Assembly (NCBI GenBank): GCA_964650905.1
Contig: CAZYVH010000003.1
Location: 18,230-80,073 of the forward strand
Direction: 5' to 3'
DNA length: 61,844 nt
Source: an uncultured Wenzhouxiangellaceae bacterium
GTDB taxonomy: Bacteria; Pseudomonadota; Gammaproteobacteria; Xanthomonadales; SZUA-36
The notes under the pieces were generated by a model. That model saw only the letters and a list, made by a program, of their open reading frames with translations. It did not search any database and was not told where the DNA came from. Made by a program: the position numbers and the translations under genes. Of the stretch, positions 1 through 61,844 are shown piece by piece. How positions within the stretch are numbered: position 1 is the first letter of the stretch; every line of letters starts with the position of its first letter.

Positions 1-53
1 TTATGGGCTGGGTTGGTGCGGCTCTTTGTAATGGAGATATACGGGCTAAAGCG

Positions 54-2207
54 ATGACAGACTTTCCCCAAAAAACGCTGGATGACTGGCAGGCGCTAGC
101 CAGCAAAGAGTGCAAAGGCAAACCGGTAGATGAGTTGACGTGGCATACGCCAGAGGGCATCGATGTCAAGCCATTGTACTGTGCCGAAGACCTCGAAGGC
201 CTGCACTATTTGAGTTCGCTGCCTGGTACGCCACCCTATGTGCGTGGACCCAAGGCGACCATGTATGCGGGTCGTGGGTGGACCGTGCGCCAGTATGCCG
301 GGTTTTCCACGGCCGAGGAATCCAACGCTTTCTACCGCAAGAACCTCGCAGCGGGGCAGACCGGTCTGTCGGTGGCTTTCGATCTCGCCACCCATCGTGG
401 TTACGACTCGGACCATCCGCGGGTACTGGGTGATGTTGGCAAGGCGGGCGTGGCTATCGACAGTGTTGCGGATATGAAAATCCTCTTCGATGGTATCCCA
501 CTGGACAAGATGTCAGTTTCGATGACCATGAATGGTGCGGTATTGCCAGTTATGGCAATGTATATTGTCGCTGCCGAAGAACAAGGTGTTCCACCCGAGA
601 AACTGGCAGGAACCCTGCAAAACGATATCCTCAAGGAGTTCATGGTTCGCAATACTTATATTTATCCACCCGCTCCATCCATGCGGATCGTAGCGGATAT
701 TATCGCCTACACCTCCGCCAATATGCCCAGGTACAATTCTGTTTCCATTTCCGGTTATCACATGCAGGAAGCGGGCGCTACCTGCACACAGGAATTGGCT
801 TATACCATCGCCGACGGCATCGAATATGTACGCACCGCAATTGCCAGCGGGCTCGATGTCGATGCTTTTGCACCACGCTTGTCGTTCTTTTTCGGCATTG
901 GTATGAACTTTTTTATGGAGGTGGCCAAGCTGCGTGCCGCGCGCTTATTGTGGGCTACACTGATGGCGGAGCTGTTTGATCCGAAGGACAGTCGCTCATT
1001 GAAGCTGCGGACCCACTGCCAGACGTCCGGTGTCAGTCTTACCGCCAAGGATCCCTATAACAACATTGTTCGCACCACTATCGAAGCCATGTCAGCCGTT
1101 CTTGGTGGGACCCAGTCACTGCACACAAACTCATTTGATGAGGCGCTTGCATTGCCCACTGGGTTTTCAGCCCGCATTGCCCGCAATACGCAATTGGTGC
1201 TCAAGGAAGAGACCGGCATTACCAGTGTCGTGGATCCAATGGCGGGGTCCTACTATGTGGAAAGCCTGACCAATGAACTGGTCAGCGATGCACGCAAACT
1301 TATCGACGAGGTGGAAGCGATGGGTGGCATGACCCGGGCCGTGGAGTCCGGTATGCCCAAGATGCGGATTGAGGAGGCAGCGGCGTTACGTCAGGCACGT
1401 ATCGACCGCGGAGAAGAGGTCATTGTAGGGGTCAATAAATACCAACTGCCGGAAGAGGCGTCCGTCGATATTCTGGATATCGACAATACCGCGGTGCGTG
1501 AGGCCCAGATTCGGCGTCTCAGGGAAGTACGTAAAAACAGGCTCGAGAAGGTCTGTAGCAAGGCCCTGGAGGCGCTGACCCGTGCCGCACACGATGAGAC
1601 CGGTAATCTGCTGGCACTGGCTGTTGTGGCCGCCCGCGCCCGCGCCACGGTTGGTGAGATTTCCGATGCACTGGAGAAGGTTTACAGTCGCCATAAAGCC
1701 GTGACCCACTCCATTTCCGGTGTATTCGGGTCTGCTTACGAAGACGACAGCGATTTTGCTTCCATTCAACATGAAGTTGAAAAGTTTGCCCGCTCTGAGG
1801 GTCGTCGTCCACGCATGTTGGTTTGCAAGCTCGGTCAGGACGGACATGACCGTGGCGCCAAGGTAATCGCCACAGCATTCGCTGATATCGGTTTCGACGT
1901 CGATATCGGACCCCTGTTTCAAACCCCGGCAGAAGCCGTGCGTGAGGCCATTGAAAACGATGTGCATATCATTGGTATCTCATCCCAGGCTGCCGGACAC
2001 AAAACACTGGTTCCGTTGGTTATTGAGGGTCTGAAGCAGGCGGGAGCAGAAGATATTGTTGTCATTTGCGGGGGGGTTATTCCTCCACAGGATTATGATG
2101 AAATGCTGGCCTTTGGCGTGTCGGCCATCTACGGTCCGGGTACCAATATCCTGATTGCGGCCCGTGAGGTTCTCGATATTATCCAGGAGCGTCTGAAAAA
2201 TCGCTAA
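54..2207 (+). CDS. mcm: Methylmalonyl-CoA mutase, single-chain form (catalytic barrel fused to a C-terminal cobalamin-binding domain)
   Basis: The frame is open from the window edge (3). ATG at 54 ([12 protein letters not shown]) is the most plausible start. Mutase core motifs are present ([35 protein letters not shown]). The C-terminal B12-binding DxHxxG motif reads [11 protein letters not shown], with the His codon at 1845-1847. Confidence 0.92.
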
Positions 2208-2223
2208 GGCAAGGGATGTATGT

Positions 2224-3756
2224 ATGCAAAAGATTATTGAGCAGCTGGAAGAAAAACGTAAAGCCGCCATCCTTGGGGGCGGGCAGCAGCGCATTGATCT
2301 GCAGCACAAACGCGGTAAGCTGACTGCCCGTGAACGTATCGAATTACTGCTCGATGGGGGCAGTTTCGAGGAGTGGGATGCCTTCGTCGAGCACCGCTGC
2401 ACCGATTTTAATATGACAGACAAGAAGATTCCTGGCGACGGTGTGGTCACCGGCTACGGTACGGTCAATGGCCGGGTTGTGTTTGTCTTTAGCCAGGATT
2501 TCACTGTTTTTGGTGGTTCACTCTCTGAGGCACACGCCGAAAAAATCTGCAAGGTAATGAAACAGGCTATGAAGGTCGGTGCACCGGTCATCGGTCTCAA
2601 TGACTCGGGCGGAGCGCGTATCCAGGAAGGCGTGGCCTCCCTGGGTGGCTACGCCGATGTCTTCCAGCTCAACGTACTGGCTTCTGGTGTGGTACCGCAG
2701 ATATCCGTCATCATGGGTCCGTGCGCAGGTGGTGCAGTCTATTCTCCTGCCATGACTGATTTTATTTTCATGGTAAAAGACAGTTCCTACATGTTCGTCA
2801 CCGGTCCCGATGTGGTAAAAACCGTGACCCACGAAGAGGTGACAGCGGAAGAACTGGGTGGCGCCATGACCCATTCCAGCGTCTCCGGTGTCTGTGATCG
2901 TGCCTATGACAATGATGTGGAAGCCTTGTTGATGGTACGCCGGTTTATAAACTATTTACCGGCTAACAATCGTGAGACCCCCCCCTTTCGGCCTACACCA
3001 GACCACGCCGACCGCGTGGAGATGTCACTCGATAGCTTGATTCCTGACAACCCCAACATGCCTTACGATATGAAAGAACTGATCTACAAGGCGGTGGATG
3101 ATAATGAATTCTGGGAGTTACAACCCGAGCACGCGCAGAACATCATTATTGGTTTTGCCCGCATGGACGGTCATCCGGTGGGTATCGTGGCCAACCAACC
3201 CATGGTGCTGGCGGGGTGTCTGGATATTAAGTCATCCATCAAGGCCGGACGTTTTGTGCGTTTTTGTGATGCATTCAATATCCCAATCCTCACATTTGTC
3301 GACGTACCGGGTTTTATGCCGGGCACGGCGCAGGAGTACGGTGGCATTATCAATCACGGTGCAAAACTGTTATTTGCCTACGCCGAAGCCACGGTTCCCA
3401 AGATCACTGTCATCACTCGTAAGGCCTATGGCGGTGCTTATGATGTGATGAGTTCCAAGCATCTGCGCGGTGATGTCAACCTGGCCTGGCCCAGCGCAGA
3501 AATTGCAGTAATGGGACCCAAAGGTGCGGTGGAGATCATTTTTCGCAGCGATATTGGCGATGAGGAAAAGATCGCTGAACGTACTGAGCAGTACCGGCTC
3601 AAATTCGCCAATCCATTTATCGCCGGCAGTCGTGGCTATATCGATGACGTCATTGCACCCCATGCCACCCGTAAGCGTGTGTGTCGCTCACTCGCCATGT
3701 TGCGAGACAAGCAGTTGGACAACCCGTGGCGCAAACATGACAACATTCCGCTTTAG
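2224..3756 (+). CDS. pccB: Propionyl-CoA carboxylase beta subunit (carboxyltransferase)
   Basis: 510 aa. Carboxyltransferase-family motifs are present ([39 protein letters not shown]). It lies directly between the mutase and biotin carboxylase genes. Confidence 0.9.
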
Positions 3757-3788
3757 CGTAATGCGACAACACGCCGGAGGGCTTCTTC

Positions 3789-5774
3789 GTGTTTGATAAA
3801 ATCCTGATCGCAAATCGCGGTGAGATCGCGTGCCGGGTCATCAAGTCTGCGCATGAAATGGGTATTGAAACCGTTGCTGTCTACTCGGATGCCGATCGCA
3901 ATTCTTTGCATGTGCAAATGGCTGACGAGGCTGTCTACATCGGGCCACCACCCGCGACACAAAGTTACCTTCTAAGCGACAGGATTCTTCAGGCTTGCCT
4001 GGACACCGGGGCCAAGGCGGTACATCCCGGGTATGGGTTTTTGTCTGAGAATTCCGGGTTTTGTGAGTCCCTGGCAGAAGCAGGTATTGCCTTCATTGGC
4101 CCAAAGACCCACGCCATCAAGGTCATGGGTGACAAAATCACCTCCAAGAAGTTGGCCGATGAGTCGGGGGTCAACACCATCCCCGGTTTTTCCGAAGTGC
4201 TGCGCGATGCCGAACATGCCGTGGAAATCGCCAACCAAATCGGTTACCCGGTGATGCTCAAGGCCACCGCCGGTGGTGGCGGTAAGGGTATGCGTGTTGC
4301 GCGTAATGACGAGGAGTGCCGGGATGGCTTCGAACGGGGTGCAAACGAAGCACGCTCCAGTTTTGGTGATGATCGTATGTTCGTGGAGAAATTTATCGAG
4401 CAGCCACGTCACATCGAGATCCAGATTATTGCTGACAGCCATGGCAACGTTGTCTACCTCAATGAACGTGAATGTTCGTTGCAGCGCCGTCATCAAAAGG
4501 TAATCGAGGAGGCACCGTCAGCGTTTCTCGATGAAGCCACCCGCAAGCAGATGGGTGAGCAGGCAGTGGCCCTGGCCAGGGCGGTGGACTACCAGTCCGC
4601 CGGCACCGTGGAATTCATTGTTGATAGCCAGCGCAACTTTTACTTCCTGGAGATGAATACACGTTTGCAGGTGGAACACCCGGTCACCGAGATGATCACC
4701 GGTGTCGATTTGGTGGAACTGATGATCCGTGTCGCCGACGGTGCTGTACTGCCTATTAAACAGTCAGATGTGCGTATTAAAGGCTGGGCCATTGAATCCC
4801 GTGTCTACGCAGAGGACCCGTTCCGCAACTTTTTGCCCTCCATCGGACGCCTGGTGTATTACCGTCCGCCCTGTGATGATGCAAATGTACGTGTGGATAC
4901 CGGTGTATTCGAAGGCGGCGACGTCTCCATGTATTACGACCCGATGATCGCCAAGCTCATCACGTATGGAGCCAATCGCGATGAAGCTGCAGCCCACATG
5001 CGCTCGGCACTGGATCGCTTTCTCATCCGTGGTGTCTCCAACAACCTCAGCTTCCTGTCGGCATTACTGTCGCACACGCGTTTTGTAGAAGGAAACATAA
5101 GCACCAATATGATTGCTGAGGAGTATCCGGATGGCTTCCACCCAGCCAACTTGCCGCATCAGGATCCCACCATTTTCATTGCGGTGGCTGCCTCCATGCT
5201 GCGTGGTTATCGTGATCGTGCCGCCCGAATCCACGGCCAGTTGAATGGGCATGAACGTCGTGTGCCAAGTGACTGGGTGGTGGTGATGAATAGTGAGCAC
5301 CACCCGGTAGCTATTGTCCCTGAACAGGGCGGCTACGATGTGGAATACAACGGAGCCACCTATGCCATACGCAGTAACTGGGAGTTTGGGCAGCACATCT
5401 TCAGTGGCACCATCAATGGTGAGCAGGTTTTTGTTCAGGTAGAACGCGACCAGCAAACCTATCGTTTGTTTCATGGTGGTTCCCAGGTCGATGTCAGTAT
5501 CGTTACACCACGCGTCGCCGAACTCCTGAAGTACATGCCGATAAAAACTCCGCCTGATTTGTCCAAGTACCTGCTTTCACCGATGCCGGGTCTGCTGGTG
5601 TCGCTTGCGGTCAAAGAGGGTGATGTGATCAGTGCAGGGGATGAACTGGCCGTGCTCGAGGCTATGAAAATGGAAAACACCCTACTGGCTGAACGCGATG
5701 GTGTGGTAGCCACAATCCACTATGAGCCTGGCGCCAACCTTGCGGTGGACGATATCATCATGGAATTAGAGTAA
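3789..5774 (+). CDS. pccA: Propionyl-CoA carboxylase alpha subunit (biotin carboxylase plus biotin carboxyl carrier domain)
   Basis: GTG start with GGAGG 8 nt upstream. ATP-grasp motifs are present (ILIANRGEIA, MLKATAGGGGKGMR). The C-terminal biotinylation motif is EAMKMEN, with the Lys codon at 5667-5669. Confidence 0.9.
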   Translation: MFDKILIANRGEIACRVIKSAHEMGIETVAVYSDADRNSLHVQMADEAVYIGPPPATQSYLLSDRILQACLDTGAKAVHPGYGFLSENSGFCESLAEAGIAFIGPKTHAIKVMGDKITSKKLADESGVNTIPGFSEVLRDAEHAVEIANQIGYPVMLKATAGGGGKGMRVARNDEECRDGFERGANEARSSFGDDRMFVEKFIEQPRHIEIQIIADSHGNVVYLNERECSLQRRHQKVIEEAPSAFLDEATRKQMGEQAVALARAVDYQSAGTVEFIVDSQRNFYFLEMNTRLQVEHPVTEMITGVDLVELMIRVADGAVLPIKQSDVRIKGWAIESRVYAEDPFRNFLPSIGRLVYYRPPCDDANVRVDTGVFEGGDVSMYYDPMIAKLITYGANRDEAAAHMRSALDRFLIRGVSNNLSFLSALLSHTRFVEGNISTNMIAEEYPDGFHPANLPHQDPTIFIAVAASMLRGYRDRAARIHGQLNGHERRVPSDWVVVMNSEHHPVAIVPEQGGYDVEYNGATYAIRSNWEFGQHIFSGTINGEQVFVQVERDQQTYRLFHGGSQVDVSIVTPRVAELLKYMPIKTPPDLSKYLLSPMPGLLVSLAVKEGDVISAGDELAVLEAMKMENTLLAERDGVVATIHYEPGANLAVDDIIMELE

Positions 5775-5782
5775 GGCCGATA

Positions 5783-6805
5783 ATGCCGGCGAAGCGTGGT
5801 TCAGATGTAACGCAGGATAGCGCGTCACTTGCCCATGGTGTGCTCGAGGGTCATCGCCGCGCGCTGGCACAGGCGATCACCCTGATCGAATCTACCCGCG
5901 GTGATCACCGTGCCGCCGCCAGTGATTTGCTGCAGCATTTGATGCCACATGCGGGTCATTCAATCCGGCTGGGCATTTCAGGTGTGCCAGGGGTTGGAAA
6001 ATCGACTTTTATCGAGGCGTTGGGTAACCACATAATCGATACGGGTCACCGTGTTGCGGTGCTCACAGTTGACCCCTCATCGGCGATCAGCGGTGGCTCC
6101 ATTTTGGCTGACAAGACCCGTATGGAGTCGCTGTCACGGCGTCCCGAAGCCTACATACGGCCGTCGCCTTCCGGCAATACCCTGGGCGGGGTCACCCGGC
6201 GCAGCCGCGAGGCCTTGATCTTGTGCGAGGCAGCCGGGTTCGACGTGGTCATCGTGGAAACCGTCGGTGTCGGACAATCCGAGACCAGAGTGGCGGATAT
6301 GACCGATATGTTTATGTTGCTGCTCTTGCCCGGTGGTGGTGATGAACTCCAGGGTATTAAACGTGGCATCATGGAACTGGCCGACCTGGTCCTTATCAAC
6401 AAGGCCGATGACAAACTGCAGGTACTCGCAGAGAGATCAGCAACGGAATACCGCAATGCGCTACGCCTGCTTCACCCGCGCTCGGCTGACTGGAATGTCG
6501 CGGTCCAGACCTGTTCGGCGCGGGACGGTGTCGGTATTACCGAGGCCTGGCAGGTCGTGTTGCGGCATCACGACCTTCTTGAAGCCAGTGGCCAGTTGCT
6601 AAAACGCCGCGCTTTACAAGCCAGAGACTGGATGTGGTCCGAGGTCAACGACAGCCTTGTTATGGTGTTACAAACTGATCCGGAAGTACAAAAGCAAATT
6701 CCAGCCCTGGAAATCGCAGTCAGCGAGGGTAAGATAGCACCGACAAGCGCCGCAAAACAGTTGCTCGAGATATTCCTCAAGCGTCACGAACAATGGGGCG
6801 AATGA
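5783..6805 (+). CDS. meaB: Methylmalonyl-CoA mutase-associated G-protein chaperone (MeaB/ArgK family)
   Basis: P-loop GVPGVGKST and G4 motif NKAD. 340 aa. It sits in the mutase operon with TAAGG upstream of the ATG. Confidence 0.85.
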
Positions 6806-6824
6806 GCAAGCCCGGGAGATAGCT

Positions 6825-7298
6825 ATGAGCGAACGGCCTTTCAAAGTGTTGGGTATACAGCAGATCGCGGTAAGTAGTCTGGACAAGAATCGTCTGCGCA
6901 CTTTATGGGTGGACATCCTCGGTCTCGATCTCAGTGGTAATTACCGGAGCGAGTTGGAAAACGTAGACGAAGACATTGCAGCACTGGGTCGTGGCCCCCT
7001 GAAGGTTGAAGTCGACTTGATGCAACCGCTTGATGCCGACCGGAAGCCCGCTGTGCAGACCCCACCACTCAACCACGTGGGTTTATGGATTGACGATTTG
7101 CCGGTGGCGGTTGAATGGCTGCAGGCGCAGGGTGTGCGCTTTGCACCCGGTGGTATCCGCACGGGTGCATCCGGCTTTGATATTTGCTTCATCCATCCAA
7201 AAGCTAACGAAGAATCTCCTATCGGTGGGGAAGGGGTGCTAATCGAACTGGTCCAGGCGCCACCGGAAGTGATGGTGGCCTATGAGCGTTTAGCGTGA
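6825..7298 (+). CDS. mce: VOC/glyoxalase-fold protein, probable methylmalonyl-CoA epimerase
   Basis: 157 aa. It is the last gene of the mutase/PCC operon, with GGGAGA upstream. VOC-like segments are present ([30 protein letters not shown]...GVLIELVQ). The assignment rests largely on context. Confidence 0.65.
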
Positions 7299-7412
7299 GC
7301 CCATAGCGGCACGATCAACCGCATGCTGGCGGCCACTACCGTTGCAGGGGACTTACTTTCGTACCATTGGCTGATAGAATGGGTAATTAAAGGTAAAAGT
7401 AAGGGCATTAGC

Positions 7413-7754
7413 ATGGCACAACAGGGCATACTTTCGTTATCGATCAAGGATCGGCAAACCCTATACAGTGCTTACATGCCATTCATAATGGGCGGCGGAC
7501 TGTTCGTGCAAAGCACCAAGCGTTATGCGCTAGGTGATGAGGTATTCCTGCTATTGACGATTATGGAACTCGAAGAGCGTCTGCCCATACCAGGAAAGGT
7601 CATTTGGGTGACACCACCGGCAGCGCAAGGCAACAGACGCCCTGGGATTGGTGTGCAATTTGCCGATACACCCGACGGTGCCCACGCCAGGACCATCATA
7701 GAATCACATCTTGCACAATTAATTAAATCTGAAAAAAGAACACATACAATGTAG
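7413..7754 (+). CDS. pilZ: PilZ-domain protein (type IV pilus assembly PilZ-like)
   Basis: The internal ATG at 7413 gives MAQQGILSLSIKDRQTLYSAYMPFIMGGGLFV...IGVQF, which matches the typical stand-alone PilZ protein. The upstream 30 codons of the ORF-track entry have no support. Confidence 0.75.
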   Translation: MAQQGILSLSIKDRQTLYSAYMPFIMGGGLFVQSTKRYALGDEVFLLLTIMELEERLPIPGKVIWVTPPAAQGNRRPGIGVQFADTPDGAHARTIIESHLAQLIKSEKRTHTM

Positions 7755-7793
7755 TATAAACAGTAGGATATTTAATATAATTAATCTTAAATA

Positions 7794-8936
7794 TTAAATA
7801 CTATCTGCAATGACATTGAGTACGTTTTGCAACGGGTTTCCCAATTGATAGAAATGCGGTGACAGACGGATGGCGCCACCGCGCAGCGCGCAACTCAAGC
7901 GTCGCCGCTTCAGCGTTTGAAAGACTTCCTCAATGGCGTGACCCGGTGTCACGAAACTGACAATGCCAGAAATGTGTTGCGGGTTTTTTGGGAGTATGGG
8001 TTCGACACCGGGTATATCGGTGAGCCCTTGCCGAAGCACTCTGGTGTTGCTCGTTACGCAGGCTTCAACCCGTGGCATGCTGATCGCTTCCAAGAGGCTT
8101 ACCGAAGCGTGCATGGCGACCTGGCCCAAGGTATTGGGGCTGCCGGCCTCATACCTGCTGGCCGCCTCGCTGGGCCGCCACTCCTTGCGATTGAATCGGT
8201 AAGGCTCATCGACCATACGCCATCCATGCTGGCTCAGCCCCAATTGGTCGCGTATCCCTTCACGGCAGTAGAAAACGGCGATTCCTTCCGGCGCCAGCAG
8301 CCATTTATGCCCGTCTGCAGCCAGAAAATCGATGTTACATGCCGTTACATCAAGCCGCAGCGCACCCAATTGCTGGATCGCATCGACAAAGAAAAACACA
8401 TTGTTTTGCCGGCAGACACGACCCAGTTTCTCCAGTTTCAGACGCAGACCATCGGTCCATTGCACGGCACTGACTGACAGCAATCGGGTTTTTGAGTCCA
8501 TGCGCTTTAGCAGGGCTTGTTCTGGTTCATCGACAGCGCGGATATCTGTTTCCCGCACTTCGACACCCAGAGACTTTAGCGCCAGCCAGGGCAAGCGGTT
8601 GGAAGGGAATTCATCGGTCGGTAATACAATGTTGTCCCCATGGCGCCAGTCGATACCACCTGCGACAGTGGAGATGCCTTCCGTGGTATTTTTGAGCAAG
8701 GCGATATCGTTAGCTGACTCTGCATTGACGAGTCTGGCCAGTGTTGCACGTAATGTGCTCTCCCGTGTGAGCCACTGTGCATAATGCTGTGCACCAATCT
8801 GTGCATTTTCACATGCAAATTCTTTCACGGCCTGCGCAGTCGCACGTGGCCAGGGGCCGATGGCCGCGTGATTGGCGTAGTGTCCGTGCTCAAGGATCGG
8901 GAATTCGTCCCGGGGTATATGTGCTGCTAGTGTCAT
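7794..8936 (-). CDS. Class V aminotransferase-fold PLP enzyme (cysteine desulfurase/selenocysteine lyase-like)
   Basis: PLP-lysine context is AADGHKWLLAPEGIAVFY, with a class V fold pattern throughout. The ORF-track start at 8975 is TTG and overlaps dinB. ATG at 8936 (MTLAAHIPRDEF) is preferred. Confidence 0.75.
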   Translation of the reverse strand: MTLAAHIPRDEFPILEHGHYANHAAIGPWPRATAQAVKEFACENAQIGAQHYAQWLTRESTLRATLARLVNAESANDIALLKNTTEGISTVAGGIDWRHGDNIVLPTDEFPSNRLPWLALKSLGVEVRETDIRAVDEPEQALLKRMDSKTRLLSVSAVQWTDGLRLKLEKLGRVCRQNNVFFFVDAIQQLGALRLDVTACNIDFLAADGHKWLLAPEGIAVFYCREGIRDQLGLSQHGWRMVDEPYRFNRKEWRPSEAASRYEAGSPNTLGQVAMHASVSLLEAISMPRVEACVTSNTRVLRQGLTDIPGVEPILPKNPQHISGIVSFVTPGHAIEEVFQTLKRRRLSCALRGGAIRLSPHFYQLGNPLQNVLNVIADSI

Positions 8937-8959
8937 GTCAAGCCTATAATGTATCCATT

Positions 8960-10147
8960 GTGCCTCAAACCGCAAATGTAAATAATGAAAACCGTGTCAT
9001 CGTCCATGTGGATATGGATGCCTTTTTTGCGTCCGTTGAGCAACATGATCAACCGCAATATCGCAATCTTCCCGTCATCGTTGGTGGCACCAGCAAACGG
9101 GGCGTGGTGGCTGCCGCCAGCTACGAAGTGCGTCAATACGGTGTTCATTCCGCCATGCCCATCACACGGGCGAAGCGCTTGTGTCCGACTGCCAATATTC
9201 TACCGGTAAATATGGCACGCTACCGGCAGGTTTCTGCACAGATTTTCAGTATATTCAATACCTTTACCCCGGAGGTAGAAGGTCTGTCGCTGGATGAGGC
9301 TTTTCTCGATGTCACCGGCAGCCTGGCGCTGTTCGGCAGTATCGAGGCAATCGGTGCCATGCTGCGTACCCGGATACTCGCGCAAACCGGTCTGCATGCG
9401 TCCGTGGGTATGGCGCATAACAAATTTCTTGCCAAGCTTGCCTCTGACAGCGACAAACCTCGGGGCTTTGTACACGTGGCGCCAACGGGTGTTCGTGCAT
9501 TCCTGGATCCGATGCCGGTGGGCAGAATCTGGGGTATTGGTCAACAGACCTTGCCGAAAATACACAAGCTGGGCATTTTGACGATTGGCCAGTTGCGTAA
9601 GGCCGATCCGGTTTTGCTGGCGAGGGCACTGGGCAAACGGACGGCGCATTTCCAGGCGCTGGCCCGTGGTGAAGATGAGCGTGATGTCATACCCGCAAGA
9701 CCGGATAAATCGATCAGCCGTGAAGTCACCTTCGATCAGGACATTTCCAGCGATAGGGATTTACTATCCGAATTACAGCGCCAGACAGAATCGGTCTGTG
9801 GGCGTCTGCGGGCCCGCCAGCTCGCCGCACGTACCATTCATATCAAGATCCGGGATCACCGCTTTCGTACCGCAAGCCGCAGCCGCAGTCTGGCGGCGCC
9901 CACGGCGAGTACCAGCACGGTATTCAAATTGGCCAGTGGTTTACTGAATAGCTGGTTACAGCAAAACAGCAATATGCCCGTCAGGTTGCTGGGTATCGGT
10001 CTGTCCGGTCTTGAACACGCTGATCCACAGGGCAGTCAAATGGACTCTGCCCGACAAATCGCCCTGGATGCCACGCTGGACGATATCAGACACCGTTTTG
10101 GCAATGAAAAGGCCATGCGTGCGCTGGCCCTGGGCAACAAGAAGTAA
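8960..10147 (+). CDS. dinB: DNA polymerase IV (Y-family)
   Basis: Y-family motifs are present (VIVHVDMDAFFASVEQ, SLDEAFLDVTGS). There is no in-frame ATG near the conserved N-terminus, so the in-frame GTG at 8960 is proposed as the start. Confidence 0.85.
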   Translation: MPQTANVNNENRVIVHVDMDAFFASVEQHDQPQYRNLPVIVGGTSKRGVVAAASYEVRQYGVHSAMPITRAKRLCPTANILPVNMARYRQVSAQIFSIFNTFTPEVEGLSLDEAFLDVTGSLALFGSIEAIGAMLRTRILAQTGLHASVGMAHNKFLAKLASDSDKPRGFVHVAPTGVRAFLDPMPVGRIWGIGQQTLPKIHKLGILTIGQLRKADPVLLARALGKRTAHFQALARGEDERDVIPARPDKSISREVTFDQDISSDRDLLSELQRQTESVCGRLRARQLAARTIHIKIRDHRFRTASRSRSLAAPTASTSTVFKLASGLLNSWLQQNSNMPVRLLGIGLSGLEHADPQGSQMDSARQIALDATLDDIRHRFGNEKAMRALALGNKK

Positions 10148-10340
10148 TCTAACTGTGAATTCCAGCAACGTTGTACACAAAGAATGGTTTCATTGACCGG
10201 TTTACAGAACCCACCTGGTACGCAACCGCGGTGGGTACTCACACCCAGGAACACACCAGAGTGTGTCCCGGAGATCGCTACCGGCACCCCCGCAGGGCAC
10301 ACTCTCAGGTGTAAACAACGTTGGTGAAATGTCCGGGCTA
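10148..10340. repeat. Structured intergenic repeat, copy A (MITE/ERIC-like)
   Basis: It fills the whole gap between the dinB stop (10145-10147) and the fadD stop (10338-10340). Its left end, 10149-10173, is an exact 25-nt inverted copy of 35538-35562. Its 64-nt core, 10260-10323, matches 35482-35545 at 56/64 positions by hand alignment. Its right end, 10321-10340 (ttggtgaaatgtccgggcta), recurs at 34546-34565. Confidence 0.55.
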
Positions 10341-11993
10341 ATTATCTCGCAACTCGCGACGCAGTATTTTCCCTACATTGCTCTTTGGCAGGCTATCTAT
10401 GAATTCAATGTAATGGGGGCGCTTATAACCCGTCAGGTTGTCCTTGCAGAATGATTTTATGTCGTCTTCACTGAGATCAGGGTCTTTCCTGACGACAAAT
10501 AATTTCACCGCTTCACCGGAGCGCTCATCGGGTACACCGATGGCAGCAGCCTCAAGAACACCCGGGTGCAGGGCAACCACGTCTTCGATCTCATTGGGGT
10601 ACACATTGAAGCCCGAGACCAGGATCATGTCCTTCTTGCGGTCGACAATTTTGAAATAACCACCTGCGGTCATGGTTGCAATGTCGCCGGTGTGCAGCCA
10701 GTCATCGGCGTCCAGCACCTCTGCTGTGGCCTTGGGGCGTTGCCAGTAACCCTTCATGACCTGGGGTCCGCGGATACACAATTCACCGACCTCGCCGGGT
10801 TCCAGCATGAGGCCATTTTCGTCCTTTATGCAGGCTTCGGTCGATGAGATCGGCAGACCGATATAGCCGTTATAGTCTTCCAGCGTTATGGGGTTGATAC
10901 AGGCCGCAGGAGAGGTTTCCGTCAGACCGTAAGCCTCCAGCAGGGTTACACCCGTGACAGCTTTCCACTGCTCCGCAACCGCCCTTTGGACTGCCATACC
11001 GCCACCCAGCGTCATCTTCAGCGATGAAAAATCCAATTGTGCAAAACCATCGGTGTTCAAAAGGGCATTAAATAGCGTATTGACCCCGGTGATGGCGGTA
11101 AACGCATGACGGCCGAGTTCCTTCACAAAACCAGGCATGTCGCGTGGATCGGTAATCAGGATGTTGGTGCTGCCCAAATACAGGAAGGTCAGACAGTTCG
11201 CCGTCAGCGCAAAGATGTGGTAAAGCGGCAGGGCGGTGATGATGACTTCATGAAAATCACCCAGGTCGCTCAACCAGGCGCGCGCCTGCAAAAGGTTGGC
11301 AACGATGTTCCTGTGGGTCAGCATGGCGCCCTTGGCGACACCGGTTGTACCGCCGGTGTACTGCAACAATGCCACGTCTTCAAAGGCGATATTGACCGGG
11401 TGCAAGGGTAGTTTTACACCTTTGTCGAGAATGTCGTTGAAGCGTACCGCACCCGGCAGTGAGAAAGCCGGTACGCTTTTTTTAATGTACTTCAAGACAA
11501 AATTGACCAGCAGAGATTTTGGAAAATTGAGCAGGTCGCCAACACCTGTGGTGATGATAAAATCCAGCGGTACGTCTTCACGCACACCTTCCAGCACGTG
11601 GGCAAAATTCTCAATCACGACAATGGCGCGGGCACCGGCGTCCACCAACTGATGGCGTAATTCACGACCCGTATACATCGGGTTGGTATTGACCACTATC
11701 AGACCAGCGCGCAAGGCACCGAACAATGCTACCGGGTACTGCAAAATATTTGGCATCATAAGGGCGATGCGGTCACCGGACTTTAGACCCATGTCCTGTA
11801 AACTGGCGGCAAAATTCCGGGTCAGGTAATCGAGATCAGCAAATGTAATTTCCGATCCCATATTGTGAAAAGCCACACGATCCTTGTATTTGTCGCAACT
11901 CTGCTCCAGCACATCGACAATTGAATGAAATACGTTCAGGTCGATGCTTGCCGGCACACCCGGTGGATAGCTCATAAGCCAGGGTTTTTGCAT
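10338..11993 (-). CDS. fadD: Long-chain fatty acid-CoA ligase (AMP-forming)
   Basis: 551 aa. AMP-binding signature LQYTGGTTGVAKGAMLTHRN is present, along with EAYGLTETSP and the FadD-like C-terminus GKILRRELRD. Confidence 0.85.
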   Translation of the reverse strand: MQKPWLMSYPPGVPASIDLNVFHSIVDVLEQSCDKYKDRVAFHNMGSEITFADLDYLTRNFAASLQDMGLKSGDRIALMMPNILQYPVALFGALRAGLIVVNTNPMYTGRELRHQLVDAGARAIVVIENFAHVLEGVREDVPLDFIITTGVGDLLNFPKSLLVNFVLKYIKKSVPAFSLPGAVRFNDILDKGVKLPLHPVNIAFEDVALLQYTGGTTGVAKGAMLTHRNIVANLLQARAWLSDLGDFHEVIITALPLYHIFALTANCLTFLYLGSTNILITDPRDMPGFVKELGRHAFTAITGVNTLFNALLNTDGFAQLDFSSLKMTLGGGMAVQRAVAEQWKAVTGVTLLEAYGLTETSPAACINPITLEDYNGYIGLPISSTEACIKDENGLMLEPGEVGELCIRGPQVMKGYWQRPKATAEVLDADDWLHTGDIATMTAGGYFKIVDRKKDMILVSGFNVYPNEIEDVVALHPGVLEAAAIGVPDERSGEAVKLFVVRKDPDLSEDDIKSFCKDNLTGYKRPHYIEFIDSLPKSNVGKILRRELRDN

Positions 11994-12158
11994 TTTAGGT
12001 CAAACCTCTTTAATTAAAAGGGCCAGATTCCGGACGTTGCGGGACAATACTCAAGCCCCATTCTTACACGTTAAGCCACATCTTTCAGTATTTCGTTTGC
12101 CGCGCGCTGATGCACTGTTTATCATCGTGGGAGGGTCAACTGCGCAAGGCGTTGTGGG

Positions 12159-14075
12159 ATGGGTGAACAAAACGTAAAAGAACATGCCAGTGAGGCCACT
12201 CGCCAGGCTTTCATGAAGTCATTATTGGATGAAGTCAGGGCTCTGGAAGCCATGCTGGATAAGGGCATGGTGGAATCAGGTATACGCCGCATCGGTGCTG
12301 AACAGGAAATGTTCCTGATCAACAATGCGCACAAACCCACCCTGACAGCTCTGCAGGTTCTGGAGCAGCTCGATGACGAGCGTTTTACACATGAGCTTGG
12401 CCTGTTCAATATCGAAGCTAATTTATCGGTCCAGGAATTGAACGCCGGCAGCCTCAGTCGCATGGAGGCCGAGGCACAGGAAATTTATGCGCTTGCACGC
12501 AAGGCAGCGCACCACTGCGACAGCGAAATTGCCTTGGTGGGAATATTGCCCACGCTGACCAAAAAAAATCTTGGTCTCGACTCAATGGTGCCAACGCCGC
12601 GTTACTTTGAGTTGAATGATGCCATCATGGCGCTGCGTGGAGACGATCTTCAGTTTACCATCAATGGCATAGACCAATTGACGGTCAATCATGACAACCT
12701 GATGCTGGAAGCGTGCAATACCAGTTTTCAGGTCCATTTTCAGGTCAGTCCTGACGAGTTTGCGCACCTCTACAATATTGCCCAGGTCATCACCGGCCCG
12801 TTGCTGGCTGCTGCCGTCAACTCACCCATACTGCTGGGTAAGCGTCTCTGGCACGAGACCCGTATTTCGGTGTTTGAGTATTCTGTCGACGCCCGTTCAG
12901 CAGCGCACCAGACACGTGGTTTAAAATCCAGGGTACATTTTGGTGATCACTGGGTCGACAAGGGTGTAACCGAAATTTTCAAAGAGGATATTGCCCGTTT
13001 CAGGGTCATTCTGACGACCGAAACCGAAGACGACCCGTTGGCCATGGTGGCGCATGGGATTGCACCAAAACTGAAAGCCCTGTGTCTGCATAACGGTACG
13101 GTCTACCGCTGGAACCGTGCTTGTTACGGTGTACACAATGGCGTTCCGCACCTGCGTATTGAGAACCGTGTGATCCCATCGGGACCAACCGTGATTGACG
13201 AAGTTGCCAATGCGGCGTTTTTCTTCGGCATGATGTCGGGTATGGCAGCCCGGTATGAGGATGTTCGCAAGCTGATTCCCTTTGAGGATATCAAGACCAA
13301 TTTCATGGCCGCTGCGCGTGATGGTATCCGCGCGCAGATGAACTGGTTTGGCGACACCCATATGCCGGCCAGGGAACTGATCCTCAATGAATTGTTACCG
13401 TTGGCCGAGAAGGGCCTGCAATTATCCGGCATTGCACAAGAGGATATTGGACGTTACCTGGACGTGATCCGGGATCGGGTCACAACACGCAGAACGGGAT
13501 CCCGCTGGGCGCTGGAATCATTGAACGAGATGCGGGGGGCGGGTACCGAAGACCAGCGCCTGCGGTGCCTGGTTGCGAGCATGGTCGCCCAGCAGACCAG
13601 CGGCCGGCCTATCGCCGACTGGAGTCTGGCCAAGTTCTGTGAACAGATGGATTGGCGTGAAAGTTATCGCAAAGTTGCTCAGTTCATGGCCACCGACCTG
13701 TTTACGGTACGGGTAGATGATATCGTTGATTTTGCGGCCACGTTGATGGATTGGCGACACGTGCGTCACGTGCCGGTTGAAAATGACGAGGGTGAGTTGG
13801 TCGGTCTGGTTTCACACCGGGCCCTGTTGCGTCTGGTTGCCGCAGGCCGCACCGGGGGGGATAATAAGGTTACGGTCGGTGAAATCATGACCTGCAACCC
13901 GGTGACCGTGAATTCTGACGCCAGCACGGTCGAAGCCATCCGCCTGATGCGTGAAGCCAGGGTCGCCTGTCTGCCGGTCGTGGATGCCGGCAAGCTGGTC
14001 GGGCTGATTACAGAACACGACCTGATCGTCGTATCCTCATACCTGCTGGAGCAATACCTGGCCGACGAAGGGTGA
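12159..14075 (+). CDS. Carboxylate-amine ligase (glutamate-cysteine ligase family 2-like) fused to a C-terminal CBS pair
   Basis: 638 aa. The N-terminal ~430 aa resemble the GCS2/YbdK family (RIGAEQEMFLIN, FQVHFQV). The C-terminal ~130 aa carry two CBS-like modules (MATDLFTVRVDD...; MTCNPVTVNSDASTVEAIRLMREARVACLPVVDAGKLVGLITEHDL). Confidence 0.65.
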   Translation: MGEQNVKEHASEATRQAFMKSLLDEVRALEAMLDKGMVESGIRRIGAEQEMFLINNAHKPTLTALQVLEQLDDERFTHELGLFNIEANLSVQELNAGSLSRMEAEAQEIYALARKAAHHCDSEIALVGILPTLTKKNLGLDSMVPTPRYFELNDAIMALRGDDLQFTINGIDQLTVNHDNLMLEACNTSFQVHFQVSPDEFAHLYNIAQVITGPLLAAAVNSPILLGKRLWHETRISVFEYSVDARSAAHQTRGLKSRVHFGDHWVDKGVTEIFKEDIARFRVILTTETEDDPLAMVAHGIAPKLKALCLHNGTVYRWNRACYGVHNGVPHLRIENRVIPSGPTVIDEVANAAFFFGMMSGMAARYEDVRKLIPFEDIKTNFMAAARDGIRAQMNWFGDTHMPARELILNELLPLAEKGLQLSGIAQEDIGRYLDVIRDRVTTRRTGSRWALESLNEMRGAGTEDQRLRCLVASMVAQQTSGRPIADWSLAKFCEQMDWRESYRKVAQFMATDLFTVRVDDIVDFAATLMDWRHVRHVPVENDEGELVGLVSHRALLRLVAAGRTGGDNKVTVGEIMTCNPVTVNSDASTVEAIRLMREARVACLPVVDAGKLVGLITEHDLIVVSSYLLEQYLADEG

Positions 14076-14506
14076 GGGCACTTACCTTAACCCTGATAGT
14101 CTGTCTGCTGCCGGCATGCGGTGAGAAGATGACCGTTGCTCAGCGGGTCATTGCCACTCTGCACAGCATGGAGGATGCAGCTGAAAACGGCAGACATTTT
14201 GATTTCATGGCTTATGTTGCAGATGACTTCAGTGGCCAACAGGGCAGTATGGACCGCCGCGATTTTCATCGCTTCATGATCTTTCAGATCAATCAAAACC
14301 AGCGCCTGAAGGCCAATTTTCTTCCCATATATGTGACATCAACCAACGACCAGCACGCCAAGGCGCATTTCAGGATATTGGTGACAGGTGGCGCTGGCCT
14401 GTTGCCGGAGCATGGTGAATTGTTTGAAGTTGACAGCACCTGGATTCTGGATGGAGATGACTGGTTATTACAGAGCGCCGACTGGGAGTCGGTACTGGAT
14501 CACTGA
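14072..14506 (+). CDS. Hypothetical exported protein, possible lipoprotein
   Basis: The GTG start overlaps the upstream stop (GTGA). The N-terminus is MRALTLTLIVCLLPACGE, a signal peptide with a lipobox-like LPAC. No family was recognised. Confidence 0.45.
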   Translation: MRALTLTLIVCLLPACGEKMTVAQRVIATLHSMEDAAENGRHFDFMAYVADDFSGQQGSMDRRDFHRFMIFQINQNQRLKANFLPIYVTSTNDQHAKAHFRILVTGGAGLLPEHGELFEVDSTWILDGDDWLLQSADWESVLDH

Positions 14507-14561
14507 GCAACCCGGCTTAATGTGTCTCTTGGGTGCCGTGCGATGCAATGATATTTTTCCC

Positions 14562-14933
14562 CTACCTATTCAAGCGCACTGATTTGTGATAGTGAACCGT
14601 TTGCTTTTTATACAGCAGGTTCAATTCCCGCTCATAACTGAAAGTGATGATGATTGAGCCTTCCTTTTTCTTGACCTTGAAACGCTTTTCTAAATCGTTC
14701 AAATTATTTATTTGCAGCAATTCGATGACTTTTTCATGGACATCAAACGTGGATACGAAAGGATCTGTCCTGTGTGTGTCCCGTATGCTGTAAAGGATAG
14801 ATCCGACGGACTGGGATTCAACGTATTGTGGCATATACTGGAACCCGATAAATATTCCATAACCCACAATAACGATAGAGACAAGCGTGGTGAGCGCGGA
14901 TGCGCCTCTTTGTTGTATTGCCAGTTCATGCAT
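14562..14933 (-). CDS. Hypothetical small membrane protein
   Basis: AAGGAG lies 8 nt upstream of the ATG. One N-terminal hydrophobic helix is present (ALTTLVSIVIVGYGIFIGF). No family was recognised. Confidence 0.4.
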   Translation of the reverse strand: MHELAIQQRGASALTTLVSIVIVGYGIFIGFQYMPQYVESQSVGSILYSIRDTHRTDPFVSTFDVHEKVIELLQINNLNDLEKRFKVKKKEGSIIITFSYERELNLLYKKQTVHYHKSVRLNR

Positions 14934-15333
14934 ACGCTATTACTCCTTTAGCCTGCCGGACGATAGTCGTTGACCAATTCCGATTTGGTCGCGGCAGTTG
15001 GTAGTCTCGTGGCTTACGATCTCCTCGCGCCACGGTGAACCAATAAACCTTTTTACATGCTCATTTACTGGCGATTCTAGCATGATAATCCGGTCAGGAT
15101 GCCACTCGGCTTCCGGGTATATCACCCCAGGTGCAAAACTGTTTTCTGTGATTTTATGCCTGAGCAATCGACACAGTTTCCACCGAATCAAACAATTATC
15201 GGGGCGACTTGTTCACCAAAAGATATAGGTATCACCGTTGTGCACGATGCTGTACATCAATACATTTCACATCTTAGACATTCGCAACAAGGTGACACTG
15301 ACAAAAGAAGAACGTGAAGAACCGAAGGCAATT

Positions 15334-16536
15334 TCAAGCATGGGCAGAAGGGCCGCCCAACCCGGTCTGTGCTGGTAATTTCCCCTCGCTTGCGAGGAAG
15401 TTGCTAATAGCATCGGCGGCCCGAATCGACGAGGGCACATCCGTGAGGTCAAACGCCTCGGAAAAAGCCCGCTCCTGTTCTGCCCGGTAGTGAGTGGGAT
15501 CAGATTGTGTCCTTGCCAGTGCGGCGGGTAATTCATCCGGGGATTCCAGTACTTCACCCGTGGACCAGAAGCGAAAATTCTCATTGTCTCGCCAGTTTGC
15601 CTTGCTCTTGTTAAAAAACAGACAGGGTCTTGGTTCAATGAGAAATTCATAGACCAGACTGCTGACGTCACCCAGGTATATATCGGCGGCTCGCGTGTAG
15701 GTCATATCAATTGAAGCAATGCTACCGGGGTCAACCAGGATATTCTCCGCCCCTCGCACCCACTCAGGAATTGGGGGGGTCCTGCGTGGCATGCCACCTT
15801 CTGTGGATATGTGCCAACTACGTTGGTACATAAGCACGTGTGGTGCAAAAATGAGATTATAGTCCGGGCTGTTTGCAAAATACTCCAGGATAGACTCTCC
15901 CCAGTCGTACCATGATGATAGCTTTGGATTGAAATGTGGCGCATAAAGTACGCTGGGCCTCTCATTGCTAAAGAGCTTCGGTCGTGGTGTATTGCGCATA
16001 CAATCGAACTTTACATAACCGACAACGGTGTATCGGCTTTTATCCATCATGCCCTCGGCCAGCATTCGTTCCTCGTACTTGCGGCCCGGTAGCAGGTGGT
16101 AATCAAAGCGGGCAACACCCTGGTAACCTCCCGCGCGATCACCGGCACCGTGGAACGTGTTGATCATAATTGGGCAATCGTCTCCCAACCAACGTTTAAG
16201 AACGGTACTCGGTTTGTCCGGGACGACCAGCGCATCGAGTGATCGAAACAAATCGCGGTGGCGCCACAAAACGCCCAGACGCTTGGCCAGCAGTGCATGC
16301 CCCGTCAACTTGTCAAAAATACTGGCATAATTTGGGGGCTCAATAATTTTAACCTGGCAGGATGCATCGGGATAATCATTGGCGATGTCTTCAACCGCCT
16401 CAGCTTCCTCTTTAGTTGTACTGATGATGATGACGGATACATCGGGATTTCTGCGTGCGAGTTCATACGCGGTGGGGATACAGTGCATGACCTGATGAGC
16501 AGCGTCATGATTTAATAAGAAGCCAATGCGGATCAT
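15334..16536 (-). CDS. CDP-glycerol glycerophosphotransferase (TagB/TagF)-like transferase
   Basis: 400 aa. The pattern resembles the Glyphos_transf family (VLYAPHFNP..., IFAPHVLMY, ADIYLGDVSSLVYEFLIEPRPCLFFN). Its start overlaps the upstream gene stop (16533-16536). Confidence 0.5.
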   Translation of the reverse strand: MIRIGFLLNHDAAHQVMHCIPTAYELARRNPDVSVIIISTTKEEAEAVEDIANDYPDASCQVKIIEPPNYASIFDKLTGHALLAKRLGVLWRHRDLFRSLDALVVPDKPSTVLKRWLGDDCPIMINTFHGAGDRAGGYQGVARFDYHLLPGRKYEERMLAEGMMDKSRYTVVGYVKFDCMRNTPRPKLFSNERPSVLYAPHFNPKLSSWYDWGESILEYFANSPDYNLIFAPHVLMYQRSWHISTEGGMPRRTPPIPEWVRGAENILVDPGSIASIDMTYTRAADIYLGDVSSLVYEFLIEPRPCLFFNKSKANWRDNENFRFWSTGEVLESPDELPAALARTQSDPTHYRAEQERAFSEAFDLTDVPSSIRAADAISNFLASEGKLPAQTGLGGPSAHA

Positions 16537-17411
16537 AGTGTTTGTGTTCCGTTGTGAGAAAAAGCTCCCGCTACAGTATTGTATTGGAAGTGCCGGATCG
16601 TAATTCGTGGTTGCCTTCTGCCTGTTTCAATTTCAATCACATGGTAGTGAGCAACCGATTTACGTTTCCCTATGGTGGATGCAGAGGCGGCGCCGAGTAC
16701 CGGTATTGGCCCTGTCGGAGAATCGAGCGTTGCGCTTGTTGGATGGTGCAAATGGCCATGCAGAACGAGGTTAACCGGCCATTGGGCCAACAGTTTCTGG
16801 AGCCCTTTTCGGTCGGACAAGGCCTTGCTTGGTCGTGTTGCGTTTTCCTGTGGCGGGTGATGAATCAGCAACACGATGGGGCGCTGGTCAGTCTTGATCC
16901 TGCTTAGAAGTGACCCGGTCCTCTCCAGTTGCGCCTGTCCTAAACGGCCAAGCGATACTGCAGGCGGCGTTGCCACCGCGCTCGAAAGGCCGATGATATC
17001 CACCGGACCACGCCTGTGCAGATAAGGAAAGCCGGTCTGACCTTCATCATCCTGCATCCAGGGTGACCATTTTTCCAATGCGTAGTCCAATGCCCCTGGC
17101 ACATAGGCGTCATGATTCCCGGGAATGACACTGATCTGCCGGGCATCGCCCAGTTTGGAAATCCAGACAGCTGCATTGTCAACCTCGGCAGGAAGCGTGG
17201 TGAATGTCATATCACCGGTAATGCATATATGGTCGGGGTTGATCCTGGCAAGGTGTGATTGTAAGGCATCAAGAATGCTTTGCTGATGCTCTTTTTTCCA
17301 CTTGTAGTACCAGGATAACAGGCCCAATAGTCTCTTGTCGGCCAACTGTCTCAAACCAAGGCGTGGTAATGGAGGGATGTGTAAATCGGAGATATGTGCA
17401 ATTCGGTACAT
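16533..17411 (-). CDS. Calcineurin-like metallophosphoesterase
   Basis: All canonical motifs are present: ISDLH, ITGDM, PGNHD, LLIHHP and LHGHLHH. Confidence 0.75.
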   Translation of the reverse strand: MYRIAHISDLHIPPLPRLGLRQLADKRLLGLLSWYYKWKKEHQQSILDALQSHLARINPDHICITGDMTFTTLPAEVDNAAVWISKLGDARQISVIPGNHDAYVPGALDYALEKWSPWMQDDEGQTGFPYLHRRGPVDIIGLSSAVATPPAVSLGRLGQAQLERTGSLLSRIKTDQRPIVLLIHHPPQENATRPSKALSDRKGLQKLLAQWPVNLVLHGHLHHPTSATLDSPTGPIPVLGAASASTIGKRKSVAHYHVIEIETGRRQPRITIRHFQYNTVAGAFSHNGTQTL

Positions 17412-17424
17412 GGTGTTGCAGCGT

Positions 17425-18237
17425 TTATCCAGACTGTTGCCGGCGCGCCCTTAGTGTCCGCTCACTGAATTCAAAAGTTGTGGGGTTGTCAACATCAATG
17501 GGTCCAAAGGCAAATGGCAATATGACGGTATCCACAGTAAAGCCGAGCTTGTGTGCAATTCGACTGACAAATCTGTCGAGAGCAAGCAGACGCCACTTGT
17601 AAAGGATCAGTGGCAAAACACCAAAAATCCTTAGCATGCGCCACGGGTGTTTTCTGAATTGCCCCCCGGTTCGAAATATTTTCGCACCTTCAAACGCGTG
17701 AGGTGAGCGAATGCCAAAAAGATTGCAAAAGGAATATCCACCATCACGGAACTGGAAAAAGCCAAATTTTCCGTCCGGAAACTCCGCCATCACCGTACTT
17801 TGCCGGGCCACCGCAACCGCAACATCGGCCGTGCCGGCAATAAATCTGGACACGAAATAACGTACCAGTTCAGGCGTATGCAAAGCATTATCGGCAGTCG
17901 TGATGACCAAAGGCACGGGCTCCTCAACGGTTTCGCCAACACGGATCACACTATCGGTAAGGGTCCCGGAGCTTGGCACGACCTCGATCACGCCTTTAGC
18001 AAGCCAGCGCCGCGTCACAGCCAGGTTCTCCAATACTTTCTGGTCTTCAATAGAGACCAGGATACGTTTGAAGCAGCCACTCTCAAGCAGGGCTTGCACC
18101 ACCCGTTCAATCATTGCGACACCGTCGATTTCGACCAGGCACTTATGAGATTTATTCTGTATCCTGGCTACAGCATCATCAACACCTCGCCGGCTGGCCG
18201 CCATCACCAGTGCCGTCAATGGTGGTGCAGACATCAT
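17425..18237 (-). CDS. MobA-like nucleotidyltransferase (NTP_transf_3-type)
   Basis: The N-terminus TALVMAASRRGVDD...KCLVEIDGVAMIERV fits the nucleotidyltransferase glycine-rich/Arg loop. ATG at 18237 forms an ATGA overlap with the upstream MmgE/PrpD stop. The ORF-track start at 18282 is not required. Confidence 0.6.
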   Translation of the reverse strand: MMSAPPLTALVMAASRRGVDDAVARIQNKSHKCLVEIDGVAMIERVVQALLESGCFKRILVSIEDQKVLENLAVTRRWLAKGVIEVVPSSGTLTDSVIRVGETVEEPVPLVITTADNALHTPELVRYFVSRFIAGTADVAVAVARQSTVMAEFPDGKFGFFQFRDGGYSFCNLFGIRSPHAFEGAKIFRTGGQFRKHPWRMLRIFGVLPLILYKWRLLALDRFVSRIAHKLGFTVDTVILPFAFGPIDVDNPTTFEFSERTLRARRQQSG

Positions 18238-19655
18238 ACCGGACCGGATGGGCCGGCAGGTTTCAAATCCACTGCCATACACTCGGTCAATTCACCGGCA
18301 GTTGACATAGAGGGAAAATCTTCCAATGCCTGTCTGAGCCGATTTTGATCAACTTGTGACATCACAAAACTGGTGCACTGCTCAAATTTTTTCCAGTATT
18401 GTGACGTCGGAAAAGGGGATAGTTTTCCACCCAGCGCCATGAACACAGATTTCTCAAGTACCTGACCGTCCCTGAGGGTGATTCGTACAGTCGTGTCCAT
18501 TTCCGTTTCGGGCACGTCCACCGGATGACGGTGTATACGTTCAAACAAGCTACGATGCTGTGGGCGGTTAACCGCCTCATCGGTGAAATCAGCAAGTGTA
18601 CACTCACCTTGAATTATCGCACAGGACAATGGATACTCAACAGAGAATTTTCCTTGCAATCCAGCCTCAGGTCGTTGATACATAAGATTTTTAAGGTGCA
18701 TAGCCGGTGCGTGAACATCAACGCGCTCGATATCTTCAGGCCCGAATCCATGCTGTTCACGCAGCCCAAGTACACAGTCCAGGGAGCGGTGTGCACTGCC
18801 GCAGGTCGGGAAGCGTTTGACCCGAAAAGCGTGCTCTGTGATCAGTAACGGTTCACCGATGGATTCCGTTTCAAAGGTCAACGTCTGCCCGTGCTCAGGT
18901 ACCCCGATAGCGGCACGCAAGGCCTCCCTGTCAGGCCCCACCATGAGCGTGTTCATACCGATAGGGCTATCCAGGGTGTGCCAACCGGCCGTCATACCAT
19001 CCAGCGCAAAAAATGCTGACTGGATACCGCCCATCGCGGCCTGGCCAGCATGCAGTGGCTTGGCCATGGTGCCGAATTGAGACATAAAACCACCGGCTGT
19101 GCTGGTTGCCAGTGACAATGCCATGGCTGCCCCTGTGGCATCAAGCCGAAGTAATCTGGCGGTGGCGGCCGCAGCTCCCATGGAACCCATGGTGGCGGTC
19201 GAATGCCAACCGCGCTTGCGATGTGTCGGGTTTACACCCTGACCAATGCGGCCCTGGATCTGCAGTGCGACAATGTAGGCATCCAGGCAGTCCTGCGGTG
19301 AGCTGCCAAGTTGCTCTGCAACACCCAGGATCGTCGGCCATAGTACTGTAGAAATATGAGATTTGGCCGGGTCAAAATTGTCATCAAAGTCCAGGGCATG
19401 GCCAGCAGTCCCATTGTGTAAGGCTGCCCAGGGCAGGGCAAGCTTTTGCGTAGAACCGACAACCGTGCTCTTCCCCGGACCCCATTCGGATACGCGTGCC
19501 AGAACCTTGCGTGCGGCTGGCGTTACCGAGCCGGGCATGATCACCGCGACGGTATCGATGAGCTCCCGATGTGCTGATATAAGTGCTGGTTCTGGCCATA
19601 TGTTGTCGACGCAGGCAATCCAGCTGCCGTAGGCCTTCAAGGGGTTAACGGTCAT
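18234..19655 (-). CDS. MmgE/PrpD-family protein (2-methylcitrate dehydratase-like fold)
   Basis: 473 aa with family-typical segments (HALDFDD, GWHSTATMGSMGAAAA, AKPLHAGQAAMGG). No prpB or prpC is adjacent. Confidence 0.8.
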   Translation of the reverse strand: MTVNPLKAYGSWIACVDNIWPEPALISAHRELIDTVAVIMPGSVTPAARKVLARVSEWGPGKSTVVGSTQKLALPWAALHNGTAGHALDFDDNFDPAKSHISTVLWPTILGVAEQLGSSPQDCLDAYIVALQIQGRIGQGVNPTHRKRGWHSTATMGSMGAAAATARLLRLDATGAAMALSLATSTAGGFMSQFGTMAKPLHAGQAAMGGIQSAFFALDGMTAGWHTLDSPIGMNTLMVGPDREALRAAIGVPEHGQTLTFETESIGEPLLITEHAFRVKRFPTCGSAHRSLDCVLGLREQHGFGPEDIERVDVHAPAMHLKNLMYQRPEAGLQGKFSVEYPLSCAIIQGECTLADFTDEAVNRPQHRSLFERIHRHPVDVPETEMDTTVRITLRDGQVLEKSVFMALGGKLSPFPTSQYWKKFEQCTSFVMSQVDQNRLRQALEDFPSMSTAGELTECMAVDLKPAGPSGPV

Positions 19656-19745
19656 AAAGAACCTTTGGGTATTGGTTGACCGGCATTCGAAATGCTTTTC
19701 GAATGCCGGGAGTGAATCATGATGTGCTACCGGTAGAGGTATTAG

Positions 19746-20498
19746 CTAACCTTTTTTTGCCAGACCCCAATAACCGGAAAGAATGCGTTCGCCGTAGTCA
19801 CCTCTGTCTGTTTCGGAGGTTATCCGTTTACCGATTCCGGAAATATTATTCGAATGCATACGGTAATAGAATAATGGCTCGGCAATATGAAAACCCGTCC
19901 AGCCATTGTTTACGATACGACACCATTTGTGGTGCTTGGTCGCGACTTTGATGCTTACATCGAAGGGCATTACCTCGGTAAACGCGCGCGTTAACATCAA
20001 AGCAGGTTCGGGCAGAAAACTCAGTTTTTCTACCAGGCTACGCTTGAAAGCGGTTGAACGACCGCGATTAATTTGCTTACCATTCTCATCAACCAGGGTA
20101 CAGTCGCTATAAATAAAACCAAGATTGGGGTCGCGTAAGCGCTTTTGCCTCAATTCGGCAATACAACGACTGGCATAACCGGGGCTGAGCCAGTCATCAG
20201 CGTCCAATGTAATCAGGAATTCACCACCAAGATGTTCCTGTGCTGCATTGACCGCACCCAGTTTTCCCTGGTTTTGTTCCAGGATTATCAGTTTGCAGTG
20301 TTGCAGTTTGGTGTTTTCGTCAAATTTCTTTTTAATAATGGCAACAGAATCATCGGTACTGCCATCATCTACAACAATAAGTTCTATAGCCGGGTAATCT
20401 TGAGCAAAGATGCTGTCAATCGCTTTGCCTATGTACTCCCCGTAGTTATGGTTGGGGATTAAAATCGTAAGAAGATGGTCTTTGAATGAACCGGTCAT
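19746..20498 (-). CDS. Family 2 glycosyltransferase
   Basis: The internal ATG at 20498 gives MTGSFKDHLLTILIPNHNYGEYIGKAIDSIFAQDYPAIELIVVDDGSTDDS. A DxD motif follows (TLDADDW). Confidence 0.8.
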   Translation of the reverse strand: MTGSFKDHLLTILIPNHNYGEYIGKAIDSIFAQDYPAIELIVVDDGSTDDSVAIIKKKFDENTKLQHCKLIILEQNQGKLGAVNAAQEHLGGEFLITLDADDWLSPGYASRCIAELRQKRLRDPNLGFIYSDCTLVDENGKQINRGRSTAFKRSLVEKLSFLPEPALMLTRAFTEVMPFDVSIKVATKHHKWCRIVNNGWTGFHIAEPLFYYRMHSNNISGIGKRITSETDRGDYGERILSGYWGLAKKG

Positions 20499-20553
20499 TT
20501 TTAATGTTTCCACGTTACACAAGCGTACTATTTTAACATAAAAGGTTGCAAAG

Positions 20554-21666
20554 TCACTTGCCACGATACGCAGGCCGGAAAATATTGTGCTTGCTTTTAT
20601 TCAGACCTGTCAAAGCATCATTGCACAGCCTCCTGATGGTCTGTTTCTGATCATTTGTCAGAACGTCCAGCATATCGTCTATATCGTCGGTAAAGAGCGT
20701 TGTATCGGTATCATCTTTTGAATAATAAAGATACTGTTCCCGCATCTGTTCCAGTTCTGCTTCACCCGGCCTTGAATCAAGTCCTCTTGCCAGAATGTCT
20801 GCAAATGCCTTCGAGTGTCTCAGTTGCCTGTAGTTGACCAGGCTTAAAGCGGTGTTCCCCGAATATTCCAGCACAACATTGAAATAATGTGCATAACAAT
20901 GGGCCAGGTATTCAACATTGCTCATTTGGGCGGTGTCCTGTGGTCTCAAACCGGTGAGTTCGCCCGCTAGTGGAGCACCCTTGGCGCACAACACCGCTGT
21001 GGTTTCCTGCAAAACATTGGCAATAACTTCAACGGGGTCACGGTACAGATAAAGTGCCGGGGCATCGGGAAAGGCAGCGCAGATCAAATCGAGGTAAATG
21101 ACATTCCAGCTTATCAGTTTCAAATAACAAATCTCGTATTCAGGCCGGCGTTTGCGGGCCATGAGCATGACGAGATTTTGTAGCATGAGGATATTTTGTT
21201 CATTAATTTCCGGCGGGTATTGCCAGTGATCTGTGATCGCAGCCCAAAACCCCTCTTGCAGGGGGCCACCCTGAATAATGACAAGATTGCGAGGCGATCG
21301 CGCCAGGGCCTTGGTAAACAGCGTCGACCCACAACGAGAGACGTGAAAAATCAGCCCCTTGGGCGATAAACAATTAGAAGTCAGGTCCTCACGCAGCAGA
21401 ATGTGCAGATCGGTCGTGAACGATTCCCCAACGGCATTGTCCTGTGCAAGACGTTCTATGGTGTAAATGTGCTTCCATTCGAGGTACGGTGCATCTGTGA
21501 TATCCGCAAAATATAATAATCCATTATCATTTGGGTTGATGGCAACCGGAACCAATCCTGGCTGTCTATGAATGCGTTCGAGTGCTTCATTTATCGGCAG
21601 GTATCGATCCCGGATTCCGGGCAACAGGTTTTCCATAACCTCATGATCTGGTAGTGCATACAACAT
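20554..21666 (-). CDS. Sulfotransferase-like protein (Stf0/Sulfotransfer_3-like PAPS loop) with an unassigned N-terminal region
   Basis: IFHVSRCGSTLFTKALARSP resembles the 5-prime-phosphosulfate-binding loop of bacterial sulfotransferases. The first ~100 aa have no recognisable family. Confidence 0.5.
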   Translation of the reverse strand: MLYALPDHEVMENLLPGIRDRYLPINEALERIHRQPGLVPVAINPNDNGLLYFADITDAPYLEWKHIYTIERLAQDNAVGESFTTDLHILLREDLTSNCLSPKGLIFHVSRCGSTLFTKALARSPRNLVIIQGGPLQEGFWAAITDHWQYPPEINEQNILMLQNLVMLMARKRRPEYEICYLKLISWNVIYLDLICAAFPDAPALYLYRDPVEVIANVLQETTAVLCAKGAPLAGELTGLRPQDTAQMSNVEYLAHCYAHYFNVVLEYSGNTALSLVNYRQLRHSKAFADILARGLDSRPGEAELEQMREQYLYYSKDDTDTTLFTDDIDDMLDVLTNDQKQTIRRLCNDALTGLNKSKHNIFRPAYRGK

Positions 21667-21834
21667 AAATGATTATCCTGACGTTATAATAATCTGCCCA
21701 ATAAAAAACGCACATGACGACATTCGAAATACCAATGTGGTTTTATCCACGTCAATTTTACCGGAAAATTCACTGGCTTGTTCAGGCAAGACAAAGTAAC
21801 TTGTCTGTCTGACTGCATATGCGCCAGTGAAATC

Positions 21835-23196
21835 ATGATACAAAAACTCAAGCAATCAGGTTTCCGCTTGCGACACTGGTTCAGTGATGCAACTGTACAG
21901 CGAATCTATAAAAATGCCGGTGTACTTCTTGGCGGTAAGTCCATCGCTGCATTGTCCTCCATTGTGTACATTCCTCTGGCTGCCCACGCCCTGGGCGCCA
22001 CGCCATTTGGTATTTTGATTCTGGTGAACGGCTACACCCGGGCGATTGCAGCGGGGGTCACTTTTCAGGTCCGTTTAAGCCTGGTACGTTATGCAACGAT
22101 CTGTTTGCATGAAAAATCAAAAGAGAAACTAAAAAAACTATTTGCTTTCATGCTCCTGATTGAACTGGGTTTTGGATTGCTTGCGATATCACTTGCTGCA
22201 TTGCTGGTACCCTTTGCCGCTGAACAGTTTTCATGGCCGGCAGAAGAACTACCCCTGATCGTTTTGTACAGCCTTGCCAGTGTCTCGTTGATGTTTTCCA
22301 TGCCCGCAGGTGTTTTGTATGTATTCGGTCGCTTCAAATTATTGTCACTGCAACAAACAGTGGGTCCCATAGTGCGACTCAGCTGCGCAGCACTGGCTTA
22401 TGCCCTAGACGCGGGTTTGAGCGGCTTCCTGCTGGCATGGTTGACAGGGTCCATCGCAGAGGCCGGGGTACAGTGGTTTTTTGGTCTGCACGAGCTTTCA
22501 AAACGCGGCTTGCTGAAGGGCCTGGTACGGTGGCCCACCGGGATCACCCGCCAACATGTCGGGATATGGCGTTTTGTTCTTACCACCAAGCTTGATACAT
22601 CTTTGGAAGAACTCAGCAACCGTATGATACCGCTGACGGTGGGTTGGATTCTTGGTCCGGCTGCCACCGGACTTTATTATGTTGCACTCAAACTGGGGGT
22701 AGCCATGACGCAGGTCATGGTGTTGGTTGGCCAATCACTTTATCCAGAGTTATCACAACTTGCAGCAGCCAGGCAATTTCGCAATCTGAACAGGGTCGTC
22801 CTGCGAACCGGTCTGATTGCTGTTGCCATGGGTTTGTTGGTTTTATTCATTCTGAGTGCATTTGGCGAGCAGATACTCATACTTTATGGTGGTCCGGGTT
22901 TTGGTGCTGCCTATTCTGTGCTTATCCTGATCGTGTTCGCGAGCACCATGCAATTGTTTGGATTTCCATTGGGCCTTGCACTGGTTGCCTGTGGCAGGCC
23001 TGGTTCCGTGTTAAAAATCAAGCTGGTGGCAAGCATATTGCTGTTTCCCGTTCTGTTGGGTCTGTTAAAGCTCTATGAACTCAATGGTGCAGGGATGTAC
23101 GCCGTTGCTTTTGCAGCAGTTCTTGTCATTTCAATGACGGTCACGTTTCGGCGTAATACAGACCGTCAGATCGCTTTAAAATATCAAGACACTTGA
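21835..23196 (+). CDS. Polysaccharide/oligosaccharide flippase-like polytopic membrane protein (MOP/Wzx-like)
   Basis: About 12 hydrophobic segments. It starts at ATG 21835 (MIQKLKQSGFRL), is divergent from the GT2/sulfotransferase genes, and has the general Wzx-type layout. Confidence 0.6.
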   Translation: MIQKLKQSGFRLRHWFSDATVQRIYKNAGVLLGGKSIAALSSIVYIPLAAHALGATPFGILILVNGYTRAIAAGVTFQVRLSLVRYATICLHEKSKEKLKKLFAFMLLIELGFGLLAISLAALLVPFAAEQFSWPAEELPLIVLYSLASVSLMFSMPAGVLYVFGRFKLLSLQQTVGPIVRLSCAALAYALDAGLSGFLLAWLTGSIAEAGVQWFFGLHELSKRGLLKGLVRWPTGITRQHVGIWRFVLTTKLDTSLEELSNRMIPLTVGWILGPAATGLYYVALKLGVAMTQVMVLVGQSLYPELSQLAAARQFRNLNRVVLRTGLIAVAMGLLVLFILSAFGEQILILYGGPGFGAAYSVLILIVFASTMQLFGFPLGLALVACGRPGSVLKIKLVASILLFPVLLGLLKLYELNGAGMYAVAFAAVLVISMTVTFRRNTDRQIALKYQDT

Positions 23197-23286
23197 TGCA
23201 GTAGTTGGTGCATTCACAGACAGGTGTGGGCATTTTCCGCCCCCTAAACCGGTGCCTGTCGCTGAAAACAGACGGGGTACAACAGT

Positions 23287-24294
23287 ATGTACGCGCAAGT
23301 CCTTGAGGAATGTAAAGCGGTGACTCAAAAGCCGCTGGTATGGACCCGGGTGGAAACACCGGTTGTGGGTGTCGGTGAGGTGCTTATAAAGGTCCACGCC
23401 TGTGGTATCTGCCGCACCGACCTGCACGTTATGGAGGGGGAACTGGATGGCACAAAATACAAATTCCCCATTATCCCCGGGCACCAGGTGGTTGGTACAA
23501 TTGAGTCAGCGCCTGAGTCCTCAGCGCTGAAAGCCGGCCAACGGGTCGGTGTGCCGTGGTTGTACTCGACCTGTGGCAGATGCCGGTTCTGCCGGACCGG
23601 TCGGGAGAATTTGTGTGTACACCCGGAATTTACCGGTTGGACCCGAAATGGTGGTTTTGCCGAGTATGTAACGGCTCCCGAGGATTTTGTTTATCCGGTT
23701 CCAGCGCAGTTGACGGATGTTGAAGTTGCCCCCTTGCTGTGTGCCGGGATTATCGGTTATCGCTGTCTGCGTCAATGCGGGATTGAAAACTGGGCGGGTG
23801 CAAAGCTGGGTTTGTACGGCTTTGGCGCGGCCGGCCATATCGCGATTCAGATCGCCCGTCATCGTGGCGCGGATGTCTATGTCTGTACACGTGACCATGC
23901 GCGTCATCAAAAACTGGCCGGGGAGCTTGGCGCGAGTTGGGTTGGCGGAACATTTGAACCACCACCGGTAAAGCTCGACGCCGCGATCATCTTCGCCCCG
24001 GCAGGTGAAATCGTACCCGCCGCGCTCAAAGCGCTGCAGCGGGGCGGTGTCCTGGTGCTTGGCGGTATTCATATGAGCAATATTCCGGCTGTCGAATACC
24101 GGGATATTTACTGGGAGCGGGTGATACGTTCGGTGGCCAATAACACCCGGGCGGACGGCCGCGAGTTTATTGCAGAAGCCGTCGCCGCTGGTATTCGAAC
24201 GCACACACAGGTGTTCCCACTCAGCGATGCCAACGAGGCTCTGTTGGCGCTGAAACAGGACGCCATCAAGGGTGCCGGCGTCCTCCTCGTTTAG
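23287..24294 (+). CDS. Zinc-dependent alcohol dehydrogenase (MDR family)
   Basis: Catalytic zinc ligand context is ACGICRTDLHVMEG and GHQVVG. The structural zinc loop is CGRCRFCRTGRENLC. The Rossmann motif is GLYGFGAAGH. Confidence 0.85.
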   Translation: MYAQVLEECKAVTQKPLVWTRVETPVVGVGEVLIKVHACGICRTDLHVMEGELDGTKYKFPIIPGHQVVGTIESAPESSALKAGQRVGVPWLYSTCGRCRFCRTGRENLCVHPEFTGWTRNGGFAEYVTAPEDFVYPVPAQLTDVEVAPLLCAGIIGYRCLRQCGIENWAGAKLGLYGFGAAGHIAIQIARHRGADVYVCTRDHARHQKLAGELGASWVGGTFEPPPVKLDAAIIFAPAGEIVPAALKALQRGGVLVLGGIHMSNIPAVEYRDIYWERVIRSVANNTRADGREFIAEAVAAGIRTHTQVFPLSDANEALLALKQDAIKGAGVLLV

Positions 24295-24303
24295 CCAACC
24301 GGG

Positions 24304-26985
24304 TTATCCGGCCGCCAATTGCCGCAACACGTAGTTCAGGATACCGCCGTGACGGTAGTATTCCACTTCCTTGGGTGTATCCAGGCGGACCCTGGCATTG
24401 AATTGCTTACTGGAGCCATCGGCCGCTGTCGCTGTCACTGTCACCTGTTTGGCCGAACCGTCGCGGAAACCTTCAACTGCATAGGATTCGGTGCCGTCAA
24501 GACCAAGGCTGTCAGCGTCCTCACCGGCCATGAAGTTGAGTGGCAATACACCCATGCCCACCAGGTTGGAGCGGTGAATACGTTCAAAACTGACACAGAT
24601 AACGGCTTTGACACCGAGTAATTGAGTGCCCTTGGCGGCCCAGTCACGTGACGAACCGGTGCCGTACTCCTTACCGGCCAGCACGATCAACGGGGTGTTG
24701 TCCTGCTGGTAGCGCATGGAGGCATCGAAGATAGTCAATTCTTCATCGTCGGGCTGTAAACGGGTCCAGCCGCCTTCGGTTCCCGGTGCCAACTGGTTAC
24801 GCAAACGCACGTTGGCAAACGTACCGCGCATCATGACTTCGTGGTTACCCCGTCTTGAACCATAGGAATTGAACATCTCGCGCGGGATGCCCCTGGCCCT
24901 GAGGTAATCACCTGCCGGGGAGTCCGCTGCAATGTTGCCGGCCGGTGAGATGTGGTCAGTGGTAATGGAATTACCCAACCTGGCCAGACAGCGTGCGCCG
25001 TGGAAATCCCCGCTGGCTGGCAAGGCCATCGTCATAGCGGAGAAATAGGGCGGGTTGCGAACATAGGTGGAATCTGCCTGCCAGTCGAACATATTGCCCT
25101 CGGGCGTAGCGATCGCCTGCCAGCGCTCATCACCCGCAAAAGCATGGCTGTATTGGGCTTTGAACATGTCTGCCGAAACACTCTCGGCGATGCACTGTTG
25201 CACCTCTTGACTGGTTGGCCAGATATCACGCAGGTAGACGGGATTGCCCTGCTGGTCGTTACCGAGTGATTCCGTTGTAATGTCGACATTCATATTGCCG
25301 GCGAGTGCATAAGCAACCACCAACGGCGGTGAAGCGAGGTAATTCATCTTGATATCCGCGTGGATACGGCCTTCAAAATTACGGTTGCCTGAAAGCACCG
25401 AGCAGGCTACCAGGTCATTGTCCCGAACGGCCTCACCAATAGGATCGGGCAGGGGGCCGGAATTACCGATACAGGTGGTGCAGCCATAACCGACCACGTA
25501 GAAGCCTACCGCTTCAAGGTCATCCATAAGACCGGCGGCATTCAAATAGTCGGTCACCACGCGCGAACCAGGGCCGAGTGATGTTTTGACCCAGGGCTGG
25601 GCCTTCAGACCCCTGGCGGCGGCATTCCTGGCGAGTAAGCCAGCGCCCAGCATCACTGCGGGGTTGGAGGTGTTGGTACACGAGGTGATGGCTGCAATGA
25701 CAATCGCACCATCCTCGAGGTCGAATTGTTGCTTGTTATAGTTGACTTTGGCACTACTTGCGTTATCCCGCCCTTTTATAAAGACCTGCATATCGCGCTG
25801 GTAGGCCTGACTGGCTTCGGTCAACAACACCCGGTCCTGCGGGCGTTTGGGCCCTGCCAGGCTCGGTACGACCGTGGACATATCAAGTTCCAGCGTATCG
25901 GAATAGACCGCTGCAGGTGAGTCCGCATCGTGGAACAGGCCCTGGGCGCGCGCGTAGGCTTCAACCAGTTCAACCTGGTCTTCAGGGCGCCCGGAAAGAC
26001 GCAGGTAGTCCAGGCTTTCGGCATCGACCGGGAAAATTCCGCAGGTCGCACCGTATTCCGGCGCCATATTGGCAATGGTGGCCCTGTCTGCCAGCGGCAA
26101 GCTGGCTAGTCCATCGCCGAAAAATTCCACAAATTTCCCGACCACACCCAATTCACGCAACATTTGCACGACGGTTAACACCAGGTCGGTAGCGGTCGCG
26201 CCTTCGGGTAATTTGCCGGACAGTTTAAAACCCACCACTTGCGGGATCAGCATGGTGATGGCCTGACCGAGCATGGCGGCTTCTGCCTCGATACCGCCGA
26301 CACCCCAGCCCAGCACACCGATACCATTGATCATTGTGGTGTGCGAGTCCGTACCGACCACGGTATCAGGGTAGGCCATCAGTTCACCATTTTGCTCTGC
26401 ACCGAACACGACCCGTGCCAGGTACTCGAGATTGACCTGGTGTACGATACCGGTATTGGGCGGCACTACCTGGAAATTGCTGAACGCCCCCTGACCCCAT
26501 TTCAGGAAGCTGTAGCGTTCGCCGTTGCGTTTGAACTCTATTTCATTGTTGGCCTTGAGTGCATCGAGGCTGCCGTAACGGTCAACCTGAACAGAGTGGT
26601 CAATGACCATTTCAGCCGGTGACAGAGGATTGATCAATTCCGGGTCGCCACCCAGGCTTTGCATGGCGTCACGCATCGCGGCCAGGTCGACCACGGCGGG
26701 CACACCGGTGAAATCCTGCAACACAACCCTGGCAGGGGTAAACGCAATTTCCGTTTCCGGTTGAGCTTTTGCATCCCAGTTGGCCAGCGCTTCGATATCA
26801 CTGCGGGTGATATCCACACCGTCTTCATGCCGCAGCAGGTTTTCCAATAAGATTTTGAGGGAATAGGGCAGGTGGGAGATATCGATCTTTTCACCAAGCG
26901 CCGGCAGACTAAAGTAGGCGTAGTTTTTGTTGTTGGCTGTAAAAGATTTCCTGACAGAAAATGAGTCTTGCATGCTGGCCTCCAT
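24304..26985 (-). CDS. acnA: Aconitate hydratase A
   Basis: 893 aa. Fe-S cluster ligand motifs are present ([10 protein letters not shown] and [12 protein letters not shown]), with a full-length aconitase/IRP-type architecture. Confidence 0.95.
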
Positions 26986-27094
26986 TGACCTTCAACCCGG
27001 ATTTTTCGGGGCGGGTATTATCTAAAATTACCGGCTAGGGGAAAACCACCTATTATCGCTTATCCGTGACCCATTTCCCAAATAATTTCTGGAT

Positions 27095-27703
27095 TTATCC
27101 GGGCAATAGCGACTCTGCCTGTTGCAGCATTTTTCTGCGCCCGAACATCAGGCTAAAGCGACCACCGCCCAATTGCCGCCAGAGTACCGCGGAGCGCAAA
27201 CCGGCAAACAGGAGTGTGCGAATCCAGTTGACCGTGCGCGGCACCTGCAGGTATTGCGGTCTGCCGTTGACGACGATCCGTGGTGTGATTGTGCTGATGG
27301 TTTTACAATAAAGACCCGCTATTTCCTGCGCCTGCAGATCACTTTTCTCATAGTCCTCGAGATCGCCGCCAAGTGTGGCAATGGTTTGCAGCTTTTCGCC
27401 GATCTGCGTTTGCATCAGAGTGTTCTTACGGAAGCGAACCTCCAATTGCATGATTGACACGGCCAGACCCAGGCTGTCGATGTGGTGACGGTCGCCACCC
27501 AACACGGCAATCAGTGTTTCAATCCCCAGCCGCAAACGATTTGCACTGCCATACACGGCCTCAACGGAATCCGCTTCGATGGCGAGCAGGCTGTCGAGAC
27601 AGGCCTGCGCCCCGTAACCTGACCAGGTACCGTGGTTGGCCGCCTGTCTGACCAATTCGGTGGCCTGGAAAATACCCGCCAATGCCAGTGTTCTGTTTTT
27701 CAT
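27095..27703 (-). CDS. hflD: High-frequency-of-lysogenization protein HflD homologue
   Basis: The N-terminus [25 protein letters not shown] is typical of HflD. An ATGA overlap links it to the upstream mnmA stop, giving the conserved mnmA-hflD order. Confidence 0.8.
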
Positions 27704-28815
27704 ATGCCCGCAACCACCGGTGGTGTGTTCATGTATTGGATATTACCGCCACCCAGACACACATCGCCAGCATACAGGACGACCGATTGACCGGGGGTCA
27801 CCGCACGTTGTGGTGCTGAAAAAATGACCTGCATGTGGTCATCGCCAAGCATTTCGACCTGTACCGGTTGGTCCTGCTGGCGATAGCGCACCCTGGCGGT
27901 TAAGGGCGTGCCAGGTTCAGGTGCTTCTCCCGACACCCATGCCAGTTGATTTGCCTCAAGACGGGTGGACATCAGCCATGGGTGTTCGTGTCCCTGGGCG
28001 GCATACAGGATGTTGTTTTCCATGTCCTTGTGCAGGACATACCAGGGTGCGTCCGGATAACCTCTGACGCCGCCGATGCCGAGCCCCTGGCGTTGTCCGA
28101 GTGTGTAAAACATCAAGCCATCATGTGTACCGATAAGCTGCTCGTGGGGTGTACGGATTTCTCCCTTAACTGCGGGCAGGTAGCTGGCCAGGAATGCTTT
28201 GAAATTACGTTCACCGATAAAACAGATACCGGTACTGTCCTTTTTGTCATACACCGCAAAACCGGCTTTTTCAGCCATGCGCCTGACCGTTGGTTTTTTC
28301 AGTTCACCGACTGGAAACAGTGTTTTGGCCAATTGCTGATGACCAACCGCATAGAGAAAATAGCTTTGATCCTTGTTCGGGTCGCGACCTTTTAACAAAC
28401 GGCTTTTGCCATCCTTTGCATCGCTGCGCACGTAATGCCCGGTCGCAATCAAGTCAGCACCCAAGTCCTCTGCGTGCTCCAGGAAGGTTTTGAACTTGAT
28501 TTCGCGGTTGCACAAAACATCCGGGTTTGGTGTGCGCCCGGCCTGGTATTCGGCCAGAAATTCCGTAAAAACATTATCCCAGTACTCTGCGGCAAAATTG
28601 CGGGTATGCAGCCTGATACCAAGAATTTGGGCCACCGACTCGGCATCGGCCTTGTCTTCGCTTGCGGCACATTCTCCCAGTCGGTCGTCCTCTTCCCAGT
28701 TTTTCATAAACATGGCCTCGATATCCTGGCCCTGCAGTTGCAATAGTGAAGCCGCCACCGCTGAATCCACACCGCCGGACATGGCCACCATGATTTTGCC
28801 GTTATGTTCGCCCAT
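27700..28815 (-). CDS. mnmA: tRNA 2-thiouridine(34) synthase
   Basis: PP-loop motif [13 protein letters not shown] with full-length MnmA similarity. The ORF-track start at 28851 is TTG. ATG at 28815 ([15 protein letters not shown]) is preferred, and ATG at 28791 is also possible. Confidence 0.9.
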
Positions 28816-28880
28816 TAAAACTGTAAATGGGGTCAAAGACGCGAAGGTCAATTGCTAAAAAGTGTTATAAAATACCTGCA

Positions 28881-29201
28881 ATGAGCAAGGAACCTGAATC
28901 ACAACACAATCGCGGACTGGCCGTCGAAGAAGTCCGCCCCGAGGTCAAGCCACCACCGATGTACAAAGTGGTGTTGCTGAACGACGACTTTACACCGATG
29001 GATTTCGTGGTCGATGTTATCCAGACTTTTTTTGGTCTGGGGCATGACCGGGCCACCCAGATCATGTTACACGTACACACAAGAGGCAAGGGCATATGCG
29101 GTATTTTCACACTCGAAATTGCTGAAACCAAGGTTGTCCAGGTCAACGAATATGCACGCCAGAATGAACATCCGCTCCAATGTGCATTGGAAAAAGCTTG
29201 A
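28881..29201 (+). CDS. clpS: ATP-dependent Clp protease adaptor ClpS
   Basis: ATG at 28881. The hallmark ClpS core [25 protein letters not shown] is present, and the gene lies directly upstream of clpA. Confidence 0.9.
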
Positions 29202-29264
29202 ACCGTGGCACTATTGTCCGGTCACATGAAATAGTGCAACCATGAGCGGACTGGAGACACCCTG

Positions 29265-31571
29265 ATGTTCAACAAGGAACTGGAAGTTACCATCAGCCAG
29301 GCTTACCAGGAAGCCCGTAGTGCGAGTCACGAATTCCTGACGGTTGAACACCTGTTGCTGGCATTGCTGGATAACAGCTCAGCGCTGTCGGTATTGAGTG
29401 CCTGTGGTGTGGATATCGCTGGTCTGGAGACGGCGCTTCGCAACACGCTCAAGGACACCGTACCCATTCTTGCCGAAGAGGAAGGCCGGGACACCCAACC
29501 GACCATCGGCTTTCAACGGGTATTGCAAAGGGCCTTATACCATGTCCAGTCTTCCGGCAAACAAGAGGTTGTCGGCTCAAATGTCCTGGTTGCAATTTTC
29601 AGTGAGAAAGATTCCTACGCCACCTACCTGCTAAACAAGTTCGATGTCACACGCCTGGACGTGATTAACTATATTTCCCATGGTATTTCACCACTTGAAA
29701 AAGAACCGGATCCCGACACTGCAAACGTCGAACAGGATACCTCCGGTGAATCAGTCGACGCCCGTAAAAGTGCCTTGGACAATTTTACAGCCAACCTCAA
29801 CGAGCGTGCTCGCGAAGGAAAAATTGATCCGTTAATCGGGCGCGGGAGTGAGATTGAGAGAACCATCCAGGTACTCTGTCGCCGGCGCAAAAACAATCCC
29901 TTGTTCGTTGGCGAAGCGGGCGTTGGCAAGACCGCCATGGCGGAGGGCCTGGCCCTGCGGATTACCCTCAATGAAGTACCGGAGGTGCTCGAGGATGCAA
30001 TAATTTTTGCACTGGATCTGGGTGCCCTGCTGGCTGGTACCAAGTACCGCGGCGATTTTGAGAAACGTCTCAAGGCGGTATTGGCTGAATTGTACGCTAC
30101 CGAGGGTGCAATACTTTTCATCGATGAAATTCATACCATCATTGGTGCCGGCGCCGCGTCCGGTGGCGTCATGGATGCGTCGAACCTGATCAAGCCGATG
30201 CTGGCTTCAGGTGAATTGCGTTGCATTGGTTCCACCACATTCCAGGAATTTCGTGGTGTATTTGAAAAAGACCGGGCCCTGGCACGGCGTTTTCAGAAGA
30301 TTGACATTGTTGAACCCACTGTCCAGGAGACCATTGACATCCTGCGTGGCCTCAAAACCCGTTTCGGAGAACACCACAATGTTGAATATACCGATGAGGC
30401 GCTGAGTGCCGCCGCAGAATTGTCCAGCCGGCACATCATTGACAGGCACCTGCCGGATAAAGCCATCGATGTGATCGATGAGGCGGGAGCACGGCAGCGC
30501 ATGTTACCTGAAAATGAACGCAAAAGACGACTTGACGAACATGATATCGAGACCGTGATTGCCCACATGGCGCGGATCCCCCCGAAGCAGGTATCGCGTT
30601 CGGACAGGGATGCACTGCGTAACCTGGACCGTGATCTGAAGCTGACCGTATTTGGACAGGATGAGGCCATTGAAGCATTGACTTCTGCGATCAAGATGGC
30701 CCGTTCAGGTCTTGGTGAGGAAGACCACCCAATCGGTTCGTTTCTGTTTGCCGGGCCGACCGGTGTCGGCAAGACCGAGGTGACCCGGCAACTTGCCATG
30801 GTCATGGGTATCGAGCTGATACGGTTTGATATGTCGGAATACATGGAGGCGCACTCGGTTTCCCGGATGGTTGGCGCACCGCCCGGCTACGTCGGTTTTG
30901 ACCAGGGTGGTTTGTTGACCGAAGCGGTCACACGCAACCCGCATGCCGTCCTGTTGCTGGATGAAATCGAAAAGGCTCACCCGGACGTCTACAACATGCT
31001 TTTGCAGATCATGGACCATGGCACACTCACCGATACCAATGGCCGTGAGGCTGATTTTCGCAACGTTATCCTGGTCATGACCACCAATGCGGGTGCGCAG
31101 CAGAGTGCCAGACGTGTCATCGGCTTCACCGATCAGGATCACGAACCGGATTCCACCGAGGCCATCCGCAGGACATTTACACCGGAATTTCGTAACCGGC
31201 TGGACGCGGTGATCCAGTTCAAGGCGCTGGATTTCAACATTGTACTGCTGATCGTTGACAAATTTATCCTTGAGCTTGAAGCCCAACTGGCGTTGAAGGA
31301 TGTCAGTATCGGCGTGTCCACGGCGGCGCGCGAATGGCTGGCAGAGCAGGGCTTTGACAGGCAGATGGGCGCGCGACCGATGAAGCGGGTCATTCAGGAC
31401 CAGATCAAACGCCGCCTGGCAGACGACCTGTTGTTCGGCGACCTGGCGGCAGGCGGGGAAGTGGGGATTACCTTGTCGAAGAAAGACAAGAACCCATTGA
31501 AAATTCGCACCCGGCCAAAACTGGAGCCACAAAAGGCATTGCCGGCAGCAACGGAATCAGAAGACGGCTAA
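29265..31571 (+). CDS. clpA: ATP-dependent Clp protease ATP-binding subunit ClpA
   Basis: 768 aa with two AAA+ modules. Walker A motifs are GEAGVGKT and GPTGVGKT. A Clp N-domain is present at the N-terminus. Confidence 0.95.
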   Translation: MFNKELEVTISQAYQEARSASHEFLTVEHLLLALLDNSSALSVLSACGVDIAGLETALRNTLKDTVPILAEEEGRDTQPTIGFQRVLQRALYHVQSSGKQEVVGSNVLVAIFSEKDSYATYLLNKFDVTRLDVINYISHGISPLEKEPDPDTANVEQDTSGESVDARKSALDNFTANLNERAREGKIDPLIGRGSEIERTIQVLCRRRKNNPLFVGEAGVGKTAMAEGLALRITLNEVPEVLEDAIIFALDLGALLAGTKYRGDFEKRLKAVLAELYATEGAILFIDEIHTIIGAGAASGGVMDASNLIKPMLASGELRCIGSTTFQEFRGVFEKDRALARRFQKIDIVEPTVQETIDILRGLKTRFGEHHNVEYTDEALSAAAELSSRHIIDRHLPDKAIDVIDEAGARQRMLPENERKRRLDEHDIETVIAHMARIPPKQVSRSDRDALRNLDRDLKLTVFGQDEAIEALTSAIKMARSGLGEEDHPIGSFLFAGPTGVGKTEVTRQLAMVMGIELIRFDMSEYMEAHSVSRMVGAPPGYVGFDQGGLLTEAVTRNPHAVLLLDEIEKAHPDVYNMLLQIMDHGTLTDTNGREADFRNVILVMTTNAGAQQSARRVIGFTDQDHEPDSTEAIRRTFTPEFRNRLDAVIQFKALDFNIVLLIVDKFILELEAQLALKDVSIGVSTAAREWLAEQGFDRQMGARPMKRVIQDQIKRRLADDLLFGDLAAGGEVGITLSKKDKNPLKIRTRPKLEPQKALPAATESEDG

Positions 31572-31574
31572 CCG

Positions 31575-31793
31575 TCATTTCATACGGTAGGTGATACGTC
31601 CCTTGGAAAGGTCGTAGGGTGTCAGTTCGACCTTGACCATGTCACCGGTGAGTATCCTGATATAGTGTTTACGCATCCGCCCGGAGATGTGCGCGGTCAC
31701 GACATGGCCATTTTCAAGCTCAACTTTAAAAAGCGTATTCGGCAAGGTATCGAGTACCTTGCCTTCCATTTCAATTACATCTTCTTTTACCAT
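31575..31793 (-). CDS. infA: Translation initiation factor IF-1
   Basis: [70 protein letters not shown] closely matches the E. coli IF-1 sequence as I recall it. The start is taken at the internal ATG 31793. Confidence 0.95.
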
Positions 31794-31884
31794 GATTTCC
31801 CATGCCATTATCAGGTGGCGGTATTGTGCCACTGACTGGCCGGCTTCGGTAGGGGGTAAGGTGATTTATATTGGCTTTGTATGG

Positions 31885-31912
31885 TTGACACTACTGGCCT
31901 TTTGGCTACAAT
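31885..31912 (+). promoter_or_regulatory. Putative sigma70 promoter for the tRNA-Gly/tRNA-Cys pair
   Basis: TTGACA (31885-31890), a 16-nt spacer, then TACAAT (31907-31912). A GC-rich discriminator (acgccccc) follows, and tRNA-Gly starts at 31926. Confidence 0.5.
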
Positions 31913-31925
31913 ACGCCCCCTTACT

Positions 31926-32001
<76 letters not shown>

Positions 32002-32045
32002 GTTTTAAATGCCCGTCACGAGGTGTGCACGGGTACGCTTCACGG

Positions 32046-32119
32046 GGCCAGGTGGCAGAGTGGTTATGCTGCGGCCTGCAAAGCCGTCTACGCCGGTTCG
32101 ATTCCGACCCTGGCCTCCA
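32046..32119 (+). tRNA. tRNA-Cys (anticodon GCA)
   Basis: 74 nt. The acceptor stem is GGCCAGG/CCTGGCC, the anticodon stem-loop is GCGGC-CTGCAAA-GCCGT, the T-loop is TTCGATT, and CCA is encoded. Confidence 0.9.
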
Positions 32120-32322
32120 TTATCCTCATTCAAGACGTCTCAGGAAACCCCTGAAAGTCTTGCTGTGCCCTTGTTTTGTTCTCCTGGAACGGCGGCGAAA
32201 ACGAATTCAGGGAACTTTAGCTTACAATGTATCCAGATTTGCCGGTTTTTTAAGCCCAGGTCTTGAACCCTGCCTGTCATTTGCGTTCCAATAAATTTCG
32301 TATGAGTAGAAACACATAGAAA

Positions 32323-34308
32323 ATGCCTTTCGCTAAGCGTAAAAGAGCACCTGCCGCAGCCTTGCAAATCTGTCTGGTAATGCTGTCGGTAGTGTCAGCG
32401 GCGATCGTCGCTGGCTGTGCAGGCACCGCGCAGGGTATCGACAGTTCGGTTTATTCCCGTCTCAAAGCCGGGAAAGCGACCAGCCAGACCACGCCCGAGG
32501 CTGCCGCCCTGGTGATCATTCGCTACCCGGCCATGATCCATGATTATGCTGAAAACCTGTATGTCAGTTCTTTTGCGATCAAGGCCATTGGCGGTGAGGT
32601 CACCACCTCGACGGCAAAATCGCAGGCCGCCAGAATTGCACAATCGGTGGTTGAGAAGTCCAGTTATTACGCGATGTCGCTGTACCGTGAATTAAAAGCT
32701 GAGCTGCCCGAAGCTTCTGTGCTGTTATCACCGCATATCATCGCGTGGGATAAGAAACGCCAGTTGTACACACGCCCGATACTTGCAACAGAACAGGTAC
32801 CCAGCGTCCTGACCATCGACTTTAACGTTTATTCCTATCCCGACATCAACAAGATCATGGATTCGCCACCCGTCACGTTTGGCGACCTGGTGACACCGCT
32901 CATCGTTGTGAAAGGCAACCGCTGGATACAGCCAGCCTTAAATGGCCTGTTGATAGCCAGTCCGCCGCTGGCCAGTTCTGCCTGGCGTCAGGCAACCAGG
33001 GACGGTGAACGGCATTTCAATTCACGTCTTGAGGGCAGGGGAGACGATGAGGTTGCTTCACTGGACTTTATCGCTTTTTTGCGTGAGCGTAACAAAAACA
33101 CCCTGCAGATACCCTTCAAAACGGCAATGGCGGGGAGTAGCGGTTCGTTCGCCATCGAACAATACCCCTTGGAAAAAATACAGATGGACGGTGCGGCCAT
33201 TGCAGCCCTGGAAGATGATGGTTCAGTTGATCCATTCGTCAGCGGTTTTGTTAAAGGCGCGAGCAGACGTATCATCGATATGCTCAGTTCGATCGATCAA
33301 GAGCGGGCGACATTTTTTGCCCGTCAGAGGGCCCTGGGCCGTTTTGATCCCGAGCTTGCAAATGTATTTTTTGTGCAGTCCGGGGACGAGAGTGTACGGG
33401 CACGTCTGCAACTTGCCGAGGCCCTCGTGGGTGCCGAGAGGACGTTTCTTGCGGCGCAATCCGACAGTATTTACGAGGGAACCTATGCGGGCAGTTACGG
33501 TTTAAAAATGCGCAAAATTATCGCAGCGGAATACCGCATGCTTGAGCAACGCCGGCACCTGGCACGCAAACAAAATATAACCACGGCGGTCGCGGCCATC
33601 GCCCTGGCCGGTTCGGTATATGGTACTGCCGTGGCATCGACTTCGGCGGGCGCGGCGAGTGTAGCGGCGGTGTCAGGCGCAGCGCTGGGTGGTTCCGTGT
33701 GGGCCATGCACCAGTCGTTTGAGACCAGGACCGAGTCTGAAGAGGTCGGCAAGTATTTCATGGCCCGCATGGCACCCGCTTTTGACCGACAGATGTCTGT
33801 GCAGATGGAATGGCTAGAGTCAAAAGAAGTGATCACGGCAAAGGGCTTCGCCGAATTCAGAAACAAGACCCTGAGTCTGTACCAGTCACGGGTCAGGACC
33901 ATGCGTATCAGTGGTAGCGAACACTGCCGCTTCAAACACCCGGGGTTAAGGCAAACAGGGCGCTGGTATGGGGTGTGTCAACACGGCCTGGCAAGTGGCC
34001 GGGGATACGGATTGATCAGGAACGGGCAGGGCGACAGCGTGGAATACCTTGGTGAGGCCAGAAAAGGGCTGGCATCCGGTACCGGTGGTATGATCATCAG
34101 GAAAGAGGGTCAGTTGGCTGCAAACTATTATGAGGGCTCATTCAAAAATGGCAGGCTCGACGGAACGGTGCGTATCGAAAAACCCGGTTCGCAACCTCAG
34201 TTGCGGCGTTTTAAAGCGGGTGTTGATGCAGGCAGGGGTAATGCAGATCTTTTACAGAGACTGAGCTTTGTCTCAAGCCAGGCAAGTGACCGGTCACTGA
34301 AGCCGTGA
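32323..34308 (+). CDS. Hypothetical lipoprotein with a Gly/Ala-rich hydrophobic segment and C-terminal MORN-like repeats
   Basis: Signal peptide with lipobox IVAGC. A Gly/Ala/Ser-rich hydrophobic stretch is present (ITTAVAAIALAGSVYGTAVASTSAGAASVAAVSGAALGGSVWAM). The C-terminal repeats (YLGEARKGLASGTGGMI, YYEGSFKNGRLDGTVRI) fit the MORN pattern. Confidence 0.5.
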   Translation: MPFAKRKRAPAAALQICLVMLSVVSAAIVAGCAGTAQGIDSSVYSRLKAGKATSQTTPEAAALVIIRYPAMIHDYAENLYVSSFAIKAIGGEVTTSTAKSQAARIAQSVVEKSSYYAMSLYRELKAELPEASVLLSPHIIAWDKKRQLYTRPILATEQVPSVLTIDFNVYSYPDINKIMDSPPVTFGDLVTPLIVVKGNRWIQPALNGLLIASPPLASSAWRQATRDGERHFNSRLEGRGDDEVASLDFIAFLRERNKNTLQIPFKTAMAGSSGSFAIEQYPLEKIQMDGAAIAALEDDGSVDPFVSGFVKGASRRIIDMLSSIDQERATFFARQRALGRFDPELANVFFVQSGDESVRARLQLAEALVGAERTFLAAQSDSIYEGTYAGSYGLKMRKIIAAEYRMLEQRRHLARKQNITTAVAAIALAGSVYGTAVASTSAGAASVAAVSGAALGGSVWAMHQSFETRTESEEVGKYFMARMAPAFDRQMSVQMEWLESKEVITAKGFAEFRNKTLSLYQSRVRTMRISGSEHCRFKHPGLRQTGRWYGVCQHGLASGRGYGLIRNGQGDSVEYLGEARKGLASGTGGMIIRKEGQLAANYYEGSFKNGRLDGTVRIEKPGSQPQLRRFKAGVDAGRGNADLLQRLSFVSSQASDRSLKP

Positions 34309-34315
34309 TTCGTTC

Positions 34316-34566
34316 GCTAACCCGGACATTTCATCAAGGATCCGGGAATTGCGCTGTAGCTGGCAAAACAGTCTGGCCGATCGTTCGAATAAGCATAGCG
34401 GTAGCTATGGTGTGAGAAGGATCGACCGAAATGTGAAGCCAGATGCTGTGCAAAACCGGATAGGACAAACTGTCTTTTTTGAAAAATACTACAAACATGC
34501 ATAATCATTTGTTTTCATGAAAATTTATCATTTTATCGTCCGCCTTGGTGAAATGTCCGGGCTAAC
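34316..34566. repeat. MITE-like element, copy C, with 24-nt imperfect terminal inverted repeats
   Basis: The left end is gctaacccggacatttcatcaagg (34316-34339). The right end is ccttggtgaaatgtccgggctaac (34543-34566). They match as inverted repeats at 21/24 positions by hand. The interior is AT-rich, and the right-end sequence also ends copy A (10321-10340). Confidence 0.5.
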
Positions 34567-35326
34567 TACCATGGTCTTTGTTGCCGGCGTGTTGCTGACG
34601 CCGCTGTTGTGCGCCGGTAGCATCAATTTCGTAACAATCGAGACGCTTCCACCCGGTGAACAATACCGGCAACTCAGTCTGGTGCTGATGGTTGCCGCCG
34701 GGGCAGACCCGGCATTGGTTGACAGCCTGCTGCATGAATCCTCACAAAAAGAAGCGGATCAAGACTCAAGCTTTGACCCCGATGTCTATAAAACACCGCT
34801 CACCCGCATTGTCGACCAGCAAACAATGTTGAGCGGTGCAGCAAGGTTGTTGCGCTTTGCCAATCGCTCCCAGAAAGAGATTCGCGCCAAGCTGAGCGCC
34901 ATCGAAGTTGCAAACCCGGTCCTTATCAGTATGCTGGACGGCCAGGCGGTCAGCGAAGATGCAATCATCATCCGCAATGCAATCGCTGACAGCATCAGTT
35001 ACGCCGGTCTGGAAGCTAAAACACTTGCCCATTTACTGGAGGCTTACAGGACACGCACACTGCGTCTTCGAAACGAAATGGAGTTTGCCAGTTTTAGTGC
35101 GGAACTTGACCGCATCACCGCCGAATCCATCCGCGCCGTCGGTGGTCAGTCGGATGCTTACCAGCGTATGTTTGATGACGAGGTGGTTGCCAAGGGTTTT
35201 AAACGGCAAATCGAGACGGCGGATTATATTTACAAGCGCGATAAGGCGTTTGATAAACACGCCGCCGAGATGACCGAGGAAATCATCAAGAATGTGGTTG
35301 AGTCGCAAAGCGAAGTTAATCACTAA
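34517..35326 (+). CDS. Hypothetical protein (start uncertain: 34517, 34553 or 34571)
   Basis: The ORF is 269 aa and predicted mostly helical. Its 5-prime end lies inside repeat copy C. A hydrophobic N-terminal segment is present (MVFVAGVLLTPLLCAGS). No family was recognised. Confidence 0.4.
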   Translation: MKIYHFIVRLGEMSGLTTMVFVAGVLLTPLLCAGSINFVTIETLPPGEQYRQLSLVLMVAAGADPALVDSLLHESSQKEADQDSSFDPDVYKTPLTRIVDQQTMLSGAARLLRFANRSQKEIRAKLSAIEVANPVLISMLDGQAVSEDAIIIRNAIADSISYAGLEAKTLAHLLEAYRTRTLRLRNEMEFASFSAELDRITAESIRAVGGQSDAYQRMFDDEVVAKGFKRQIETADYIYKRDKAFDKHAAEMTEEIIKNVVESQSEVNH

Positions 35327-35562
35327 GTAGGACAAACATTGATGTCCGCCGGTCGGTGGAATCATCATGCACTGACACAACGGCTTGTGAGGGGGTGCCG
35401 GTGGCGGTGTCCGGGACCGTAATCCGTAGGGAACGGATTCCGAACGCCCATGGATGGCTAGTGTACTGCATCGTACACTAAAGTGTGTCCCGGAGACCGC
35501 TTCCGGTACCCCCGCCGAGCACACTCGCAGGCGTAATCAACGTTGCTGGAATTCACAGTTAG
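35327..35562. repeat. Structured intergenic repeat, copy B (MITE/ERIC-like)
   Basis: It fills the gap between two convergent stops (35324-35326 and 35559-35561). It contains several 7-bp hairpins (aatccgt/acggatt, agtgtac/gtacact). It also contains the 64-nt core shared with copy A (35482-35545) and a terminal 25-mer that is an exact inverted copy of 10149-10173. Confidence 0.5.
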
Positions 35563-36821
35563 CCGTCACCGTCTCCATCGGGCGGCTTGTCGGGTGACCC
35601 AGTGTCGGGTGTATTGCTGGCGGAACTGGCGGGTACACTGACACCCCGGGCATTGACCAGGTCCTTGATCGAAAGCGTATCCTTTGACCTGACCCTAAAC
35701 TCGCTGGAATCCTTTACTGTCTGCTGTTCAGATGACTCATGCTCCCGGGCAGTGGAAGACGAAGCTTGCTGCTCGGATGATTCGCTTTCCTGGGCTGTGG
35801 AAGATGAAACCTGCTGCTCAGATGATTCGCTTTCCTGGGCTGCGGCGGGCGAGGCCTGCTGCTCAGATGATTCGTTTTCCCGGGCTTCGTGTGATGAAGT
35901 CTGCTGGCTGGCTGATTGAGCTTGCTGTGTTGCAGACGATACTGCCTGCTGGTTGGCTGATTGGGCTTGCTGTGCTGCTGAAGATGTTGCCTGTTGGCTG
36001 GTCGATTGGGCAGCTTGTACCTTTGAGGAGGTGGCTTGCGGGTTGTTTGACGGCCTGTTTTGCGTCTCGCCCGGTGCCGCACCAGACGCACCCGCCATTC
36101 GGTTTTTCTGCAGGAACTGAAGCGCGCTCTGGGATGTACCGGCGGTGCTGGGCTCATCGGATTCATGGGCCGATGGCGAATAGCTGTCGTCTGCGTCCTG
36201 CTGCATGTCATTTTGCCCATCCTGTTGTGAGGATTGTTGCGCGACTGTTTGTGACTGCTTGGCGCCTTTTTGTCCAATTTGACCAGACACGGCGTCACCC
36301 GTTGGTGATGCCTGTCCTTTTTCACCAGCTTTTGCAGCCCGATCATTTGCGGCGTTGGCACGGGCGTAGTTTTCCGCTTCCCTTTGGTTGTATTTTTCCA
36401 GCAGTTCATCCCAGGCCGCCGCTTCCTGATTCTGTAAAGGACGATTATTGAGCGCTGCTTCGCTGGGTACGTACGGGTGTTTGATCCTGGCGTCCGAGGG
36501 GACCCACTGGTCACTCTCAAGGATTATCTCCCGCAACTGATTGCGCAGGTGTTTTTGTGACGCCTGGGGCAAGGCTTCAATTTTTTGCGGACCCGTTGGG
36601 GCCTCATAGGCAGCCAAGGGTAGTGTACTTCTTTTGATCCGGTCGTCTTTCAGTTCCATAAAGCGCCGGTAATTATCCTCGCTGATTTCCACTTCCTGGC
36701 CTGTTTTCTGCGTGTCCTCATACGCCGGGTCTTCAGCGTCCTGGGCAAAAACCGGGGTAAAAAGTTCAGACGCAGCAAAAACAAGCAATGTCGTGAATAC
36801 GATTCTTCTCGTCATGCTCAT
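35559..36821 (-). CDS. Secreted or anchored Ser/Glu/Gln-rich low-complexity repeat protein
   Basis: The probable start is ATG 36821 (MSMTRRIVFTTLLVFAASELFTPVFAQD), 4 nt after the kinase stop. The C-terminal half is built from 15-aa repeats (AQESESSEQQxSSST and QQAxSSAxQQAQSAx). It is the last gene of the minus-strand operon. Confidence 0.6.
   Translation of the reverse strand: MSMTRRIVFTTLLVFAASELFTPVFAQDAEDPAYEDTQKTGQEVEISEDNYRRFMELKDDRIKRSTLPLAAYEAPTGPQKIEALPQASQKHLRNQLREIILESDQWVPSDARIKHPYVPSEAALNNRPLQNQEAAAWDELLEKYNQREAENYARANAANDRAAKAGEKGQASPTGDAVSGQIGQKGAKQSQTVAQQSSQQDGQNDMQQDADDSYSPSAHESDEPSTAGTSQSALQFLQKNRMAGASGAAPGETQNRPSNNPQATSSKVQAAQSTSQQATSSAAQQAQSANQQAVSSATQQAQSASQQTSSHEARENESSEQQASPAAAQESESSEQQVSSSTAQESESSEQQASSSTAREHESSEQQTVKDSSEFRVRSKDTLSIKDLVNARGVSVPASSASNTPDTGSPDKPPDGDGDG
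35706..36020 (-). repeat. In-frame 45-nt tandem repeats inside the Ser/Glu/Gln-rich gene
   Basis: Units at 35751-35795, 35796-35840 and 35841-35885 are near-identical. More diverged 45-nt units extend on both sides. They generate long shadow ORFs in other frames. Confidence 0.7.
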
Positions 36822-36825
36822 TAGC

Positions 36826-39249
36826 TTACTCCCTGATCGACCTGACGACACGAAAACCGGTAAAATCATTACGGTCGCCATTTTTCAGGTTAAAACGGGC
36901 CGGTAACCGTATGTCACGTGTTCCGGTCAACCATGAACCGCCACGCGTCATGTGCGAACTGCACAACCCCTGGCCCCAGGCCTTGCCATCTGAAGGCGCG
37001 TCGAGATAGGAGAGGTTCATACAATCAGCCGTCCATTCGGCGACATTACCGATGACATCGTAAAGACCAAAAGCATTGGCCATAAAGGTGCCGACCAGCG
37101 CCGTTCCAACTGCCAAGGTGTCAGCACAGGCGGCGTGTTGCCAGCGGAAGCTGGTCTCACTCCCGGCAATGTTGGCGAAGCGGCACAGACCGGCCGGGGT
37201 TCCGCCCAGCCATTCCCCGGTCTCCCCGGCTCGCGCGAAATATTCCCACTCACTTTCACTCGGAAGACGGTAACTTTGACCGGTTTTATCACTCAGCCAG
37301 CGCACGTACTCACCGGCGTCATTCCAGGAAACCATGATCACCGGGTGTTGGCCTCGACCCCAGCCATTGTCGTCGGGCCGGGTTGTGCAGCCCCCGGCGT
37401 CAACACAGGCGTCCCATTCTTGTAGTGTGACCTCGAAGATAGCGACTGCGAACGGTGCATTGATACTGATCATACGACGGGGTTTTTCCAGACCGAGCGC
37501 CAGCGGGGAGGATTCTGCAGAACCCTGCCAGTAACTGCCACTGGGAACCACGATCATTTGTGGGCACGTGTTGCAGTCACTGAAAGATTTACCCGGTCTT
37601 AATGTCAGCTGGTCGAGATGTTGCAGGGCGGAGCTGACACTAGACCCCCTCGGAAAGGCATCAACATACGCCTGATAAGCAGCCTTTGTGTCCAGCTTTA
37701 GTGCGCTGGCAAAAGCATTTGCGTCATCACGCTGGTCCTTGAGAAGGCGGTGGATGCGTCCGGCTTCCTCGATGTGCTGACCGGCCGGCCAGGCATGGAT
37801 GTAATTATCCAGCGATGCCAGCGTACGCTTGTCAATCGCCGCCTGCCAGGCATCCTGCTCCTGGCGGATTTTTGCCAAACGCTCTCGTTCCTGTTTCGCC
37901 TCTCTCTTTTTGAGTGCATCGATGTGCTGCATGGCCTCGCTCTGGTGCAGTCCATTGGGGAATTGATCGAGGTAATCTTCAAAAGCGGCTACCGTGCCTT
38001 CGGTATTTAATTCCTGCCAGGTCTTATCATCAAGCACCTCCAGTTGAACCCGGGCCTGTGCGACATAGACCGACGCCGGAAAATCCTGCATGAAACGCCG
38101 GTACGACAAGGTTGTGTCGGCCTCCAGCGCGGCATGCCAGCGGCTGGTCTCCTCCACAGCAGGTCTGGCGGTGGCTGACGGAATACTTTCCGTATTCTCG
38201 GGCGTCGGCGACAGCGCAGCACCCGGGGGGCTCTTTTCTGTCAGCAAAAATAGAGCAATAGTGACCATGACCAGAAGCAACACCCCGAGTAACACACGCG
38301 GCAACCATTCCTTGCCTTCGCGCGGATCGCTGGCAATGGATTTGCCACCCGGCACCGAGCGCCGCCAGTCGAGGCTCTTGAATGTTTTCTGCCATTGCCT
38401 GACGTCCATCGGCCTGTCCTGCGGCAGCAGATACAGGCCCTGCCCGATGACAGTGGCAATGCTTGCAAATCGAGTGTCTGTCAACAATTCGCCAGGCGCT
38501 ATCAACGGGTCCGCCTCGCCGGCGTCGAGTGCTTTTTGCCGGGCGCTTGCCGGTGGTGGAATTTTCCCGCTCACGCAGCGGTAGAGGGTGGCTGCCAGAC
38601 CATAAATATCCGTCCACGGACCAATACGCCCATCGACCGCGGATTGCTCCAGTGCTGCGTAACCCTCGCTGCCCCGCGGAAAGCGCTCAGATCGATCGAG
38701 CGGTGAGGCGGCGATACCGAAATCCAGCAGAATGGGGCCGTGCTCGTCGCCCATGTAGATGTTGGCGGGCTTGATGTCCTGGTGGATGATCCCGTGCTCG
38801 TGGATGTAGGTGAGTCCGTCCATCATTGCCAGCATCAGGCTGCTTGTTTGCTTAGGGTCCAGGATGTCCGTGGTTTGCAGGATTTCGCTCAGGGGCTTGC
38901 CGGGGTAATAGGGCATCAGGAAGTAAGCGGTGCCATTGGCTTCAAAATAGCGAAGTATCCTGACGATATTGGGATGCTCCAGTTCAGCCAGCAGGCGGCC
39001 TTCGGTCAGAAAACGTTCAAGACCCTCTTTAAATGACTTCCCGGATGCCGGGTTCCGGGCAGACAGCGTTCCGTCACCGCGCCGGGAAACGTGCTTAGCC
39101 GGCAGGTATTCCTTGAGTGCAAACTGTGTTCCGATCGCAGTATCTGATACCTGGTAGGTGACACCGTTTGCGCCGCTGCCGAGCACGGCATTGACCTGCA
39201 GGTCGCGTATGAATGCCCCGGGCGGCAAGGAGGAAGGTATTGTACTCAC
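36826..39249 (-). CDS. Ser/Thr protein kinase, TM, four helical repeats, FGE-sulfatase-like domain
   Basis: The GTG start forms a GTGA overlap with the upstream stop. Hanks kinase motifs are GSGANG, FALKEY, HQDIKPAN, DFG and a YAALE segment at the position where an APE-type motif is expected. The TM helix is VLLGVLLLVMVTIALFLL. Four xYxxYxxxFPxGxxxxxAxxxL repeats follow. The C-terminal FGE-sulfatase pattern includes WEYFARAG, YDVIGNVAEWT, RGGSW and FRVVRS. Confidence 0.85.
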   Translation of the reverse strand: MSTIPSSLPPGAFIRDLQVNAVLGSGANGVTYQVSDTAIGTQFALKEYLPAKHVSRRGDGTLSARNPASGKSFKEGLERFLTEGRLLAELEHPNIVRILRYFEANGTAYFLMPYYPGKPLSEILQTTDILDPKQTSSLMLAMMDGLTYIHEHGIIHQDIKPANIYMGDEHGPILLDFGIAASPLDRSERFPRGSEGYAALEQSAVDGRIGPWTDIYGLAATLYRCVSGKIPPPASARQKALDAGEADPLIAPGELLTDTRFASIATVIGQGLYLLPQDRPMDVRQWQKTFKSLDWRRSVPGGKSIASDPREGKEWLPRVLLGVLLLVMVTIALFLLTEKSPPGAALSPTPENTESIPSATARPAVEETSRWHAALEADTTLSYRRFMQDFPASVYVAQARVQLEVLDDKTWQELNTEGTVAAFEDYLDQFPNGLHQSEAMQHIDALKKREAKQERERLAKIRQEQDAWQAAIDKRTLASLDNYIHAWPAGQHIEEAGRIHRLLKDQRDDANAFASALKLDTKAAYQAYVDAFPRGSSVSSALQHLDQLTLRPGKSFSDCNTCPQMIVVPSGSYWQGSAESSPLALGLEKPRRMISINAPFAVAIFEVTLQEWDACVDAGGCTTRPDDNGWGRGQHPVIMVSWNDAGEYVRWLSDKTGQSYRLPSESEWEYFARAGETGEWLGGTPAGLCRFANIAGSETSFRWQHAACADTLAVGTALVGTFMANAFGLYDVIGNVAEWTADCMNLSYLDAPSDGKAWGQGLCSSHMTRGGSWLTGTRDIRLPARFNLKNGDRNDFTGFRVVRSIRE

Positions 39250-40724
39250 TCCTCTACCCCTGGTTTCATATGTATCCTCAGCCGAATGAGCACATCCCCC
39301 AGCAGGATTTCATCGTCCGGCGAGACAAACAGGATTTCGCCGGGCAGACAGGGGATCGTGCTGATAAATGTGCCGTTACTGGATCCCAGATCGGTAAGTG
39401 TCAGTGTCCCCGGCCGACCTTGCAAACGCGCGTGCGCACGGCTGATTGCAGCCGACTGCAGCCTGAGACCGGCTTCACCCCTGCCAATAACAACATCGAT
39501 GGGTCCGGCTTCAATACCGCAGTAACGTTGCACCGCTTCTCCGTTGGCCAATATCCCTTCGAGCAGGAGCATACCGGAGTACACGGCTGGCAGATCCTCG
39601 ATGGCGGGTATTTCGGGTTCATCAAATGACGCAGTGGACACACGAGGGTGGGAGATTGCCGGGCTGGTGGCAAGCTCCGTGGTAGCGGGTTCCTCGGTGT
39701 GCGTATGGCCGTCTTGTATCAATGTGGGCGTGCTCACCATCTTAGGTCTGAGCCACCAGATGACGAAGGCCAGTATCGGTATTAAGCCCAACAGCAGCCA
39801 GACGGGGTCCTCATTGTTGCTTCCCGGGGCGGCTTGCCGAGCGGCGCTGCCCACCGGTTTGTGGCTGTCTTGAGTTGGCACCTCCTCAGTTGATCCACCT
39901 TGACTTGACCCTGCGATGGGCCGCTCCGGCAGCGCCTCAACACCAGAATCTGCAGGCCCGCTTTGATCAACCATTACCTTTGCATGTTCAGCTTGCTGGC
40001 TGATTTTTGGGGCGGTAACGGTTTCCTTGAGGTTGCTTTGTTCGGGGCTGCCGCAGATGCTATGCTCATAATCGATGTTCATATCGTCAAGCACACGGGC
40101 GATTTTTTTTGCATCGAGTAGGCCGATTGCAAGCTCGCCTTGCTGGTCATCCATCGTCGTCCCGGGTCTGAACCCCGCCAGGTAACCGCAACGGTCAAAC
40201 AGTGCCCCATTGACGGCGGGTAATGGCGTTTCTTTGGATAGAGGTGTCGATCCGGACCCGTCGCCGCTGGTGAACCGGGCTGGTAACCACAGGGGCGCTG
40301 TGCCCTTTGCAATCTTTTCAGCTGCTGGAAAGGCCGCGAAACGCAGCGTGTCTTCCAGCACGGCACCATTGTCTGCAAGTACGACAGCGGGTCGTTGTAA
40401 ACCTTTGACCATCAGGACCGCCAGACCATCGGTGCTAGAACGACGGATGGTTTTTGCCGGGCGGCCGTTGCGGATGATGTCAGTGCCACCATCGAGGACC
40501 ACGATCTCATCACCCTGCGCGACAAAATCAGCGGGCACCATGACCATGCCATCAGCGGAGATCACCACCCCGGTGGCAGGTTTGACAAAATCGTGCGCTA
40601 CCAGTTTGAGTACCAGTACCACCGATGCGGGCATCTGTGCCATGCACGGCGGGGCCAAAAGCAGGCAGATACAGCACAAAAACACGCCGCAATGGTCCGG
40701 TCTGCGCCAGGGTACAGCGTGCAT
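39246..40724 (-). CDS. Exported trypsin-like (degenerate) domain, TM, cytoplasmic FHA domain protein
   Basis: The signal-like N-terminus is VFLCCICLLLAPPCMAQ. A Trypsin_2-like pattern is present (ATGVVISADGMVMVPADFV, DGLAVLMVKG, AVNGALFDRCGYLAGF). The TM helix is VWLLLGLIPILAFVIWWL. The C-terminal FHA motifs are IGRG..., ISRAHARL and SSNGTFI. Its start overlaps the upstream stop (TGATG). Confidence 0.7.
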   Translation of the reverse strand: MHAVPWRRPDHCGVFLCCICLLLAPPCMAQMPASVVLVLKLVAHDFVKPATGVVISADGMVMVPADFVAQGDEIVVLDGGTDIIRNGRPAKTIRRSSTDGLAVLMVKGLQRPAVVLADNGAVLEDTLRFAAFPAAEKIAKGTAPLWLPARFTSGDGSGSTPLSKETPLPAVNGALFDRCGYLAGFRPGTTMDDQQGELAIGLLDAKKIARVLDDMNIDYEHSICGSPEQSNLKETVTAPKISQQAEHAKVMVDQSGPADSGVEALPERPIAGSSQGGSTEEVPTQDSHKPVGSAARQAAPGSNNEDPVWLLLGLIPILAFVIWWLRPKMVSTPTLIQDGHTHTEEPATTELATSPAISHPRVSTASFDEPEIPAIEDLPAVYSGMLLLEGILANGEAVQRYCGIEAGPIDVVIGRGEAGLRLQSAAISRAHARLQGRPGTLTLTDLGSSNGTFISTIPCLPGEILFVSPDDEILLGDVLIRLRIHMKPGVEE

Positions 40725-41467
40725 CAGGCGGGATAAAGCCTGTTGATCAGGTTGTCGAGACAGTACTGGCCAGAGCGATTGAGGGTCTTTTCTTCCCGGC
40801 CCTGAATCAGGTTCTGTAAAAATACCAGGATGGCCGCCATCACCAACGCCAGCAGTGTCGTACTGAATGCAACACCGAGCCGCTCGGTAACCTGGTAGAG
40901 CATATCCGGGTTGTCCACGTTGGCGCGGTCGCCGGCGTAGTTGAGCGCCATCATGATACCGATGACGGTGCCGATGAAACCGAGTGTTGGCAGCAGCCAG
41001 ATAATGTAACGCACGATGTTGTAGCGCAGGTCCAGTTCGTGCAAAAACAGCTCGAGACTTGAATTGAGCAGCGCGTTGGTCTGGTCAACCGAGCGGCTCA
41101 GGTTGAAGTTGAGTACACACCGCTCGATCAGACGTGGCAGAAAACACGTGGTGCGATACATGCTGCTGCGTACTTTCTGGTATATCGGTGTGATGTCGTC
41201 ACCGGGTCTTAAAACGGTTTCATCGTCGAGTGGCAGGTAACCCCGTTCAAACTGGCTTTCCTCGAGACGCCCGCTACGCCAACGGATCGATAATTCACCC
41301 AGGCCGGCAAAAAAGGTCAGCCACAGGACATTTTGCAGCGTGAAGGGCCAGGAACCTCGATTAATATCCAGCATGATAGTCGCCGCCTGGGGTGGCAGGA
41401 CCCTGGCCAGCAGGGCGATGACCAGCACCCCCGCGAGTAAACTTATCAGCAATGTCAGATAGCGCAT
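40724..41467 (-). CDS. MotA/TolQ/ExbB proton-channel family protein
   Basis: The C-terminal signature is LPTLGFIGTVIGIMMAL...LGVAFSTTLLALVMAAILVF, preceded by an N-terminal TM helix. ATG at 41467 is preferred over the TTG at 41506 in the ORF track. Confidence 0.75.
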   Translation of the reverse strand: MRYLTLLISLLAGVLVIALLARVLPPQAATIMLDINRGSWPFTLQNVLWLTFFAGLGELSIRWRSGRLEESQFERGYLPLDDETVLRPGDDITPIYQKVRSSMYRTTCFLPRLIERCVLNFNLSRSVDQTNALLNSSLELFLHELDLRYNIVRYIIWLLPTLGFIGTVIGIMMALNYAGDRANVDNPDMLYQVTERLGVAFSTTLLALVMAAILVFLQNLIQGREEKTLNRSGQYCLDNLINRLYPA

Positions 41468-41486
41468 GGTGTCATTAATCCGTTTG

Positions 41487-41933
41487 TCAGGGTTGATCTT
41501 CTTCAATTTTCCCGGTCAGGGGGTTTCGTTTTGGGTTGCTCAGACCCGGCCCGGGTTCGGTAAAGCCCGTCATTGAGCGTACGGGGGTATTTCCGCTACG
41601 TAATGAAAAATGTTTTTCACCCAGCCTGAGGTCAGTGTGTTTAGCAAACACCGAAGTCAGGCGTTCCAGTGGTATCTCGACCTCACCCATGCGAATCAGA
41701 TCGCCGGTACACAAGCTGACCCTGCGGACACGGATCCATGCTCCGTTACGCTGCAAAAAAATACCGTTCCTGGAATCAGCGTCCACTACCCAGACACGTC
41801 CGTCCGTGGAGCGTTCAATAGACGCGTGGACACGCGACACGGTCGGGTGATCCAGCACCAGGTCACAGGCGGCGTTCCGGCCACAGCTTTTACTGATCAA
41901 TTCAAATAACTCCTTGTGGTTATCATACCGCAC
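41487..41933 (-). CDS. Stand-alone FHA-domain protein
   Basis: 148 aa with a GTG start. FHA motifs are CGRNAACDLVL, VSRVHASI and SRNGIFL. Confidence 0.8.
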   Translation of the reverse strand: MRYDNHKELFELISKSCGRNAACDLVLDHPTVSRVHASIERSTDGRVWVVDADSRNGIFLQRNGAWIRVRRVSLCTGDLIRMGEVEIPLERLTSVFAKHTDLRLGEKHFSLRSGNTPVRSMTGFTEPGPGLSNPKRNPLTGKIEEDQP

Positions 41934-41969
41934 GATGCCGGCATAAACGCCAATTGATGGCCGCCTGTC

Positions 41970-42908
41970 TCATTGTGCAAGCGCCAGGAAACCACCGGAA
42001 TTACCCCGCGCGAGGTTTTGCATAAACTCGACCGTGCCCTTGTATTTGAAATAATCACCGATGGTCACCGTGTGGATTTCCTTGTGTGAGGTATTGGACA
42101 TCGTGATGTTCTGGGCCAGCGAGCGCGGCGGCAGATTGCCGTTATAGACCGGATTGGGGAGACCATCGCTGAGCAGGATGATAGCTTCCGACGGACCCTT
42201 GAAAGCCACCTGGAAAGCGTCCTTGAGCGACGAGGCACCGGCAAACTGACCCTTCAGCTGGCTGATAAAGTGCATTGCCCCGGTGCGATTCTGGTGGCTC
42301 ATGACCACCAGCGAACCATCGGCTGGCCAACGGTGATAGCTCGGGCCCGAATCCAGTTGCTGAAAACCGAGGATACCAAATTCATAACCAGGCCTGAGTG
42401 AATCCATGGCCCGCGCGACGGTCCGCCAGACCAGTTCATCGTATTGAGCTAAATACTTGTTCATGTCGATCATGAACAGGATGCGGGTTTTGTCGGTTTT
42501 CAGACCGAGAAACCTGAAGGTCACCAGCTTGCTGCCGGTTTTCTTCCGCGTTTCCACTGGTGAAGACGGTGGGGGTGGTGGCTGGTCCTTGTGTGCCTGC
42601 AAACGGGCATGGATGGCCCGGATTTCACTGGAAACAATATCCTGCTCGGCGATGAGCTCCCGCTGCCGGGTGCTCGCCGCCGCAATGGCCTGGCGGGCCT
42701 TACTGATACCGGCCACCGTATCATCCAGCTCGGCCTCGGTTTGATTGGTCTCTGATTCGATATAATCCAAGTGCTTGACCAGTTGGGCCTCCTTTTGGTA
42801 ATCCGGCATCATGATGATCGTGATGATGATGAAAGCACCCATGGCAGAGGCAAACAGATCAATGGCTGAGAGCGAGAACACACCGAAACTGCGCAGCCGT
42901 GTCCTCAT
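41970..42908 (-). CDS. MotB/ExbD-like TM helix, coiled coil, vWA domain protein (degenerate MIDAS)
   Basis: The N-terminal helix SAIDLFASAMGAFIIITIIMMP carries a membrane-edge Asp (codon 42858-42860). A heptad-rich linker and a Pro-rich hinge follow. The vWA strands are ILFMIDMNKYL (DxNxY, 42453-42467), FGILGF, AIILLSDG and IHTVTIG. An ATGA overlap links it to the upstream paralogue. Confidence 0.75.
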   Translation of the reverse strand: MRTRLRSFGVFSLSAIDLFASAMGAFIIITIIMMPDYQKEAQLVKHLDYIESETNQTEAELDDTVAGISKARQAIAAASTRQRELIAEQDIVSSEIRAIHARLQAHKDQPPPPPSSPVETRKKTGSKLVTFRFLGLKTDKTRILFMIDMNKYLAQYDELVWRTVARAMDSLRPGYEFGILGFQQLDSGPSYHRWPADGSLVVMSHQNRTGAMHFISQLKGQFAGASSLKDAFQVAFKGPSEAIILLSDGLPNPVYNGNLPPRSLAQNITMSNTSHKEIHTVTIGDYFKYKGTVEFMQNLARGNSGGFLALAQ

Positions 42909-43891
42909 CCAGAGACACCTACAAAATCACCATTGTTGAGCCGGGCCAGGGTCTGCAGGAAGAGCACCAGATTACGGTTATGGGTGTAGTCGCCGATGGC
43001 GACGGTGTGCAATTCGGTTTGCCTGAACTGGTTCAGACGGGTGATCTCCTGCAGGATATACCCCGGCTGTGTATTGGGCTCACCGTCACTCATCAGGATC
43101 ACGGCGCTGGCGGGGTATTCCAGTGCGGCCTGCAGTGCATAATGGGTCGGGGTTGAACCGACAAAGCGATGCACCAGCGAGCGTGCGAAAACCGATGCCT
43201 GGTAAAGGTTTTCCTTGTTGGCAGTAGCCAGCGTCTTGTTACCGGGAAAAGTCCAGAGGACGGGCTGCGGGTTACCCTGGTAACCGATGATCGCAAACCG
43301 GTTGCTTTCGTCCAGTGGTTTCAGCAATTCCAGGACCGTCTGTATCATCAGGTTCTCGTAACGGGTCATACTGCCCGACATGTCAATAACGATGACAAAA
43401 CTCTTTGCATGGGTCGCCAGACCGAGTATCGAAAATTCCACGCCGTGGGTAATGGCCTTGGGCTGTGGCTCCGGTTTGACGACCTTAAGCGGCTCGGCCA
43501 CTGGTGTGGGCAGGTCCGCCAGTTGCCGTCTGCTGTCAGCCAACTGCTTTTTCAAGCGGGCGATACGTGTCTCGACACCCTGGTTGGATACATTGGCGTC
43601 CAGCAGTTCGCGTTGCAACTGCTCCTTCTCCGCCAGCCGCTCCTCAAGCTGGCCGGATGCAAGGCTGCGTTTTTGCATGACGTCCCGTGTCTTTGCAAAA
43701 GCCTCGTCGGGGTCGGCGTGTTGATAGTAGGGAAACAGCAGCATAACGAGCAGGATAAATGCACCCAGGGCAGAGGCGAACAGGTCCACGGCGGACGTCG
43801 AGAATACAGCAGTGTCTCTGTCAGGTATTTTCACAGGTTTCCGGGAATCAGCCGTTTGGAAGTTGACACCAGGGACGGCGATTATGTTCAA
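42905..43891 (-). CDS. MotB/ExbD-like TM helix, coiled coil, vWA domain protein (intact MIDAS)
   Basis: TTG start with AAGGA 5 nt upstream. The helix is SAVDLFASALGAFILLVMLLFP, with the Asp codon at 43784-43786. The vWA domain has FVIVIDMSGSM (DxSxS, 43370-43384), GSTPTHYAL, VILMSDGEPN and LHTVAIG. Confidence 0.8.
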   Translation of the reverse strand: MNIIAVPGVNFQTADSRKPVKIPDRDTAVFSTSAVDLFASALGAFILLVMLLFPYYQHADPDEAFAKTRDVMQKRSLASGQLEERLAEKEQLQRELLDANVSNQGVETRIARLKKQLADSRRQLADLPTPVAEPLKVVKPEPQPKAITHGVEFSILGLATHAKSFVIVIDMSGSMTRYENLMIQTVLELLKPLDESNRFAIIGYQGNPQPVLWTFPGNKTLATANKENLYQASVFARSLVHRFVGSTPTHYALQAALEYPASAVILMSDGEPNTQPGYILQEITRLNQFRQTELHTVAIGDYTHNRNLVLFLQTLARLNNGDFVGVSG

Positions 43892-43924
43892 TGCGGTCCT
43901 TAGCCAATTTTAAACGAAACCGCA

Positions 43925-46900
43925 ATGAGGTTCAGGATAATCAAACAGGTCTTAATCAATCTACTGCTTTTTGCCATTGTCTTGACGGGCGCAATACAGT
44001 CTCAGTGGGCACTGGCACTGGCACAGCCTGCTGAAGCACCACCCAGCCAGGAGTATTTTGTCCGCCAGCAGGGTGGTGAGGCGCTGCTGATCAGGATCAG
44101 TGCCTTTGAGGCAGAAATCGAATCACGTGTCTATGATCCACAAAAGTCGCTGTTATCAGTGTCCGCCTTACCCGGCAACCGGATTGCTCCGCTATTCCAG
44201 TTTATTGATGCAACCCACAGCCAGCGACAACTGGATATTCAGGTTAGCTCAAAACGCAGTACCGGCAATAGTAAATTTGAGATCGAGTTTACCCGGCTCA
44301 GGGACTGGGACGAAAGAAGTGGTCTGCTGGTGCGTGCCTATCACTTACTCGCTTACGCCATGCAGGCCCAACTGGGGCCGGGTTCAACTGACTGGAGTGT
44401 CAATGTCAGCAGTCTGCTGGGCGCGAGCAAAATTTTTGCGCAGTACGGCATGCGCGAACAACGTTTGTGGTCCACTTACCTGGCTGCCTACCTCGTCTAT
44501 TACCGACTCGGTGATTATCCGTTCGCTGCCAGGCTCAACGACACAGTACTCGAGGAAACCAATGCGCCACACTGGCAGGAAATCAGACTTGCCGCGCTGC
44601 AACTTAAAGCAGATATACTCATCAAACTCAGCGACAGCAATGTCATGCAGGATTCCGGAAAGCGTACAGACCCTGTACAGGCAGCGTTATTCGCTGCGGC
44701 GCAGTTCGCCCAATCCACAGGGTTTGGCTTTGAACAGGCCAGCGCAGTCTACACAAGCGGTCTGGTCTACGCCGGCCAGGGGCTTTTCGCGCAGGCCTCG
44801 GCACAGTACCAGAACGCTCTGAAGCTGGCACAACCTCTCGCAGACGACCTTTTTTTAAAAGAGATCAGGGAAAGTGTGGTTGCCGTCAATGCCAGGCAGG
44901 GCAATGCCCCGGCATCCGGTCAGGTGCTGCAACAGATTGAGACGCAACTGCTGCGTGAAGGCGGTGGCGATGAACTGGCACTCAACCTGTTGCAACAAGG
45001 CGATCTGCTGCTTGGCACCCACCGCTGGGCAGAGGCCATCGAGGTACTCACACAGGCACTTGAACAACAGAACGACAGTTCGATCCGCAGTCGTGCAAAT
45101 TTGGCCCTTGCAACAGCCAGTTATGAAGACGGTGACCCTGATGCAGCTTTGGCGTACCTGGATGCTGCCGGTGTCAGCGACGACCTGCGGCCAGCGAGAA
45201 ATGGCAAACGCGATCTGGACGTGGCTGCGGGGCTGGAAATCAAGGCGGCGATCTATCGTGCCCGGGGCGAGTATGAGCACATGCAAAGCGTACGCCAGGT
45301 GCAGCACGACTGGTTGCCAACGGGCGTGGATCAAGCCCGGTATTTTTATCAGCGGGGTCTGGATGCGCTGGCCAGGGGGGGCGGTAAGCGGGTGCAGGCA
45401 GTGGCTTTTTTCCGAAAAAGCTACCAGGCAAAGGGTTATGCACAGCCACCCGGGTTACGACTGCTCGCACAAATGCAGCTGTGTGTGCTGGGGGCGGAAA
45501 AAGCAGGTCTGTGTACACCCGGCAACGCTTTGCGTGCCTACCAGAAGCTGGTTTCCAACCGTATCCCCCGGCAGGTAGTTGAGGCCCGGTTTCTGCGCGC
45601 CCGTTACCAGGCCAGACACGGACAGAGAAAGGCCGCTATGGCGATTATGGAACAGGCGGTCGACGATATTCATTTTTACCGTCAGATGATGCCCGGCATG
45701 CTGGGAGCCTGGTACTGGCAGCACCGGAATGATCTGTTTACCGCTTACCTTGATCTGGCGAGTACCACTACAACTTCAGCAGGTAGTAACGGGGAACGAG
45801 ATTTCGAATCACTACTGGCGCTGAGTCGGATCAGGTTTGCTGCACGTCCGGTCAGTAGCGAGCGCCTGTCGAGCACTGACCTTGCAGCAGGTGATTCGCT
45901 ACGGCAACGGTTTGCAATGCTCGCAAACAGCACTGCGGGTGAAGAGACCGCAGAGCTGATCACCGGCCTTCAACGGGATGTTGACAGTCTGCAGACAGCC
46001 TTTAATCACACATTCGCTTTTCTAAGCCGCTCGGGTTTAAAGAAAGCCCTGGATGGTCTTGCAAGGAGCGAAGCCGTCTTGACCTACCACCTTACACGAG
46101 ATGAAGCACTGGCCTGGCTGGGAAAAAACGGCCAGGTCCGGCGCTTTGTCATCGCACACCCTGATCGGCTTTTTACAAAGCTGCAACGGGCCCATGACGA
46201 TCTCCCGGCCACTTCGGGCCCGGCATTTGACGTGATGATGCAGGAGATCGGTGAACAACTGCTCAAACCACTGGCCGGCAGCTTGCCTGAAACGATATAT
46301 TTTGTTCCCGAAGGTTTGCTGACAGGTTTTCCCGTAGACGCACTGCGCCTGGGGCAGGAATACCTCATCGAACACCACCGGCTGGTCAATGTGCTGGCAT
46401 TCCCATCTGATCCACGGCCAATAGCCAGCCTGCACACAACCGCACCACAACGTGTTTTCATTGCCGGTTCCCCACAGGACTACTCGGCCTGGGTCGAATC
46501 CCGCCTGGCAACATCCCCGGAAATCCAGGCGGTTGCCGAGCAGTTCATCGGACCGGGTTTGCATATCGTGCAGGGGAGAGCTCTGCTACGTGACGAATTT
46601 GATGACACCCGCCTGCAACGCGCTGAACTGGTGCACCTGTCCATGCCCGCTGTGATGGATTTTGATCAGCGGCAACGCTCCGGACTGATGTTGTCCGAGC
46701 CACGACGCGATGCAGGCCGGGAGATGCTGTCATTGACAGATATCAGCGCGAACCGCCTGCAGGCCAGGCTGGTGTTTCTTAGTGCGAGCCGTATCCAGGG
46801 CGAGATCGACGCGACATTTGCAGGCCAGCCAGCCCTGGTGACGGACTACCTGGCGACCGGTGCGCACGCTATTATTGCCGGTTCCTGGCGACCGGCCAGT

Positions 46901-47056
46901 CAGCTGGCGACAGAACTGGTGACGGGTTTCTACCGCTCACTGGCGGTATCAAACGATATCACAGGTGCAATGACCCAAAGCAAGCGGGACTATTTACGCA
47001 AGTACAACAACGACGGCTCTCGCAGCTGGGCTGCGTACCAGCTTTATATCAGGTAG
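43925..47056 (+). CDS. Exported TPR-repeat protein with a C-terminal CHAT (caspase-like) domain
   Basis: 1043 aa. The N-terminal hydrophobic signal or anchor is LINLLLFAIVLTGAIQSQWALALA. The central helical-repeat region is TPR-like. The C-terminal CHAT pattern includes IYFVPEGLLTGFPVDAL, VFIAGSP, ELVHLSMPA, RLVFLSASRIQG and AIIAGSW. Confidence 0.8.
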   Translation: MRFRIIKQVLINLLLFAIVLTGAIQSQWALALAQPAEAPPSQEYFVRQQGGEALLIRISAFEAEIESRVYDPQKSLLSVSALPGNRIAPLFQFIDATHSQRQLDIQVSSKRSTGNSKFEIEFTRLRDWDERSGLLVRAYHLLAYAMQAQLGPGSTDWSVNVSSLLGASKIFAQYGMREQRLWSTYLAAYLVYYRLGDYPFAARLNDTVLEETNAPHWQEIRLAALQLKADILIKLSDSNVMQDSGKRTDPVQAALFAAAQFAQSTGFGFEQASAVYTSGLVYAGQGLFAQASAQYQNALKLAQPLADDLFLKEIRESVVAVNARQGNAPASGQVLQQIETQLLREGGGDELALNLLQQGDLLLGTHRWAEAIEVLTQALEQQNDSSIRSRANLALATASYEDGDPDAALAYLDAAGVSDDLRPARNGKRDLDVAAGLEIKAAIYRARGEYEHMQSVRQVQHDWLPTGVDQARYFYQRGLDALARGGGKRVQAVAFFRKSYQAKGYAQPPGLRLLAQMQLCVLGAEKAGLCTPGNALRAYQKLVSNRIPRQVVEARFLRARYQARHGQRKAAMAIMEQAVDDIHFYRQMMPGMLGAWYWQHRNDLFTAYLDLASTTTTSAGSNGERDFESLLALSRIRFAARPVSSERLSSTDLAAGDSLRQRFAMLANSTAGEETAELITGLQRDVDSLQTAFNHTFAFLSRSGLKKALDGLARSEAVLTYHLTRDEALAWLGKNGQVRRFVIAHPDRLFTKLQRAHDDLPATSGPAFDVMMQEIGEQLLKPLAGSLPETIYFVPEGLLTGFPVDALRLGQEYLIEHHRLVNVLAFPSDPRPIASLHTTAPQRVFIAGSPQDYSAWVESRLATSPEIQAVAEQFIGPGLHIVQGRALLRDEFDDTRLQRAELVHLSMPAVMDFDQRQRSGLMLSEPRRDAGREMLSLTDISANRLQARLVFLSASRIQGEIDATFAGQPALVTDYLATGAHAIIAGSWRPASQLATELVTGFYRSLAVSNDITGAMTQSKRDYLRKYNNDGSRSWAAYQLYIR

Positions 47057-48608
47057 CTGACTGCACCACCATGGCTTCAATGAGCCGTGGGCCACGTGTT
47101 GCCATGGCGTCTGCAAACTGCTGGTGAAACATTTCGGCGCTGGTGGCACGGGTTGCGGGTACACCCATCCCTTGAGCAATCGATACAAAATCAATATCCG
47201 GCCTGGACAGGTCAAGCATCGACAATGTCTTTGGCGTAGGTTTGACGGCGCCAACGCGGGCCAGCTCGATGTTGAGGATCGCATAGCTGCGATTATTCAT
47301 GATGACCACGGTCACGTCGGTGTTTTCCCGGGCCATGGACCACAAGGCCTGGATAGTGTACATCGCACTGCCATCGGCCTCCAGAGCGATGACCTTGCGC
47401 TGCGGGCAGGCCAGCGCCGCACCGAGACTGAGACCCAGCCCCTGGCCTATGGCGCCGCCTGTCAGTGTCAACCAGTCATGGGGTGGGGTATCGATGGTGG
47501 CCGGGAACATGGCCAGGCCACAGGTCGCGGCTTCATCTGAAACGATGGCGTCCTCTGGCATCAACAGACCAAGACTCCGAGCGATGGCCATCGGTGTAAG
47601 TGCACCCGTTGGTAGCGGGTGCTGCGCCGCAGGCTGTACGGTTAACGGGGGCTGCACGGCCGCTGTCGCTGTCACCAGTGCCGCCAACGCCGCCCGCACA
47701 TCCTGATCAACCTCCACCAGGCTCAGTACCTCACATTCCGCGGGTGTCAGCCAGCTTTCTTTTCCGGGGTAAGCAAAAAATGACACCGGTGCGACGGCGC
47801 CGACCAGGATCAGTTGTTCAGTGCCTCGCAGCATTTCCACAACCTGCTCGGCGAAATAGGGCAGACGCTCGACCGCCACCCGCCCGGCGCCGCGCTGCAG
47901 ACGTGCGGGAAAGGTTTCACACAGGATACGTGCGCCAGTGGCCCTGGCAACACGCCCAACCATCTCGAGACAGTCTTCACGTAAAGCCCGGCCACCCAGC
48001 AGGAATGCTGACTTCTTTTTAGTGGCGAGTGCATCGGCAACGGTCTGTATGGTGGCTTCTTCAATCGTAGCCAAACGCTGGTTGGGCAGGACAGAAGCCC
48101 GGCATGTCGAATCTTCCCAGGTGTGGTTGGCAGGTGCGATCATGGTTGCGATCTTTCCCCAGCCCTGTTTCGCAGCCCTGACAGCCTCGGCACCCGCCAC
48201 GACCAGGTCATCCGCCGATTGTGAGACACGAACCCAGTCAGAACAGATTTTTGCCTGCGCCGGGACGTCGGAGGTCAGGGGTGCATCGTACTGCAGATGA
48301 CCGGTGGCATGGTCACCGATGATATTGACCAGTGGTACGTGTGCGCGGCGGGCGTTGTGCTGGTTGGCCATGGAGTTGGAAAAACCCGGGCCGAGGTGTA
48401 AAAGGGTTGCCGCCGGCTTGTCGAGCATACGTGCGTAGCCATCGGCGGCAGCCGCGACCACGCCCTCAAACAGACACAGCACCGCCCGCATTTTTTCGTG
48501 TTTACCAATGGCTGAAACCAGCTGCATTTCCGACGTGCCGGGGTTTGTGAAACAGATTTCCACCCCGCTGTCCACCAGGGTTTCCAATAGGCTTTCCGCA
48601 CCATTCAT
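47049..48608 (-). CDS. Thiamine-pyrophosphate enzyme (acetolactate synthase large subunit-like)
   Basis: 519 aa. The N-terminal TPP-pyrimidine domain has GAESLLETLVDSGVEICFTNPGTSEM. The C-terminal TPP-binding motif is GAIGQGL...LEADGSAMYTIQALWS..N. Confidence 0.85.
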   Translation of the reverse strand: MNGAESLLETLVDSGVEICFTNPGTSEMQLVSAIGKHEKMRAVLCLFEGVVAAAADGYARMLDKPAATLLHLGPGFSNSMANQHNARRAHVPLVNIIGDHATGHLQYDAPLTSDVPAQAKICSDWVRVSQSADDLVVAGAEAVRAAKQGWGKIATMIAPANHTWEDSTCRASVLPNQRLATIEEATIQTVADALATKKKSAFLLGGRALREDCLEMVGRVARATGARILCETFPARLQRGAGRVAVERLPYFAEQVVEMLRGTEQLILVGAVAPVSFFAYPGKESWLTPAECEVLSLVEVDQDVRAALAALVTATAAVQPPLTVQPAAQHPLPTGALTPMAIARSLGLLMPEDAIVSDEAATCGLAMFPATIDTPPHDWLTLTGGAIGQGLGLSLGAALACPQRKVIALEADGSAMYTIQALWSMARENTDVTVVIMNNRSYAILNIELARVGAVKPTPKTLSMLDLSRPDIDFVSIAQGMGVPATRATSAEMFHQQFADAMATRGPRLIEAMVVQSAT

Positions 48609-50002
48609 GCTGTCGGTTCCAGCTTGAAAATTTTGCCCGGATTCAGTATTCCTTTTGGATCGAGCGCGCGTTTCAGGGTTTTCATCAGGGCAATTTCAGC
48701 CTCGCTGCGTGAGTGCCCCAGATAGGCGCGTTTGGCCAGTCCAATACCGTGTTCGGCAGAAATGACCGCGGCACGGCGCTCCAGTTCATCGTAGACAATG
48801 CGCTCAACCGCGAGCACTTCAGTTTCACCCAGCGTACCCAGTGTAATGACAAGGTGGATGTTACCGTCGCCGATGTGGCCAAAAACAACCATGCGCGAGG
48901 TGGGCCAGTGTTGACTCAGTTGCTCACGCACGTCTTCGACATAGTCCGCCATTTCGGGAATACCCAGACTGATGTCGAAAACCATGGGTGGAAACATCTT
49001 GCGATTGAGTCCCTCAATATCATCACGTATCCCCCACAGGTCCGAACGCTGCTGTTTGCTCTGTGCAATGACGGCGTCATCGGCCAGGTTTTGATCAAGG
49101 GCTGCAGCCAGGGTGCTTTCAAAACGCTCCCGATCCGCAACTTCATTGCCGCCGGTGGACTCGAGCAAAACATAAAATGGATAGGACTGGTCCAGCGGCA
49201 GGCCATGTTTGGCGCCATCACCGGTTACCAGGGTGTAAAAATCGTTCCACATCACTTCAAATGCACTCAGGGTTCCGCCCAGATCAGAATCCATTTTCCG
49301 CAGCAGTTGCCCGAGGCTTTCAAAGTCTGCTACCGCCACCAGTGCAGTGTCGCACGAACACGGTGCAGGACGCAGGCGCAGTACAGCGCGTGTTACGATC
49401 CCGAGGGTACCTTCCGAGCCGATAAAGAGTTGTTTCAGGTCATAGCCGGTGTTGTTCTTGAGGACACCTTTCAAGGATGAAATGACGGTGCCGTCAGCGA
49501 GCACTGCCTCGATGCCGAGCACCTGCTCGCGCATCATACCGTAACGGATAACGCTGTTCCCGCCGGCATTGGTTGAGATGTTGCCACCGATGGTGCAACT
49601 GCCACGCGCGCCAAGGTCCAGTGCGAACAGCAAGCCGGCATCGGCAGCAGCTTCCTGCACCCGTTGCAGCGCTGCGCCGGCTTCCACGCTCAACGTGCGG
49701 TTGACGCTGTCAACGGGCTCGATGCCACGCATACGCTCCAACGACAGGACCAGGTCCCCGGGAGCGGTCCGTGCGCCTCCCGCCAAACCCGTCAGACCGC
49801 CATGGGTCACCACACTCTGGCCTGCTGCGTGGCAGAGCTTCAACACCCCGGCAACCTCCGCAGTGCTCCTGGGACGAACGATAGCTGTAGCCTGGCAACC
49901 GCCCATAGGTGGCCAGAAGTCTGAGCGAGTGGTGACGTCTTTACCCCGTAAAAGTCCCCCGGGCCCGACGATATCTTCAATGGCAGTCAATAATTTTTTC
50001 AT
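48605..50002 (-). CDS. FAD-linked oxidase (GlcD/D-lactate or D-2-hydroxyacid dehydrogenase-like)
   Basis: It has a PCMH-type FAD-binding domain and an FAD-oxidase C-terminal domain pattern (VTHGGLTGLAGG, GGNISTNAGG, AEHGIGLAKR). ATG at 50002 (MKKLLTAIEDIVG) is the start. An ATGA overlap links it to the downstream TPP-enzyme gene. Confidence 0.85.
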   Translation of the reverse strand: MKKLLTAIEDIVGPGGLLRGKDVTTRSDFWPPMGGCQATAIVRPRSTAEVAGVLKLCHAAGQSVVTHGGLTGLAGGARTAPGDLVLSLERMRGIEPVDSVNRTLSVEAGAALQRVQEAAADAGLLFALDLGARGSCTIGGNISTNAGGNSVIRYGMMREQVLGIEAVLADGTVISSLKGVLKNNTGYDLKQLFIGSEGTLGIVTRAVLRLRPAPCSCDTALVAVADFESLGQLLRKMDSDLGGTLSAFEVMWNDFYTLVTGDGAKHGLPLDQSYPFYVLLESTGGNEVADRERFESTLAAALDQNLADDAVIAQSKQQRSDLWGIRDDIEGLNRKMFPPMVFDISLGIPEMADYVEDVREQLSQHWPTSRMVVFGHIGDGNIHLVITLGTLGETEVLAVERIVYDELERRAAVISAEHGIGLAKRAYLGHSRSEAEIALMKTLKRALDPKGILNPGKIFKLEPTA

Positions 50003-50103
50003 ATCTCTCGTATTTGGCTGTAGGCGCATTCATGCAATAATTGTGAAACCCGCCGGATTCAACAACAGGACGGACCATTGAAACACACCAGCAAAGTAAT
50101 TTC

Positions 50104-51999
50104 ATGTCGCCGATCACCCTCAAAAACATCAGTTTAAGCTTTGGTTCGCCGCCATTGCTGCAGGCTGTCAATTTACATATCAAGGCCAATGAAAGGGTCT
50201 GTCTGCTGGGGCGTAACGGTACCGGTAAGTCGACCCTGTTAAAACTTGTCAACGGCGAAATCCAGGCCGATGAGGGCAGCATCCGTGTTCCACAGGGTGT
50301 CAGGATAGCCAGGCTAAGCCAGGAACTGCCGGCGGTCATGGACGGTACCGTCAACGAGGTGGTAGCGGGGGGACTGGAGCGAGCGGGCAAGCTGTTGCAA
50401 CGTTATTATCACCTATTGCATGACATCGCCGGCCACGCGGATGAGCGCTTGCTCAAGCAACTGGGTGATTGCCAGCAGCAACTCGAAGATGCGGGTGGAT
50501 GGGAAATCTCGCAGCGTCTCGATGCCGTCATTACAAAACTGCAACTCGCTGGGAATACCGATTTCAACAAACTGTCGGGTGGGTTGAAACGCCGCGTGCT
50601 ACTGGCCCGTGCGCTGGTCAACCAACCTGACCTGTTGTTGTTGGATGAGCCGACGAACCACCTGGATATCGATTCCATCATCTGGCTGGAAAAGTTTCTG
50701 CTGGACTGGAACGGCAGCCTGTTGTTTATCAGCCACGACCGCGCCTTTGTGCAAAAGCTCGCAACCCGTATCATTGAAATTGACCGCGGCCAACTGAGCA
50801 ACTGGCCGGGTGACTACCCGACCTATGTTGCTCGTAAACAAAAAGCACTTGCTGATGAAGAAAGTGAAAACGCCCTGTTTGACAAGAAGCTTGCGCGTGA
50901 AGAGATCTGGATACGCCAGGGCATCAAGGCGCGTCGTACCCGTAATGAGGGGCGTGTGCGCGCACTCGAGGCGCTACGGCGTAAACGTGCACAAAGACGT
51001 GTGTTCACCGGTAGCGCCAGGGTACAGATACAGACGGCGGAGAATTCCGGAAAAATTGTTCTGGACGCTGAAGACGTTTCTTATGCCTGGGAAGATAAGT
51101 CCGTGATTGAAGGCTTCAGTACAACGGTACTCAGAGGCGACAAGGTCGGCATCATCGGCCCCAATGGCGCGGGTAAAACAACGCTGGTCCGCTTATTACT
51201 TGGCGAATTGTCACCCACAAAGGGGCACGTGAAGACCGGCACCCGGCTGAAGATCGCTTACTTTGACCAGCACCGCGCTGTTCTGGATGAGGAAACAACC
51301 GTGCAGGACAGTATCGCCGGTGGCAGTGATATGGTGAGCATCGAGGGCAAGGACCGTCATGTGATTTCGTACCTGCGCGACTTCCTGTTTGCCCCGGAGC
51401 GTGTACGCCAGCCCGTCAAGGCGCTCTCCGGTGGTGAACGTAACCGCTTGTTGCTGGCACGCTTGTTTTCGCGACCCTCGAATGTACTGGTGCTTGATGA
51501 GCCGACCAACGACCTGGACGCCGATACGCTCGACCTGCTCGAAGAACGCCTGGTCGAATATCCGGGAACGGTGCTGCTGATTTCACACGACCGTGCCTTC
51601 CTCGACCACGTCGTGACCTCAACGATCGTATTTGAAGGCCAGGGCAGGGTGCACGAATATGTCGGTGGCTACAGCGACTGGCTGCGACAGAGCCAGACAG
51701 CACATAAAAGCACCCGGCAGACCGGCCGCCCGAAGAAGGCACCTGAAACGAGAGTCGGTGCCCCCCGCGCCCTGAACTATAACGAACGCCAGGAGCTATC
51801 CCGCCTGCCCATAAAACTGGAAAAACTTGAGCAGCAGCAGCGTCGCTTACACGAACAAATGGCTGCGAACGGTTTCTACCGGCAAGACGCGGTAAAAATA
51901 AAGCAGACGCAGGCACAACTTGTGCGGCTGGATGCAGAGCTGGCGAAAACCTTTGCACGTTGGGAAGCACTCGAAGAGAAAAACATCCCAGAAATCTGA
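50104..51999 (+). CDS. uup: ABC-F family ATPase Uup
   Basis: 631 aa with two ABC cassettes (GRNGTGKST, GPNGAGKTT; LSGGLKRR, LSGGERNR). The inter-domain linker (IWIRQGIKARRTRNEGRVRALE) and the C-terminal coiled coil match my recollection of E. coli Uup. Confidence 0.9.
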   Translation: MSPITLKNISLSFGSPPLLQAVNLHIKANERVCLLGRNGTGKSTLLKLVNGEIQADEGSIRVPQGVRIARLSQELPAVMDGTVNEVVAGGLERAGKLLQRYYHLLHDIAGHADERLLKQLGDCQQQLEDAGGWEISQRLDAVITKLQLAGNTDFNKLSGGLKRRVLLARALVNQPDLLLLDEPTNHLDIDSIIWLEKFLLDWNGSLLFISHDRAFVQKLATRIIEIDRGQLSNWPGDYPTYVARKQKALADEESENALFDKKLAREEIWIRQGIKARRTRNEGRVRALEALRRKRAQRRVFTGSARVQIQTAENSGKIVLDAEDVSYAWEDKSVIEGFSTTVLRGDKVGIIGPNGAGKTTLVRLLLGELSPTKGHVKTGTRLKIAYFDQHRAVLDEETTVQDSIAGGSDMVSIEGKDRHVISYLRDFLFAPERVRQPVKALSGGERNRLLLARLFSRPSNVLVLDEPTNDLDADTLDLLEERLVEYPGTVLLISHDRAFLDHVVTSTIVFEGQGRVHEYVGGYSDWLRQSQTAHKSTRQTGRPKKAPETRVGAPRALNYNERQELSRLPIKLEKLEQQQRRLHEQMAANGFYRQDAVKIKQTQAQLVRLDAELAKTFARWEALEEKNIPEI

Positions 52000-52005
52000 A
52001 AAAAA

Positions 52006-52081
<76 letters not shown>

Positions 52082-52100
52082 ACAGGGGAATTATCCTATA

Positions 52101-53519
52101 ATGAATCCCGTGTATAAACCACCTATTCGTCTTAATGACCTGGCGCGTCTTGCCGAGCAACTGAACGCGGACAGCGACATGCCGTTGCATAAACTCGCGG
52201 CGCGTGACCGTAAGATCGGTATGCAGTATAAGACCGGCAGCGATCAATCGAAACTCATGGCCTGGCTGGATGCGCTGGGTAGCAGAACAGACCTTCATCT
52301 GGACAGCCTGGTTACCACAATCAGCGCATGGCTGGGGATCGCAGGATTTATCTCAGGTATCTGTGTGATGACCGGCTTGCTGGTGATGGGCCGCCAACAA
52401 CCGGTCAATGTGTTGCTGTTCCTGACGCTTTTCATCGGTACACAGCTACTGTTTTTACTGCTGACCCTCGTCGTCAGCCTCAGTATGGCGCGGGCTGGCG
52501 CACTGCATCTGCCATTTGAGAGCCTTAACCCGGCCAGGTTCATGCTGAGGCGTGTGCTGGCCAGGCTGACAAAGCACATCGGTGAGGCGAGCTTTGCCAC
52601 GGTTGGCCGTCTTGCGTTACTTCGTTGGGGGCAGCTATTTGGCGTCGCCTTCAATATCGGGGCAGCCGTAGCCTTCATGCTTATCCTGCTGGTAACCGAC
52701 CGCAGTTTTGGCTGGAGTTCAACGCTGGAGATTTCCGACCAGGTGCTGTTGCGTATCACGCAAGTCCTGTCAGCACCATGGTCCCAATGGCTGCCAGCCA
52801 CAGAAATAAGCCCGGACATCATCGCCATTACCCGTTTCCGTGCATTACAGGTGGTGTTCGATGCCCAACAGGTCGCAGCGATGCGTGCCTGGTGGCCGTT
52901 TTTGTTTCTCAACATGATTGTTTATGGCCTTCTGCCGCGTGCGATTTTGTGGGCCTTTTTTCAGTTGCAATACCGGCGACGACTGGACGCGGCATTTTTG
53001 CATTACCCCGGTGCCGGCCTGGTGTTGGAACGTATGGCCTCACCACGTGTTGATACGCGTTCTGACACAGATATGCAAGAGGCTGGGCTGGCCCCGGGGC
53101 AGGATGTCGGAACACTGGTATACGGTCGTCACTTCACTGTACTTATTGACTGGGCTGCCGCCGTGGCCGACAGTTCAGAGGGTCTGCAGGCGCTGGGTGT
53201 TAATGCGGGTATGATAGAGCAGGCCGGGTTGCAGTCGGCCGATGACCTTGAACTGATTTCGGATTTGAACCGGGACAAACCGGCAACACTCGCTATCGCG
53301 GTAAAAAGTTGGGAACCTCCGCTCGCGGACCTGGCAGATTTTCTCCTCGCACTGGAGACCGGCGGTGATTGCTTCCTGCTGCTGTTGCCCTTAAAGGGCA
53401 GCAGAATAAGCAAGGCTGAGAAGCAGGACTGGCAGCATTTTGTTGGGCAACTGCCGCGCCGGCGTTTGCTCATCCTGACAGTTGAAAGCCACCCATCACA
53501 AACTGCGCCCGCGCCATGA
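52101..53519 (+). CDS. Polytopic membrane protein, DUF2868-like (partner of the downstream GTPase)
   Basis: 472 aa with several TM helices in the first two thirds. An ATGA overlap links it to the downstream GTPase gene. The family name is from memory of this conserved gene pair and is not verified. Confidence 0.5.
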   Translation: MNPVYKPPIRLNDLARLAEQLNADSDMPLHKLAARDRKIGMQYKTGSDQSKLMAWLDALGSRTDLHLDSLVTTISAWLGIAGFISGICVMTGLLVMGRQQPVNVLLFLTLFIGTQLLFLLLTLVVSLSMARAGALHLPFESLNPARFMLRRVLARLTKHIGEASFATVGRLALLRWGQLFGVAFNIGAAVAFMLILLVTDRSFGWSSTLEISDQVLLRITQVLSAPWSQWLPATEISPDIIAITRFRALQVVFDAQQVAAMRAWWPFLFLNMIVYGLLPRAILWAFFQLQYRRRLDAAFLHYPGAGLVLERMASPRVDTRSDTDMQEAGLAPGQDVGTLVYGRHFTVLIDWAAAVADSSEGLQALGVNAGMIEQAGLQSADDLELISDLNRDKPATLAIAVKSWEPPLADLADFLLALETGGDCFLLLLPLKGSRISKAEKQDWQHFVGQLPRRRLLILTVESHPSQTAPAP

Positions 53520-54913
53520 CCACCCCACGCTTCGCGGTCGTTGGTCACCCCAATAAGGGCAAATCCAGTATCGTTGCGACCCTGGCACAAGATGATTCAG
53601 TCTATATTGACCGTCTTTCCGGTTCTACCTTAAAAGCGCGCCGTTACCCCATGCAGGTGGATGGTGAAATGCTCTACGAGTTGATCGATACACCGGGTTT
53701 CCAGCGCCCACGCGCCACATATGACTGGCTGAGGCAGCATTGTGACGATGTCTCGCAACGTCCAGCTACCGTCAGGACATTTTGCGAACAGAAGCGGGAT
53801 GAGAGGGATTTCGTCAATGAATGCGAATTGTTGCAAGCGATTGTCGATGGCGCTGGAATCATTTACGTGGTGGACGGTTCGCTGCCTTACGGGCCCGAAT
53901 ACACGCCGGAAATGGAAATCCTGCGCTGGACCGGGCAGCCCAGCCTGGCCCTCATCAACCCGATCGATAATGACACTTATGTGCAGGTCTGGGAGAACGC
54001 CCTCGGCCAGTATTTCAAGACCGTACGGATTTTTAATGCCCACTGGGCGGAATTTGATAAACGTGTCGAATTATTAATGGTATTCGGACAATTGCACCCG
54101 ACCTGGCAGCGGCCGCTGGAAAAGGCCGTGCGGTGCCTCAAGACTGAGTACGAACGTCAGTTGCTGCGTGCTGCCGAGGAGATCACCGATATGCTGAGCT
54201 ACATTGTGCGGCACCGGGAAAGTCAAAAATTGCCCAATGACATCGCACCTGAACCGGTTAAAAAAATACTTGCAAAAAAATATGAGGCAGCCATCAGGAA
54301 AAGCGAAAGGAAGTGTCGCCGGCGCGTTGAGGAAATCTATAACTATTACCGCTTGCAAACACGGGAACAGGCGCTGGATATCGACGCTGCCGACCTGTTC
54401 GATCAACAAACCTGGTACCTGTTCGGACTGAGCAGGAAGCAGTTGCTGCTGGCCTCTGCGAGCGCTGGCGCTTCTGCGGGCCTGCTGTTTGATGTGGCCG
54501 TAGGTGGTCATTCACTGCTGGGGGGCGCCATCCTGGGCGGGCTCGCTGGTGCTTACGGTGGCTGGCGGTATTCCAATGAGATCGGTTCATTCAGTATCAA
54601 GGGTATGCTGGCCGGTGGCCAGACACTGAGCTATGGCCCCATTCAACACCCCAATTTTCCCTTCGTTGTACTGGGACGAGCTGTGCGCCACATGCAGTTG
54701 ATCTGCCGCCGTACACACGCGGTGCGCGAACCTCTGTCGATCACGCAGAAGAGTCCATTGGCTGGCAGTTCTGCCCGGGATAAGTCCCGTCTGATGGGTA
54801 TTTTCAAAAATCTGGGCGTTTACGAGCCCGACAGTGCGAAATACACCAGGGCGAAAACAGAGTTGCTGGAGATCGTGACTCAACAAATCAGGCAGGCCGG
54901 TAACCGGTCGTAA
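53516..54913 (+). CDS. GTP-binding protein with a C-terminal membrane-associated domain (GTPase/DUF3482-like)
   Basis: G1 is GHPNKGKS, G3 is DTPGF, and the G4-like motif is NPID. The C-terminal Gly/Ala-rich hydrophobic segments are GASAGLLFDVAVGGHSLLGGAILGGLAGAYGG. Confidence 0.7.
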   Translation: MTTPRFAVVGHPNKGKSSIVATLAQDDSVYIDRLSGSTLKARRYPMQVDGEMLYELIDTPGFQRPRATYDWLRQHCDDVSQRPATVRTFCEQKRDERDFVNECELLQAIVDGAGIIYVVDGSLPYGPEYTPEMEILRWTGQPSLALINPIDNDTYVQVWENALGQYFKTVRIFNAHWAEFDKRVELLMVFGQLHPTWQRPLEKAVRCLKTEYERQLLRAAEEITDMLSYIVRHRESQKLPNDIAPEPVKKILAKKYEAAIRKSERKCRRRVEEIYNYYRLQTREQALDIDAADLFDQQTWYLFGLSRKQLLLASASAGASAGLLFDVAVGGHSLLGGAILGGLAGAYGGWRYSNEIGSFSIKGMLAGGQTLSYGPIQHPNFPFVVLGRAVRHMQLICRRTHAVREPLSITQKSPLAGSSARDKSRLMGIFKNLGVYEPDSAKYTRAKTELLEIVTQQIRQAGNRS

Positions 54914-54964
54914 TCCATCTCGCGGCAGCGCTGATCCTACTCGGTGCCAGTGCGACCAGAATAG

Positions 54965-54994
54965 TTGGCACTTGGTTTATTAGAAGAATATAAT
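54965..54994 (+). promoter_or_regulatory. Putative sigma70 promoter of the cytochrome operon
   Basis: TTGGCA (54965-54970), an 18-nt spacer, then TATAAT (54989-54994). It lies about 70 nt upstream of the ATG at 55065. Confidence 0.35.
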
Positions 54995-55064
54995 ATACAC
55001 CGATAGGTCATCTCATCAGGCTGCTCGGTCTGAAGCGAAAACAGCGATACTGGAGCGCACGATT

Positions 55065-55850
55065 ATGAAGCAATCATGTTTCGTTCTGCTTGTAGTGTTT
55101 CTCATACATTCCACCCCCATAATGGCCCAGACTTTCGGTACCAGGCAACCCATGCCGCGACCGGACCAGTACGGCAACGTTGAGATCAATAACTACTCTG
55201 AAAATGCTGGCATCGCAGCCGTGATATTCAGGCACTGGCTGCATCGCGCCAGGTACACATGCAGGCTGTGCCATGTCGATCTCGGTTTCGCGATGCGGGC
55301 CGGGCAAACACATATACGTGAGGCGGATATTCGTAACGGTCTTTATTGCGGCTCTTGCCATAACGGCAAAATCGCGTTCAGTGCCGGGACAGCCGGACAT
55401 CATGAGGCAGACAAGACTACCTGCCAACGCTGCCATTCCCTTGGCCGGGAAATTAAGCTGAAGAATGATTTCTATGCCTTCACCAGAGGCTTTCCAAGTG
55501 CACGTATGGGCAATCGCGTGGACTGGCTCAAGGCCGAGGAAGAGGGGCGTATTCAACTCATAGATTTCCTGGAGGGAATATCAATCAAGCGCAACAGCCT
55601 GGAGCTTCCGCTCGATGTTGAAATTGATGCCAGGGTAGCCCAGATGCCTGACATCGTTTTTTCACATGAGAAACATGCTGTTTGGAACGGTTGTGAGCTT
55701 TGTCACCCACAGATTTTCGCTGTCAGGAAGGCAAGCAGCGTGTACGAAATGCAGGATATTTTTGATGGCAAATTCTGCGGTGCCTGTCATGGCAAGGTAG
55801 CCTTCATGACCCTGGAGTGTCAGCTCTGTCACACAAGGGAATCTTACTGA
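55065..55850 (+). CDS. Periplasmic hexaheme c-type cytochrome (two c7-type triheme modules)
   Basis: A signal peptide is present, with six CxxCH motifs: CRLCH, CGSCH, CQRCH, CELCH, CGACH and CQLCH. The internal duplication is visible by eye. Confidence 0.8.
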   Translation: MKQSCFVLLVVFLIHSTPIMAQTFGTRQPMPRPDQYGNVEINNYSENAGIAAVIFRHWLHRARYTCRLCHVDLGFAMRAGQTHIREADIRNGLYCGSCHNGKIAFSAGTAGHHEADKTTCQRCHSLGREIKLKNDFYAFTRGFPSARMGNRVDWLKAEEEGRIQLIDFLEGISIKRNSLELPLDVEIDARVAQMPDIVFSHEKHAVWNGCELCHPQIFAVRKASSVYEMQDIFDGKFCGACHGKVAFMTLECQLCHTRESY

Positions 55851-55867
55851 GAAAAGCAGCCTGACCA

Positions 55868-56620
55868 ATGGGGAAAAACCGATTACTGCAGTGTGCCCTT
55901 GCCATGACGGTGATGATTACACCTGTCGTGTCCGCCCGGTTTTTTGAACTTCCGCAACTGCCACAAGAATGGAAGTACGGCAATGTTCTGATTACAAGAC
56001 AGGCCGCGACCAGTAACAAACGGCCGGTTTCGTTTTCCCACTGGTCACACAGGACCTACTACACTTGCAGGGTCTGTCATTTTGAACTGGGTTTCGCAAT
56101 GCAAGTCAATACGACCGAAATTACCGAAAATGGCAACCGAAATGGTGAGTATTGCGGTGCCTGTCACAATGGTGAAATTGCCTTTGGTCACACCGATGAG
56201 CATTGTTCACGGTGTCACAATAACGGTTGGGTGGATTATGAAAAGCAGTTCAAAAGACTTGGCCCCCTGCCGCAAGCACCTTTTGGCAATGCGATTGACT
56301 GGGTAAAGGCCCTGGAATATGGCTTGATTCATCCCAAAGCCAGCATCTACGAGGACGAATTTAAACCGGTGGAATATACACGGGAACTCCAGCTTGAAGC
56401 GGACTGGGGGATGATCCCACCCGCCATTTTTTCGCATGAAAAGCACACAGATTGGCTCGATTGCGGGGATTGTCACCCCGGTCTCTTCAATGTAAAAAAG
56501 AAAACTACCAGGCATTTTGAAATGCGTTACATACTTGAAGGAAAATTCTGTGGCAGCTGCCATCTCAAGGTAGCATTTCCCCTGAATGACTGCCAGCGTT
56601 GCCACCCCGACATGAAATAG
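55868..56620 (+). CDS. Periplasmic hexaheme c-type cytochrome, paralogue of the upstream gene
   Basis: A signal peptide is present, with six CxxCH motifs: CRVCH, CGACH, CSRCH, CGDCH, CGSCH and CQRCH. It is collinear with the upstream protein (FSHEKH, GKFCGxCH, VAF shared). Confidence 0.8.
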   Translation: MGKNRLLQCALAMTVMITPVVSARFFELPQLPQEWKYGNVLITRQAATSNKRPVSFSHWSHRTYYTCRVCHFELGFAMQVNTTEITENGNRNGEYCGACHNGEIAFGHTDEHCSRCHNNGWVDYEKQFKRLGPLPQAPFGNAIDWVKALEYGLIHPKASIYEDEFKPVEYTRELQLEADWGMIPPAIFSHEKHTDWLDCGDCHPGLFNVKKKTTRHFEMRYILEGKFCGSCHLKVAFPLNDCQRCHPDMK

Positions 56621-56621
56621 G

Positions 56622-56936
56622 ATGAGTTCAAGGCCGGTTTTCACTGTGTTACTGACTATTCTGGCGGGCCTGTCACTTGCGGGGGTTTGCAACTCCGCAT
56701 CAACGACATGGAAAGAGGAGTTCGAGCGTATCTGCAGGCAAACGCAAACCGCATCTTCGTTGTCTGCAGAGCAATTGCAGCAGTTAGTCGATGCTAGCGA
56801 CACACTGCTGGAGCAATTGGCTCATATTGGCAACCCCCAAGGCAAAGTCTACGTCTTCCGGCTAGAGAACTGCCGCAATTTTTTTGTGTATTTACTCCAC
56901 CTGAACACGCTGGATGAAGAGGGTAGTGCTCAATAG
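56622..56936 (+). CDS. Small exported hypothetical protein
   Basis: The ATG lies 1 nt after the cytochrome stop (TAGGATG). The signal peptide is VFTVLLTILAGLSLAGVCNSA. 104 aa. No family was recognised. Confidence 0.4.
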   Translation: MSSRPVFTVLLTILAGLSLAGVCNSASTTWKEEFERICRQTQTASSLSAEQLQQLVDASDTLLEQLAHIGNPQGKVYVFRLENCRNFFVYLLHLNTLDEEGSAQ

Positions 56937-56977
56937 AGACAGTCTTCAACTTGAAGGCTGTTTCGTAGAAAGTATTC

Positions 56978-58120
56978 TTACTGTGCAAACTCCTGGCCTG
57001 GACCATCTATCAATACCTCGAGTTTCTTGAGCAGGTTTTGCCAGCTAAACTGTTGACCCAGTCTCACCGCTGATTGCTCCATCTGTGTCTGTTTGTCCGC
57101 CTGAAAATGTCTGATCAGCGTTTGGGCAAGTGAGTGGGGGCATCCGGGTGGTACGACATAGCCATTGACACCCTCTACCACTGACCCGGGCAGTGCACCA
57201 ACGTCTGACACGATTACCGGTCTGCTGAAACTGTAAGCCAGCTTAGCTATACCACTACCTGATGCAGAAAGGTAGGGCAGCACCACGATATCGCTGGCGC
57301 AGAAATAGTTCGCGACCTCGTTCATGGGTACGTAGCGGTTCTCCAGCCGGACATGTCTTGTCAGCCCAAGCTCGCTCACCAATGACTTGTAGTGGCCGAT
57401 ATCCTTCCAGAACTCACCCACGACCAGTAAAGTGCATTCAAGCTTCGCAAGCACTTCGGGCATCGCATGGATAAGCACATCCAATCCTTTGTATGGTCGG
57501 ACAAAGCCAAAAAAAAGCAGGCTTGGTCCCTCAACTTGCAAAGCACTGCGTGCATCAGCCTTGGTGACCGGTTTGCCCACGTCATAAACAGGGTGTTCCG
57601 CTACGGCAATATCTGGTTCATCCAGTTGCTGCTCAAGCTGTTGACGGTCGATTTGGGAATGTACCAGGTAAGCATCACCCAAAACCAGAATCCGGCGAGT
57701 AATAAATCTCGTCATCCAGTTGCTCTCGTGGGCCGTTACGTTGTGGCAAATGAAGATCACCTTGATATTTGTTCGCTTGTGACGAATCATCCATATCGTC
57801 GCAGCAAACTGTGGTGCCCAAAAAGACACCCACCATGGCAATATCAGTACATCGGCTTCAAAAGCGATTATTTTTCTGGCAGCCCGCCACCACGTACACG
57901 GGTTTAGCGAGTCAAAGACAGGGTGGGCTTCGGGTTCCTGTAACGAAGCCGTCGATTTATCAACGTCATTTCCCCCTGGGTAAAGGAAACCAGGGTACTG
58001 GCGCTTAAACGTAATAAAAACAACCTTATGTCGCTGTTTGATTGCCCTGAATAGGGCTGTAGTGTATTGGGAGATGCCACCCTTATAGGGATAGGATGGA
58101 CCCAGCATGGCAATTTTCAA
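56978..58120 (-). CDS. Group 1 (GT4-type) glycosyltransferase
   Basis: 380 aa. The N-terminus MKIAMLGPSYPYKGGISQYT and the C-terminal GT1 pattern (LLVVGEFW..., DIVVLPYLSASGSGIAKLAYSFSRPVIVSDVGALP) support the call. Confidence 0.8.
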   Translation of the reverse strand: MKIAMLGPSYPYKGGISQYTTALFRAIKQRHKVVFITFKRQYPGFLYPGGNDVDKSTASLQEPEAHPVFDSLNPCTWWRAARKIIAFEADVLILPWWVSFWAPQFAATIWMIRHKRTNIKVIFICHNVTAHESNWMTRFITRRILVLGDAYLVHSQIDRQQLEQQLDEPDIAVAEHPVYDVGKPVTKADARSALQVEGPSLLFFGFVRPYKGLDVLIHAMPEVLAKLECTLLVVGEFWKDIGHYKSLVSELGLTRHVRLENRYVPMNEVANYFCASDIVVLPYLSASGSGIAKLAYSFSRPVIVSDVGALPGSVVEGVNGYVVPPGCPHSLAQTLIRHFQADKQTQMEQSAVRLGQQFSWQNLLKKLEVLIDGPGQEFAQ

Positions 58121-58124
58121 TAGT

Positions 58125-59114
58125 TCAATCTCTATCAGCTTCCGGTATTACCCTGCTTGAATTCGCGTCCTCTGAATATTGCAATTCCAGCTTACGGATT
58201 TTCGTGAGCGACAATTCGCTCAATTGCCGGTTTTGAGATATCAGATCCGACAGTAAGCCTGCAATAAAAAAAATAAGACCTGCAGTCAGAAAAACACCTC
58301 CAAGGACAATTGACTGGATATTGCCCGACCCGTCACCAGACATGTATTTTATCAGAAACCGTAAAACCGGGATGATCCCCACAAACGACAGCAATGCCGA
58401 TATGTAGACAAAAAATCGTAAGGGGCGATACATAATGTACATACGCAACATGGTTACAAATTGCTTGATAACAAAGTGTGGAGTGCTTCGAAACAATCGG
58501 GATTCCCTGGTCTTTTTATTGGTACGGATGGGAACACTGACAATGTTCAGGCGCTTGTTGCCAGCCTGTATTATCATTTCAAGGGTGTAGCTGAATCTGG
58601 ATAAAATATTCAGCTTTAGGGCCGCCGACCTGGAAATGGCACGAAAACCAGACACTGCATCCGGTATTGAAACATCACTTAATCTGCTGGCAAAATAACT
58701 GCCAAACCATTGCAGTGATTTCTTTATCATACTGTTTTCATTCTTATATTTCAGCTGTCGATCGCCAATGACTATGTCCGCCTGACCCTGGATGATTGGT
58801 TTGATCAGTAAAGGAATGTCATGGCCGACATATTGTCCATCTCCATCTGTATTGACAATGATATCTGCACCAAGCTTGACGGCTTGGTCCAGGCCGGCCC
58901 GGAAGGCCCTGCCAAGTCCCTGGTTACATGTAAACGACAGAATATGTTCCACTCCGAGTTGTCTGGCCACCTCCACCGTTCTATCGCTACAGCCATCATC
59001 GATGAGCAGAATTTCAACAGTGTCTATGCCCGGTATTTTTCTGGGTATTTCCGCGAGCGTCGCTGGCAGGGTTGCTTCCTCATTTAAACAGGGGATCTGA
59101 ACGATCAGCTTCAT
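58125..59114 (-). CDS. Family 2 glycosyltransferase with C-terminal TM helices (polyprenyl-phosphate glycosyltransferase/GtrB-like)
   Basis: The N-terminus is MKLIVQIPCLNEEATL...LLIDDGCSDRT, followed by NTDGDGQY. Two C-terminal hydrophobic helices are present. Confidence 0.85.
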   Translation of the reverse strand: MKLIVQIPCLNEEATLPATLAEIPRKIPGIDTVEILLIDDGCSDRTVEVARQLGVEHILSFTCNQGLGRAFRAGLDQAVKLGADIIVNTDGDGQYVGHDIPLLIKPIIQGQADIVIGDRQLKYKNENSMIKKSLQWFGSYFASRLSDVSIPDAVSGFRAISRSAALKLNILSRFSYTLEMIIQAGNKRLNIVSVPIRTNKKTRESRLFRSTPHFVIKQFVTMLRMYIMYRPLRFFVYISALLSFVGIIPVLRFLIKYMSGDGSGNIQSIVLGGVFLTAGLIFFIAGLLSDLISQNRQLSELSLTKIRKLELQYSEDANSSRVIPEADRD

Positions 59115-59493
59115 GGTGATTACCTTACAACTGTCTGCGACTGAGGCGCGTTTCGAAAGAAGTTAATGGTATGGCGTTCTGACCCACCAGGACTGCCATA
59201 AGCAGGGTGATTTCTATTCGCGTATTGCGGCTTTGTGAATTCATGGCACCAGTTATCCGTTAAACCCTTTGAATGTTTTTTTACCTTTTTGATATTACCC
59301 TTGTAAAAATCCGGATAGCAATGCTGTCTAATTATTTTATCATCAGCTAAAATTTATCGGGAAAAATCTTCGTCTGAACCGGGATAGATATAGGATCGGG
59401 TACAAAGTGTAACTCAGGAGCTACTTGTAAAAGTGCCATTTATTTCAACTAACTCACATAAATGTGATGACACGCTATGCTGTCTGGTGTCAT

Positions 59494-60366
59494 ATGCGGG
59501 CTAAAGTATCCGTAATCATCCCCTGCCTGAATTCTCCACTAATATGCCGCGTGCTGGAGCACCTGGATAATCAGACGGCAAGTGAGGTCATTGACGAGAT
59601 TCTGGTTGTTGGACGCGACTCGACCGGCCAGGTAAAAACTGCAGCTAAAGTGCGGTACATCGACACCGGGAGTCCTGTTGGGTCCTCGGAAGCTCGAAAT
59701 ATTGGCATCAATAATTCAAGTAACCCGTTGTTGCTATTTCTGGATAGCGACTGCCTGCCACAGGCCGATTGCTTGCAAAAACACATTGAAGCACATGAGG
59801 CAGGTCACTGTATTGTGGGTGGTGGTATTCTGCCCTCCGGTGACAACTACTGGAGCCTGACCTATAACCTGGCATTGTTTCATGAATTCCTCAGTAATCT
59901 TCCCGCAAAACGCTGTGACTACCTGCCCACCTTGAATTTATCGATTCAAAAGGAGGTATTCGATCAGGTGGGTGTTTTCGACGAAAACCTGACCCGTGGC
60001 CAGGACATCGAGTGGACGCTACGTGCAAAAAAGGCGGGCCGGCAACCCTGTTTCTGGCCCGGGGCCGTTGTGCAACATATCCATTACCGCAATTCGCTGA
60101 GTCATGTATGGGATGACTGCGCCAGATCCGGTTATTTTATGAGGAGGGTTCGCCTGCAGAACAAAGCGTTGCTTTTTGCACCCTGGTGGTTGAAACACCG
60201 CCTGCTGATCCTGTTTTTTTCCCCACTTATTGCCACGGTGGTAACTGCACGCATTGTGCTAAAGAGCCCATCGGTGTTCCTGCGGTTCTGGTGTGTGCTT
60301 CCGGGTTTATTTCTGGCCAAGCTCGCCTGGTGTTGGGGTGCGGCGCAAAGACCCCTGAGTCCTTAG
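59494..60366 (+). CDS. Family 2 glycosyltransferase
   Basis: ATG at 59494 gives MRAKVSVIIPCLNSPLICRVLEHLDNQT. The DxD context is LFLDSDCLP. It has a hydrophobic C-terminal tail. Confidence 0.75.
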   Translation: MRAKVSVIIPCLNSPLICRVLEHLDNQTASEVIDEILVVGRDSTGQVKTAAKVRYIDTGSPVGSSEARNIGINNSSNPLLLFLDSDCLPQADCLQKHIEAHEAGHCIVGGGILPSGDNYWSLTYNLALFHEFLSNLPAKRCDYLPTLNLSIQKEVFDQVGVFDENLTRGQDIEWTLRAKKAGRQPCFWPGAVVQHIHYRNSLSHVWDDCARSGYFMRRVRLQNKALLFAPWWLKHRLLILFFSPLIATVVTARIVLKSPSVFLRFWCVLPGLFLAKLAWCWGAAQRPLSP

Positions 60367-60418
60367 GTTAGGACAGACAGATGCATGTCTTGGTGGTTAA
60401 TTCGAGTCACCCCGGTTT

Positions 60419-61654
60419 GTGTTGCTCAATCTGACCACTGATGACAAAAAAGGCAGCACTAAAATGGGAAAATCCGTACCCGTCATGAGTCCGATAACCA
60501 CAAAAGACCGGGGCTCTCAACTTTTTACGGTGAGCCTTCATTACTTAAGCCAGATGAGTCGGCTTGGACTAAATATTTTCCATCAATTTCCGGTAGATAC
60601 CATAAAGATTCTTATAGCAAGTGGCGCCAGTCTTGCTTGCCAGGCATTCAGCTTGGCGGCTCTTTACCTATACCTTCACGCCCTGGAGAACAATCAGGCC
60701 ATCTTTGGTTTTGCCTCCCGGGGCTCTTTGGCCTTGTTTGCAATGGTCGCCATCGTCACATTCATACTCCTCAATGGCTATGCCTTTTTGACGTATCGTG
60801 CAAGTACTGCAACGTTCAGTCTTTGCCGTCAGTACCAAAATGTGGGTGCCCAGGAGGCTATGTCACTGGCAAGCAAACTGCCGCACTGGTTTGTAGCCGA
60901 CAATGCGCAGCATATTTCTGTCAGGCACCTTAAACAATTGCTGGCCGTAGATGTCCACCACCGTAGCCGGCTGGCGCGTTTACTGCTGCAGACGATAATC
61001 CCCACGGCCCGATTGATCGTATGCACGGTAGCTTTGCTGCATATGAACCCGCAGTTTTCCGCGCTGGTAATGCTGGTTGTCGGGATACCGATTCTGAGGC
61101 TTTATTCAGTGGGTCAGAGAGTCGCGGATACCGTCACCACCCGGGAGGTCGCTTCTTCGTCCGTTTTCAAACAGCAGCAACAATTGCTGGACAAGAGTTG
61201 GAAATTTAAAGCACCTCTTTCGCAAAGAGAGATTGACTGGGAAGTTACCCTGGGGCAGCCGGATTCCAAATACCGGCAGTATTTCAGGCGGTTGAGAGCC
61301 AAAGCTTACGGCGTGTTTCTGATTGACGCGGCCAATGCCCTGGGTATCATGGTACTCGTGTTATCGCTCGGGTTCCTGGTAATGAGCGAGCAAAAAGAAA
61401 ACTGGAGCCTATGGCTGACTTACCTGGTCGCGCTAAGGTATTTTCTGTCCAGCATCAGCAGTATTTCTCAGTCAGTTGTCCGATCAACACGTTTTATGCG
61501 ACAAGCTCAGCGTTTCACGGTGTTTGTTTCGGCGGCAAACCACGCTGTGCAAAGTCTGGATTCACAAAATATTCCTTGTCCTAAGAACATTTGTGAGGCT
61601 TTCAAAGGTAATGTTGACCCGTCAATGACCGATGAAGAGTTCGATGACGATTAA
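60419..61654 (+). CDS. Polytopic membrane protein (ABC-exporter TMD-like, no ATPase domain seen)
   Basis: The ORF is 411 aa with about 5-6 hydrophobic helices. It lies downstream of the GT2 gene. The first codon of the ORF-track entry is TTG, so the true start may be an internal ATG. Any family assignment is tentative. Confidence 0.4.
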   Translation: MLLNLTTDDKKGSTKMGKSVPVMSPITTKDRGSQLFTVSLHYLSQMSRLGLNIFHQFPVDTIKILIASGASLACQAFSLAALYLYLHALENNQAIFGFASRGSLALFAMVAIVTFILLNGYAFLTYRASTATFSLCRQYQNVGAQEAMSLASKLPHWFVADNAQHISVRHLKQLLAVDVHHRSRLARLLLQTIIPTARLIVCTVALLHMNPQFSALVMLVVGIPILRLYSVGQRVADTVTTREVASSSVFKQQQQLLDKSWKFKAPLSQREIDWEVTLGQPDSKYRQYFRRLRAKAYGVFLIDAANALGIMVLVLSLGFLVMSEQKENWSLWLTYLVALRYFLSSISSISQSVVRSTRFMRQAQRFTVFVSAANHAVQSLDSQNIPCPKNICEAFKGNVDPSMTDEEFDDD

Positions 61655-61844
61655 CCCCTTCCCTCCAGCCGTAGCTACGGCTATGGCTCTCGGTCCAGCC
61701 CGGCGCTCAGCCGCACCTGTTCTGCGCCAGCTTCCGGGATGCTGGTGCAATATGCGGGTTAAACGGGCTGTGTGCAAAGTGTACCCCGGGATTGCTTCTA
61801 TACCCCGCTTCTCCAAATTCAGGGACCCTGGCAAGAGATCATAA

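Follow-up and report, generated by a model that had tools for sequence, protein, structure and literature searches.

The ten-gene conserved envelope cluster at positions 32323-47056 of the window (the whole stretch of 61,844 nucleotides analysed here) is read, with moderate confidence, as a phospho-regulated, proton-driven periplasmic force transducer of the TolQ/ExbB class, in which two paired vWA proteins, vWA1 and vWA2, act as the B subunits. The original prediction had outlined a smaller cluster (35559-47056), consisting of seven minus-strand genes and a plus-strand CHAT gene. All of these open reading frames are present where they had been placed, and the cluster also includes two more conserved genes, at 32323-34308 and 34517-35326. 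The tight packing of the minus-strand genes is confirmed, with the junctions ATGA (42905-42908), TGATG (40722-40726) and GTGA (39246-39249), and a 4-nt gap (GCTA, 36822-36825), provided that the S/E/Q-rich protein starts at ATG 36821. The domain calls are equally real; in Pfam profile searches MotA_ExbB, two FHA domains, Pkinase, FGE-sulfatase, CHAT and one vWA were matched. The gene order recurs in 25 GTDB genomes, in Marinihelvus fidelis and in 15 metagenome contigs, and therefore the cluster is more than a chance neighbourhood.

The channel gene (40724..41467, minus strand) encodes the presumed pentameric A subunit. The MotA/TolQ/ExbB-like assignment holds (Pfam MotA_ExbB, PF01618, 1.4e-13), and only the gene start had to be corrected, to ATG 41467, which gives a protein of 247 aa. 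The best 120 of its 2133 homologs are 76-91% identical and 239-255 aa long. When the AF2 model (pLDDT 97.3) was compared with the PDB by Foldseek, TolQ was the best match, followed by ExbB and then ZorA, with MotA/PomA poorer; the matches to TolQ/ExbB have TM scores of 0.5-0.67. In a profile alignment, the motifs PTLGFIGTVxGI and AFxTT align with the pore-threonine motifs of TolQ. The channel thus belongs to the TolQ/ExbB class. No TolR, ExbD or OmpA gene lies nearby in the four loci that have precomputed Pfam annotation, and MoxR, nuclease and OmpA domains are, as had been predicted, absent among the Pfam-scanned proteins of the cluster and its flanks.

Two vWA genes lie upstream of this channel. 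vWA1 (42905..43834, minus strand; 309 aa from GTG 43834) matches VWA_3 (9.5e-11), and vWA2 (41970..42908, minus strand; 312 aa), which has no Pfam match, is recognised as its full-length paralog (31% identity, E 5e-38); vWA2 orthologs are 54-79% identical. Both proteins are built alike, and in vWA2 an N-terminal Asp trans-pore helix is followed by a coiled coil of ~65 aa, a poly-Pro linker and a periplasmic vWA domain. The MIDAS motif is intact in vWA1 (DMSGS ... SDG) and degenerate in vWA2 (DMNKY), so that the two states are complementary, as the original prediction had it. The putative trans-pore helices correspond to residues 25-56 of vWA1, with Asp36 (43724..43819, minus strand; numbering of the 328-aa open reading frame), and to residues 6-37 of vWA2, with Asp17 (42798..42893, minus strand). 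Their motif, R-x7-SAxDLxAxAxGxF-x8-PxY, is nearly invariant in 112 distinct vWA sequences taken from systems whose channels are only 48-90% identical, and the Asp is kept in 99% of them. No other segment of the vWA protein is as conserved as this helix, not even the vWA domain itself.

The TolQ-class fold, the aligned pore threonines, the near-invariant Asp helix and the absence of TolR/ExbD/OmpA from the four annotated loci support the earlier suggestion that the channel and the two vWA proteins form a stator-like unit. We infer that a vWA1/vWA2 heterodimer, instead of TolR/ExbD/MotB, would provide the inner (B) subunits of a 5:2-type inner-membrane motor, each N-terminal Asp helix entering the channel pentamer. 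Motif conservation points to this arrangement, and so does an AF3 model by another group, for a TPH-vWA/TolQ-like family that, going by its description, appears to be the same one; that model predicts the Asp pair to lie inside the threonine ring (PMC12204202). The coiled coil and Pro-rich linker of each vWA protein would cross the periplasm and end in two vWA heads, one with a working MIDAS metal-ion site and one without. With protons flowing through the channel, the vWA stalk would be turned or pulled, and this motion could act as a force on the partner held by the MIDAS head, be it periplasmic or at the outer membrane. The candidates for this partner are the co-conserved acidic S/E/Q-rich protein, a 661-aa lipoprotein or the TPR/CHAT-fold scaffold.

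The predicted link to phospho-threonine signalling is supported. The receptor Ser/Thr kinase (36826..39249, minus strand) combines Pkinase (6.3e-31), FGE-sulfatase (2.5e-47) and a weak YfiO match, in agreement with the initial kinase/TM/FGE-like call. Its cytoplasmic kinase domain is of the non-RD type (K46, HQD, DFG) and is followed by a TM helix at ~316-340, four BamD/CpoB-like TPR-like repeats ('Y..F...FP') and a C-terminal periplasmic FGE-sulfatase-fold domain that lacks the FGE cysteines, the 'RGGSWxTG' region being Cys-free; the NCBIfam match is PvdO-like (3.4e-52, far below cutoff). Among variants the sensor domain is swapped (FGE, beta-helix/NosD, Sel1/PEGA, PDZ or WD40), as is expected of a receptor kinase. 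PP2C occurs regularly in other variants of the TolQ-like/vWA family, many of which carry it; its absence from the cluster, noted in the original prediction, extends to the whole 61.8-kb window.

The small cytoplasmic FHA protein FHA148 (41487..41933, minus strand; 148 aa, FHA 3.9e-16) is encoded directly upstream of the channel. This position is occupied by an FHA gene in 82 of 89 loci (57/60 non-window-type and 25/29 window-type), and the kinase is present in 28 of the 31 loci with wide flanks. Of the ~20 loci whose kinase is intact, ~18 also have intact pThr-binding residues in FHA148 (R, S-R, N-G); these residues have degenerated in each of the nine loci where the kinase is dead or absent, a co-degeneration that probably reflects only a few phylogenetic events. 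We propose that FHA148 is a phospho-dependent coupler between kinase and motor. In about 9 of 29 window-type loci the motor genes are retained alongside a degenerate or missing kinase domain, and therefore phospho-control is dispensable in some lineages.

A second FHA domain (7.2e-10) is located at the C-terminus of a bitopic adaptor of 492 aa (39246..40724, minus strand), in which a signal peptide and a periplasmic HtrA/MarP-like chymotrypsin-fold domain precede a TM helix (~307-325) and the cytoplasmic FHA domain, whose pThr-binding residues (R, S-R, N-G) are intact. The N-terminal domain, originally called trypsin-like, has no Pfam match in the window protein itself; the call is supported by the family profile, which matches MarP and the DegP/DegQ/DegS/HtrA proteases (E 8e-25 to 1e-13), and by homologs carrying Pfam Trypsin_2. 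The motifs TNxHV / DLAxL / GNSGGPL of active relatives are replaced in the window clade by VPADFV / GLAVL / AVNGAL; the periplasmic domain has thus lost its catalytic His and Ser and is a pseudo-protease.

Phospho-threonine signalling, through a presumed phospho-target, would gate motor activity. The bitopic kinase would sense the periplasm via its TPR-like repeats and its non-catalytic FGE/lectin-fold domain, and its signal would have two readers, namely FHA148, translationally coupled to the channel gene, and the bitopic FHA protein with its dead HtrA-like domain. It could be asked whether any mechanical work is needed at all, since sensor and adaptor domains and dead enzymes dominate the cluster, the input domains of the kinase are variable, and nothing that could serve as the load (a TonB-box transporter or Pal equivalent, for instance) was identified. 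The channel and vWA proteins would then be a ligand- or PMF-sensing receptor that reports via FHA and kinase, or these genes would be neighbours that regulate an unrelated target. However, nowhere in the system is conservation higher than at the proton-relay residues, namely the Asp of both vWA helices and the pore threonines; this is more in keeping with conformational work coupled to ions than with a passive scaffold. The motor genes also outlast decayed kinase and FHA148; signalling alone is given a very low probability.

The exported TPR-CHAT protein (43925..47056, plus strand; 1043 aa; CHAT 5.2e-25 plus TPR), called as such from the beginning, is divergently transcribed and has syntenic orthologs of 30-55% identity. 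All 27 orthologs contain VHL(S/A)MP (H904 and P908 invariant) and LSA(S/T/...) and no Cys; judging by these motifs, it is a CHAT-fold protein without the catalytic dyad. The FGE-like, trypsin-like and CHAT modules had been expected to act alongside the motor, and their folds are confirmed, but here they are not enzymes. Because the catalytic residues (FGE cysteines, His/Ser and His/Cys, respectively) are missing, these domains are better read as binding scaffolds or sensors. The exported, acidic S/E/Q-rich protein (35559..36821, minus strand; start ATG 36821) is largely disordered, has the signal peptide MSMTRRIVFTTLLVFAASELFTPVFA-QD and found no match in family searches. Its N-terminal ~200 aa are conserved in 25 loci (32-44% identity) and its repeat tail is variable; the gene contains two arrays of 45-nt (15-aa) tandem repeats detected by TRF (35721..36011), both of period 45, with 3.7-4.1 copies (78-80% matches) and 2.5 copies (83% matches).

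The two genes added to the cluster are both on the plus strand. The first (32323..34308) encodes a 661-aa lipoprotein whose lipobox (SGC-AGTA) is conserved; a hydrophobic hairpin rich in Ala and Gly lies near residues 418-462, and the C-terminal part carries beta-hairpin (MORN-like) repeats. Wherever the flank of a window-type locus reaches far enough, this gene is found in synteny (55-78% identity). It has 703 homologs, all 'hypothetical' and none with a Pfam domain; the AF2 model (mean pLDDT 44.8) is confident at residues 535-645 only. The second (34517..35326) encodes a 269-aa conserved cluster member with an N-terminal membrane anchor and a helical body, without a Pfam match, for which syntenic orthologs are found in M. 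fidelis and 15 other loci (41-75% identity).

The co-conservation of a secreted repeat protein with an outer-membrane-type lipoprotein raises the question of a machine for surface motility, adhesion or export, similar to Agl-Glt gliding or GldLM/T9SS, in which the motor would drive the movement or export of a surface component such as the S/E/Q-rich protein, and the vWA heads would be the moving, adhesin-coupling element. Myxococcus Agl-Glt likewise combines a TolQR-type motor with the FHA-containing inner-membrane protein GltG and the vWA adhesin CglB (PMC11761067, PMC9946355); the best NCBIfam match of FHA148 is the FHA part of GltG (1.8e-12), and the FGE-sulfatase fold also occurs in T9SS GldK/GldJ (5e-19 and 3.8e-07). 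However, these scores are all far below the family cutoffs and reflect generic domains only, and the other ~15 Glt or T9SS components are absent. The vWA heads are tethered to the inner membrane rather than exposed on the surface, and the vWA protein here would be the motor's own subunit. Moreover, the three clade-specific proteins, which have no recognisable fold, do not occur in the more widespread variants, where just kinase, FHA, channel and vWA remain. We consider such a machine unlikely, and return to the regulated force transducer.

Its expression appears to be controlled by a sigmaE-type envelope-stress promoter. The start of vWA1 is most likely GTG 43834 and not TTG 43891, since in locus L004 the extension is interrupted by stop codons and since it contains a conserved promoter-like element. 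The divergent spacer between vWA1 and the CHAT gene, given before as 33 bp, is therefore 90 bp. In 21 window-type loci the element (TGAACAT-N17-TCAAC, ECF sigmaE-like; 43862..43890, minus strand) precedes the vWA1 start by ~30 nt, and 2.27 Mb of locus sequence contain only three other matches; the window itself contains three matches against 0.32 expected. The sigmaE consensus is GGAACTT, a spacer of 15-19 nt (16 preferred) and TCAAA (PMC1312014), and the element agrees with the E. coli consensus in five of seven -35 positions and has GTCAA in the -10, a resemblance that suggests the sigma factor involved. Such a promoter points to envelope maintenance or a surface role rather than immunity.

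This bears on whether the cluster could be a Zorya-type anti-phage or conflict system, in which vWA heads, FGE-like domain and pseudo-proteases would detect an envelope breach or invader molecules, kinase and FHA proteins would relay the alarm, and the channel would be a motor-sensor or a regulated proton leak that collapses the PMF (abortive infection). On the one hand, both systems would have a 5:2-type MotA/ExbB-family channel outside flagella and Ton/Tol, the channel matches ZorA weakly in PADLOC (5.5e-06), ZorA is among the structural matches, and the kinase sensor is swapped between variants. STK, FHA, vWA, CHAT, trypsin and FGE domains are found again and again in systems predicted to act in conflicts, whose inactive enzyme domains are taken to be decoys (PMC7159879). 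On the other hand, PADLOC, proposed as a check in the original prediction, called no system, and no effector (nuclease, NTPase, TIR or pore former) occurs in any variant examined. The 247-aa channel has no ZorA cytoplasmic tail, and the peptidoglycan-binding ZorB and the ZorC/D/E effectors are absent. The locus is vertically stable, being collinear in about 40 independent contigs that include the cultured M. fidelis, and evolves as slowly as housekeeping genes: the channel is 75-88% identical across the 25 collinear GTDB genomes, and the flanking TPP enzyme 72-74% in the three genomes that have this flank in common. Only one of 72,556 plasmids carries it. Collinearity, near-absence from plasmids and the lack of a PADLOC system mean that the cluster behaves as core-like and not as a mobile element. 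It is not recognisable as a defence system, and a Zorya-type role is quite improbable.

The force transducer proposed here has several features in common with TolQR-TolA and ExbBD-TonB: the fold of the A subunit and its pore-threonine motifs, a partner with a single helix in which an Asp of the essential type lies near the cytoplasmic end, an extension that spans the periplasm and, in the kinase, BamD/CpoB-like TPR repeats (weak YfiO). Unlike these systems, it has neither a TolR/ExbD periplasmic domain nor a TolA/TonB-like third subunit, the B subunits themselves bearing the long stalk and vWA head; the translated TM helices of the cluster contain no His as required by the S-H-L-S motor-binding motif. 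To our knowledge, regulation by a Ser/Thr kinase and FHA protein is not known for Tol or Ton. It is known from the T6SS threonine-phosphorylation pathway (PpkA-PppA-Fha1) of P. aeruginosa, where PpkA, a bitopic Ser/Thr kinase with a periplasmic vWA sensor, signals to an FHA protein, which in turn licenses the envelope machine. The cluster follows the same logic, and many family variants also have PP2C; however, there are no T6SS genes, the machine controlled would be a TolQ-like motor, and the vWA domains are located on motor subunits, not on the kinase. In the TerY-P triad and archaeal ArnA(FHA)-ArnB(vWA), vWA, Ser/Thr kinase, PP2C and FHA also recur together, with a phosphorylation-dependent FHA-vWA partnership in ArnA/ArnB (PMC6509490), but their vWA proteins are cytoplasmic, with neither a proton-channel link nor an Asp helix.

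The closest known system is the TPH-vWA/TolQ-like 'second family' of motor-driven force transducers (seed Idiomarina loihiensis), for which an in silico study with AF3 models (Mol Biol Evol 2025;42:msaf138, PMC12204202) described a TolQ-like pentamer combined with two heterologous vWA proteins that each carry an Asp helix. Likened by description, the window cluster fits all descriptors of that family: a TolQ-like gene tightly linked to TM-tethered vWA genes, no TolR/ExbD, a vWA trans-pore helix with a conserved Asp, mostly heterologous pairs, and occurrence in Proteobacteria. The system had originally been regarded as undescribed and could not be mapped to a named one; this does not hold for the motor core but does for its regulation. 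The published account, one paragraph and an AF3 model, does not include FHA, kinase or PP2C, nor the accessory pseudo-protease, CHAT and FGE proteins, a promoter or a function, and kinase/FHA/PP2C wiring of such a motor was not found in the literature searched. The motor core has already been proposed (2025), and the kinase/FHA phospho-regulatory wiring is, as far as that literature goes, the new part.

The channel protein, 247 residues from ATG 41467 and identical to a database protein, was originally assigned to the MotA/ExbB class, and the assignment is supported by Pfam (PF01618, 1.4e-13) as well as by structure. Its AF2 model has a pLDDT of 97.3, and the structure search of the PDB places TolQ/ExbB first (probability 1.00, TM 0.5-0.67) and ZorA next, MotA/PomA structures matching poorly (TM 0.27-0.39). 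Among 55 diverse channel homologs, with identity down to 30%, the segments WLIPTLGFIGTVxGI and AFxTT are fully or almost fully conserved. They carry the putative pore threonines (GFIGT167, AFxT203T204), and a profile search aligns them with GLFGT and IAT, the corresponding motifs of A. baumannii TolQ.

The two vWA proteins, the candidate B subunits, are twins as predicted: vWA2, which has no Pfam match, is paralogous to vWA1 over its whole length (31% identity, E 5e-38). Their MIDAS motifs (consensus DxSxS ... T ... D) are also in the states first described, intact in vWA1 (DMSGS) and degenerate in vWA2 (DMNKY). DMSGS together with the Asp of SDG is kept in 33 of 43 vWA1-class sequences, the vWA2 class has DMNKY, DMNSY or DMNRF, and the first and last MIDAS Asp are 100% conserved across vWA sequences. 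The most conserved segment of these proteins is not the vWA domain but the N-terminal helix R-x7-S-A-x-D-L-x-A-x-A-x-G-x-F-x8-P-x-Y, whose Asp (Asp36 in vWA1, Asp17 in vWA2) is kept in 99% of 112 distinct vWA sequences drawn from loci with a channel 48-90% identical to that of the window. In known motors the proton is bound by an Asp of the inner helix (MotB D32, ExbD D25, TolR D23), and, judged by its residues, the vWA N-terminal helix is the signature of such a proton-binding inner helix. In the four loci with precomputed Pfam annotation, the surrounding 9-10 kb contain no annotated gene of the ExbD/TolR or OmpA type. Between this helix and the head, each vWA protein has a predicted coiled coil of about 65 residues and a Pro-rich linker, a stalk that would be long enough to span well across the periplasm. 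One distant vWA homolog had a weak Pfam match to 'HpsJ', a lead that was dropped, the literature giving only noise.

All eight ORFs, seven on the minus strand and the divergent one for the CHAT protein, are present in the window, with the minus-strand junctions as predicted (ATGA at 42905-42908, TGATG at 40722-40726, GTGA at 39246-39249); the 4-nt gap at 36822-36825 is correct if the Ser/Glu/Gln-rich exported protein starts at ATG 36821, where it has a clean signal peptide. Pfam returns VWA (vWA1), FHA (the 148-aa protein), MotA_ExbB, Pkinase with FGE-sulfatase, TPR with CHAT, and, for the 492-aa protein, a C-terminal FHA, all in agreement with the original calls. PP2C is absent from the whole window, and MoxR, nuclease and OmpA domains are absent from the cluster and the scanned flanks. 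Eight genes thus stand, but the boundary drawn around them does not, since two further conserved genes follow at 34517-35326 and 32323-34308. In the cultured Wenzhouxiangellaceae species Marinihelvus fidelis (GCA_008725655.1), the eight genes are followed by orthologs of this 269-aa ORF (34517-35326) and of the 661-aa lipoprotein (32323-34308), and the genes flanking the cluster differ from those in the window.

Conservation was surveyed with tblastn and jackhmmer in 25 GTDB species genomes and 15 metagenome contigs, the metagenome scan using a 14-sequence subset of the alignment of 55 homologs. Gene order recurs and is collinear in relatives on every contig of sufficient length: CHAT <> vWA1-vWA2-FHA-channel-(pseudoprotease/TM/FHA)-(kinase/TM/FGE)-(S/E/Q-rich) <> 269aa-lipoprotein. 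Identity to the window protein is 75-90% for the channel, 52-79% for vWA1, 54-79% for vWA2, 55-78% for the lipoprotein, 44-67% for the kinase/FGE-fold protein and 30-55% for CHAT. For the adjoining TPP enzyme, the three genomes that have this flank in common give 72-74% identity, and by this comparison the motor genes are as slow-evolving as housekeeping genes. The remaining window is ordinary chromosome (methylmalonyl-CoA pathway, dinB, acnA, hflD, mnmA, clpA, tRNAs), and the operon at 3-6805, with methylmalonyl-CoA mutase, both subunits of propionyl-CoA carboxylase and MeaB, supports a core chromosomal setting.

The cluster is a stable chromosomal module and not a mobile island. Plasmid-borne spread was ruled out by a channel homolog on one of 72,556 plasmids. 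The genes for tRNA-Gly(GCC) and tRNA-Cys(GCA) at 31926-32119 directly adjoin the left end of the cluster, and no sign of integration was found there; an island inserted at these tRNAs was rejected as the opposite flank, with the TPP enzyme, is common to related genomes. Against a genomic island in general stand the unremarkable GC content and the different genomic location of the cluster in M. fidelis, where its internal gene order is unchanged. The same stability bears on the possibility that the genes form a Zorya-like conflict system, which we regard as decidedly unlikely: the locus is stable and slowly evolving, it has no effector, and PADLOC, run on eight proteins, gave generic kinase matches and a weak ZorA match and called no system. 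NCBIfam likewise gave only sub-threshold matches to generic domains.

The start of vWA1 had to be revised. The TTG-initiated extension is not conserved as protein, and one homologous locus (L004) has stop codons there. Inside the extension lies TGAACAT-N17-TCAAC (43862-43890, minus strand), which in 21 loci of the window's architecture (L001, L003-L009, L011, L012, L014-L016, L019, L021, L025, L027, L030-L032, L044) precedes the vWA1 start at a fixed distance of about 30 nt, the adjacent DNA not being conserved. Since a conserved element occupies the extension, the real start is most likely GTG 43834, and the divergent spacer, originally given as 33 bp, becomes 90 bp. Elsewhere in 2.27 Mb of locus sequence the pattern has three matches. 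The element resembles the sigmaE/ECF consensus of E. coli, which is GGAACTT, a 15-19 nt spacer (16 preferred) and TCAAA (PMC1312014), and this resemblance hints at envelope-stress control of the cluster. A relaxed pattern also occurs on the plus strand of the window at 10012-10040, within a dinB-like ORF (8777-10147), and at 56083-56110, within the ORF 55868-56620; both in-ORF matches are probably due to chance. A generic sigma70 promoter scan gave counts equal to those of shuffles, and terminator-like sites (25 against 15.1 in shuffles, sd 3.8) are mostly inside ORFs and provide no usable signal.

A kinase and two FHA proteins accompany the motor genes. In 25 of 29 loci of the window's architecture and in 57 of 60 others, the gene immediately upstream of that for the channel encodes an FHA protein, and the two genes often overlap; a Ser/Thr kinase is present in 17 of 19 and 11 of 12, respectively, where the locus extends at least 5 kb on both sides. 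The window kinase has the catalytic residues of the Hanks type (K46, HQD(IKPAN), DFG) and is non-RD; both FHA domains (Pfam 3.9e-16 and 7.2e-10) have the phosphopeptide-binding residues R, S-R and N-G. These features can be lost together. The catalytic residues of the kinase are degenerate in seven loci (L011, L013, L015, L017, L018, L021, L024) and the kinase domain is gone in two (L022, L023); the binding residues of the small FHA protein (148 aa) are lost in 9/9 loci with a dead or absent kinase and intact in about 18 of about 20 with an intact one, a pattern that is suggestive and not statistical since the independent decay events are probably few. Two loci (L001, L019) keep the kinase and have a degenerate small FHA protein. 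The co-degeneration is suggestive of a functional tie between the kinase and the channel-adjoining FHA protein. Channel, vWA and FGE-fold parts are still conserved in the loci with a decayed kinase and small FHA protein, which, at the level of sequence, shows that the motor genes outlive the phospho-switch. That survival, together with the proton-relay residues being the best-conserved positions, speaks against a non-mechanical signalling assembly, in which channel and vWA proteins would do no mechanical work, and makes it the very unlikely option.

Two further observations concern the kinase gene. At 37600-38200 of the window (kinase residues ~360-550) it encodes four repeats of about 40 aa, 'Y..F...FP......A', with weak BamD/YfiO profile matches; they recall the TPR-like repeats of BamD/CpoB, and the block is expanded in a distant homolog (L100, 1356-aa kinase). 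In another locus (L111, 11625-13343) the kinase product has HTH_23/29/33 and DDE_3 transposase Pfam matches, suggesting a transposase insertion or fusion.

Three accessory domains had been expected to act beside the motor, and none of them is likely to be an enzyme. The trypsin-like domain of the 492-aa protein is right as to fold, Trypsin_2 being found in homologs and a Pfam match lacking in the window protein itself, and the family profile matches MarP, DegQ, DegP, DegS and HtrA (E 8e-25 to 1e-13). The His and Ser of the His-Asp-Ser catalytic triad, however, are replaced throughout the window clade, which has VPADFV, GLAVL and AVNGAL where active HtrA-like relatives have TNxHV, DLAxL and GNSGGPL. 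The CHAT module is without a catalytic dyad in 27/27 orthologs, which have VHL(S/A)MP, an invariant Pro908 at the expected catalytic His and a variable residue (S/T/K/A) at the Cys position; the CHAT consensus places the dyad at the His of HG and the Cys of SAC. A PDB sequence search with this protein gave no matches and a profile search found TPR repeats only, so the dead-dyad call rests on the alignment and the known consensus. The FGE-fold region, RGGSW(L/F/I/V)TG(T/S)(R/K)(D/E)IRL, is part of a highly conserved domain, and its catalytic region has no Cys in 24/24 orthologs, whereas in human and bacterial FGE two catalytic cysteines follow the RGGS motif. From these replacements, the HtrA-like, CHAT and FGE-fold domains are better read as binding or sensor modules. 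In two other loci (L110, 4784-7648; L111, 4663-7623) there are tandem Trypsin_2/TM/FHA pairs, one copy with GNSGGP and the other with AKSFGMP, which looks like an active/inactive protease pair beside the motor.

Three proteins, the lipoprotein of 661 aa, the 269-aa protein and the acidic protein with repeats, belong to no recognisable family. The AF2 model of the lipoprotein, made with 30 database homologs, has a pLDDT of 44.8 and is confident only at the C-terminal beta-repeats. One metagenome contig (L033) has tandem lipoprotein paralogs at 14864-16786 and 16876-18843, 54% and 49% identical to the window protein. The exported acidic protein contains 45-nt (15-aa) tandem repeats of Ser/Glu/Gln-rich units at 35721-36011, and its tail varies widely in length among orthologs (ORFs of 298-636 aa).

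The channel has a much wider family. A HMMER scan of 1.84 billion representative proteins gave 138 clusters (50% identity) at E <=1e-30 and 775 at E <=1e-10; the named matches include Alphaproteobacteria (Kiloniellales, Inquilinus), SAR86, Ca. Parabeggiatoa and others. The commonest distant variant is kinase(beta-helix/NosD)-FHA-channel-vWA-FHA-vWA. Others are of the form FHA-channel-PP2C-(Trypsin_2/TM/FHA)-vWA-kinase, the kinase having Sel1/PEGA or WD40 as sensor, and PP2C is found in 23 loci, none of the window's architecture. On the Rhizobium leguminosarum BT01 megaplasmid pRlBT01d (L112, 154399-173055) the protein following the channel (ORF 9760-10497) has the same Asp helix (SVLDLFASALGGF) and a coiled coil, but its head is rich in beta structure and not of the vWA type. 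The kinase of this locus has a PDZ domain, and next comes a protein of 1610 aa with no Pfam match. Comparison of the variants leaves an invariant, widespread core of kinase, FHA protein, TolQ-like channel, Asp-helix protein(s) and second FHA protein, and the heads and sensors of the family are exchangeable.

What does this assembly do? We consider it fairly probable that it is a proton-driven TolQ-class motor with a vWA1/vWA2 heterodimer as B subunit, gated by the kinase and FHA proteins and probably expressed under envelope stress. The heterodimer would give the motor a built-in arm in the periplasm, one of its heads having a working MIDAS. The receptor Ser/Thr kinase would gate the motor by way of two FHA proteins, the one linked to the channel and a second that is a bitopic adaptor. 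We infer complex formation, stoichiometry, load, phospho-target and sigma factor of the system. A gliding, adhesion or export machine, the remaining alternative, has only generic domains in common with Agl-Glt and T9SS and is improbable. Going further, we give rather less than even credence to the view that the kinase-gated motor is the first ion-driven 5:2-type motor controlled by eukaryotic-like Ser/Thr phosphorylation, and a third, sigmaE-controlled trans-envelope force system beside Ton and Tol. The receptor kinase would then read the periplasm, the FHA protein encoded with the channel would act as a phospho-dependent clutch, and the motor's own B subunits would form the vWA-headed, periplasm-spanning arm.

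To our knowledge, 5:2 proton motors have few uses (flagella, Ton, Tol, gliding/T9SS and Zorya), none of which has a settled account of how motor activity is turned on and off. In this family the load-bearing arm would belong to the B subunit of the motor, and the regulatory input is genetically explicit: a receptor kinase, two FHA readers and often PP2C. The lineages with joint decay of kinase and FHA protein are natural 'knock-outs', and M. fidelis, a cultured host, has the complete ten-gene version. With this family, the question of whether phosphorylation can gate a proton motor becomes directly testable, with a tractable case in a culturable host. It would also be a further, as yet uncharacterised envelope system, common among the Gammaproteobacteria of marine sediments and found in Alphaproteobacteria, SAR86 and others as well.

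The cluster had been called undescribed, which no longer holds for the motor core, proposed in silico in 2025 (Mol Biol Evol, PMC12204202), and holds for the phospho-regulatory wiring as far as the literature can be searched. That paper describes vWA proteins, mostly in heterologous pairs, with a trans-pore helix bearing a conserved Asp, which an AF3 model puts inside the threonine ring, and function unknown; the family is equated with that of the window by description, the Idiomarina loihiensis seed being that paper's. The window, too, has a TolQ homolog linked to a TM-tethered vWA pair with an Asp helix and no TolR/ExbD, and since it fits the TPH-vWA/TolQ-like description point by point, the central inference of the original prediction was anticipated. 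Neither FHA domains nor an associated kinase are mentioned in PMC12204202 or its supplements, a full-text literature search gave no other description of the combined system, and a 2020 eLife survey of vWA/FGS conflict systems makes no mention of MotA or ExbB (PMC7159879). New, as far as the searchable literature shows, are the phospho-wiring, the kinase/FHA co-degeneration, the pseudo-enzymes, the sigmaE-like promoter and the modular build of the family.

Judged by what defines each of them, the cluster does not qualify as TolQR/ExbBD proper, as a flagellar stator, as Zorya or as a TerY-P triad. Unlike TolQR/ExbBD, it has no TolR/ExbD (PF02472) among its proteins or annotated neighbours, none of its TM helices contains a His as in the SHLS helix of TolA/TonB, and its periplasmic part is a coiled coil with a vWA head instead. 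Flagellar MotAB/PomAB stators are marked by a MotA-type cytoplasmic torque interface and the OmpA-like peptidoglycan-binding domain of MotB; the cluster lacks an OmpA domain, and the structural match to MotA/PomA is poor. Zorya comprises a ZorA with a long C-terminal tail, a ZorB that has a peptidoglycan-binding domain, and ZorC/ZorD (or ZorE), whereas the channel here has only 247 residues and matches the ZorA profile weakly and partially (5.5e-06 over about 90 residues), with no other Zor protein in the PADLOC results. The TerY-P triad combines a cytoplasmic TerY-type vWA protein with PP2C and a Ser/Thr kinase, while in the window PP2C is missing and the vWA proteins are membrane-anchored with periplasmic heads. 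With ion-driven 5:2 motors as a class, the cluster shares a PF01618 A subunit of TolQ/ExbB fold, pore threonines in the last two TM helices and a single-TM candidate partner bearing the conserved Asp near its cytoplasmic end.

What the first reader, a model, noticed from the sequence alone, without database searches (positions are those of the whole stretch)
36826..47056. Signalling parts are intact but all three enzyme-like periplasmic modules look catalytically dead
Intact, as read from the translations:
- The kinase keeps the Lys (FALKEY), the catalytic loop Asp/Asn (HQDIKPAN) and DFG.
- Both FHA domains keep GR...SRxH...S(x)NG.

Apparently degenerate:
- The FGE-like domain lacks the Cys pair of active formylglycine-generating enzymes.
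- The trypsin-like domain appears to have Asp and Asn where His and Ser are expected.
- The CHAT domain reads H-L-S-M-P-A and L-S-A-S where H-x-A-x-H-G and L-S-A-C are canonical.

Three independent losses in one cluster argue that these modules act as binders, sensors or scaffolds rather than as enzymes. This differs from typical effector-bearing conflict systems.
Basis: inference. Interest (0 to 1): 0.65.

Follow-up and report, generated by a model that had tools for sequence, protein, structure and literature searches.

The report
Dead enzyme domains on envelope motor
A conserved gene cluster from uncultured sediment Gammaproteobacteria joins an intact kinase/phospho-binding relay to a membrane proton-motor module, and its three enzyme-like periplasmic domains have all lost their catalytic residues yet stay strongly conserved, so they most likely bind partners rather than cut or modify them.

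Summary
Profile alignments put non-catalytic residues at every canonical site:
- FGE-like domain: Thr775 and Ile780 replace the copper-binding Cys pair.
- HtrA-like domain: Asp66, Gly100 and Val171 replace His, Asp and Ser.
- CHAT domain: Pro908 and Ser955 replace His and Cys.

The kinase and both FHA domains keep their motifs. All these states recur in 20-80 orthologous clusters with identical gene order, under purifying selection (dN/dS 0.06-0.19).

Lack of the Cys pair is ancestral to this PvdO-like clade, so it is not a local loss and does not prove the domain is inactive. The cluster is also not a conflict system. Its core is a TolQ/ExbB-like channel plus two paralogous membrane vWA proteins with an invariant ExbD-like transmembrane Asp. 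That putative proton-driven motor family was described in 2025 and its function is unknown. In relatives it co-occurs with the kinase-FGE fusion, FHA proteins and PP2C. The pseudo-protease and TPR-pseudo-CHAT proteins are additions specific to this lineage. One vWA paralogue has a degenerate metal site, a fourth dead site.

Best reading: a phospho-regulated envelope motor whose pseudoenzyme domains act as binders or scaffolds.

The parts
36826..39249 (-). 807-aa Hanks-type Ser/Thr kinase, one TM helix (residues 319-337), helical BamD/TPR-like linker, PvdO-like FGE-fold domain
   Evidence: Pfam Pkinase 6.3e-31 and FGE-sulfatase 2.5e-47. PvdO 5hha E 1.7e-40. TM helix by hydropathy.
38380..39207 (-). 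Kinase domain (residues 15-290) with intact K46, D158, N163 and D176-F-G
   Evidence: K46, D158, N163 and D176 are invariant in 36 orthologues. dN/dS 0.09.
36838..37605 (-). FGE-fold domain (residues 549-804). Thr775 (36925-36927) and Ile780 (36910-36912) stand in place of the FGE Cys pair
   Evidence: Alignment to 2q17/2aft/5hha. T775 28/28 and I780 25/28. The same Cys-less motif occurs in distant homologues. dN/dS 0.06.
39246..40724 (-). 492-aa bitopic protein: signal/anchor, periplasmic HtrA-like (S1C) pseudo-protease, TM helix (307-325), cytoplasmic FHA
   Evidence: Pfam FHA 7.2e-10 and Trypsin_2 0.028. AlphaFold model plus Foldseek. Hydropathy.
40050..40631 (-). S1C-like domain (residues 32-225). 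Asp66, Gly100 and Val171 stand at the His, Asp and Ser positions
   Evidence: Profile against DegQ/DegP/DegS. Column counts in 68 orthologues. A more distant homologue in L167 is also triad-less.
39270..39512 (-). FHA domain (residues 405-485) with intact pThr-binding residues
40724..41506 (-). 260-aa MotA/TolQ/ExbB-like channel protein, the most conserved gene of the cluster
   Evidence: Pfam MotA_ExbB 1.4e-13. 77-88% identity among 85 orthologues and dN/dS 0.02. Conserved 'GTVIG' and 'STT' TM motifs.
41487..41933 (-). 148-aa soluble FHA protein
   Evidence: Pfam FHA 3.9e-16. Motifs conserved in 75 orthologues.
41970..42908 (-). 312-aa TM(Asp17)-coiled coil-vWA protein with degenerate MIDAS (D148-M-N150-K-Y152)
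   Evidence: Paralogue alignment. Column counts in 52 orthologues.
42905..43891 (-). 328-aa TM(Asp36)-coiled coil-vWA protein with intact MIDAS (D170-x-S172-x-S174, T249, D269). The true start may be Val20
   Evidence: Pfam VWA_3 9.5e-11. MIDAS and TM Asp invariant in 42 orthologues. Family-wide N-terminal motif.
43925..47056 (+). 1043-aa secreted protein: signal peptide, beta-sandwich (41-125), TPR-like solenoid (130-710), CHAT-fold domain (716-1043)
   Evidence: Pfam CHAT 5.2e-25. AlphaFold pLDDT 87.7. Foldseek top hits are Csx29, separase and DdvA.
46070..47053 (+). Pseudo-CHAT domain. Pro908 (46646-46648) stands at the catalytic His and Ser955 (46787-46789) at the catalytic Cys
   Evidence: hhalign to canonical CHAT. 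DdvA C907 alignment. Orthologue columns.
35559..36881 (-). 440-aa secreted protein (probable start at Met21) with a conserved N-terminal part and a Ser/Gln/Glu-rich repetitive tail. Always the last gene of the operon
   Evidence: Translation. Synteny in all long loci. Hydropathy.
32323..35326 (+). Two convergent genes (661-aa lipoprotein-like, 269-aa) that travel with the cluster and are probably part of the system
   Evidence: Syntenic in L001-L004 and in metagenome loci. A 34%-identical orf661 homologue lies directly upstream of the vWA pair in an Algimonas MAG.

Best explanation
The region encodes a lineage-specific, phospho-regulated version of a putative proton-driven envelope motor.

Core (supported by sequence, synteny and a published analysis). 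A TolQ/ExbB-like channel protein partners with two paralogous single-pass proteins. Each has an ExbD/TolR-like helix with an invariant Asp that would sit in the channel. Their periplasmic parts are vWA domains, one with a working metal-ion adhesion site and one without. A membrane-anchored PvdO-like FGE-fold protein, a secreted low-complexity protein and probably a lipoprotein also belong to this core.

Signalling layer (inferred from intact motifs and co-occurrence). In this lineage the FGE-fold protein carries a cytoplasmic Hanks kinase. Kinase-made phosphothreonines would be read by two FHA proteins. One is soluble. The other spans the membrane and carries a periplasmic HtrA-like domain. 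Together they would couple the periplasmic state to motor assembly or activity.

Pseudoenzyme modules (inferred). The FGE-fold, HtrA-like and TPR-CHAT modules lack all canonical catalytic residues but are conserved. They most likely act as periplasmic ligand- or protein-binding and scaffold modules. Protease-like clefts would hold a partner chain without cutting it.

The output of the machine is unknown. Candidates are force on an outer-membrane or cell-wall partner through the vWA metal site.
For: Catalytic residue assignments.

Folds.

Conservation:
- Fixation of the substitutions and intact kinase, FHA and MIDAS motifs in 20-85 orthologues.
- Purifying selection on every domain.
- Strictly conserved eight-gene order in 6 MAGs and in metagenome loci.

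Motor core:
- Invariant TM Asp in both vWA paralogues, and no ExbD/TolR gene in the cluster.

Distant relatives:
- They repeat vWA pair + MotA_ExbB + FHA x2 + kinase-FGE (+ PP2C).
- An Algimonas version keeps the vWA pair, MotA, the FGE protein and the orf661 homologue without kinase or FHA.

Precedents for non-catalytic S1C and FGE folds.
Against: - No experimental data exist for any member. The motor role rests on homology and structure prediction, both here and in the cited paper.
- Absence of canonical residues does not exclude other chemistry. PvdO, the closest solved relative, is genetically required for an oxidation step.
- In 65 of 68 orthologues the residue next to the Ser position is Ser or Thr.
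- No PP2C phosphatase is present in this window, unlike in relatives, so the phospho-relay may work differently.
- No kinase substrate or FHA ligand is identified.
- A related cluster (L167) shows no MotA gene in the fetched stretch.
- dS is near saturation, so the dN/dS values are rough.
Confidence: 0.55

Rival explanations
1. The modules are still enzymes that use non-canonical chemistry. Examples would be a PvdO-like periplasmic oxidoreductase, or a protease-fold domain using other residues. On this view the cluster is a periplasmic modification or maturation pathway under kinase control.
For: - The FGE-fold domain is the most conserved part of its protein. The segment replacing the Cys pair is itself nearly invariant: 'GGSW[ILFV]TG[ST][KR][ED]IR'.
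- PvdO lacks the Cys pair yet is needed for dihydropyoverdine oxidation.
- Ser or Thr occupies position 172 in 65/68 orthologues.
- Conserved 'ALLPDEF' and 'HLSMP' motifs in the CHAT domain.
Against: - PvdO was inactive and cofactor-free when purified.
- The NCBIfam PvdO score is 177 against a cut-off of 500.
- The window protein itself has Asn172.
- His and Asp of the triad are both missing, and the His position varies (D, E, G, A...).
- The Cys-equivalent of CHAT varies (T, S, L, M, I, A) and the His-equivalent is Pro. Neither can support general base or nucleophile chemistry.
Confidence: 0.15
2. The cluster is the motor and adaptor part of a surface-motility, adhesion or secretion apparatus analogous to Agl-Glt gliding or type IX secretion. 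The FGE-fold protein would play a GldK/PorK-like ring or scaffold role, and the vWA domains would play a CglB-like adhesin-coupling role.
For: - Domain-level hits of the FGE-fold part to PorK/GldK (NCBIfam 5e-19; PDB 9mzu E 1.1e-13).
- Domain-level hit of the FHA domain to GltG (1.8e-12).
- The cited paper also suggests a gliding-type function for motor-linked vWA proteins.
Against: - All hits are domain-level and far below family cut-offs.
- No GldL/M/N, Glt or outer-membrane beta-barrel genes occur in or next to the cluster.
- The closest solved relative of the FGE-fold domain is PvdO, not PorK.
Confidence: 0.12
3. One reading: the cluster is a biological-conflict or defence system whose effector domains have been inactivated.
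For: Kinase, FHA, vWA, CHAT and FGE-fold domains all occur in published conflict-system surveys (lead from memory and from the titles). One distant relative (L167) lies next to VipB and PAAR-toxin genes.
Against: - PADLOC finds only generic kinase and ZorA domain matches, and nothing for the CHAT, vWA, FHA or S1C proteins.
- Gene order and flanks are conserved across species with housekeeping neighbours.
- GC content matches the surroundings.
- There are no mobility genes and no active effector. In the 6 MAG loci each shows one copy, in a conserved syntenic position.
Confidence: 0.05
4. The enzyme-like domains are decaying remnants with no function.
For: They are the fastest-evolving parts of the cluster: mean pairwise identity is 0.46-0.50 against 0.86 for the channel protein.
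Against: - Reading frames are intact in this window, in 5 of the 6 MAG loci (L006 is split) and in the full-length metagenome copies.
- dN/dS is 0.06-0.19.
- There are many invariant positions.
- The AlphaFold models are confident.
Confidence: 0.02

Closest known systems
TPH-vWA / TolQ-like putative 5:2 motor family (Mol Biol Evol 2025, msaf138; PMC12204202)
   Same: - A tolQ/exbB-like gene sits close to a heterologous pair of membrane-tethered vWA genes (a small FHA gene lies between them here).
- No tolR/exbD gene is present.
- Each vWA protein has a conserved Asp in its single TM helix.
- The family occurs in Proteobacteria.
   Different: The paper's text does not mention kinase, FHA, sulfatase/FGE or CHAT partners. 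Here the motor genes are embedded in a fixed eight-gene (probably ten-gene) cluster with a kinase-FGE fusion, two FHA proteins, an S1C pseudo-protease and a TPR-pseudo-CHAT. One vWA paralogue has a systematically degenerate MIDAS.
PvdO (P. aeruginosa, PDB 5hha), an FGE-fold protein of pyoverdine maturation
   Same: It is the closest solved relative of the periplasmic domain (E 1.7e-40 over the whole domain). It has the same fold, it also lacks the FGE Cys pair, and it is periplasmic.
   Different: - The window domain is fused to a TM helix, a helical linker and a kinase.
- It lies in no pyoverdine gene context.
- It scores 177 bits against the 500-bit equivalog cut-off.
Formylglycine-generating enzyme (human SUMF1, S. 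coelicolor/T. curvata FGE)
   Same: FGE-sulfatase fold (Pfam 2.5e-47).
   Different: Both copper-binding catalytic Cys are replaced (Thr775, Ile780).
HtrA/DegS/DegQ S1C serine proteases, and the RsgI9 S1C-like sensor domain
   Same: Chymotrypsin-type double barrel, with Foldseek prob 1.0 and TM up to 0.70. Like RsgI9, the domain is the extracytoplasmic part of a single-pass signalling protein.
   Different: His, Asp and Ser are all replaced. There is no PDZ domain. The cytoplasmic output is an FHA domain rather than an anti-sigma domain.
TPR-CHAT proteases: Csx29 (craspase), separase, and the periplasmic anti-sigma factor DdvA
   Same: Overall TPR-solenoid plus CHAT architecture (Foldseek top hits). 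Like DdvA, it is periplasmic and part of a transmembrane signalling context.
   Different: Csx29, separase and DdvA keep the His-Cys dyad (DdvA H862/C907). Here the dyad is Pro908/Ser955. The protein is soluble, with a signal peptide and an N-terminal beta-sandwich.
Type VI secretion threonine-phosphorylation pathway (PpkA-Fha1-PppA with TagQRST)
   Same: A membrane Hanks kinase with a periplasmic sensor part signals to an FHA protein that controls assembly of an envelope machine. PpkA carries a periplasmic vWA domain and TagR is FGE-like; both points are from memory and were not verified here.
   Different: No T6SS genes are in the window and no PppA-type phosphatase is in this cluster. The vWA and FGE domains sit on different proteins than in the T6SS pathway.

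Membership tests
Formylglycine-generating enzyme (FGE) | FGE-sulfatase fold | tested here: met
   Pfam PF03781 2.5e-47, full-length match. PDB FGE hits around 3e-15.
Formylglycine-generating enzyme (FGE) | Two active-site Cys that bind copper (human C336/C341) | tested here: not met
   Thr775 aligns with the first Cys of 2q17. Ile780 aligns with the second by gapless extension. T775 is 28/28 in orthologues.
PvdO (dihydropyoverdine oxidation) | Equivalog-level similarity and pyoverdine gene context | tested here: not met
   NCBIfam NF051459 gives 177 bits against a cut-off of 500. No pvd genes are in the window. The essential Glu of PvdO could not be mapped because the paper is not held.
S1 (chymotrypsin/HtrA) serine protease | Double beta-barrel fold | tested here: met
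   AlphaFold model pLDDT >90 over most of the domain. Foldseek HtrA1/DegS/DegQ prob 1.0. Profile against DegQ E 2.7e-4.
S1 (chymotrypsin/HtrA) serine protease | His-Asp-Ser catalytic triad | tested here: not met
   Asp66, Gly100 and Val171 at the three positions. The same classes of residue occur in 68 orthologues and in a distant homologue.
CHAT / caspase-fold cysteine protease | CHAT fold preceded by a TPR solenoid | tested here: met
   Pfam CHAT 5.2e-25. Foldseek Csx29, separase and DdvA.
CHAT / caspase-fold cysteine protease | His-Cys catalytic dyad | tested here: not met
   Pro908 and Ser955. The DdvA dyad H862/C907 comes from PMC11506125. No orthologue has His or Cys at these columns.
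Hanks-type Ser/Thr protein kinase | VAIK Lys, HRD-loop Asp/Asn, DFG | tested here: met
   K46, D158, N163 and D176 are invariant in 36 orthologues, and the DFG Gly is present in 35 of 36. Activity was not assayed.
FHA phosphothreonine-binding domain | Conserved Gly-Arg, Ser-x-x-His, Asn-Gly loop residues | tested here: met
   Both FHA domains.
vWA domain with MIDAS | DxSxS...T...D metal site | tested here: met
   vWA328 has D170, S172, S174, T249 and D269, invariant in 42 orthologues. The paralogue vWA312 reads D-M-N-K-Y, so the feature is not met there.
MotA/TolQ/ExbB 5:2 motor, TPH-vWA subtype | TolQ/ExbB-like channel gene adjacent to a heterologous pair of vWA proteins with a TM Asp, and no tolR/exbD gene | tested here: met
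   Pfam MotA_ExbB 1.4e-13. Paralogue pair with invariant Asp36/Asp17. No ExbD/TolR domain in the cluster. Family definition from PMC12204202.
MotA/TolQ/ExbB 5:2 motor, TPH-vWA subtype | 5:2 stoichiometry with proton-driven rotation or force | not testable with these tools
   Needs complex structure prediction or cryo-EM, plus physiology.
Known anti-phage defence systems | Match to curated defence-system protein models | tested here: not met
   PADLOC gives only generic kinase-domain and weak ZorA (MotA-like) hits.

The most novel reading that the evidence does not exclude
The cluster is a previously undescribed phospho-gated periplasmic force machine. A proton-driven TolQ-like pentamer would turn or pull a heterodimer of vWA 'rotor' proteins. 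The TPR-pseudo-CHAT and S1C pseudo-protease would act as catalytically silent substrate clamps that hold the load, for example the acidic Ser/Gln/Glu-rich secreted protein or an outer-membrane partner bound through the single working MIDAS. The kinase fused to the FGE-fold core subunit would report load or ligand state to the FHA proteins, which switch the motor on or off.
Probability: 0.25. Interest if true: 0.75.

Novelty: new variant of a known kind. Interest (0 to 1): 0.55.

Why it matters
The TolQ-like/TPH-vWA systems were recognised only in 2025 and have no known function or phenotype.

This cluster shows that they are not bare motors. In several lineages they come with a fixed partner set: an FGE-fold membrane protein, a kinase, FHA readers and often PP2C. 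In one abundant group of sediment Gammaproteobacteria they also carry two protease-fold pseudoenzymes.

That gives concrete handles for working out what the motor does:
- which proteins are phosphorylated;
- what the single working vWA metal site binds;
- what the silent protease clefts hold.

It also adds a clean bacterial example of several conserved periplasmic pseudoenzymes in one operon. For annotation, these genes should not be labelled as sulfatase-maturing enzymes, serine proteases or caspase-like proteases.

Tried and rejected
- Single-sequence phmmer of the CHAT protein against PDB found nothing. The full-length profile was swamped by TPR hits. A domain-only profile was needed.
- Pfam on the isolated TM segments of the vWA proteins gave no ExbD/TolR hit. 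The ExbD-like reading rests on the invariant Asp, the gene context and the published analysis.
- 74 FHA-only loci from the genome scan (L007-L080) carry no related cluster. They were set aside.
- PADLOC gave no defence-system match. Rfam found only three tRNAs.
- I tried to verify from the literature that T6SS TagR is FGE-like. This failed because the paper is not held, so the point is kept only as a recollection.
- The PvdO paper naming the essential Glu is not held, so that residue was not mapped.
- The first dN/dS script timed out. It was rewritten with my own NG86 code on the closest pairs.
- A reading of Ser/Thr172 as a shifted nucleophile was considered and rejected. 'GALFD' aligns gaplessly with 'GALVD' of DegQ, the model's strand starts at Gly173, and His and Asp are absent anyway.
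- A genomic-island reading, prompted by tRNA genes at 31.9 kb and 52.0 kb, was rejected. Flanking genes are syntenic across species and GC is unremarkable.

Full report
**What is there**

The finding's coordinates cover seven genes. An eighth gene, on the minus strand, overlaps the low end (Pfam; hydropathy).

| Coordinates | Product |
|---|---|
| 42905-43891 (-) and 41970-42908 (-) | Two paralogous proteins (328 and 312 aa): N-terminal TM helix, coiled coil, vWA domain |
| 41487-41933 (-) | 148-aa FHA protein |
| 40724-41506 (-) | 260-aa MotA/TolQ/ExbB-like protein |
| 39246-40724 (-) | 492 aa: signal/anchor, trypsin-like domain, TM helix, FHA |
| 36826-39249 (-) | 807 aa: Hanks kinase, TM helix, helical linker, FGE-sulfatase domain |
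| 35559-36881 (-) | 440-aa secreted protein with a Ser/Gln/Glu-rich repetitive tail |
| 43925-47056 (+), divergent | 1043 aa: signal peptide, beta-sandwich, TPR-like solenoid, CHAT domain (model pLDDT 87.7) |

**Checking the intact parts**

The kinase has K46, D158, N163 and D176-F-G. Both FHA domains carry the Gly-Arg, Ser-Arg-x-His and Ser-x-Asn-Gly residues. In alignments of orthologues taken from 86 related loci, K46, D158, N163 and D176 are invariant and the FHA residues are nearly so (36, 46 and 75 sequences).

**Checking the FGE-like domain**

- Its closest solved relative is PvdO (5hha, E 1.7e-40 over the full domain). True FGEs follow at about 3e-15.
- In the alignment to S. coelicolor FGE, 'RGGSWLTG' pairs with 'RGGSYLCH'. 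Thr775 therefore occupies the first copper-binding Cys, and Ile780 the second by gapless extension.
- Thr775 is invariant in 28 orthologues. The whole segment, GGSW[ILFV]TG[ST][KR][ED]IR, is nearly so.
- The two Cys are the catalytic copper ligands of FGE. PvdO-like and Tsi3-like FGE-fold proteins lack them (bioRxiv 10.1101/2021.05.21.445229).
- PvdO is genetically needed for the last oxidation of the pyoverdine chromophore but was inactive and cofactor-free when purified (PMC6206403).

'Lacks the Cys pair' is therefore correct. 'Catalytically dead' is not proven for this fold.

**Checking the trypsin-like domain**

- Pfam alone is weak (Trypsin_2, E 0.028).
- A 16-sequence domain profile hits DegQ, DegP and DegS (best E 2.7e-4).
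- The AlphaFold model (pLDDT above 90 over most of residues 32-190) matches HtrA1, DegS, DegQ, Rv3671c and the RsgI9 S1C domain with Foldseek probability 1.0 and TM up to 0.70.

The profile alignment gives these assignments:
- 'LVLVPADFV' aligns over 'YIVTNNHVV', so His becomes Asp66.
- 'GGLAVL' aligns over 'TDLAVI', so Asp becomes Gly100.
- 'PLPAVNGALFD' aligns over 'NPGNSGGALVD', so Ser becomes Val171 and Asn172 lies on the oxyanion-hole Gly.

Among 68 orthologues:
- the His position is D/E/G/A/S/Y/N;
- the Asp position is mostly Gly;
- the Ser position is V/I;
- position 172 is Ser or Thr in 65 of them.

A more distant homologue (L167) is also triad-less.

**Checking the CHAT domain**

- hhalign of the domain profile against a canonical TPR-CHAT protein (P0168, probability 97.9) pairs 'LVHLSMPAVMD' with 'IVHFATHGSID' and 'LVFLSAS' with 'LVVLSAC'.
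- This gives His to Pro908 and Cys to Ser955.
- The same Cys column aligns with C907 of the solved anti-sigma factor DdvA (8rot). Its authors name H862 and C907 as the catalytic dyad (PMC11506125).
- In 47 database orthologues and 22 locus orthologues, Pro908 is all but invariant. The Cys column is T/S/L/M/I/A and never Cys.
- Foldseek of the full model returns Csx29, separase and DdvA first.

**Are these decaying or maintained?**

Gene order CHAT(-) | vWA328 vWA312 FHA MotA S1C-FHA kinase-FGE secreted(+) is identical in all four GTDB MAG loci long enough to span the cluster (two more are partial but colinear) and in every long metagenome locus. Most of these metagenome loci appear to come from marine or estuarine sediments.

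Nei-Gojobori estimates on the closest pairs give the following dN/dS values:

| Domain | dN/dS |
|---|---|
| Channel protein | 0.02 |
| vWA proteins | 0.05-0.06 |
| FGE-fold domain | 0.06 |
| Kinase | 0.09 |
| FHA domains | 0.12-0.13 |
| CHAT domain | 0.17 |
| S1C-like domain | 0.19 |

dS is near saturation, so these are rough, but all are far below 1. The FGE-fold domain is more conserved than the kinase it is fused to (73% against 59% mean pairwise identity). These are maintained modules, not wreckage.

**What the cluster really is**

The two vWA proteins share an invariant N-terminal motif, FS[TL]SA[IV]DLFASA[LM]GAF. Its Asp lies at the cytoplasmic end of the only TM helix. There is no ExbD/TolR/MotB gene beside the TolQ-like gene.

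An exhaustive HMMER search with vWA328 found 781 relatives among cluster representatives. Many are about 300 aa and carry the same N-terminal motif. Both intact (D-x-S-G-S) and degenerate (D-M-N-K-Y-like) MIDAS forms occur.

A 2025 paper describes this arrangement: TM-tethered vWA proteins in heterologous pairs, tightly linked to tolQ homologues with no tolR/exbD. [quoted passage not shown] The authors proposed that these rotate inside a TolQ-like pentamer. The function is unknown (PMC12204202). That text does not mention kinases, FHA, FGE/sulfatase or CHAT partners.

**The wider partner set**

Gene neighbourhoods of distant vWA family members show the following.
- Three loci, one of them from a Rhodospirillaceae MAG, have FHA, MotA_ExbB, FHA, PP2C, two unknown genes, kinase-FGE-sulfatase, an unknown gene, and the vWA pair.
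- One locus has a kinase fused to a NosD/beta-helix domain instead of FGE.
- An Algimonas MAG has a 34%-identical homologue of the window's 661-aa neighbour, then the vWA pair, the channel gene, and an FGE-fold protein. That protein is homologous to residues 312-805 of the window kinase protein but has no kinase. This locus has no FHA genes.

The FGE-fold membrane protein is therefore a core partner of the motor, and it lacks the Cys pair everywhere examined. The kinase/FHA/PP2C layer is an add-on. The CHAT protein was found only in the window's lineage. The S1C-like domain was found there and in one more distant relative, L167. The window has no PP2C gene.

**How it most likely works**

Shown by sequence:
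- intact kinase, FHA and one MIDAS;
- the invariant TM Asp;
- loss of all canonical catalytic residues in three enzyme folds and in one MIDAS;
- strict synteny and purifying selection.

Inferred:
- The TolQ-like protein and the two vWA proteins form a proton-driven 5:2-type unit.
- The FGE-fold protein is a periplasmic partner whose state controls its fused kinase.
- Phosphothreonines recruit the soluble and the membrane FHA proteins to gate assembly or activity.
- The S1C-like and TPR-pseudo-CHAT modules bind periplasmic partners without cutting them.

The output is unknown.

**Comparison and novelty**

The cluster is a member of the TPH-vWA/TolQ-like family by every feature testable here. 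It is not an FGE, not an S1 protease and not a CHAT protease by their defining catalytic residues, although it has all three folds. It matches no curated defence system.

Relative to the published family, three things are new:
- the fixed signalling layer;
- the paired intact and degenerate MIDAS;
- the two protease-fold pseudoenzymes.

I rate it a new variant of a known kind, of moderate interest.

**Limits**

- No residue-level structural superposition was possible because Foldseek output gives scores only.
- No multimer prediction was available.
- The T6SS TagR/PpkA domain comparison is from memory.
- Start codons of three genes are uncertain: vWA328 probably at Val20, S1C-FHA near residue 22, and the secreted protein at Met21.

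Noticed in passing
window 41970-42908 (-) versus 42905-43891 (-): The two vWA paralogues differ systematically. vWA328 keeps a complete MIDAS (D170-x-S172-x-S174, T249, D269; invariant in 42 orthologues). vWA312 reads D148-M-N150-K-Y152 (Asp148 and Asn150 invariant, the Tyr position nearly so, in 52). The same intact/degenerate pairing recurs in distant family members. This is a fourth dead site in the cluster.
   Followed up: yes
window 32323-34308 (+) and 34517-35326 (+): A 661-aa lipoprotein-like protein with MORN-like C-terminal repeats and a 269-aa protein have no Pfam family. They are syntenic with the cluster in many of the longer loci. The 661-aa protein has a 34%-identical homologue directly upstream of the vWA pair in an Algimonas MAG (L163). 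They are probably part of the system.
   Followed up: partly
L161, L164, L165, L166 (distant relatives): Related clusters carry a PP2C phosphatase next to the FHA and MotA genes. The window cluster has none, and no PP2C was found among the window ORFs scanned (most ORFs of 150 aa or more; those beyond about 57 kb were not scanned).
   Followed up: partly
L166:7882-9978: In one relative the kinase is fused to a NosD/beta-helix periplasmic domain instead of the FGE fold. The periplasmic module on the kinase is therefore exchangeable.
   Followed up: no
L167:1-4466 and 4615-20828: A related cluster lies beside VipB and PAAR-toxin genes (type VI secretion). It has an extra 1008-aa kinase and shows no MotA-like gene in the fetched stretch.
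   Followed up: no
window 39246-40724 (-), residue 172: The window protein has Asn172 where 65 of 68 orthologues have Ser or Thr. This is the position next to the Ser-equivalent Val171, on the oxyanion-hole Gly of HtrA proteases.
   Followed up: partly
L006:3514-13869: In one long-read MAG the CHAT, S1C-FHA and kinase-FGE orthologues are each split into several ORFs. This suggests assembly frameshifts or real pseudogenisation in that genome.
   Followed up: no
window 35559-36881 (-): The 440-aa secreted protein ends in repeated 'E-S-S-E-Q-Q'-type acidic Ser/Gln-rich units. Its 5' end overlaps the kinase gene by 56 nt unless it starts at Met21.
   Followed up: partly
window 55065-56620 (+): Two tandem paralogous multihaem cytochrome c7-like genes (Pfam Cytochrome_C7, about 2e-24 each).
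   Followed up: no
window 31926-32119 (+) and 52006-52081 (-): tRNA-Gly(GCC) and tRNA-Cys(GCA) lie just upstream of the 661-aa gene, and tRNA-Ala(CGC) lies about 5 kb beyond the cluster. There are no integrase or mobility genes between them, and the flanks are syntenic in other species.
   Followed up: partly
window 20001-22000 and 58001-60000: Two patches of lower GC (0.46 against about 0.54). The first holds a family-2 glycosyltransferase and ORFs with no Pfam family.
   Followed up: no

Follow-up and report, generated by a model that had tools for sequence, protein, structure and literature searches.

Ion-driven 5:2 motors, namely MotAB, ExbBD, TolQR, GldLM, and ZorAB, are a limited group of machines through which energy from the inner membrane reaches the envelope.

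So far, a vWA-headed branch of such motors exists as a prediction only, made in a single paragraph of an evolutionary study (PMC12204202; Mol Biol Evol 2025; 42(6): msaf138; section 8, Fig. 4c-d). The TolQ-linked "TPH-vWA" (i.e. trans-pore-helix vWA) proteins described there occur "predominantly in heterologous pairs", with Idiomarina loihiensis as the exemplar and an AF3 model. Separately, docking of an FHA domain onto a TolQ-like pentamer has been predicted for GltG-AglR (PMC11761067), and Kaur et al. 2020 (PMC7159879) described conflict systems with vWA, FGE-sulfatase ("FGS"), and trypsin domains and no MotA/ExbB. In literature searches for MotA/ExbB together with vWA and FHA, PP2C, or kinase domains, only PMC12204202 was found to describe the link between motor and vWA.

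Here, we analyze a gene cluster from an uncultured Wenzhouxiangellaceae bacterium, using the whole 61.8-kb stretch of DNA that contains it (hereafter the window; all coordinates refer to it). A first-pass annotation of this DNA had proposed a heterodimeric B-subunit with vWA heads inside a MotA-like pentamer and took the arrangement to be undescribed, whereas PMC12204202 already proposes it for TolQ-linked vWA pairs. We find that the locus is a real feature and a member of this recently predicted TPH-vWA class, the I. loihiensis exemplars being compared by description only. What goes beyond the text of PMC12204202 is the clade-wide altered MIDAS of the second head and a conserved module of Ser/Thr kinase, FHA, and trypsin-like proteins.

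Two tandem paralogs with an Asp-bearing helix, a stalk, and a vWA head

The pair consists of vWA1, the upstream copy, and vWA2, whose ORFs share 4 nt (ATGA). Their features are as follows:

42905..43891, reverse strand: vWA1, ORF of 328 aa (Pfam VWA_3, 9.5e-11)
About 43721-43816, reverse strand: TM helix of vWA1, with the Asp
43784..43786, reverse strand: TM Asp codon of vWA1 (GAC), D36 of the 328-aa ORF and D17 of the 309-aa form
About 43514-43711, reverse strand: stalk helix of vWA1
About 42908-43435, reverse strand: vWA domain of vWA1, MIDAS intact
43370..43384, reverse strand: MIDAS loop 1 of vWA1, DMSGS, which with GSTPT and SDG gives a complete MIDAS
41970..42908, reverse strand: vWA2, ORF of 312 aa, laid out as vWA1, with an altered MIDAS
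42858..42860, reverse strand: TM Asp codon of vWA2 (GAT), D17
42453..42467, reverse strand: altered MIDAS loop 1 of vWA2, DMNKY, the rest of the site reading GASSL and SDG

Both ORFs are confirmed by translation, and the proteins share 31% identity from end to end (BLASTP, E 5e-38), i.e. they are the tandem paralogs that the first-pass annotation had seen in them. Against Pfam, vWA2 has no match. The true start of vWA1 is probably the GTG at 43834 and not the TTG at 43891, because its orthologs are mostly 309 aa long; this choice leaves the main finding unchanged.

From N to C terminus, each paralog has a short basic tail, one Asp-bearing TM helix, a stalk helix of ~65 residues, a Pro-rich linker, and a vWA domain. 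The same succession of helix, heptad-rich segment, Pro-rich hinge, and vWA fold had been claimed earlier, and both AF2 (for vWA1) and Foldseek agree with it. Specifically, the AF2 model of vWA1 (mean pLDDT 88.6; residues numbered on the 309-aa form) places the TM helix at 7-38 and the stalk helix at 42-107; a disordered, Pro-rich region (108-133) then leads to an alpha/beta domain (134-309) that resembles ITIH1, alpha2delta-1, CMG2/ANTXR, and integrin I domains (Foldseek, E down to 4e-10). In a crude test of stalk heptads, positions a and d in the best register are hydrophobic in 63% of cases for vWA1 and 68% for vWA2, compared with 35% and 42% overall. The distances from TM Asp to MIDAS Asp covary between paralogs across lineages (134/131, 129/127, 127/125, 122/119, and 145/137), which we count in favor of a heterodimeric B-type subunit in a MotA-like pentamer.

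Conservation peaks in the TM helix

The helix sequences SAVDLFASALGAFILL and SAIDLFASAMGAFIII are found in the vWA1 and vWA2 translations, and the Asp codons that had been assigned to them are confirmed in the same way. Conservation of this Asp among orthologs had been put forward as a check on the B-subunit reading, and it is complete: the residue is kept in 100/100 diverse family members and, in a genome scan of relatives (best 80 of 423, all Wenzhouxiangellaceae/"Lysobacterales"-type MAGs), in 76/76 vWA1 and 75/75 vWA2 orthologs (together 151/151). Pairwise column identity is 0.62 in the TM helix, compared with 0.32 in the vWA domain and 0.14 in the stalk. The helix also holds conserved small residues (S33, A34, A39, S40, A41, G43, and A44), and this combination is the opposite of the pattern of a passive anchor. 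Neither a His nor an SHLS motif is found in its sequence.

The helix had further been likened to those of MotB, ExbD, and TolR, a likeness that is insignificant in our searches; similarity to ZorB is likewise not significant. A profile of the N-terminal helix (45 sequences) finds no B-subunit among all PDB sequences at E <= 10 (hmmsearch), and the 45 N-termini match no B-subunit family, MotB_plug included, in Pfam at E <= 10. With hhalign, the helix aligns with E. coli MotB at a probability of 2.7% and with the Asp shifted by one residue, while nothing is returned for the N-termini of E. coli TolR and ExbD. The first-pass annotation had named such a lack of profile similarity among its refuting results. 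As a control, however, the helices of E. coli MotB and ExbD/TolR also fail to match each other by the same test; as such, the test has no power and speaks neither for nor against the B-subunit reading.

One head is intact and the other is consistently altered

The first-pass annotation had described one intact and one degenerate MIDAS. Translation verifies the motifs, and the split is systematic among orthologs. The metal-coordinating residues (DxSxS, Thr, and Asp) are present in vWA1 and incomplete in vWA2. Among related loci (best 80 of 423), 75 of the 76 vWA1 orthologs have DxSGS, whereas vWA2 orthologs read D(M/L)Nx(Y/F) in 74/75 cases, DLHKR in the remaining one, and DxSxS in none. Over the family, DxSxS, G-x-T-P-T, and (S/T)DG are kept in about 75% of members.

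Given that the D-M-N-x-Y/F variant of vWA2 is itself conserved, we propose that the dimer is built asymmetric. With its full MIDAS, vWA1 alone would be able to clamp a ligand carboxylate via a metal ion. Some lineages depart from this scheme, having a single vWA gene (L087, L089, L090, and L092) or two copies with an intact MIDAS (L091), so that the combination of an intact and a degenerate head is a feature of lineages and no requirement of the class.

A MotA/TolQ/ExbB-family channel gene lies in the same operon

Two genes downstream of the vWA pair lies a candidate partner:

40724..41506, reverse strand: MotA/TolQ/ExbB-family channel subunit (Pfam PF01618, 1.4e-13)
40967-40969, reverse strand: pore-lining threonine T167 (alignment; codon checked)
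40856-40858, reverse strand: pore-lining threonine T204 (alignment; codon checked)

The subunit probably has 247 aa and starts at the ATG at 41467. When it is aligned with E. coli TolQ, ExbB, and MotA, residues P160, G163, V168, G170, A200, and T204 are invariant and T167 is near-invariant. The two threonines sit in the GTVWGI and ATA motifs of TolQ/ExbB, and we take TolQ T145/T178 and ExbB T148/T181 to be their counterparts. The AF2 model (pLDDT 85.6, pTM 0.80) has four predicted TM helices, and its best 50 matches in the PDB (Foldseek) are all ExbB, TolQ, PomA, MotA, or ZorA chains. The Foldseek E-values are modest, about 4e-3. In PADLOC, the TM core also gives a weak match to the ZorA2 model (E 5.5e-6). 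The channel gene is the most conserved of the cluster, with 68-88% identity among related loci (best 80 of 423).

No ExbD/TolR/MotB homolog is found in the cluster by Pfam, no ExbD-family domain (PF02472) is matched with Pfam/NCBIfam, and a phmmer search of the whole window with the E. coli proteins (E < 0.01) returns no ExbD, TolR, or MotB homolog. The link between the pair and a MotA-like gene that had been proposed at first pass is borne out by this PF01618 gene. The annotation had also named the finding that would speak against it, i.e. proteins of BatA/BatB type unlinked to a MotA-like gene; here, a MotA-like gene is present in the same operon.

Kinase, FHA, and protease-like genes accompany the pair

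Five further genes belong to the cluster:

41487..41933, reverse strand: small cytoplasmic FHA protein, 148 aa (Pfam FHA 3.9e-16; GR, SxxH, and NG phosphothreonine-binding motifs in the translation)
39246..40724, reverse strand: single-pass pseudo-trypsin-TM-FHA protein (Pfam FHA 7.2e-10, Trypsin_2 0.028)
36826..39249, reverse strand: receptor Ser/Thr kinase (Pfam Pkinase 6.3e-31, FGE-sulfatase 2.5e-47)
35559..36881, reverse strand: secreted S/Q/E-rich protein, last gene of the string (no Pfam match)
43925..47056, forward strand: TPR-CHAT (caspase-like) protein with a signal-peptide-like N-terminus (Pfam CHAT 5.2e-25, TPR_16 1.2e-9)

In the pseudo-trypsin protein, a signal peptide precedes the trypsin-like domain, which is periplasmic and is joined through a TM segment to an FHA domain in the cytoplasm; the trypsin-like domain lacks the catalytic His and Ser, whereas active homologs have TNHHV and GNSGGP. 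The receptor kinase crosses the membrane with a TM segment, its kinase domain facing the cytoplasm and its FGE-sulfatase (C-type-lectin-like) domain the periplasm. The S/Q/E-rich protein contains a 15-aa unit repeated in tandem, seen in the DNA as 45-bp repeats at 35721-36011. Among related loci (best 80 of 423), the small FHA gene keeps its position in 80, that of the S/Q/E-rich gene is likewise conserved, and the pseudo-trypsin-FHA and kinase genes are syntenic, the kinase also in the distant locus L091. The modules of relatives carry a PP2C alongside the Ser/Thr kinase and FHA genes. The divergent TPR-CHAT gene adjoins the vWA pair in most of the best 80 of 423 relatives and is missing in one subclade (L057-L066) and in all distant loci. 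Searches of the eight cluster proteins against Pfam/NCBIfam give no MoxR or DUF58, and BatC/D genes are not found in the cluster. The module of kinase, FHA, and pseudo-protease that accompanies the putative motor points to force generation that is regulated rather than constitutive.

The cluster is conserved over a family- to order-level clade

A survey of the architecture and its genomic partners had been suggested at first pass, and it returns the MotA-like gene as a steady companion: among the 63 close loci with enough downstream sequence (best 80 of 423), 58 have it after the vWA pair, and it lies no more than three genes from the vWA gene in 7/7 distant contexts examined. In the other five close loci, vWA pair, FHA, and kinase genes occur with no MotA-like gene within 10 kb, and a search with the family HMM finds no diverged one within 10 kb on either side. 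The same genomes also hold the full system. Adjacency of the MotA-like gene is therefore not obligatory. Pairs of vWA genes also occur in loci L088, L091, and L093 and on the P0243 contig.

Sequence and gene order of the cluster are strongly conserved over the family- to order-level clade (best 80 of 423). The cluster is chromosomal and lies between housekeeping genes with no GC anomaly; the genes that border it vary between relatives, and tblastn with vWA1 gives no match in a plasmid collection. Cultured carriers exist, i.e. Elongatibacter sediminis CH-27, in which the whole locus is present, and Marinihelvus fidelis, with at least the channel protein.

A proposed vWA-headed motor and its alternatives

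We consider it probable that vWA1 and vWA2 are the two inner subunits of a PMF-driven 5:2 motor, with the channel protein (40724-41467) as the outer pentamer. In such a motor, the vWA proteins would be the inner "B-type" (trans-pore-helix) subunits, presumably as a vWA1/vWA2 heterodimer, of an otherwise orphan MotA/TolQ/ExbB-family protein. Their basic tails would be cytoplasmic, and their Asp helices would sit within the pentamer pore beside the conserved threonines, where proton flow could be coupled to motion. The stalk helix, probably in a coiled coil with that of the partner, and the Pro-rich linker would project each vWA head out to the periplasmic side, where it would take the place of the MotB peptidoglycan-binding domain, as had been suggested earlier and as is consistent with the identity of the C-terminal domain (vWA by Pfam, AF2, and Foldseek), or of the ExbD/TolR periplasmic domain. 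The surrounding Ser/Thr phospho-signaling module (receptor kinase, small FHA, and pseudo-trypsin-TM-FHA; PP2C in relatives) probably controls the gating of the motor or senses its state at the cytoplasmic face.

The arguments for the 5:2 motor are synteny, the lack of any other partner gene, the invariant Asp, the conserved TM helix, the channel threonines, and the covariation of stalks. In addition, PMC12204202 reached the same model with AF3, and FHA docking has a precedent in PMC11761067. Against it stand the insignificant helix similarity, the five MotA-less loci, the lineages with single or doubly intact heads, and the modest Foldseek E-values of the channel.

If true, integrin-like vWA heads on the inner subunits would represent a new output for these motors, i.e. 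a metal-dependent grip on a putative periplasmic or outer-membrane ligand. The locus pinpoints residues that are worth mutating (the two TM Asp, channel T167/T204, and the MIDAS serines), and the existence of cultured carriers adds to its value.

A more elaborate version of the 5:2 motor is possible, but we hold it only tentatively. Its inner dimer would be obligatorily asymmetric, with one head that clamps a ligand through a metal and a partner head of the conserved non-MIDAS kind; a dedicated circuit of receptor Ser/Thr kinase, FHA, and PP2C would switch the motor or report its activity, and extra MotA-less vWA pairs within one genome would compete for a single shared pentamer. If true, this would be the first stator-type motor known to stand under eukaryote-like phospho-control and to swap alternative inner dimers.

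The same vWA-headed 5:2 motor might instead serve surveillance, as a Zorya-like conflict system that senses envelope damage or phage. Here, a vWA ligand that is engaged or lost would change the state of the motor, which would signal through the kinase and FHA proteins, with the TPR-CHAT protease or the kinase as effector. The partners of the pair are indeed conflict-system domains (CHAT/caspase-like protease, FGE-sulfatase, trypsin-like, and Ser/Thr kinase; PMC7159879), the kinase matches the PD-T4-6 and mad6 defense kinase models (PADLOC), and one distant locus adjoins an nSTAND1 NTPase; the weak ZorA2 matches and the variable flanking genes point the same way. However, PADLOC returns only generic kinase and MotA/ZorA-core matches and no system-specific model for the eight cluster proteins. 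The chromosomal setting among housekeeping genes, the normal GC, and the absence from plasmid records also count against surveillance, as does the very strong conservation of sequence and gene order (best 80 of 423), which is unlike patchy defense islands, and the loss of the CHAT gene in one subclade and all distant loci. We regard a surveillance role as unlikely.

It is very improbable that the two proteins are ordinary periplasmic adhesins or scaffolds of BatA/BatB type, with the TM helix as an anchor or as a contact for the kinase or the FHA-TM protein, and with the channel partnered otherwise. Although a single N-terminal anchor is common among vWA proteins, sequence similarity to known B-subunits is lacking, and MotA-less copies of the pair exist, the supposed anchor is conserved more strongly than any other part of the protein and has an invariant buried Asp. 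For the channel gene, moreover, the window offers no second candidate partner, and MotA co-occurs in 58/63 close (best 80 of 423) and 7/7 distant contexts. With MoxR, DUF58, and BatC/D absent from the cluster, we reject the BatA/BatB assignment on gene content. Force transducers of TolA/TonB type, placed on the exterior of the pentamer and not inserted in its pore, are hardly credible: the layout of TM helix, extended linker, and globular head is shared with the first vWA family of PMC12204202, but that family has an SHLS motif with an essential TM His and separate tolR-like genes, while the vWA1/vWA2 helix has an invariant Asp and no His or SHLS and no tolR-like gene is present, so that this assignment is rejected on motifs and gene content.

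Comparison with known systems

Like MotB/PomB, the vWA proteins are single-pass with the N terminus in and the C terminus out, have an Asp of the essential type close to where the TM helix enters the cytoplasm, are linked to a MotA/ExbB-family partner, and hold a periplasmic head on a linker. They differ from MotB/PomB in having no MotB_plug or OmpA-like domain, a vWA head on a ~65-residue stalk, and a helix whose similarity is insignificant and out of register by one residue; the channel fold is also nearer to ExbB/TolQ than to MotA. With ExbD/TolR and ExbB/TolQ, the closest in channel fold and in conserved P, G, and T residues, the locus shares the Asp in the inner helix. By contrast, it has no PF02472 domain and no TonB/TolA partner, and its channel carries an extra N-terminal TM helix.

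Zorya ZorAB is likewise a MotAB-like 5:2 motor that works outside motility and has linked cytoplasmic downstream components, and the channel matches the ZorA2 core weakly. However, the long cytoplasmic tail of ZorA and the peptidoglycan-binding domain of ZorB contrast with the 247-aa channel and vWA head seen here; ZorC, ZorD, and ZorE genes are absent, and the eight cluster proteins match no ZorB, ZorC, or ZorD model (PADLOC). The Agl-Glt machinery (AglRQS with GltG) also combines a TolQ-like motor with a single-pass FHA protein that is predicted to dock at the cytoplasmic face, and has a vWA adhesin (CglB) at its far end (PMC11761067). In that case, TolR-like proteins (AglQ/S) serve as the inner subunits and a separate outer-membrane lipoprotein carries the vWA domain, whereas here this domain is fused to the inner subunit.

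The closest relatives are the TPH-vWA proteins of PMC12204202. Common to both are a TM-tethered vWA protein with a conserved helix Asp, a tightly linked tolQ-like gene with no tolR/exbD, heterologous pairing, a ring of threonines in the channel, occurrence in Proteobacteria, and a proposed role as the inner, dimeric part of a 5:2 motor. All TPH-vWA features that we tested are present, i.e. an N-terminal TM helix with a C-terminal vWA domain, a helix Asp with no SHLS or His, pairs, the channel threonines, and, with the exception of five MotA-less second copies, linkage to a tolQ/motA-like gene in place of tolR/exbD/motB. The text of PMC12204202 makes no mention of the MIDAS state or of FHA, kinase, or phosphatase partners, all of which are documented at this locus.

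Gene organization of the vWA locus

The two vWA genes stand at the head of a string of co-directional genes, with a TPR-CHAT gene divergent from them. Translation bears out both minus-strand ORFs and every coordinate quoted in the first-pass annotation, and the N-terminal helices of the pair, SAVDLFASALGAFILL and SAIDLFASAMGAFIII, are present as quoted there.

Features of the vWA gene cluster (window positions, strand)
42905-43891 (-), vWA1, 328 aa counted from TTG
43784-43786 (-), transmembrane (TM) Asp codon of vWA1
43370-43384 (-), MIDAS loop 1 of vWA1, DMSGS
41970-42908 (-), vWA2, 312 aa
42858-42860 (-), TM Asp codon of vWA2
42453-42467 (-), MIDAS loop 1 of vWA2, DMNKY
41487-41933 (-), small FHA protein following vWA2, 148 aa
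40724-41506 (-), MotA/TolQ/ExbB-family channel protein (PF01618, E 1.4e-13), probably 247 aa from ATG at 41467
39246-40724 (-), signal peptide, trypsin-like domain, TM segment and cytoplasmic FHA domain, 492 aa
Co-directional, receptor Ser/Thr kinase with periplasmic FGE-sulfatase domain, 807 aa
35559-36881 (-), secreted S/Q/E-rich repeat protein, last gene of the string
Divergent from the vWA pair, TPR-CHAT protein

The vWA1 and vWA2 ORFs share an ATGA overlap, and the proteins are full-length relatives (31% identity, E 5e-38), i.e. the tandem paralogues they had been taken for. The start of vWA1 is ambiguous (43834-43891): TTG at 43891 is preceded by a good Shine-Dalgarno sequence (AAGGA) yet lies just 33 bp from the divergent CHAT gene, and GTG at 43834 yields a 309-aa form. 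Because most vWA1 orthologues are 309 aa long, the GTG is probably the real start.

Both FHA domains retain the GR, SxxH, and NG phosphothreonine-binding motifs, and the kinase retains its catalytic Lys, HxD, and DFG motifs. The trypsin-like domain reads VPADF and VNGALF and so lacks its catalytic His and Ser residues; TNHHV and GNSGGP are kept in distant homologues (loci L089, L090, and L092). By its motifs, this domain is a pseudo-protease, and probably a binding module. The small FHA protein ends in an acidic tail, NPKRNPLTGKIEEDQP, with the counterpart RPRRNPSTGDIEEDD in a related locus (L075, 12422-12904), and this conserved tail could serve as a docking peptide. The repeat protein has a signal peptide, ~6–7 tandem 15-aa repeats (35721-36011, 45-bp period), and no Pfam match, and holds the same position in related loci.

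The cluster shows no GC anomaly and is flanked by housekeeping genes (aconitase, HflD-like, MnmA, and ClpA on one side; TPP enzyme, FAD oxidase, and ABC-F on the other). Two ORFs between ClpA and the cluster, 32323-34308 (+) and 34517-35326 (+), encode 661 and 269 aa without a Pfam match (E ≤ 1e-5) and apparently lie outside the conserved cluster.

Predicted structure and conservation of the vWA proteins

An AF2 model of vWA1, built from a 45-sequence alignment (309-aa numbering; mean pLDDT 88.6), predicts a TM helix (residues 7-38), a single 66-residue stalk helix (42-107), a disordered Pro-rich stretch (108-133), and a very confident alpha/beta domain (134-309). Foldseek groups this domain with MIDAS-bearing vWA/I domains (E down to 4e-10), including ITIH1, CaV alpha2delta-1, CMG2/ANTXR, and integrin alpha-I. 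By a crude count of heptad positions, the stalk could be a coiled coil, as hydrophobic residues fill 63% (vWA1) and 68% (vWA2) of a/d positions vs 35% and 42% overall. Since the N-terminal tail is basic, the positive-inside rule would place stalk and head in the periplasm.

vWA1 has 1216 word-index matches. In a set of 1.84 billion cluster representatives (50% identity), it has 781 matches at E ≤ 1e-3 (62 at E ≤ 1e-30), nearly all ~300 aa and aligned end to end. The TM Asp is invariant in 100 full-length members, within the consensus (I/V)F-S-x-S-A-(L/I)-D-L-F-A-S-A-(M/L)-G-A-F, and both vWA1 and vWA2 orthologues retain it. Pairwise column identity is highest in the TM helix (0.62), compared with 0.32 in the vWA domain and 0.14 in the stalk. 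With the TM helix the best-conserved part of the protein and its Asp invariant, such conservation is unlike that expected of a passive anchor.

The vWA pair as a proposed inner dimer of a 5:2 motor

The first-pass annotation proposed that vWA1 and vWA2 form the inner pair of a MotA-like pentamer, partly from the resemblance of their helices to MotB, ExbD, and TolR. The MotB sequence it quoted (ADFMTAMMAFF) is right, but the likeness does not amount to evidence of homology: searches with the helix profile recover no B-subunit from PDB sequences or Pfam, and hhalign gives an insignificant match to MotB, with the Asp shifted by one residue, and nothing against TolR or ExbD. No cluster protein matches the ExbD, TolR, MotB_plug, or OmpA models, and E. 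coli MotB, ExbD, and TolR find nothing as phmmer queries across the whole 61.8-kb window. The MotB and ExbD/TolR helices are undisputed functional equivalents, and in a control these do not match each other either, so helix similarity has no discriminating power.

The substance of the proposal is supported by other evidence, i.e. the residues and model of the channel protein, covariation of the stalks, and synteny. Aligned with E. coli TolQ, ExbB, and MotA, the channel protein shares invariant P160, G163, V168, G170, A200, and T204 and a near-invariant T167. Of these, T167 and T204 map to GTVWGI and ATA, the TolQ and ExbB motifs that hold the pore threonines (TolQ T145/T178, ExbB T148/T181). 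The top 50 PDB matches to its AF2 model (pLDDT 85.6, pTM 0.80) are all A-subunits of 5:2 motors, ExbB and TolQ first, then PomA, MotA, and ZorA. Between lineages, the spacings of TM Asp and MIDAS Asp in vWA1/vWA2 also covary (134/131, 129/127, 127/125, 122/119, and 145/137), as predicted for a shared, paired stalk.

Synteny of related loci

Scanning one genome per GTDB species yielded 423 relatives, of which the best 80 were examined as close loci; these belong to Wenzhouxiangellaceae/"Lysobacterales"-type marine and sediment MAGs and Elongatibacter sediminis CH-27. The channel protein is also present in Marinihelvus fidelis. Gene order in the 80 is near-invariant: CHAT(-), vWA1, vWA2, FHA, MotA, pseudo-trypsin-FHA, STK-FGE, and repeat protein. 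Conservation is highest for the MotA-like gene (68–88% identity), which comes after the vWA pair in 58 of the 63 loci whose sequence extends far enough. Among seven distant contexts (25–40% identity), including a Rhodospirillaceae MAG, all have a MotA_ExbB gene within 3 genes of the Asp-TM-vWA gene. FHA proteins accompany the motor in every context examined, and a trypsin-TM-FHA protein, Ser/Thr kinase, and PP2C phosphatase usually do.

An additional vWA pair, accompanied by FHA, pseudo-trypsin-FHA, kinase, and repeat protein, is present at five loci whose genomes also carry the full system. No MotA-like gene was found within 10 kb of these loci, an arrangement suggesting that one channel pentamer serves alternative inner dimers. 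Second copies are listed as L072-L076 and L083 (e.g. L075, 8966-16800), in the same genomes as L030, L032, L025, and L026; their vWA pair is 49% identical to the window's, with DLN(R/G)F in the second head, and a PP2C gene lies upstream in L075, the sole such locus inspected.

In one subclade (L031, L034, L037, L041-L045, L047, L050, L052-L054, L058, L059, L061, L063, L066, L077, L078, and L082), ~3–6 kb upstream of vWA1 and past the CHAT gene where present, there is a canonical ExbB(long)-ExbB(short)-ExbD operon. This is probably unrelated synteny, as the operon includes A-subunits of its own and does not occur in the window. Distant versions of the module directly adjoin a TPR-secretin gene (L087, 6768-8693, Rhodospirillaceae MAG) or an nSTAND1 NTPase (L092, 2536-7872), a hint that the outputs of the module differ between lineages.

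Asymmetry of the vWA heads

The split between an intact MIDAS in vWA1 and an altered one in vWA2 is systematic. DxSGS is present in vWA1 orthologues at 75 of 76 loci, and D-(M/L)-N-x-(Y/F) in vWA2 orthologues at 74 of 75, none with DxSxS. Family-wide, the degenerate members fall into several distinct clades (DMNKY-type, DGSAR-type, and others), and a DGSAR-type gene, like a DVSVR-type gene in L088, also directly follows an intact-MIDAS paralogue. This pairing has exceptions, with both copies intact in L091 and only one copy in L087, L089, L090, and L092.

Proposed mechanism and alternatives

In the best-supported reading, a pentamer of the MotA-like protein would surround the vWA1 and vWA2 helices, and proton flow via the Asp/Thr sites would turn or shift this inner dimer. 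The ~10 nm stalk and flexible linker would put two asymmetric heads into the periplasm, where only the MIDAS head could grip a carboxylate ligand; the repeat protein is a possible acidic candidate. The receptor kinase, with its periplasmic FGE-sulfatase-type domain, and the FHA proteins would form a phospho-module acting on the motor's cytoplasmic face. An FHA-pentamer contact has been predicted for GltG-AglR (PMC11761067).

Functionally, the strongest rival is Zorya-like surveillance, for which the CHAT, FGE-sulfatase, trypsin, and kinase partners speak; it is disfavoured by strong vertical conservation, housekeeping context, no occurrence on plasmids, and no match to a system-specific defence model. 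Readings as a passive, BatA/B-like anchor or a TolA/TonB-like protein fail on motif and gene content.

Comparison with described systems

The arrangement had been thought undescribed, but it was reported in 2025 (Mol Biol Evol 42(6): msaf138, PMC12204202) as TM-tethered, "trans-pore-helix" vWA proteins of Proteobacteria and Verrucomicrobia, "predominantly found in heterologous pairs" and placed by AF3 models inside the pentamer beside a threonine ring. A literature search found no further paper describing it. Every defining feature in the paper's description, which has Idiomarina loihiensis as its exemplar, is present here, and the vWA pair and channel are a new member of this class, so far a computational prediction. 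The text of that paper does not mention MIDAS, metal ion, kinase, phosphatase, or forkhead/FHA, so the MIDAS dichotomy, the FHA/kinase partners, and the MotA-less second pairs are additions to it. To the described class, this locus contributes a MIDAS asymmetry that extends across the clade, together with a phospho-signalling module that is likewise conserved.
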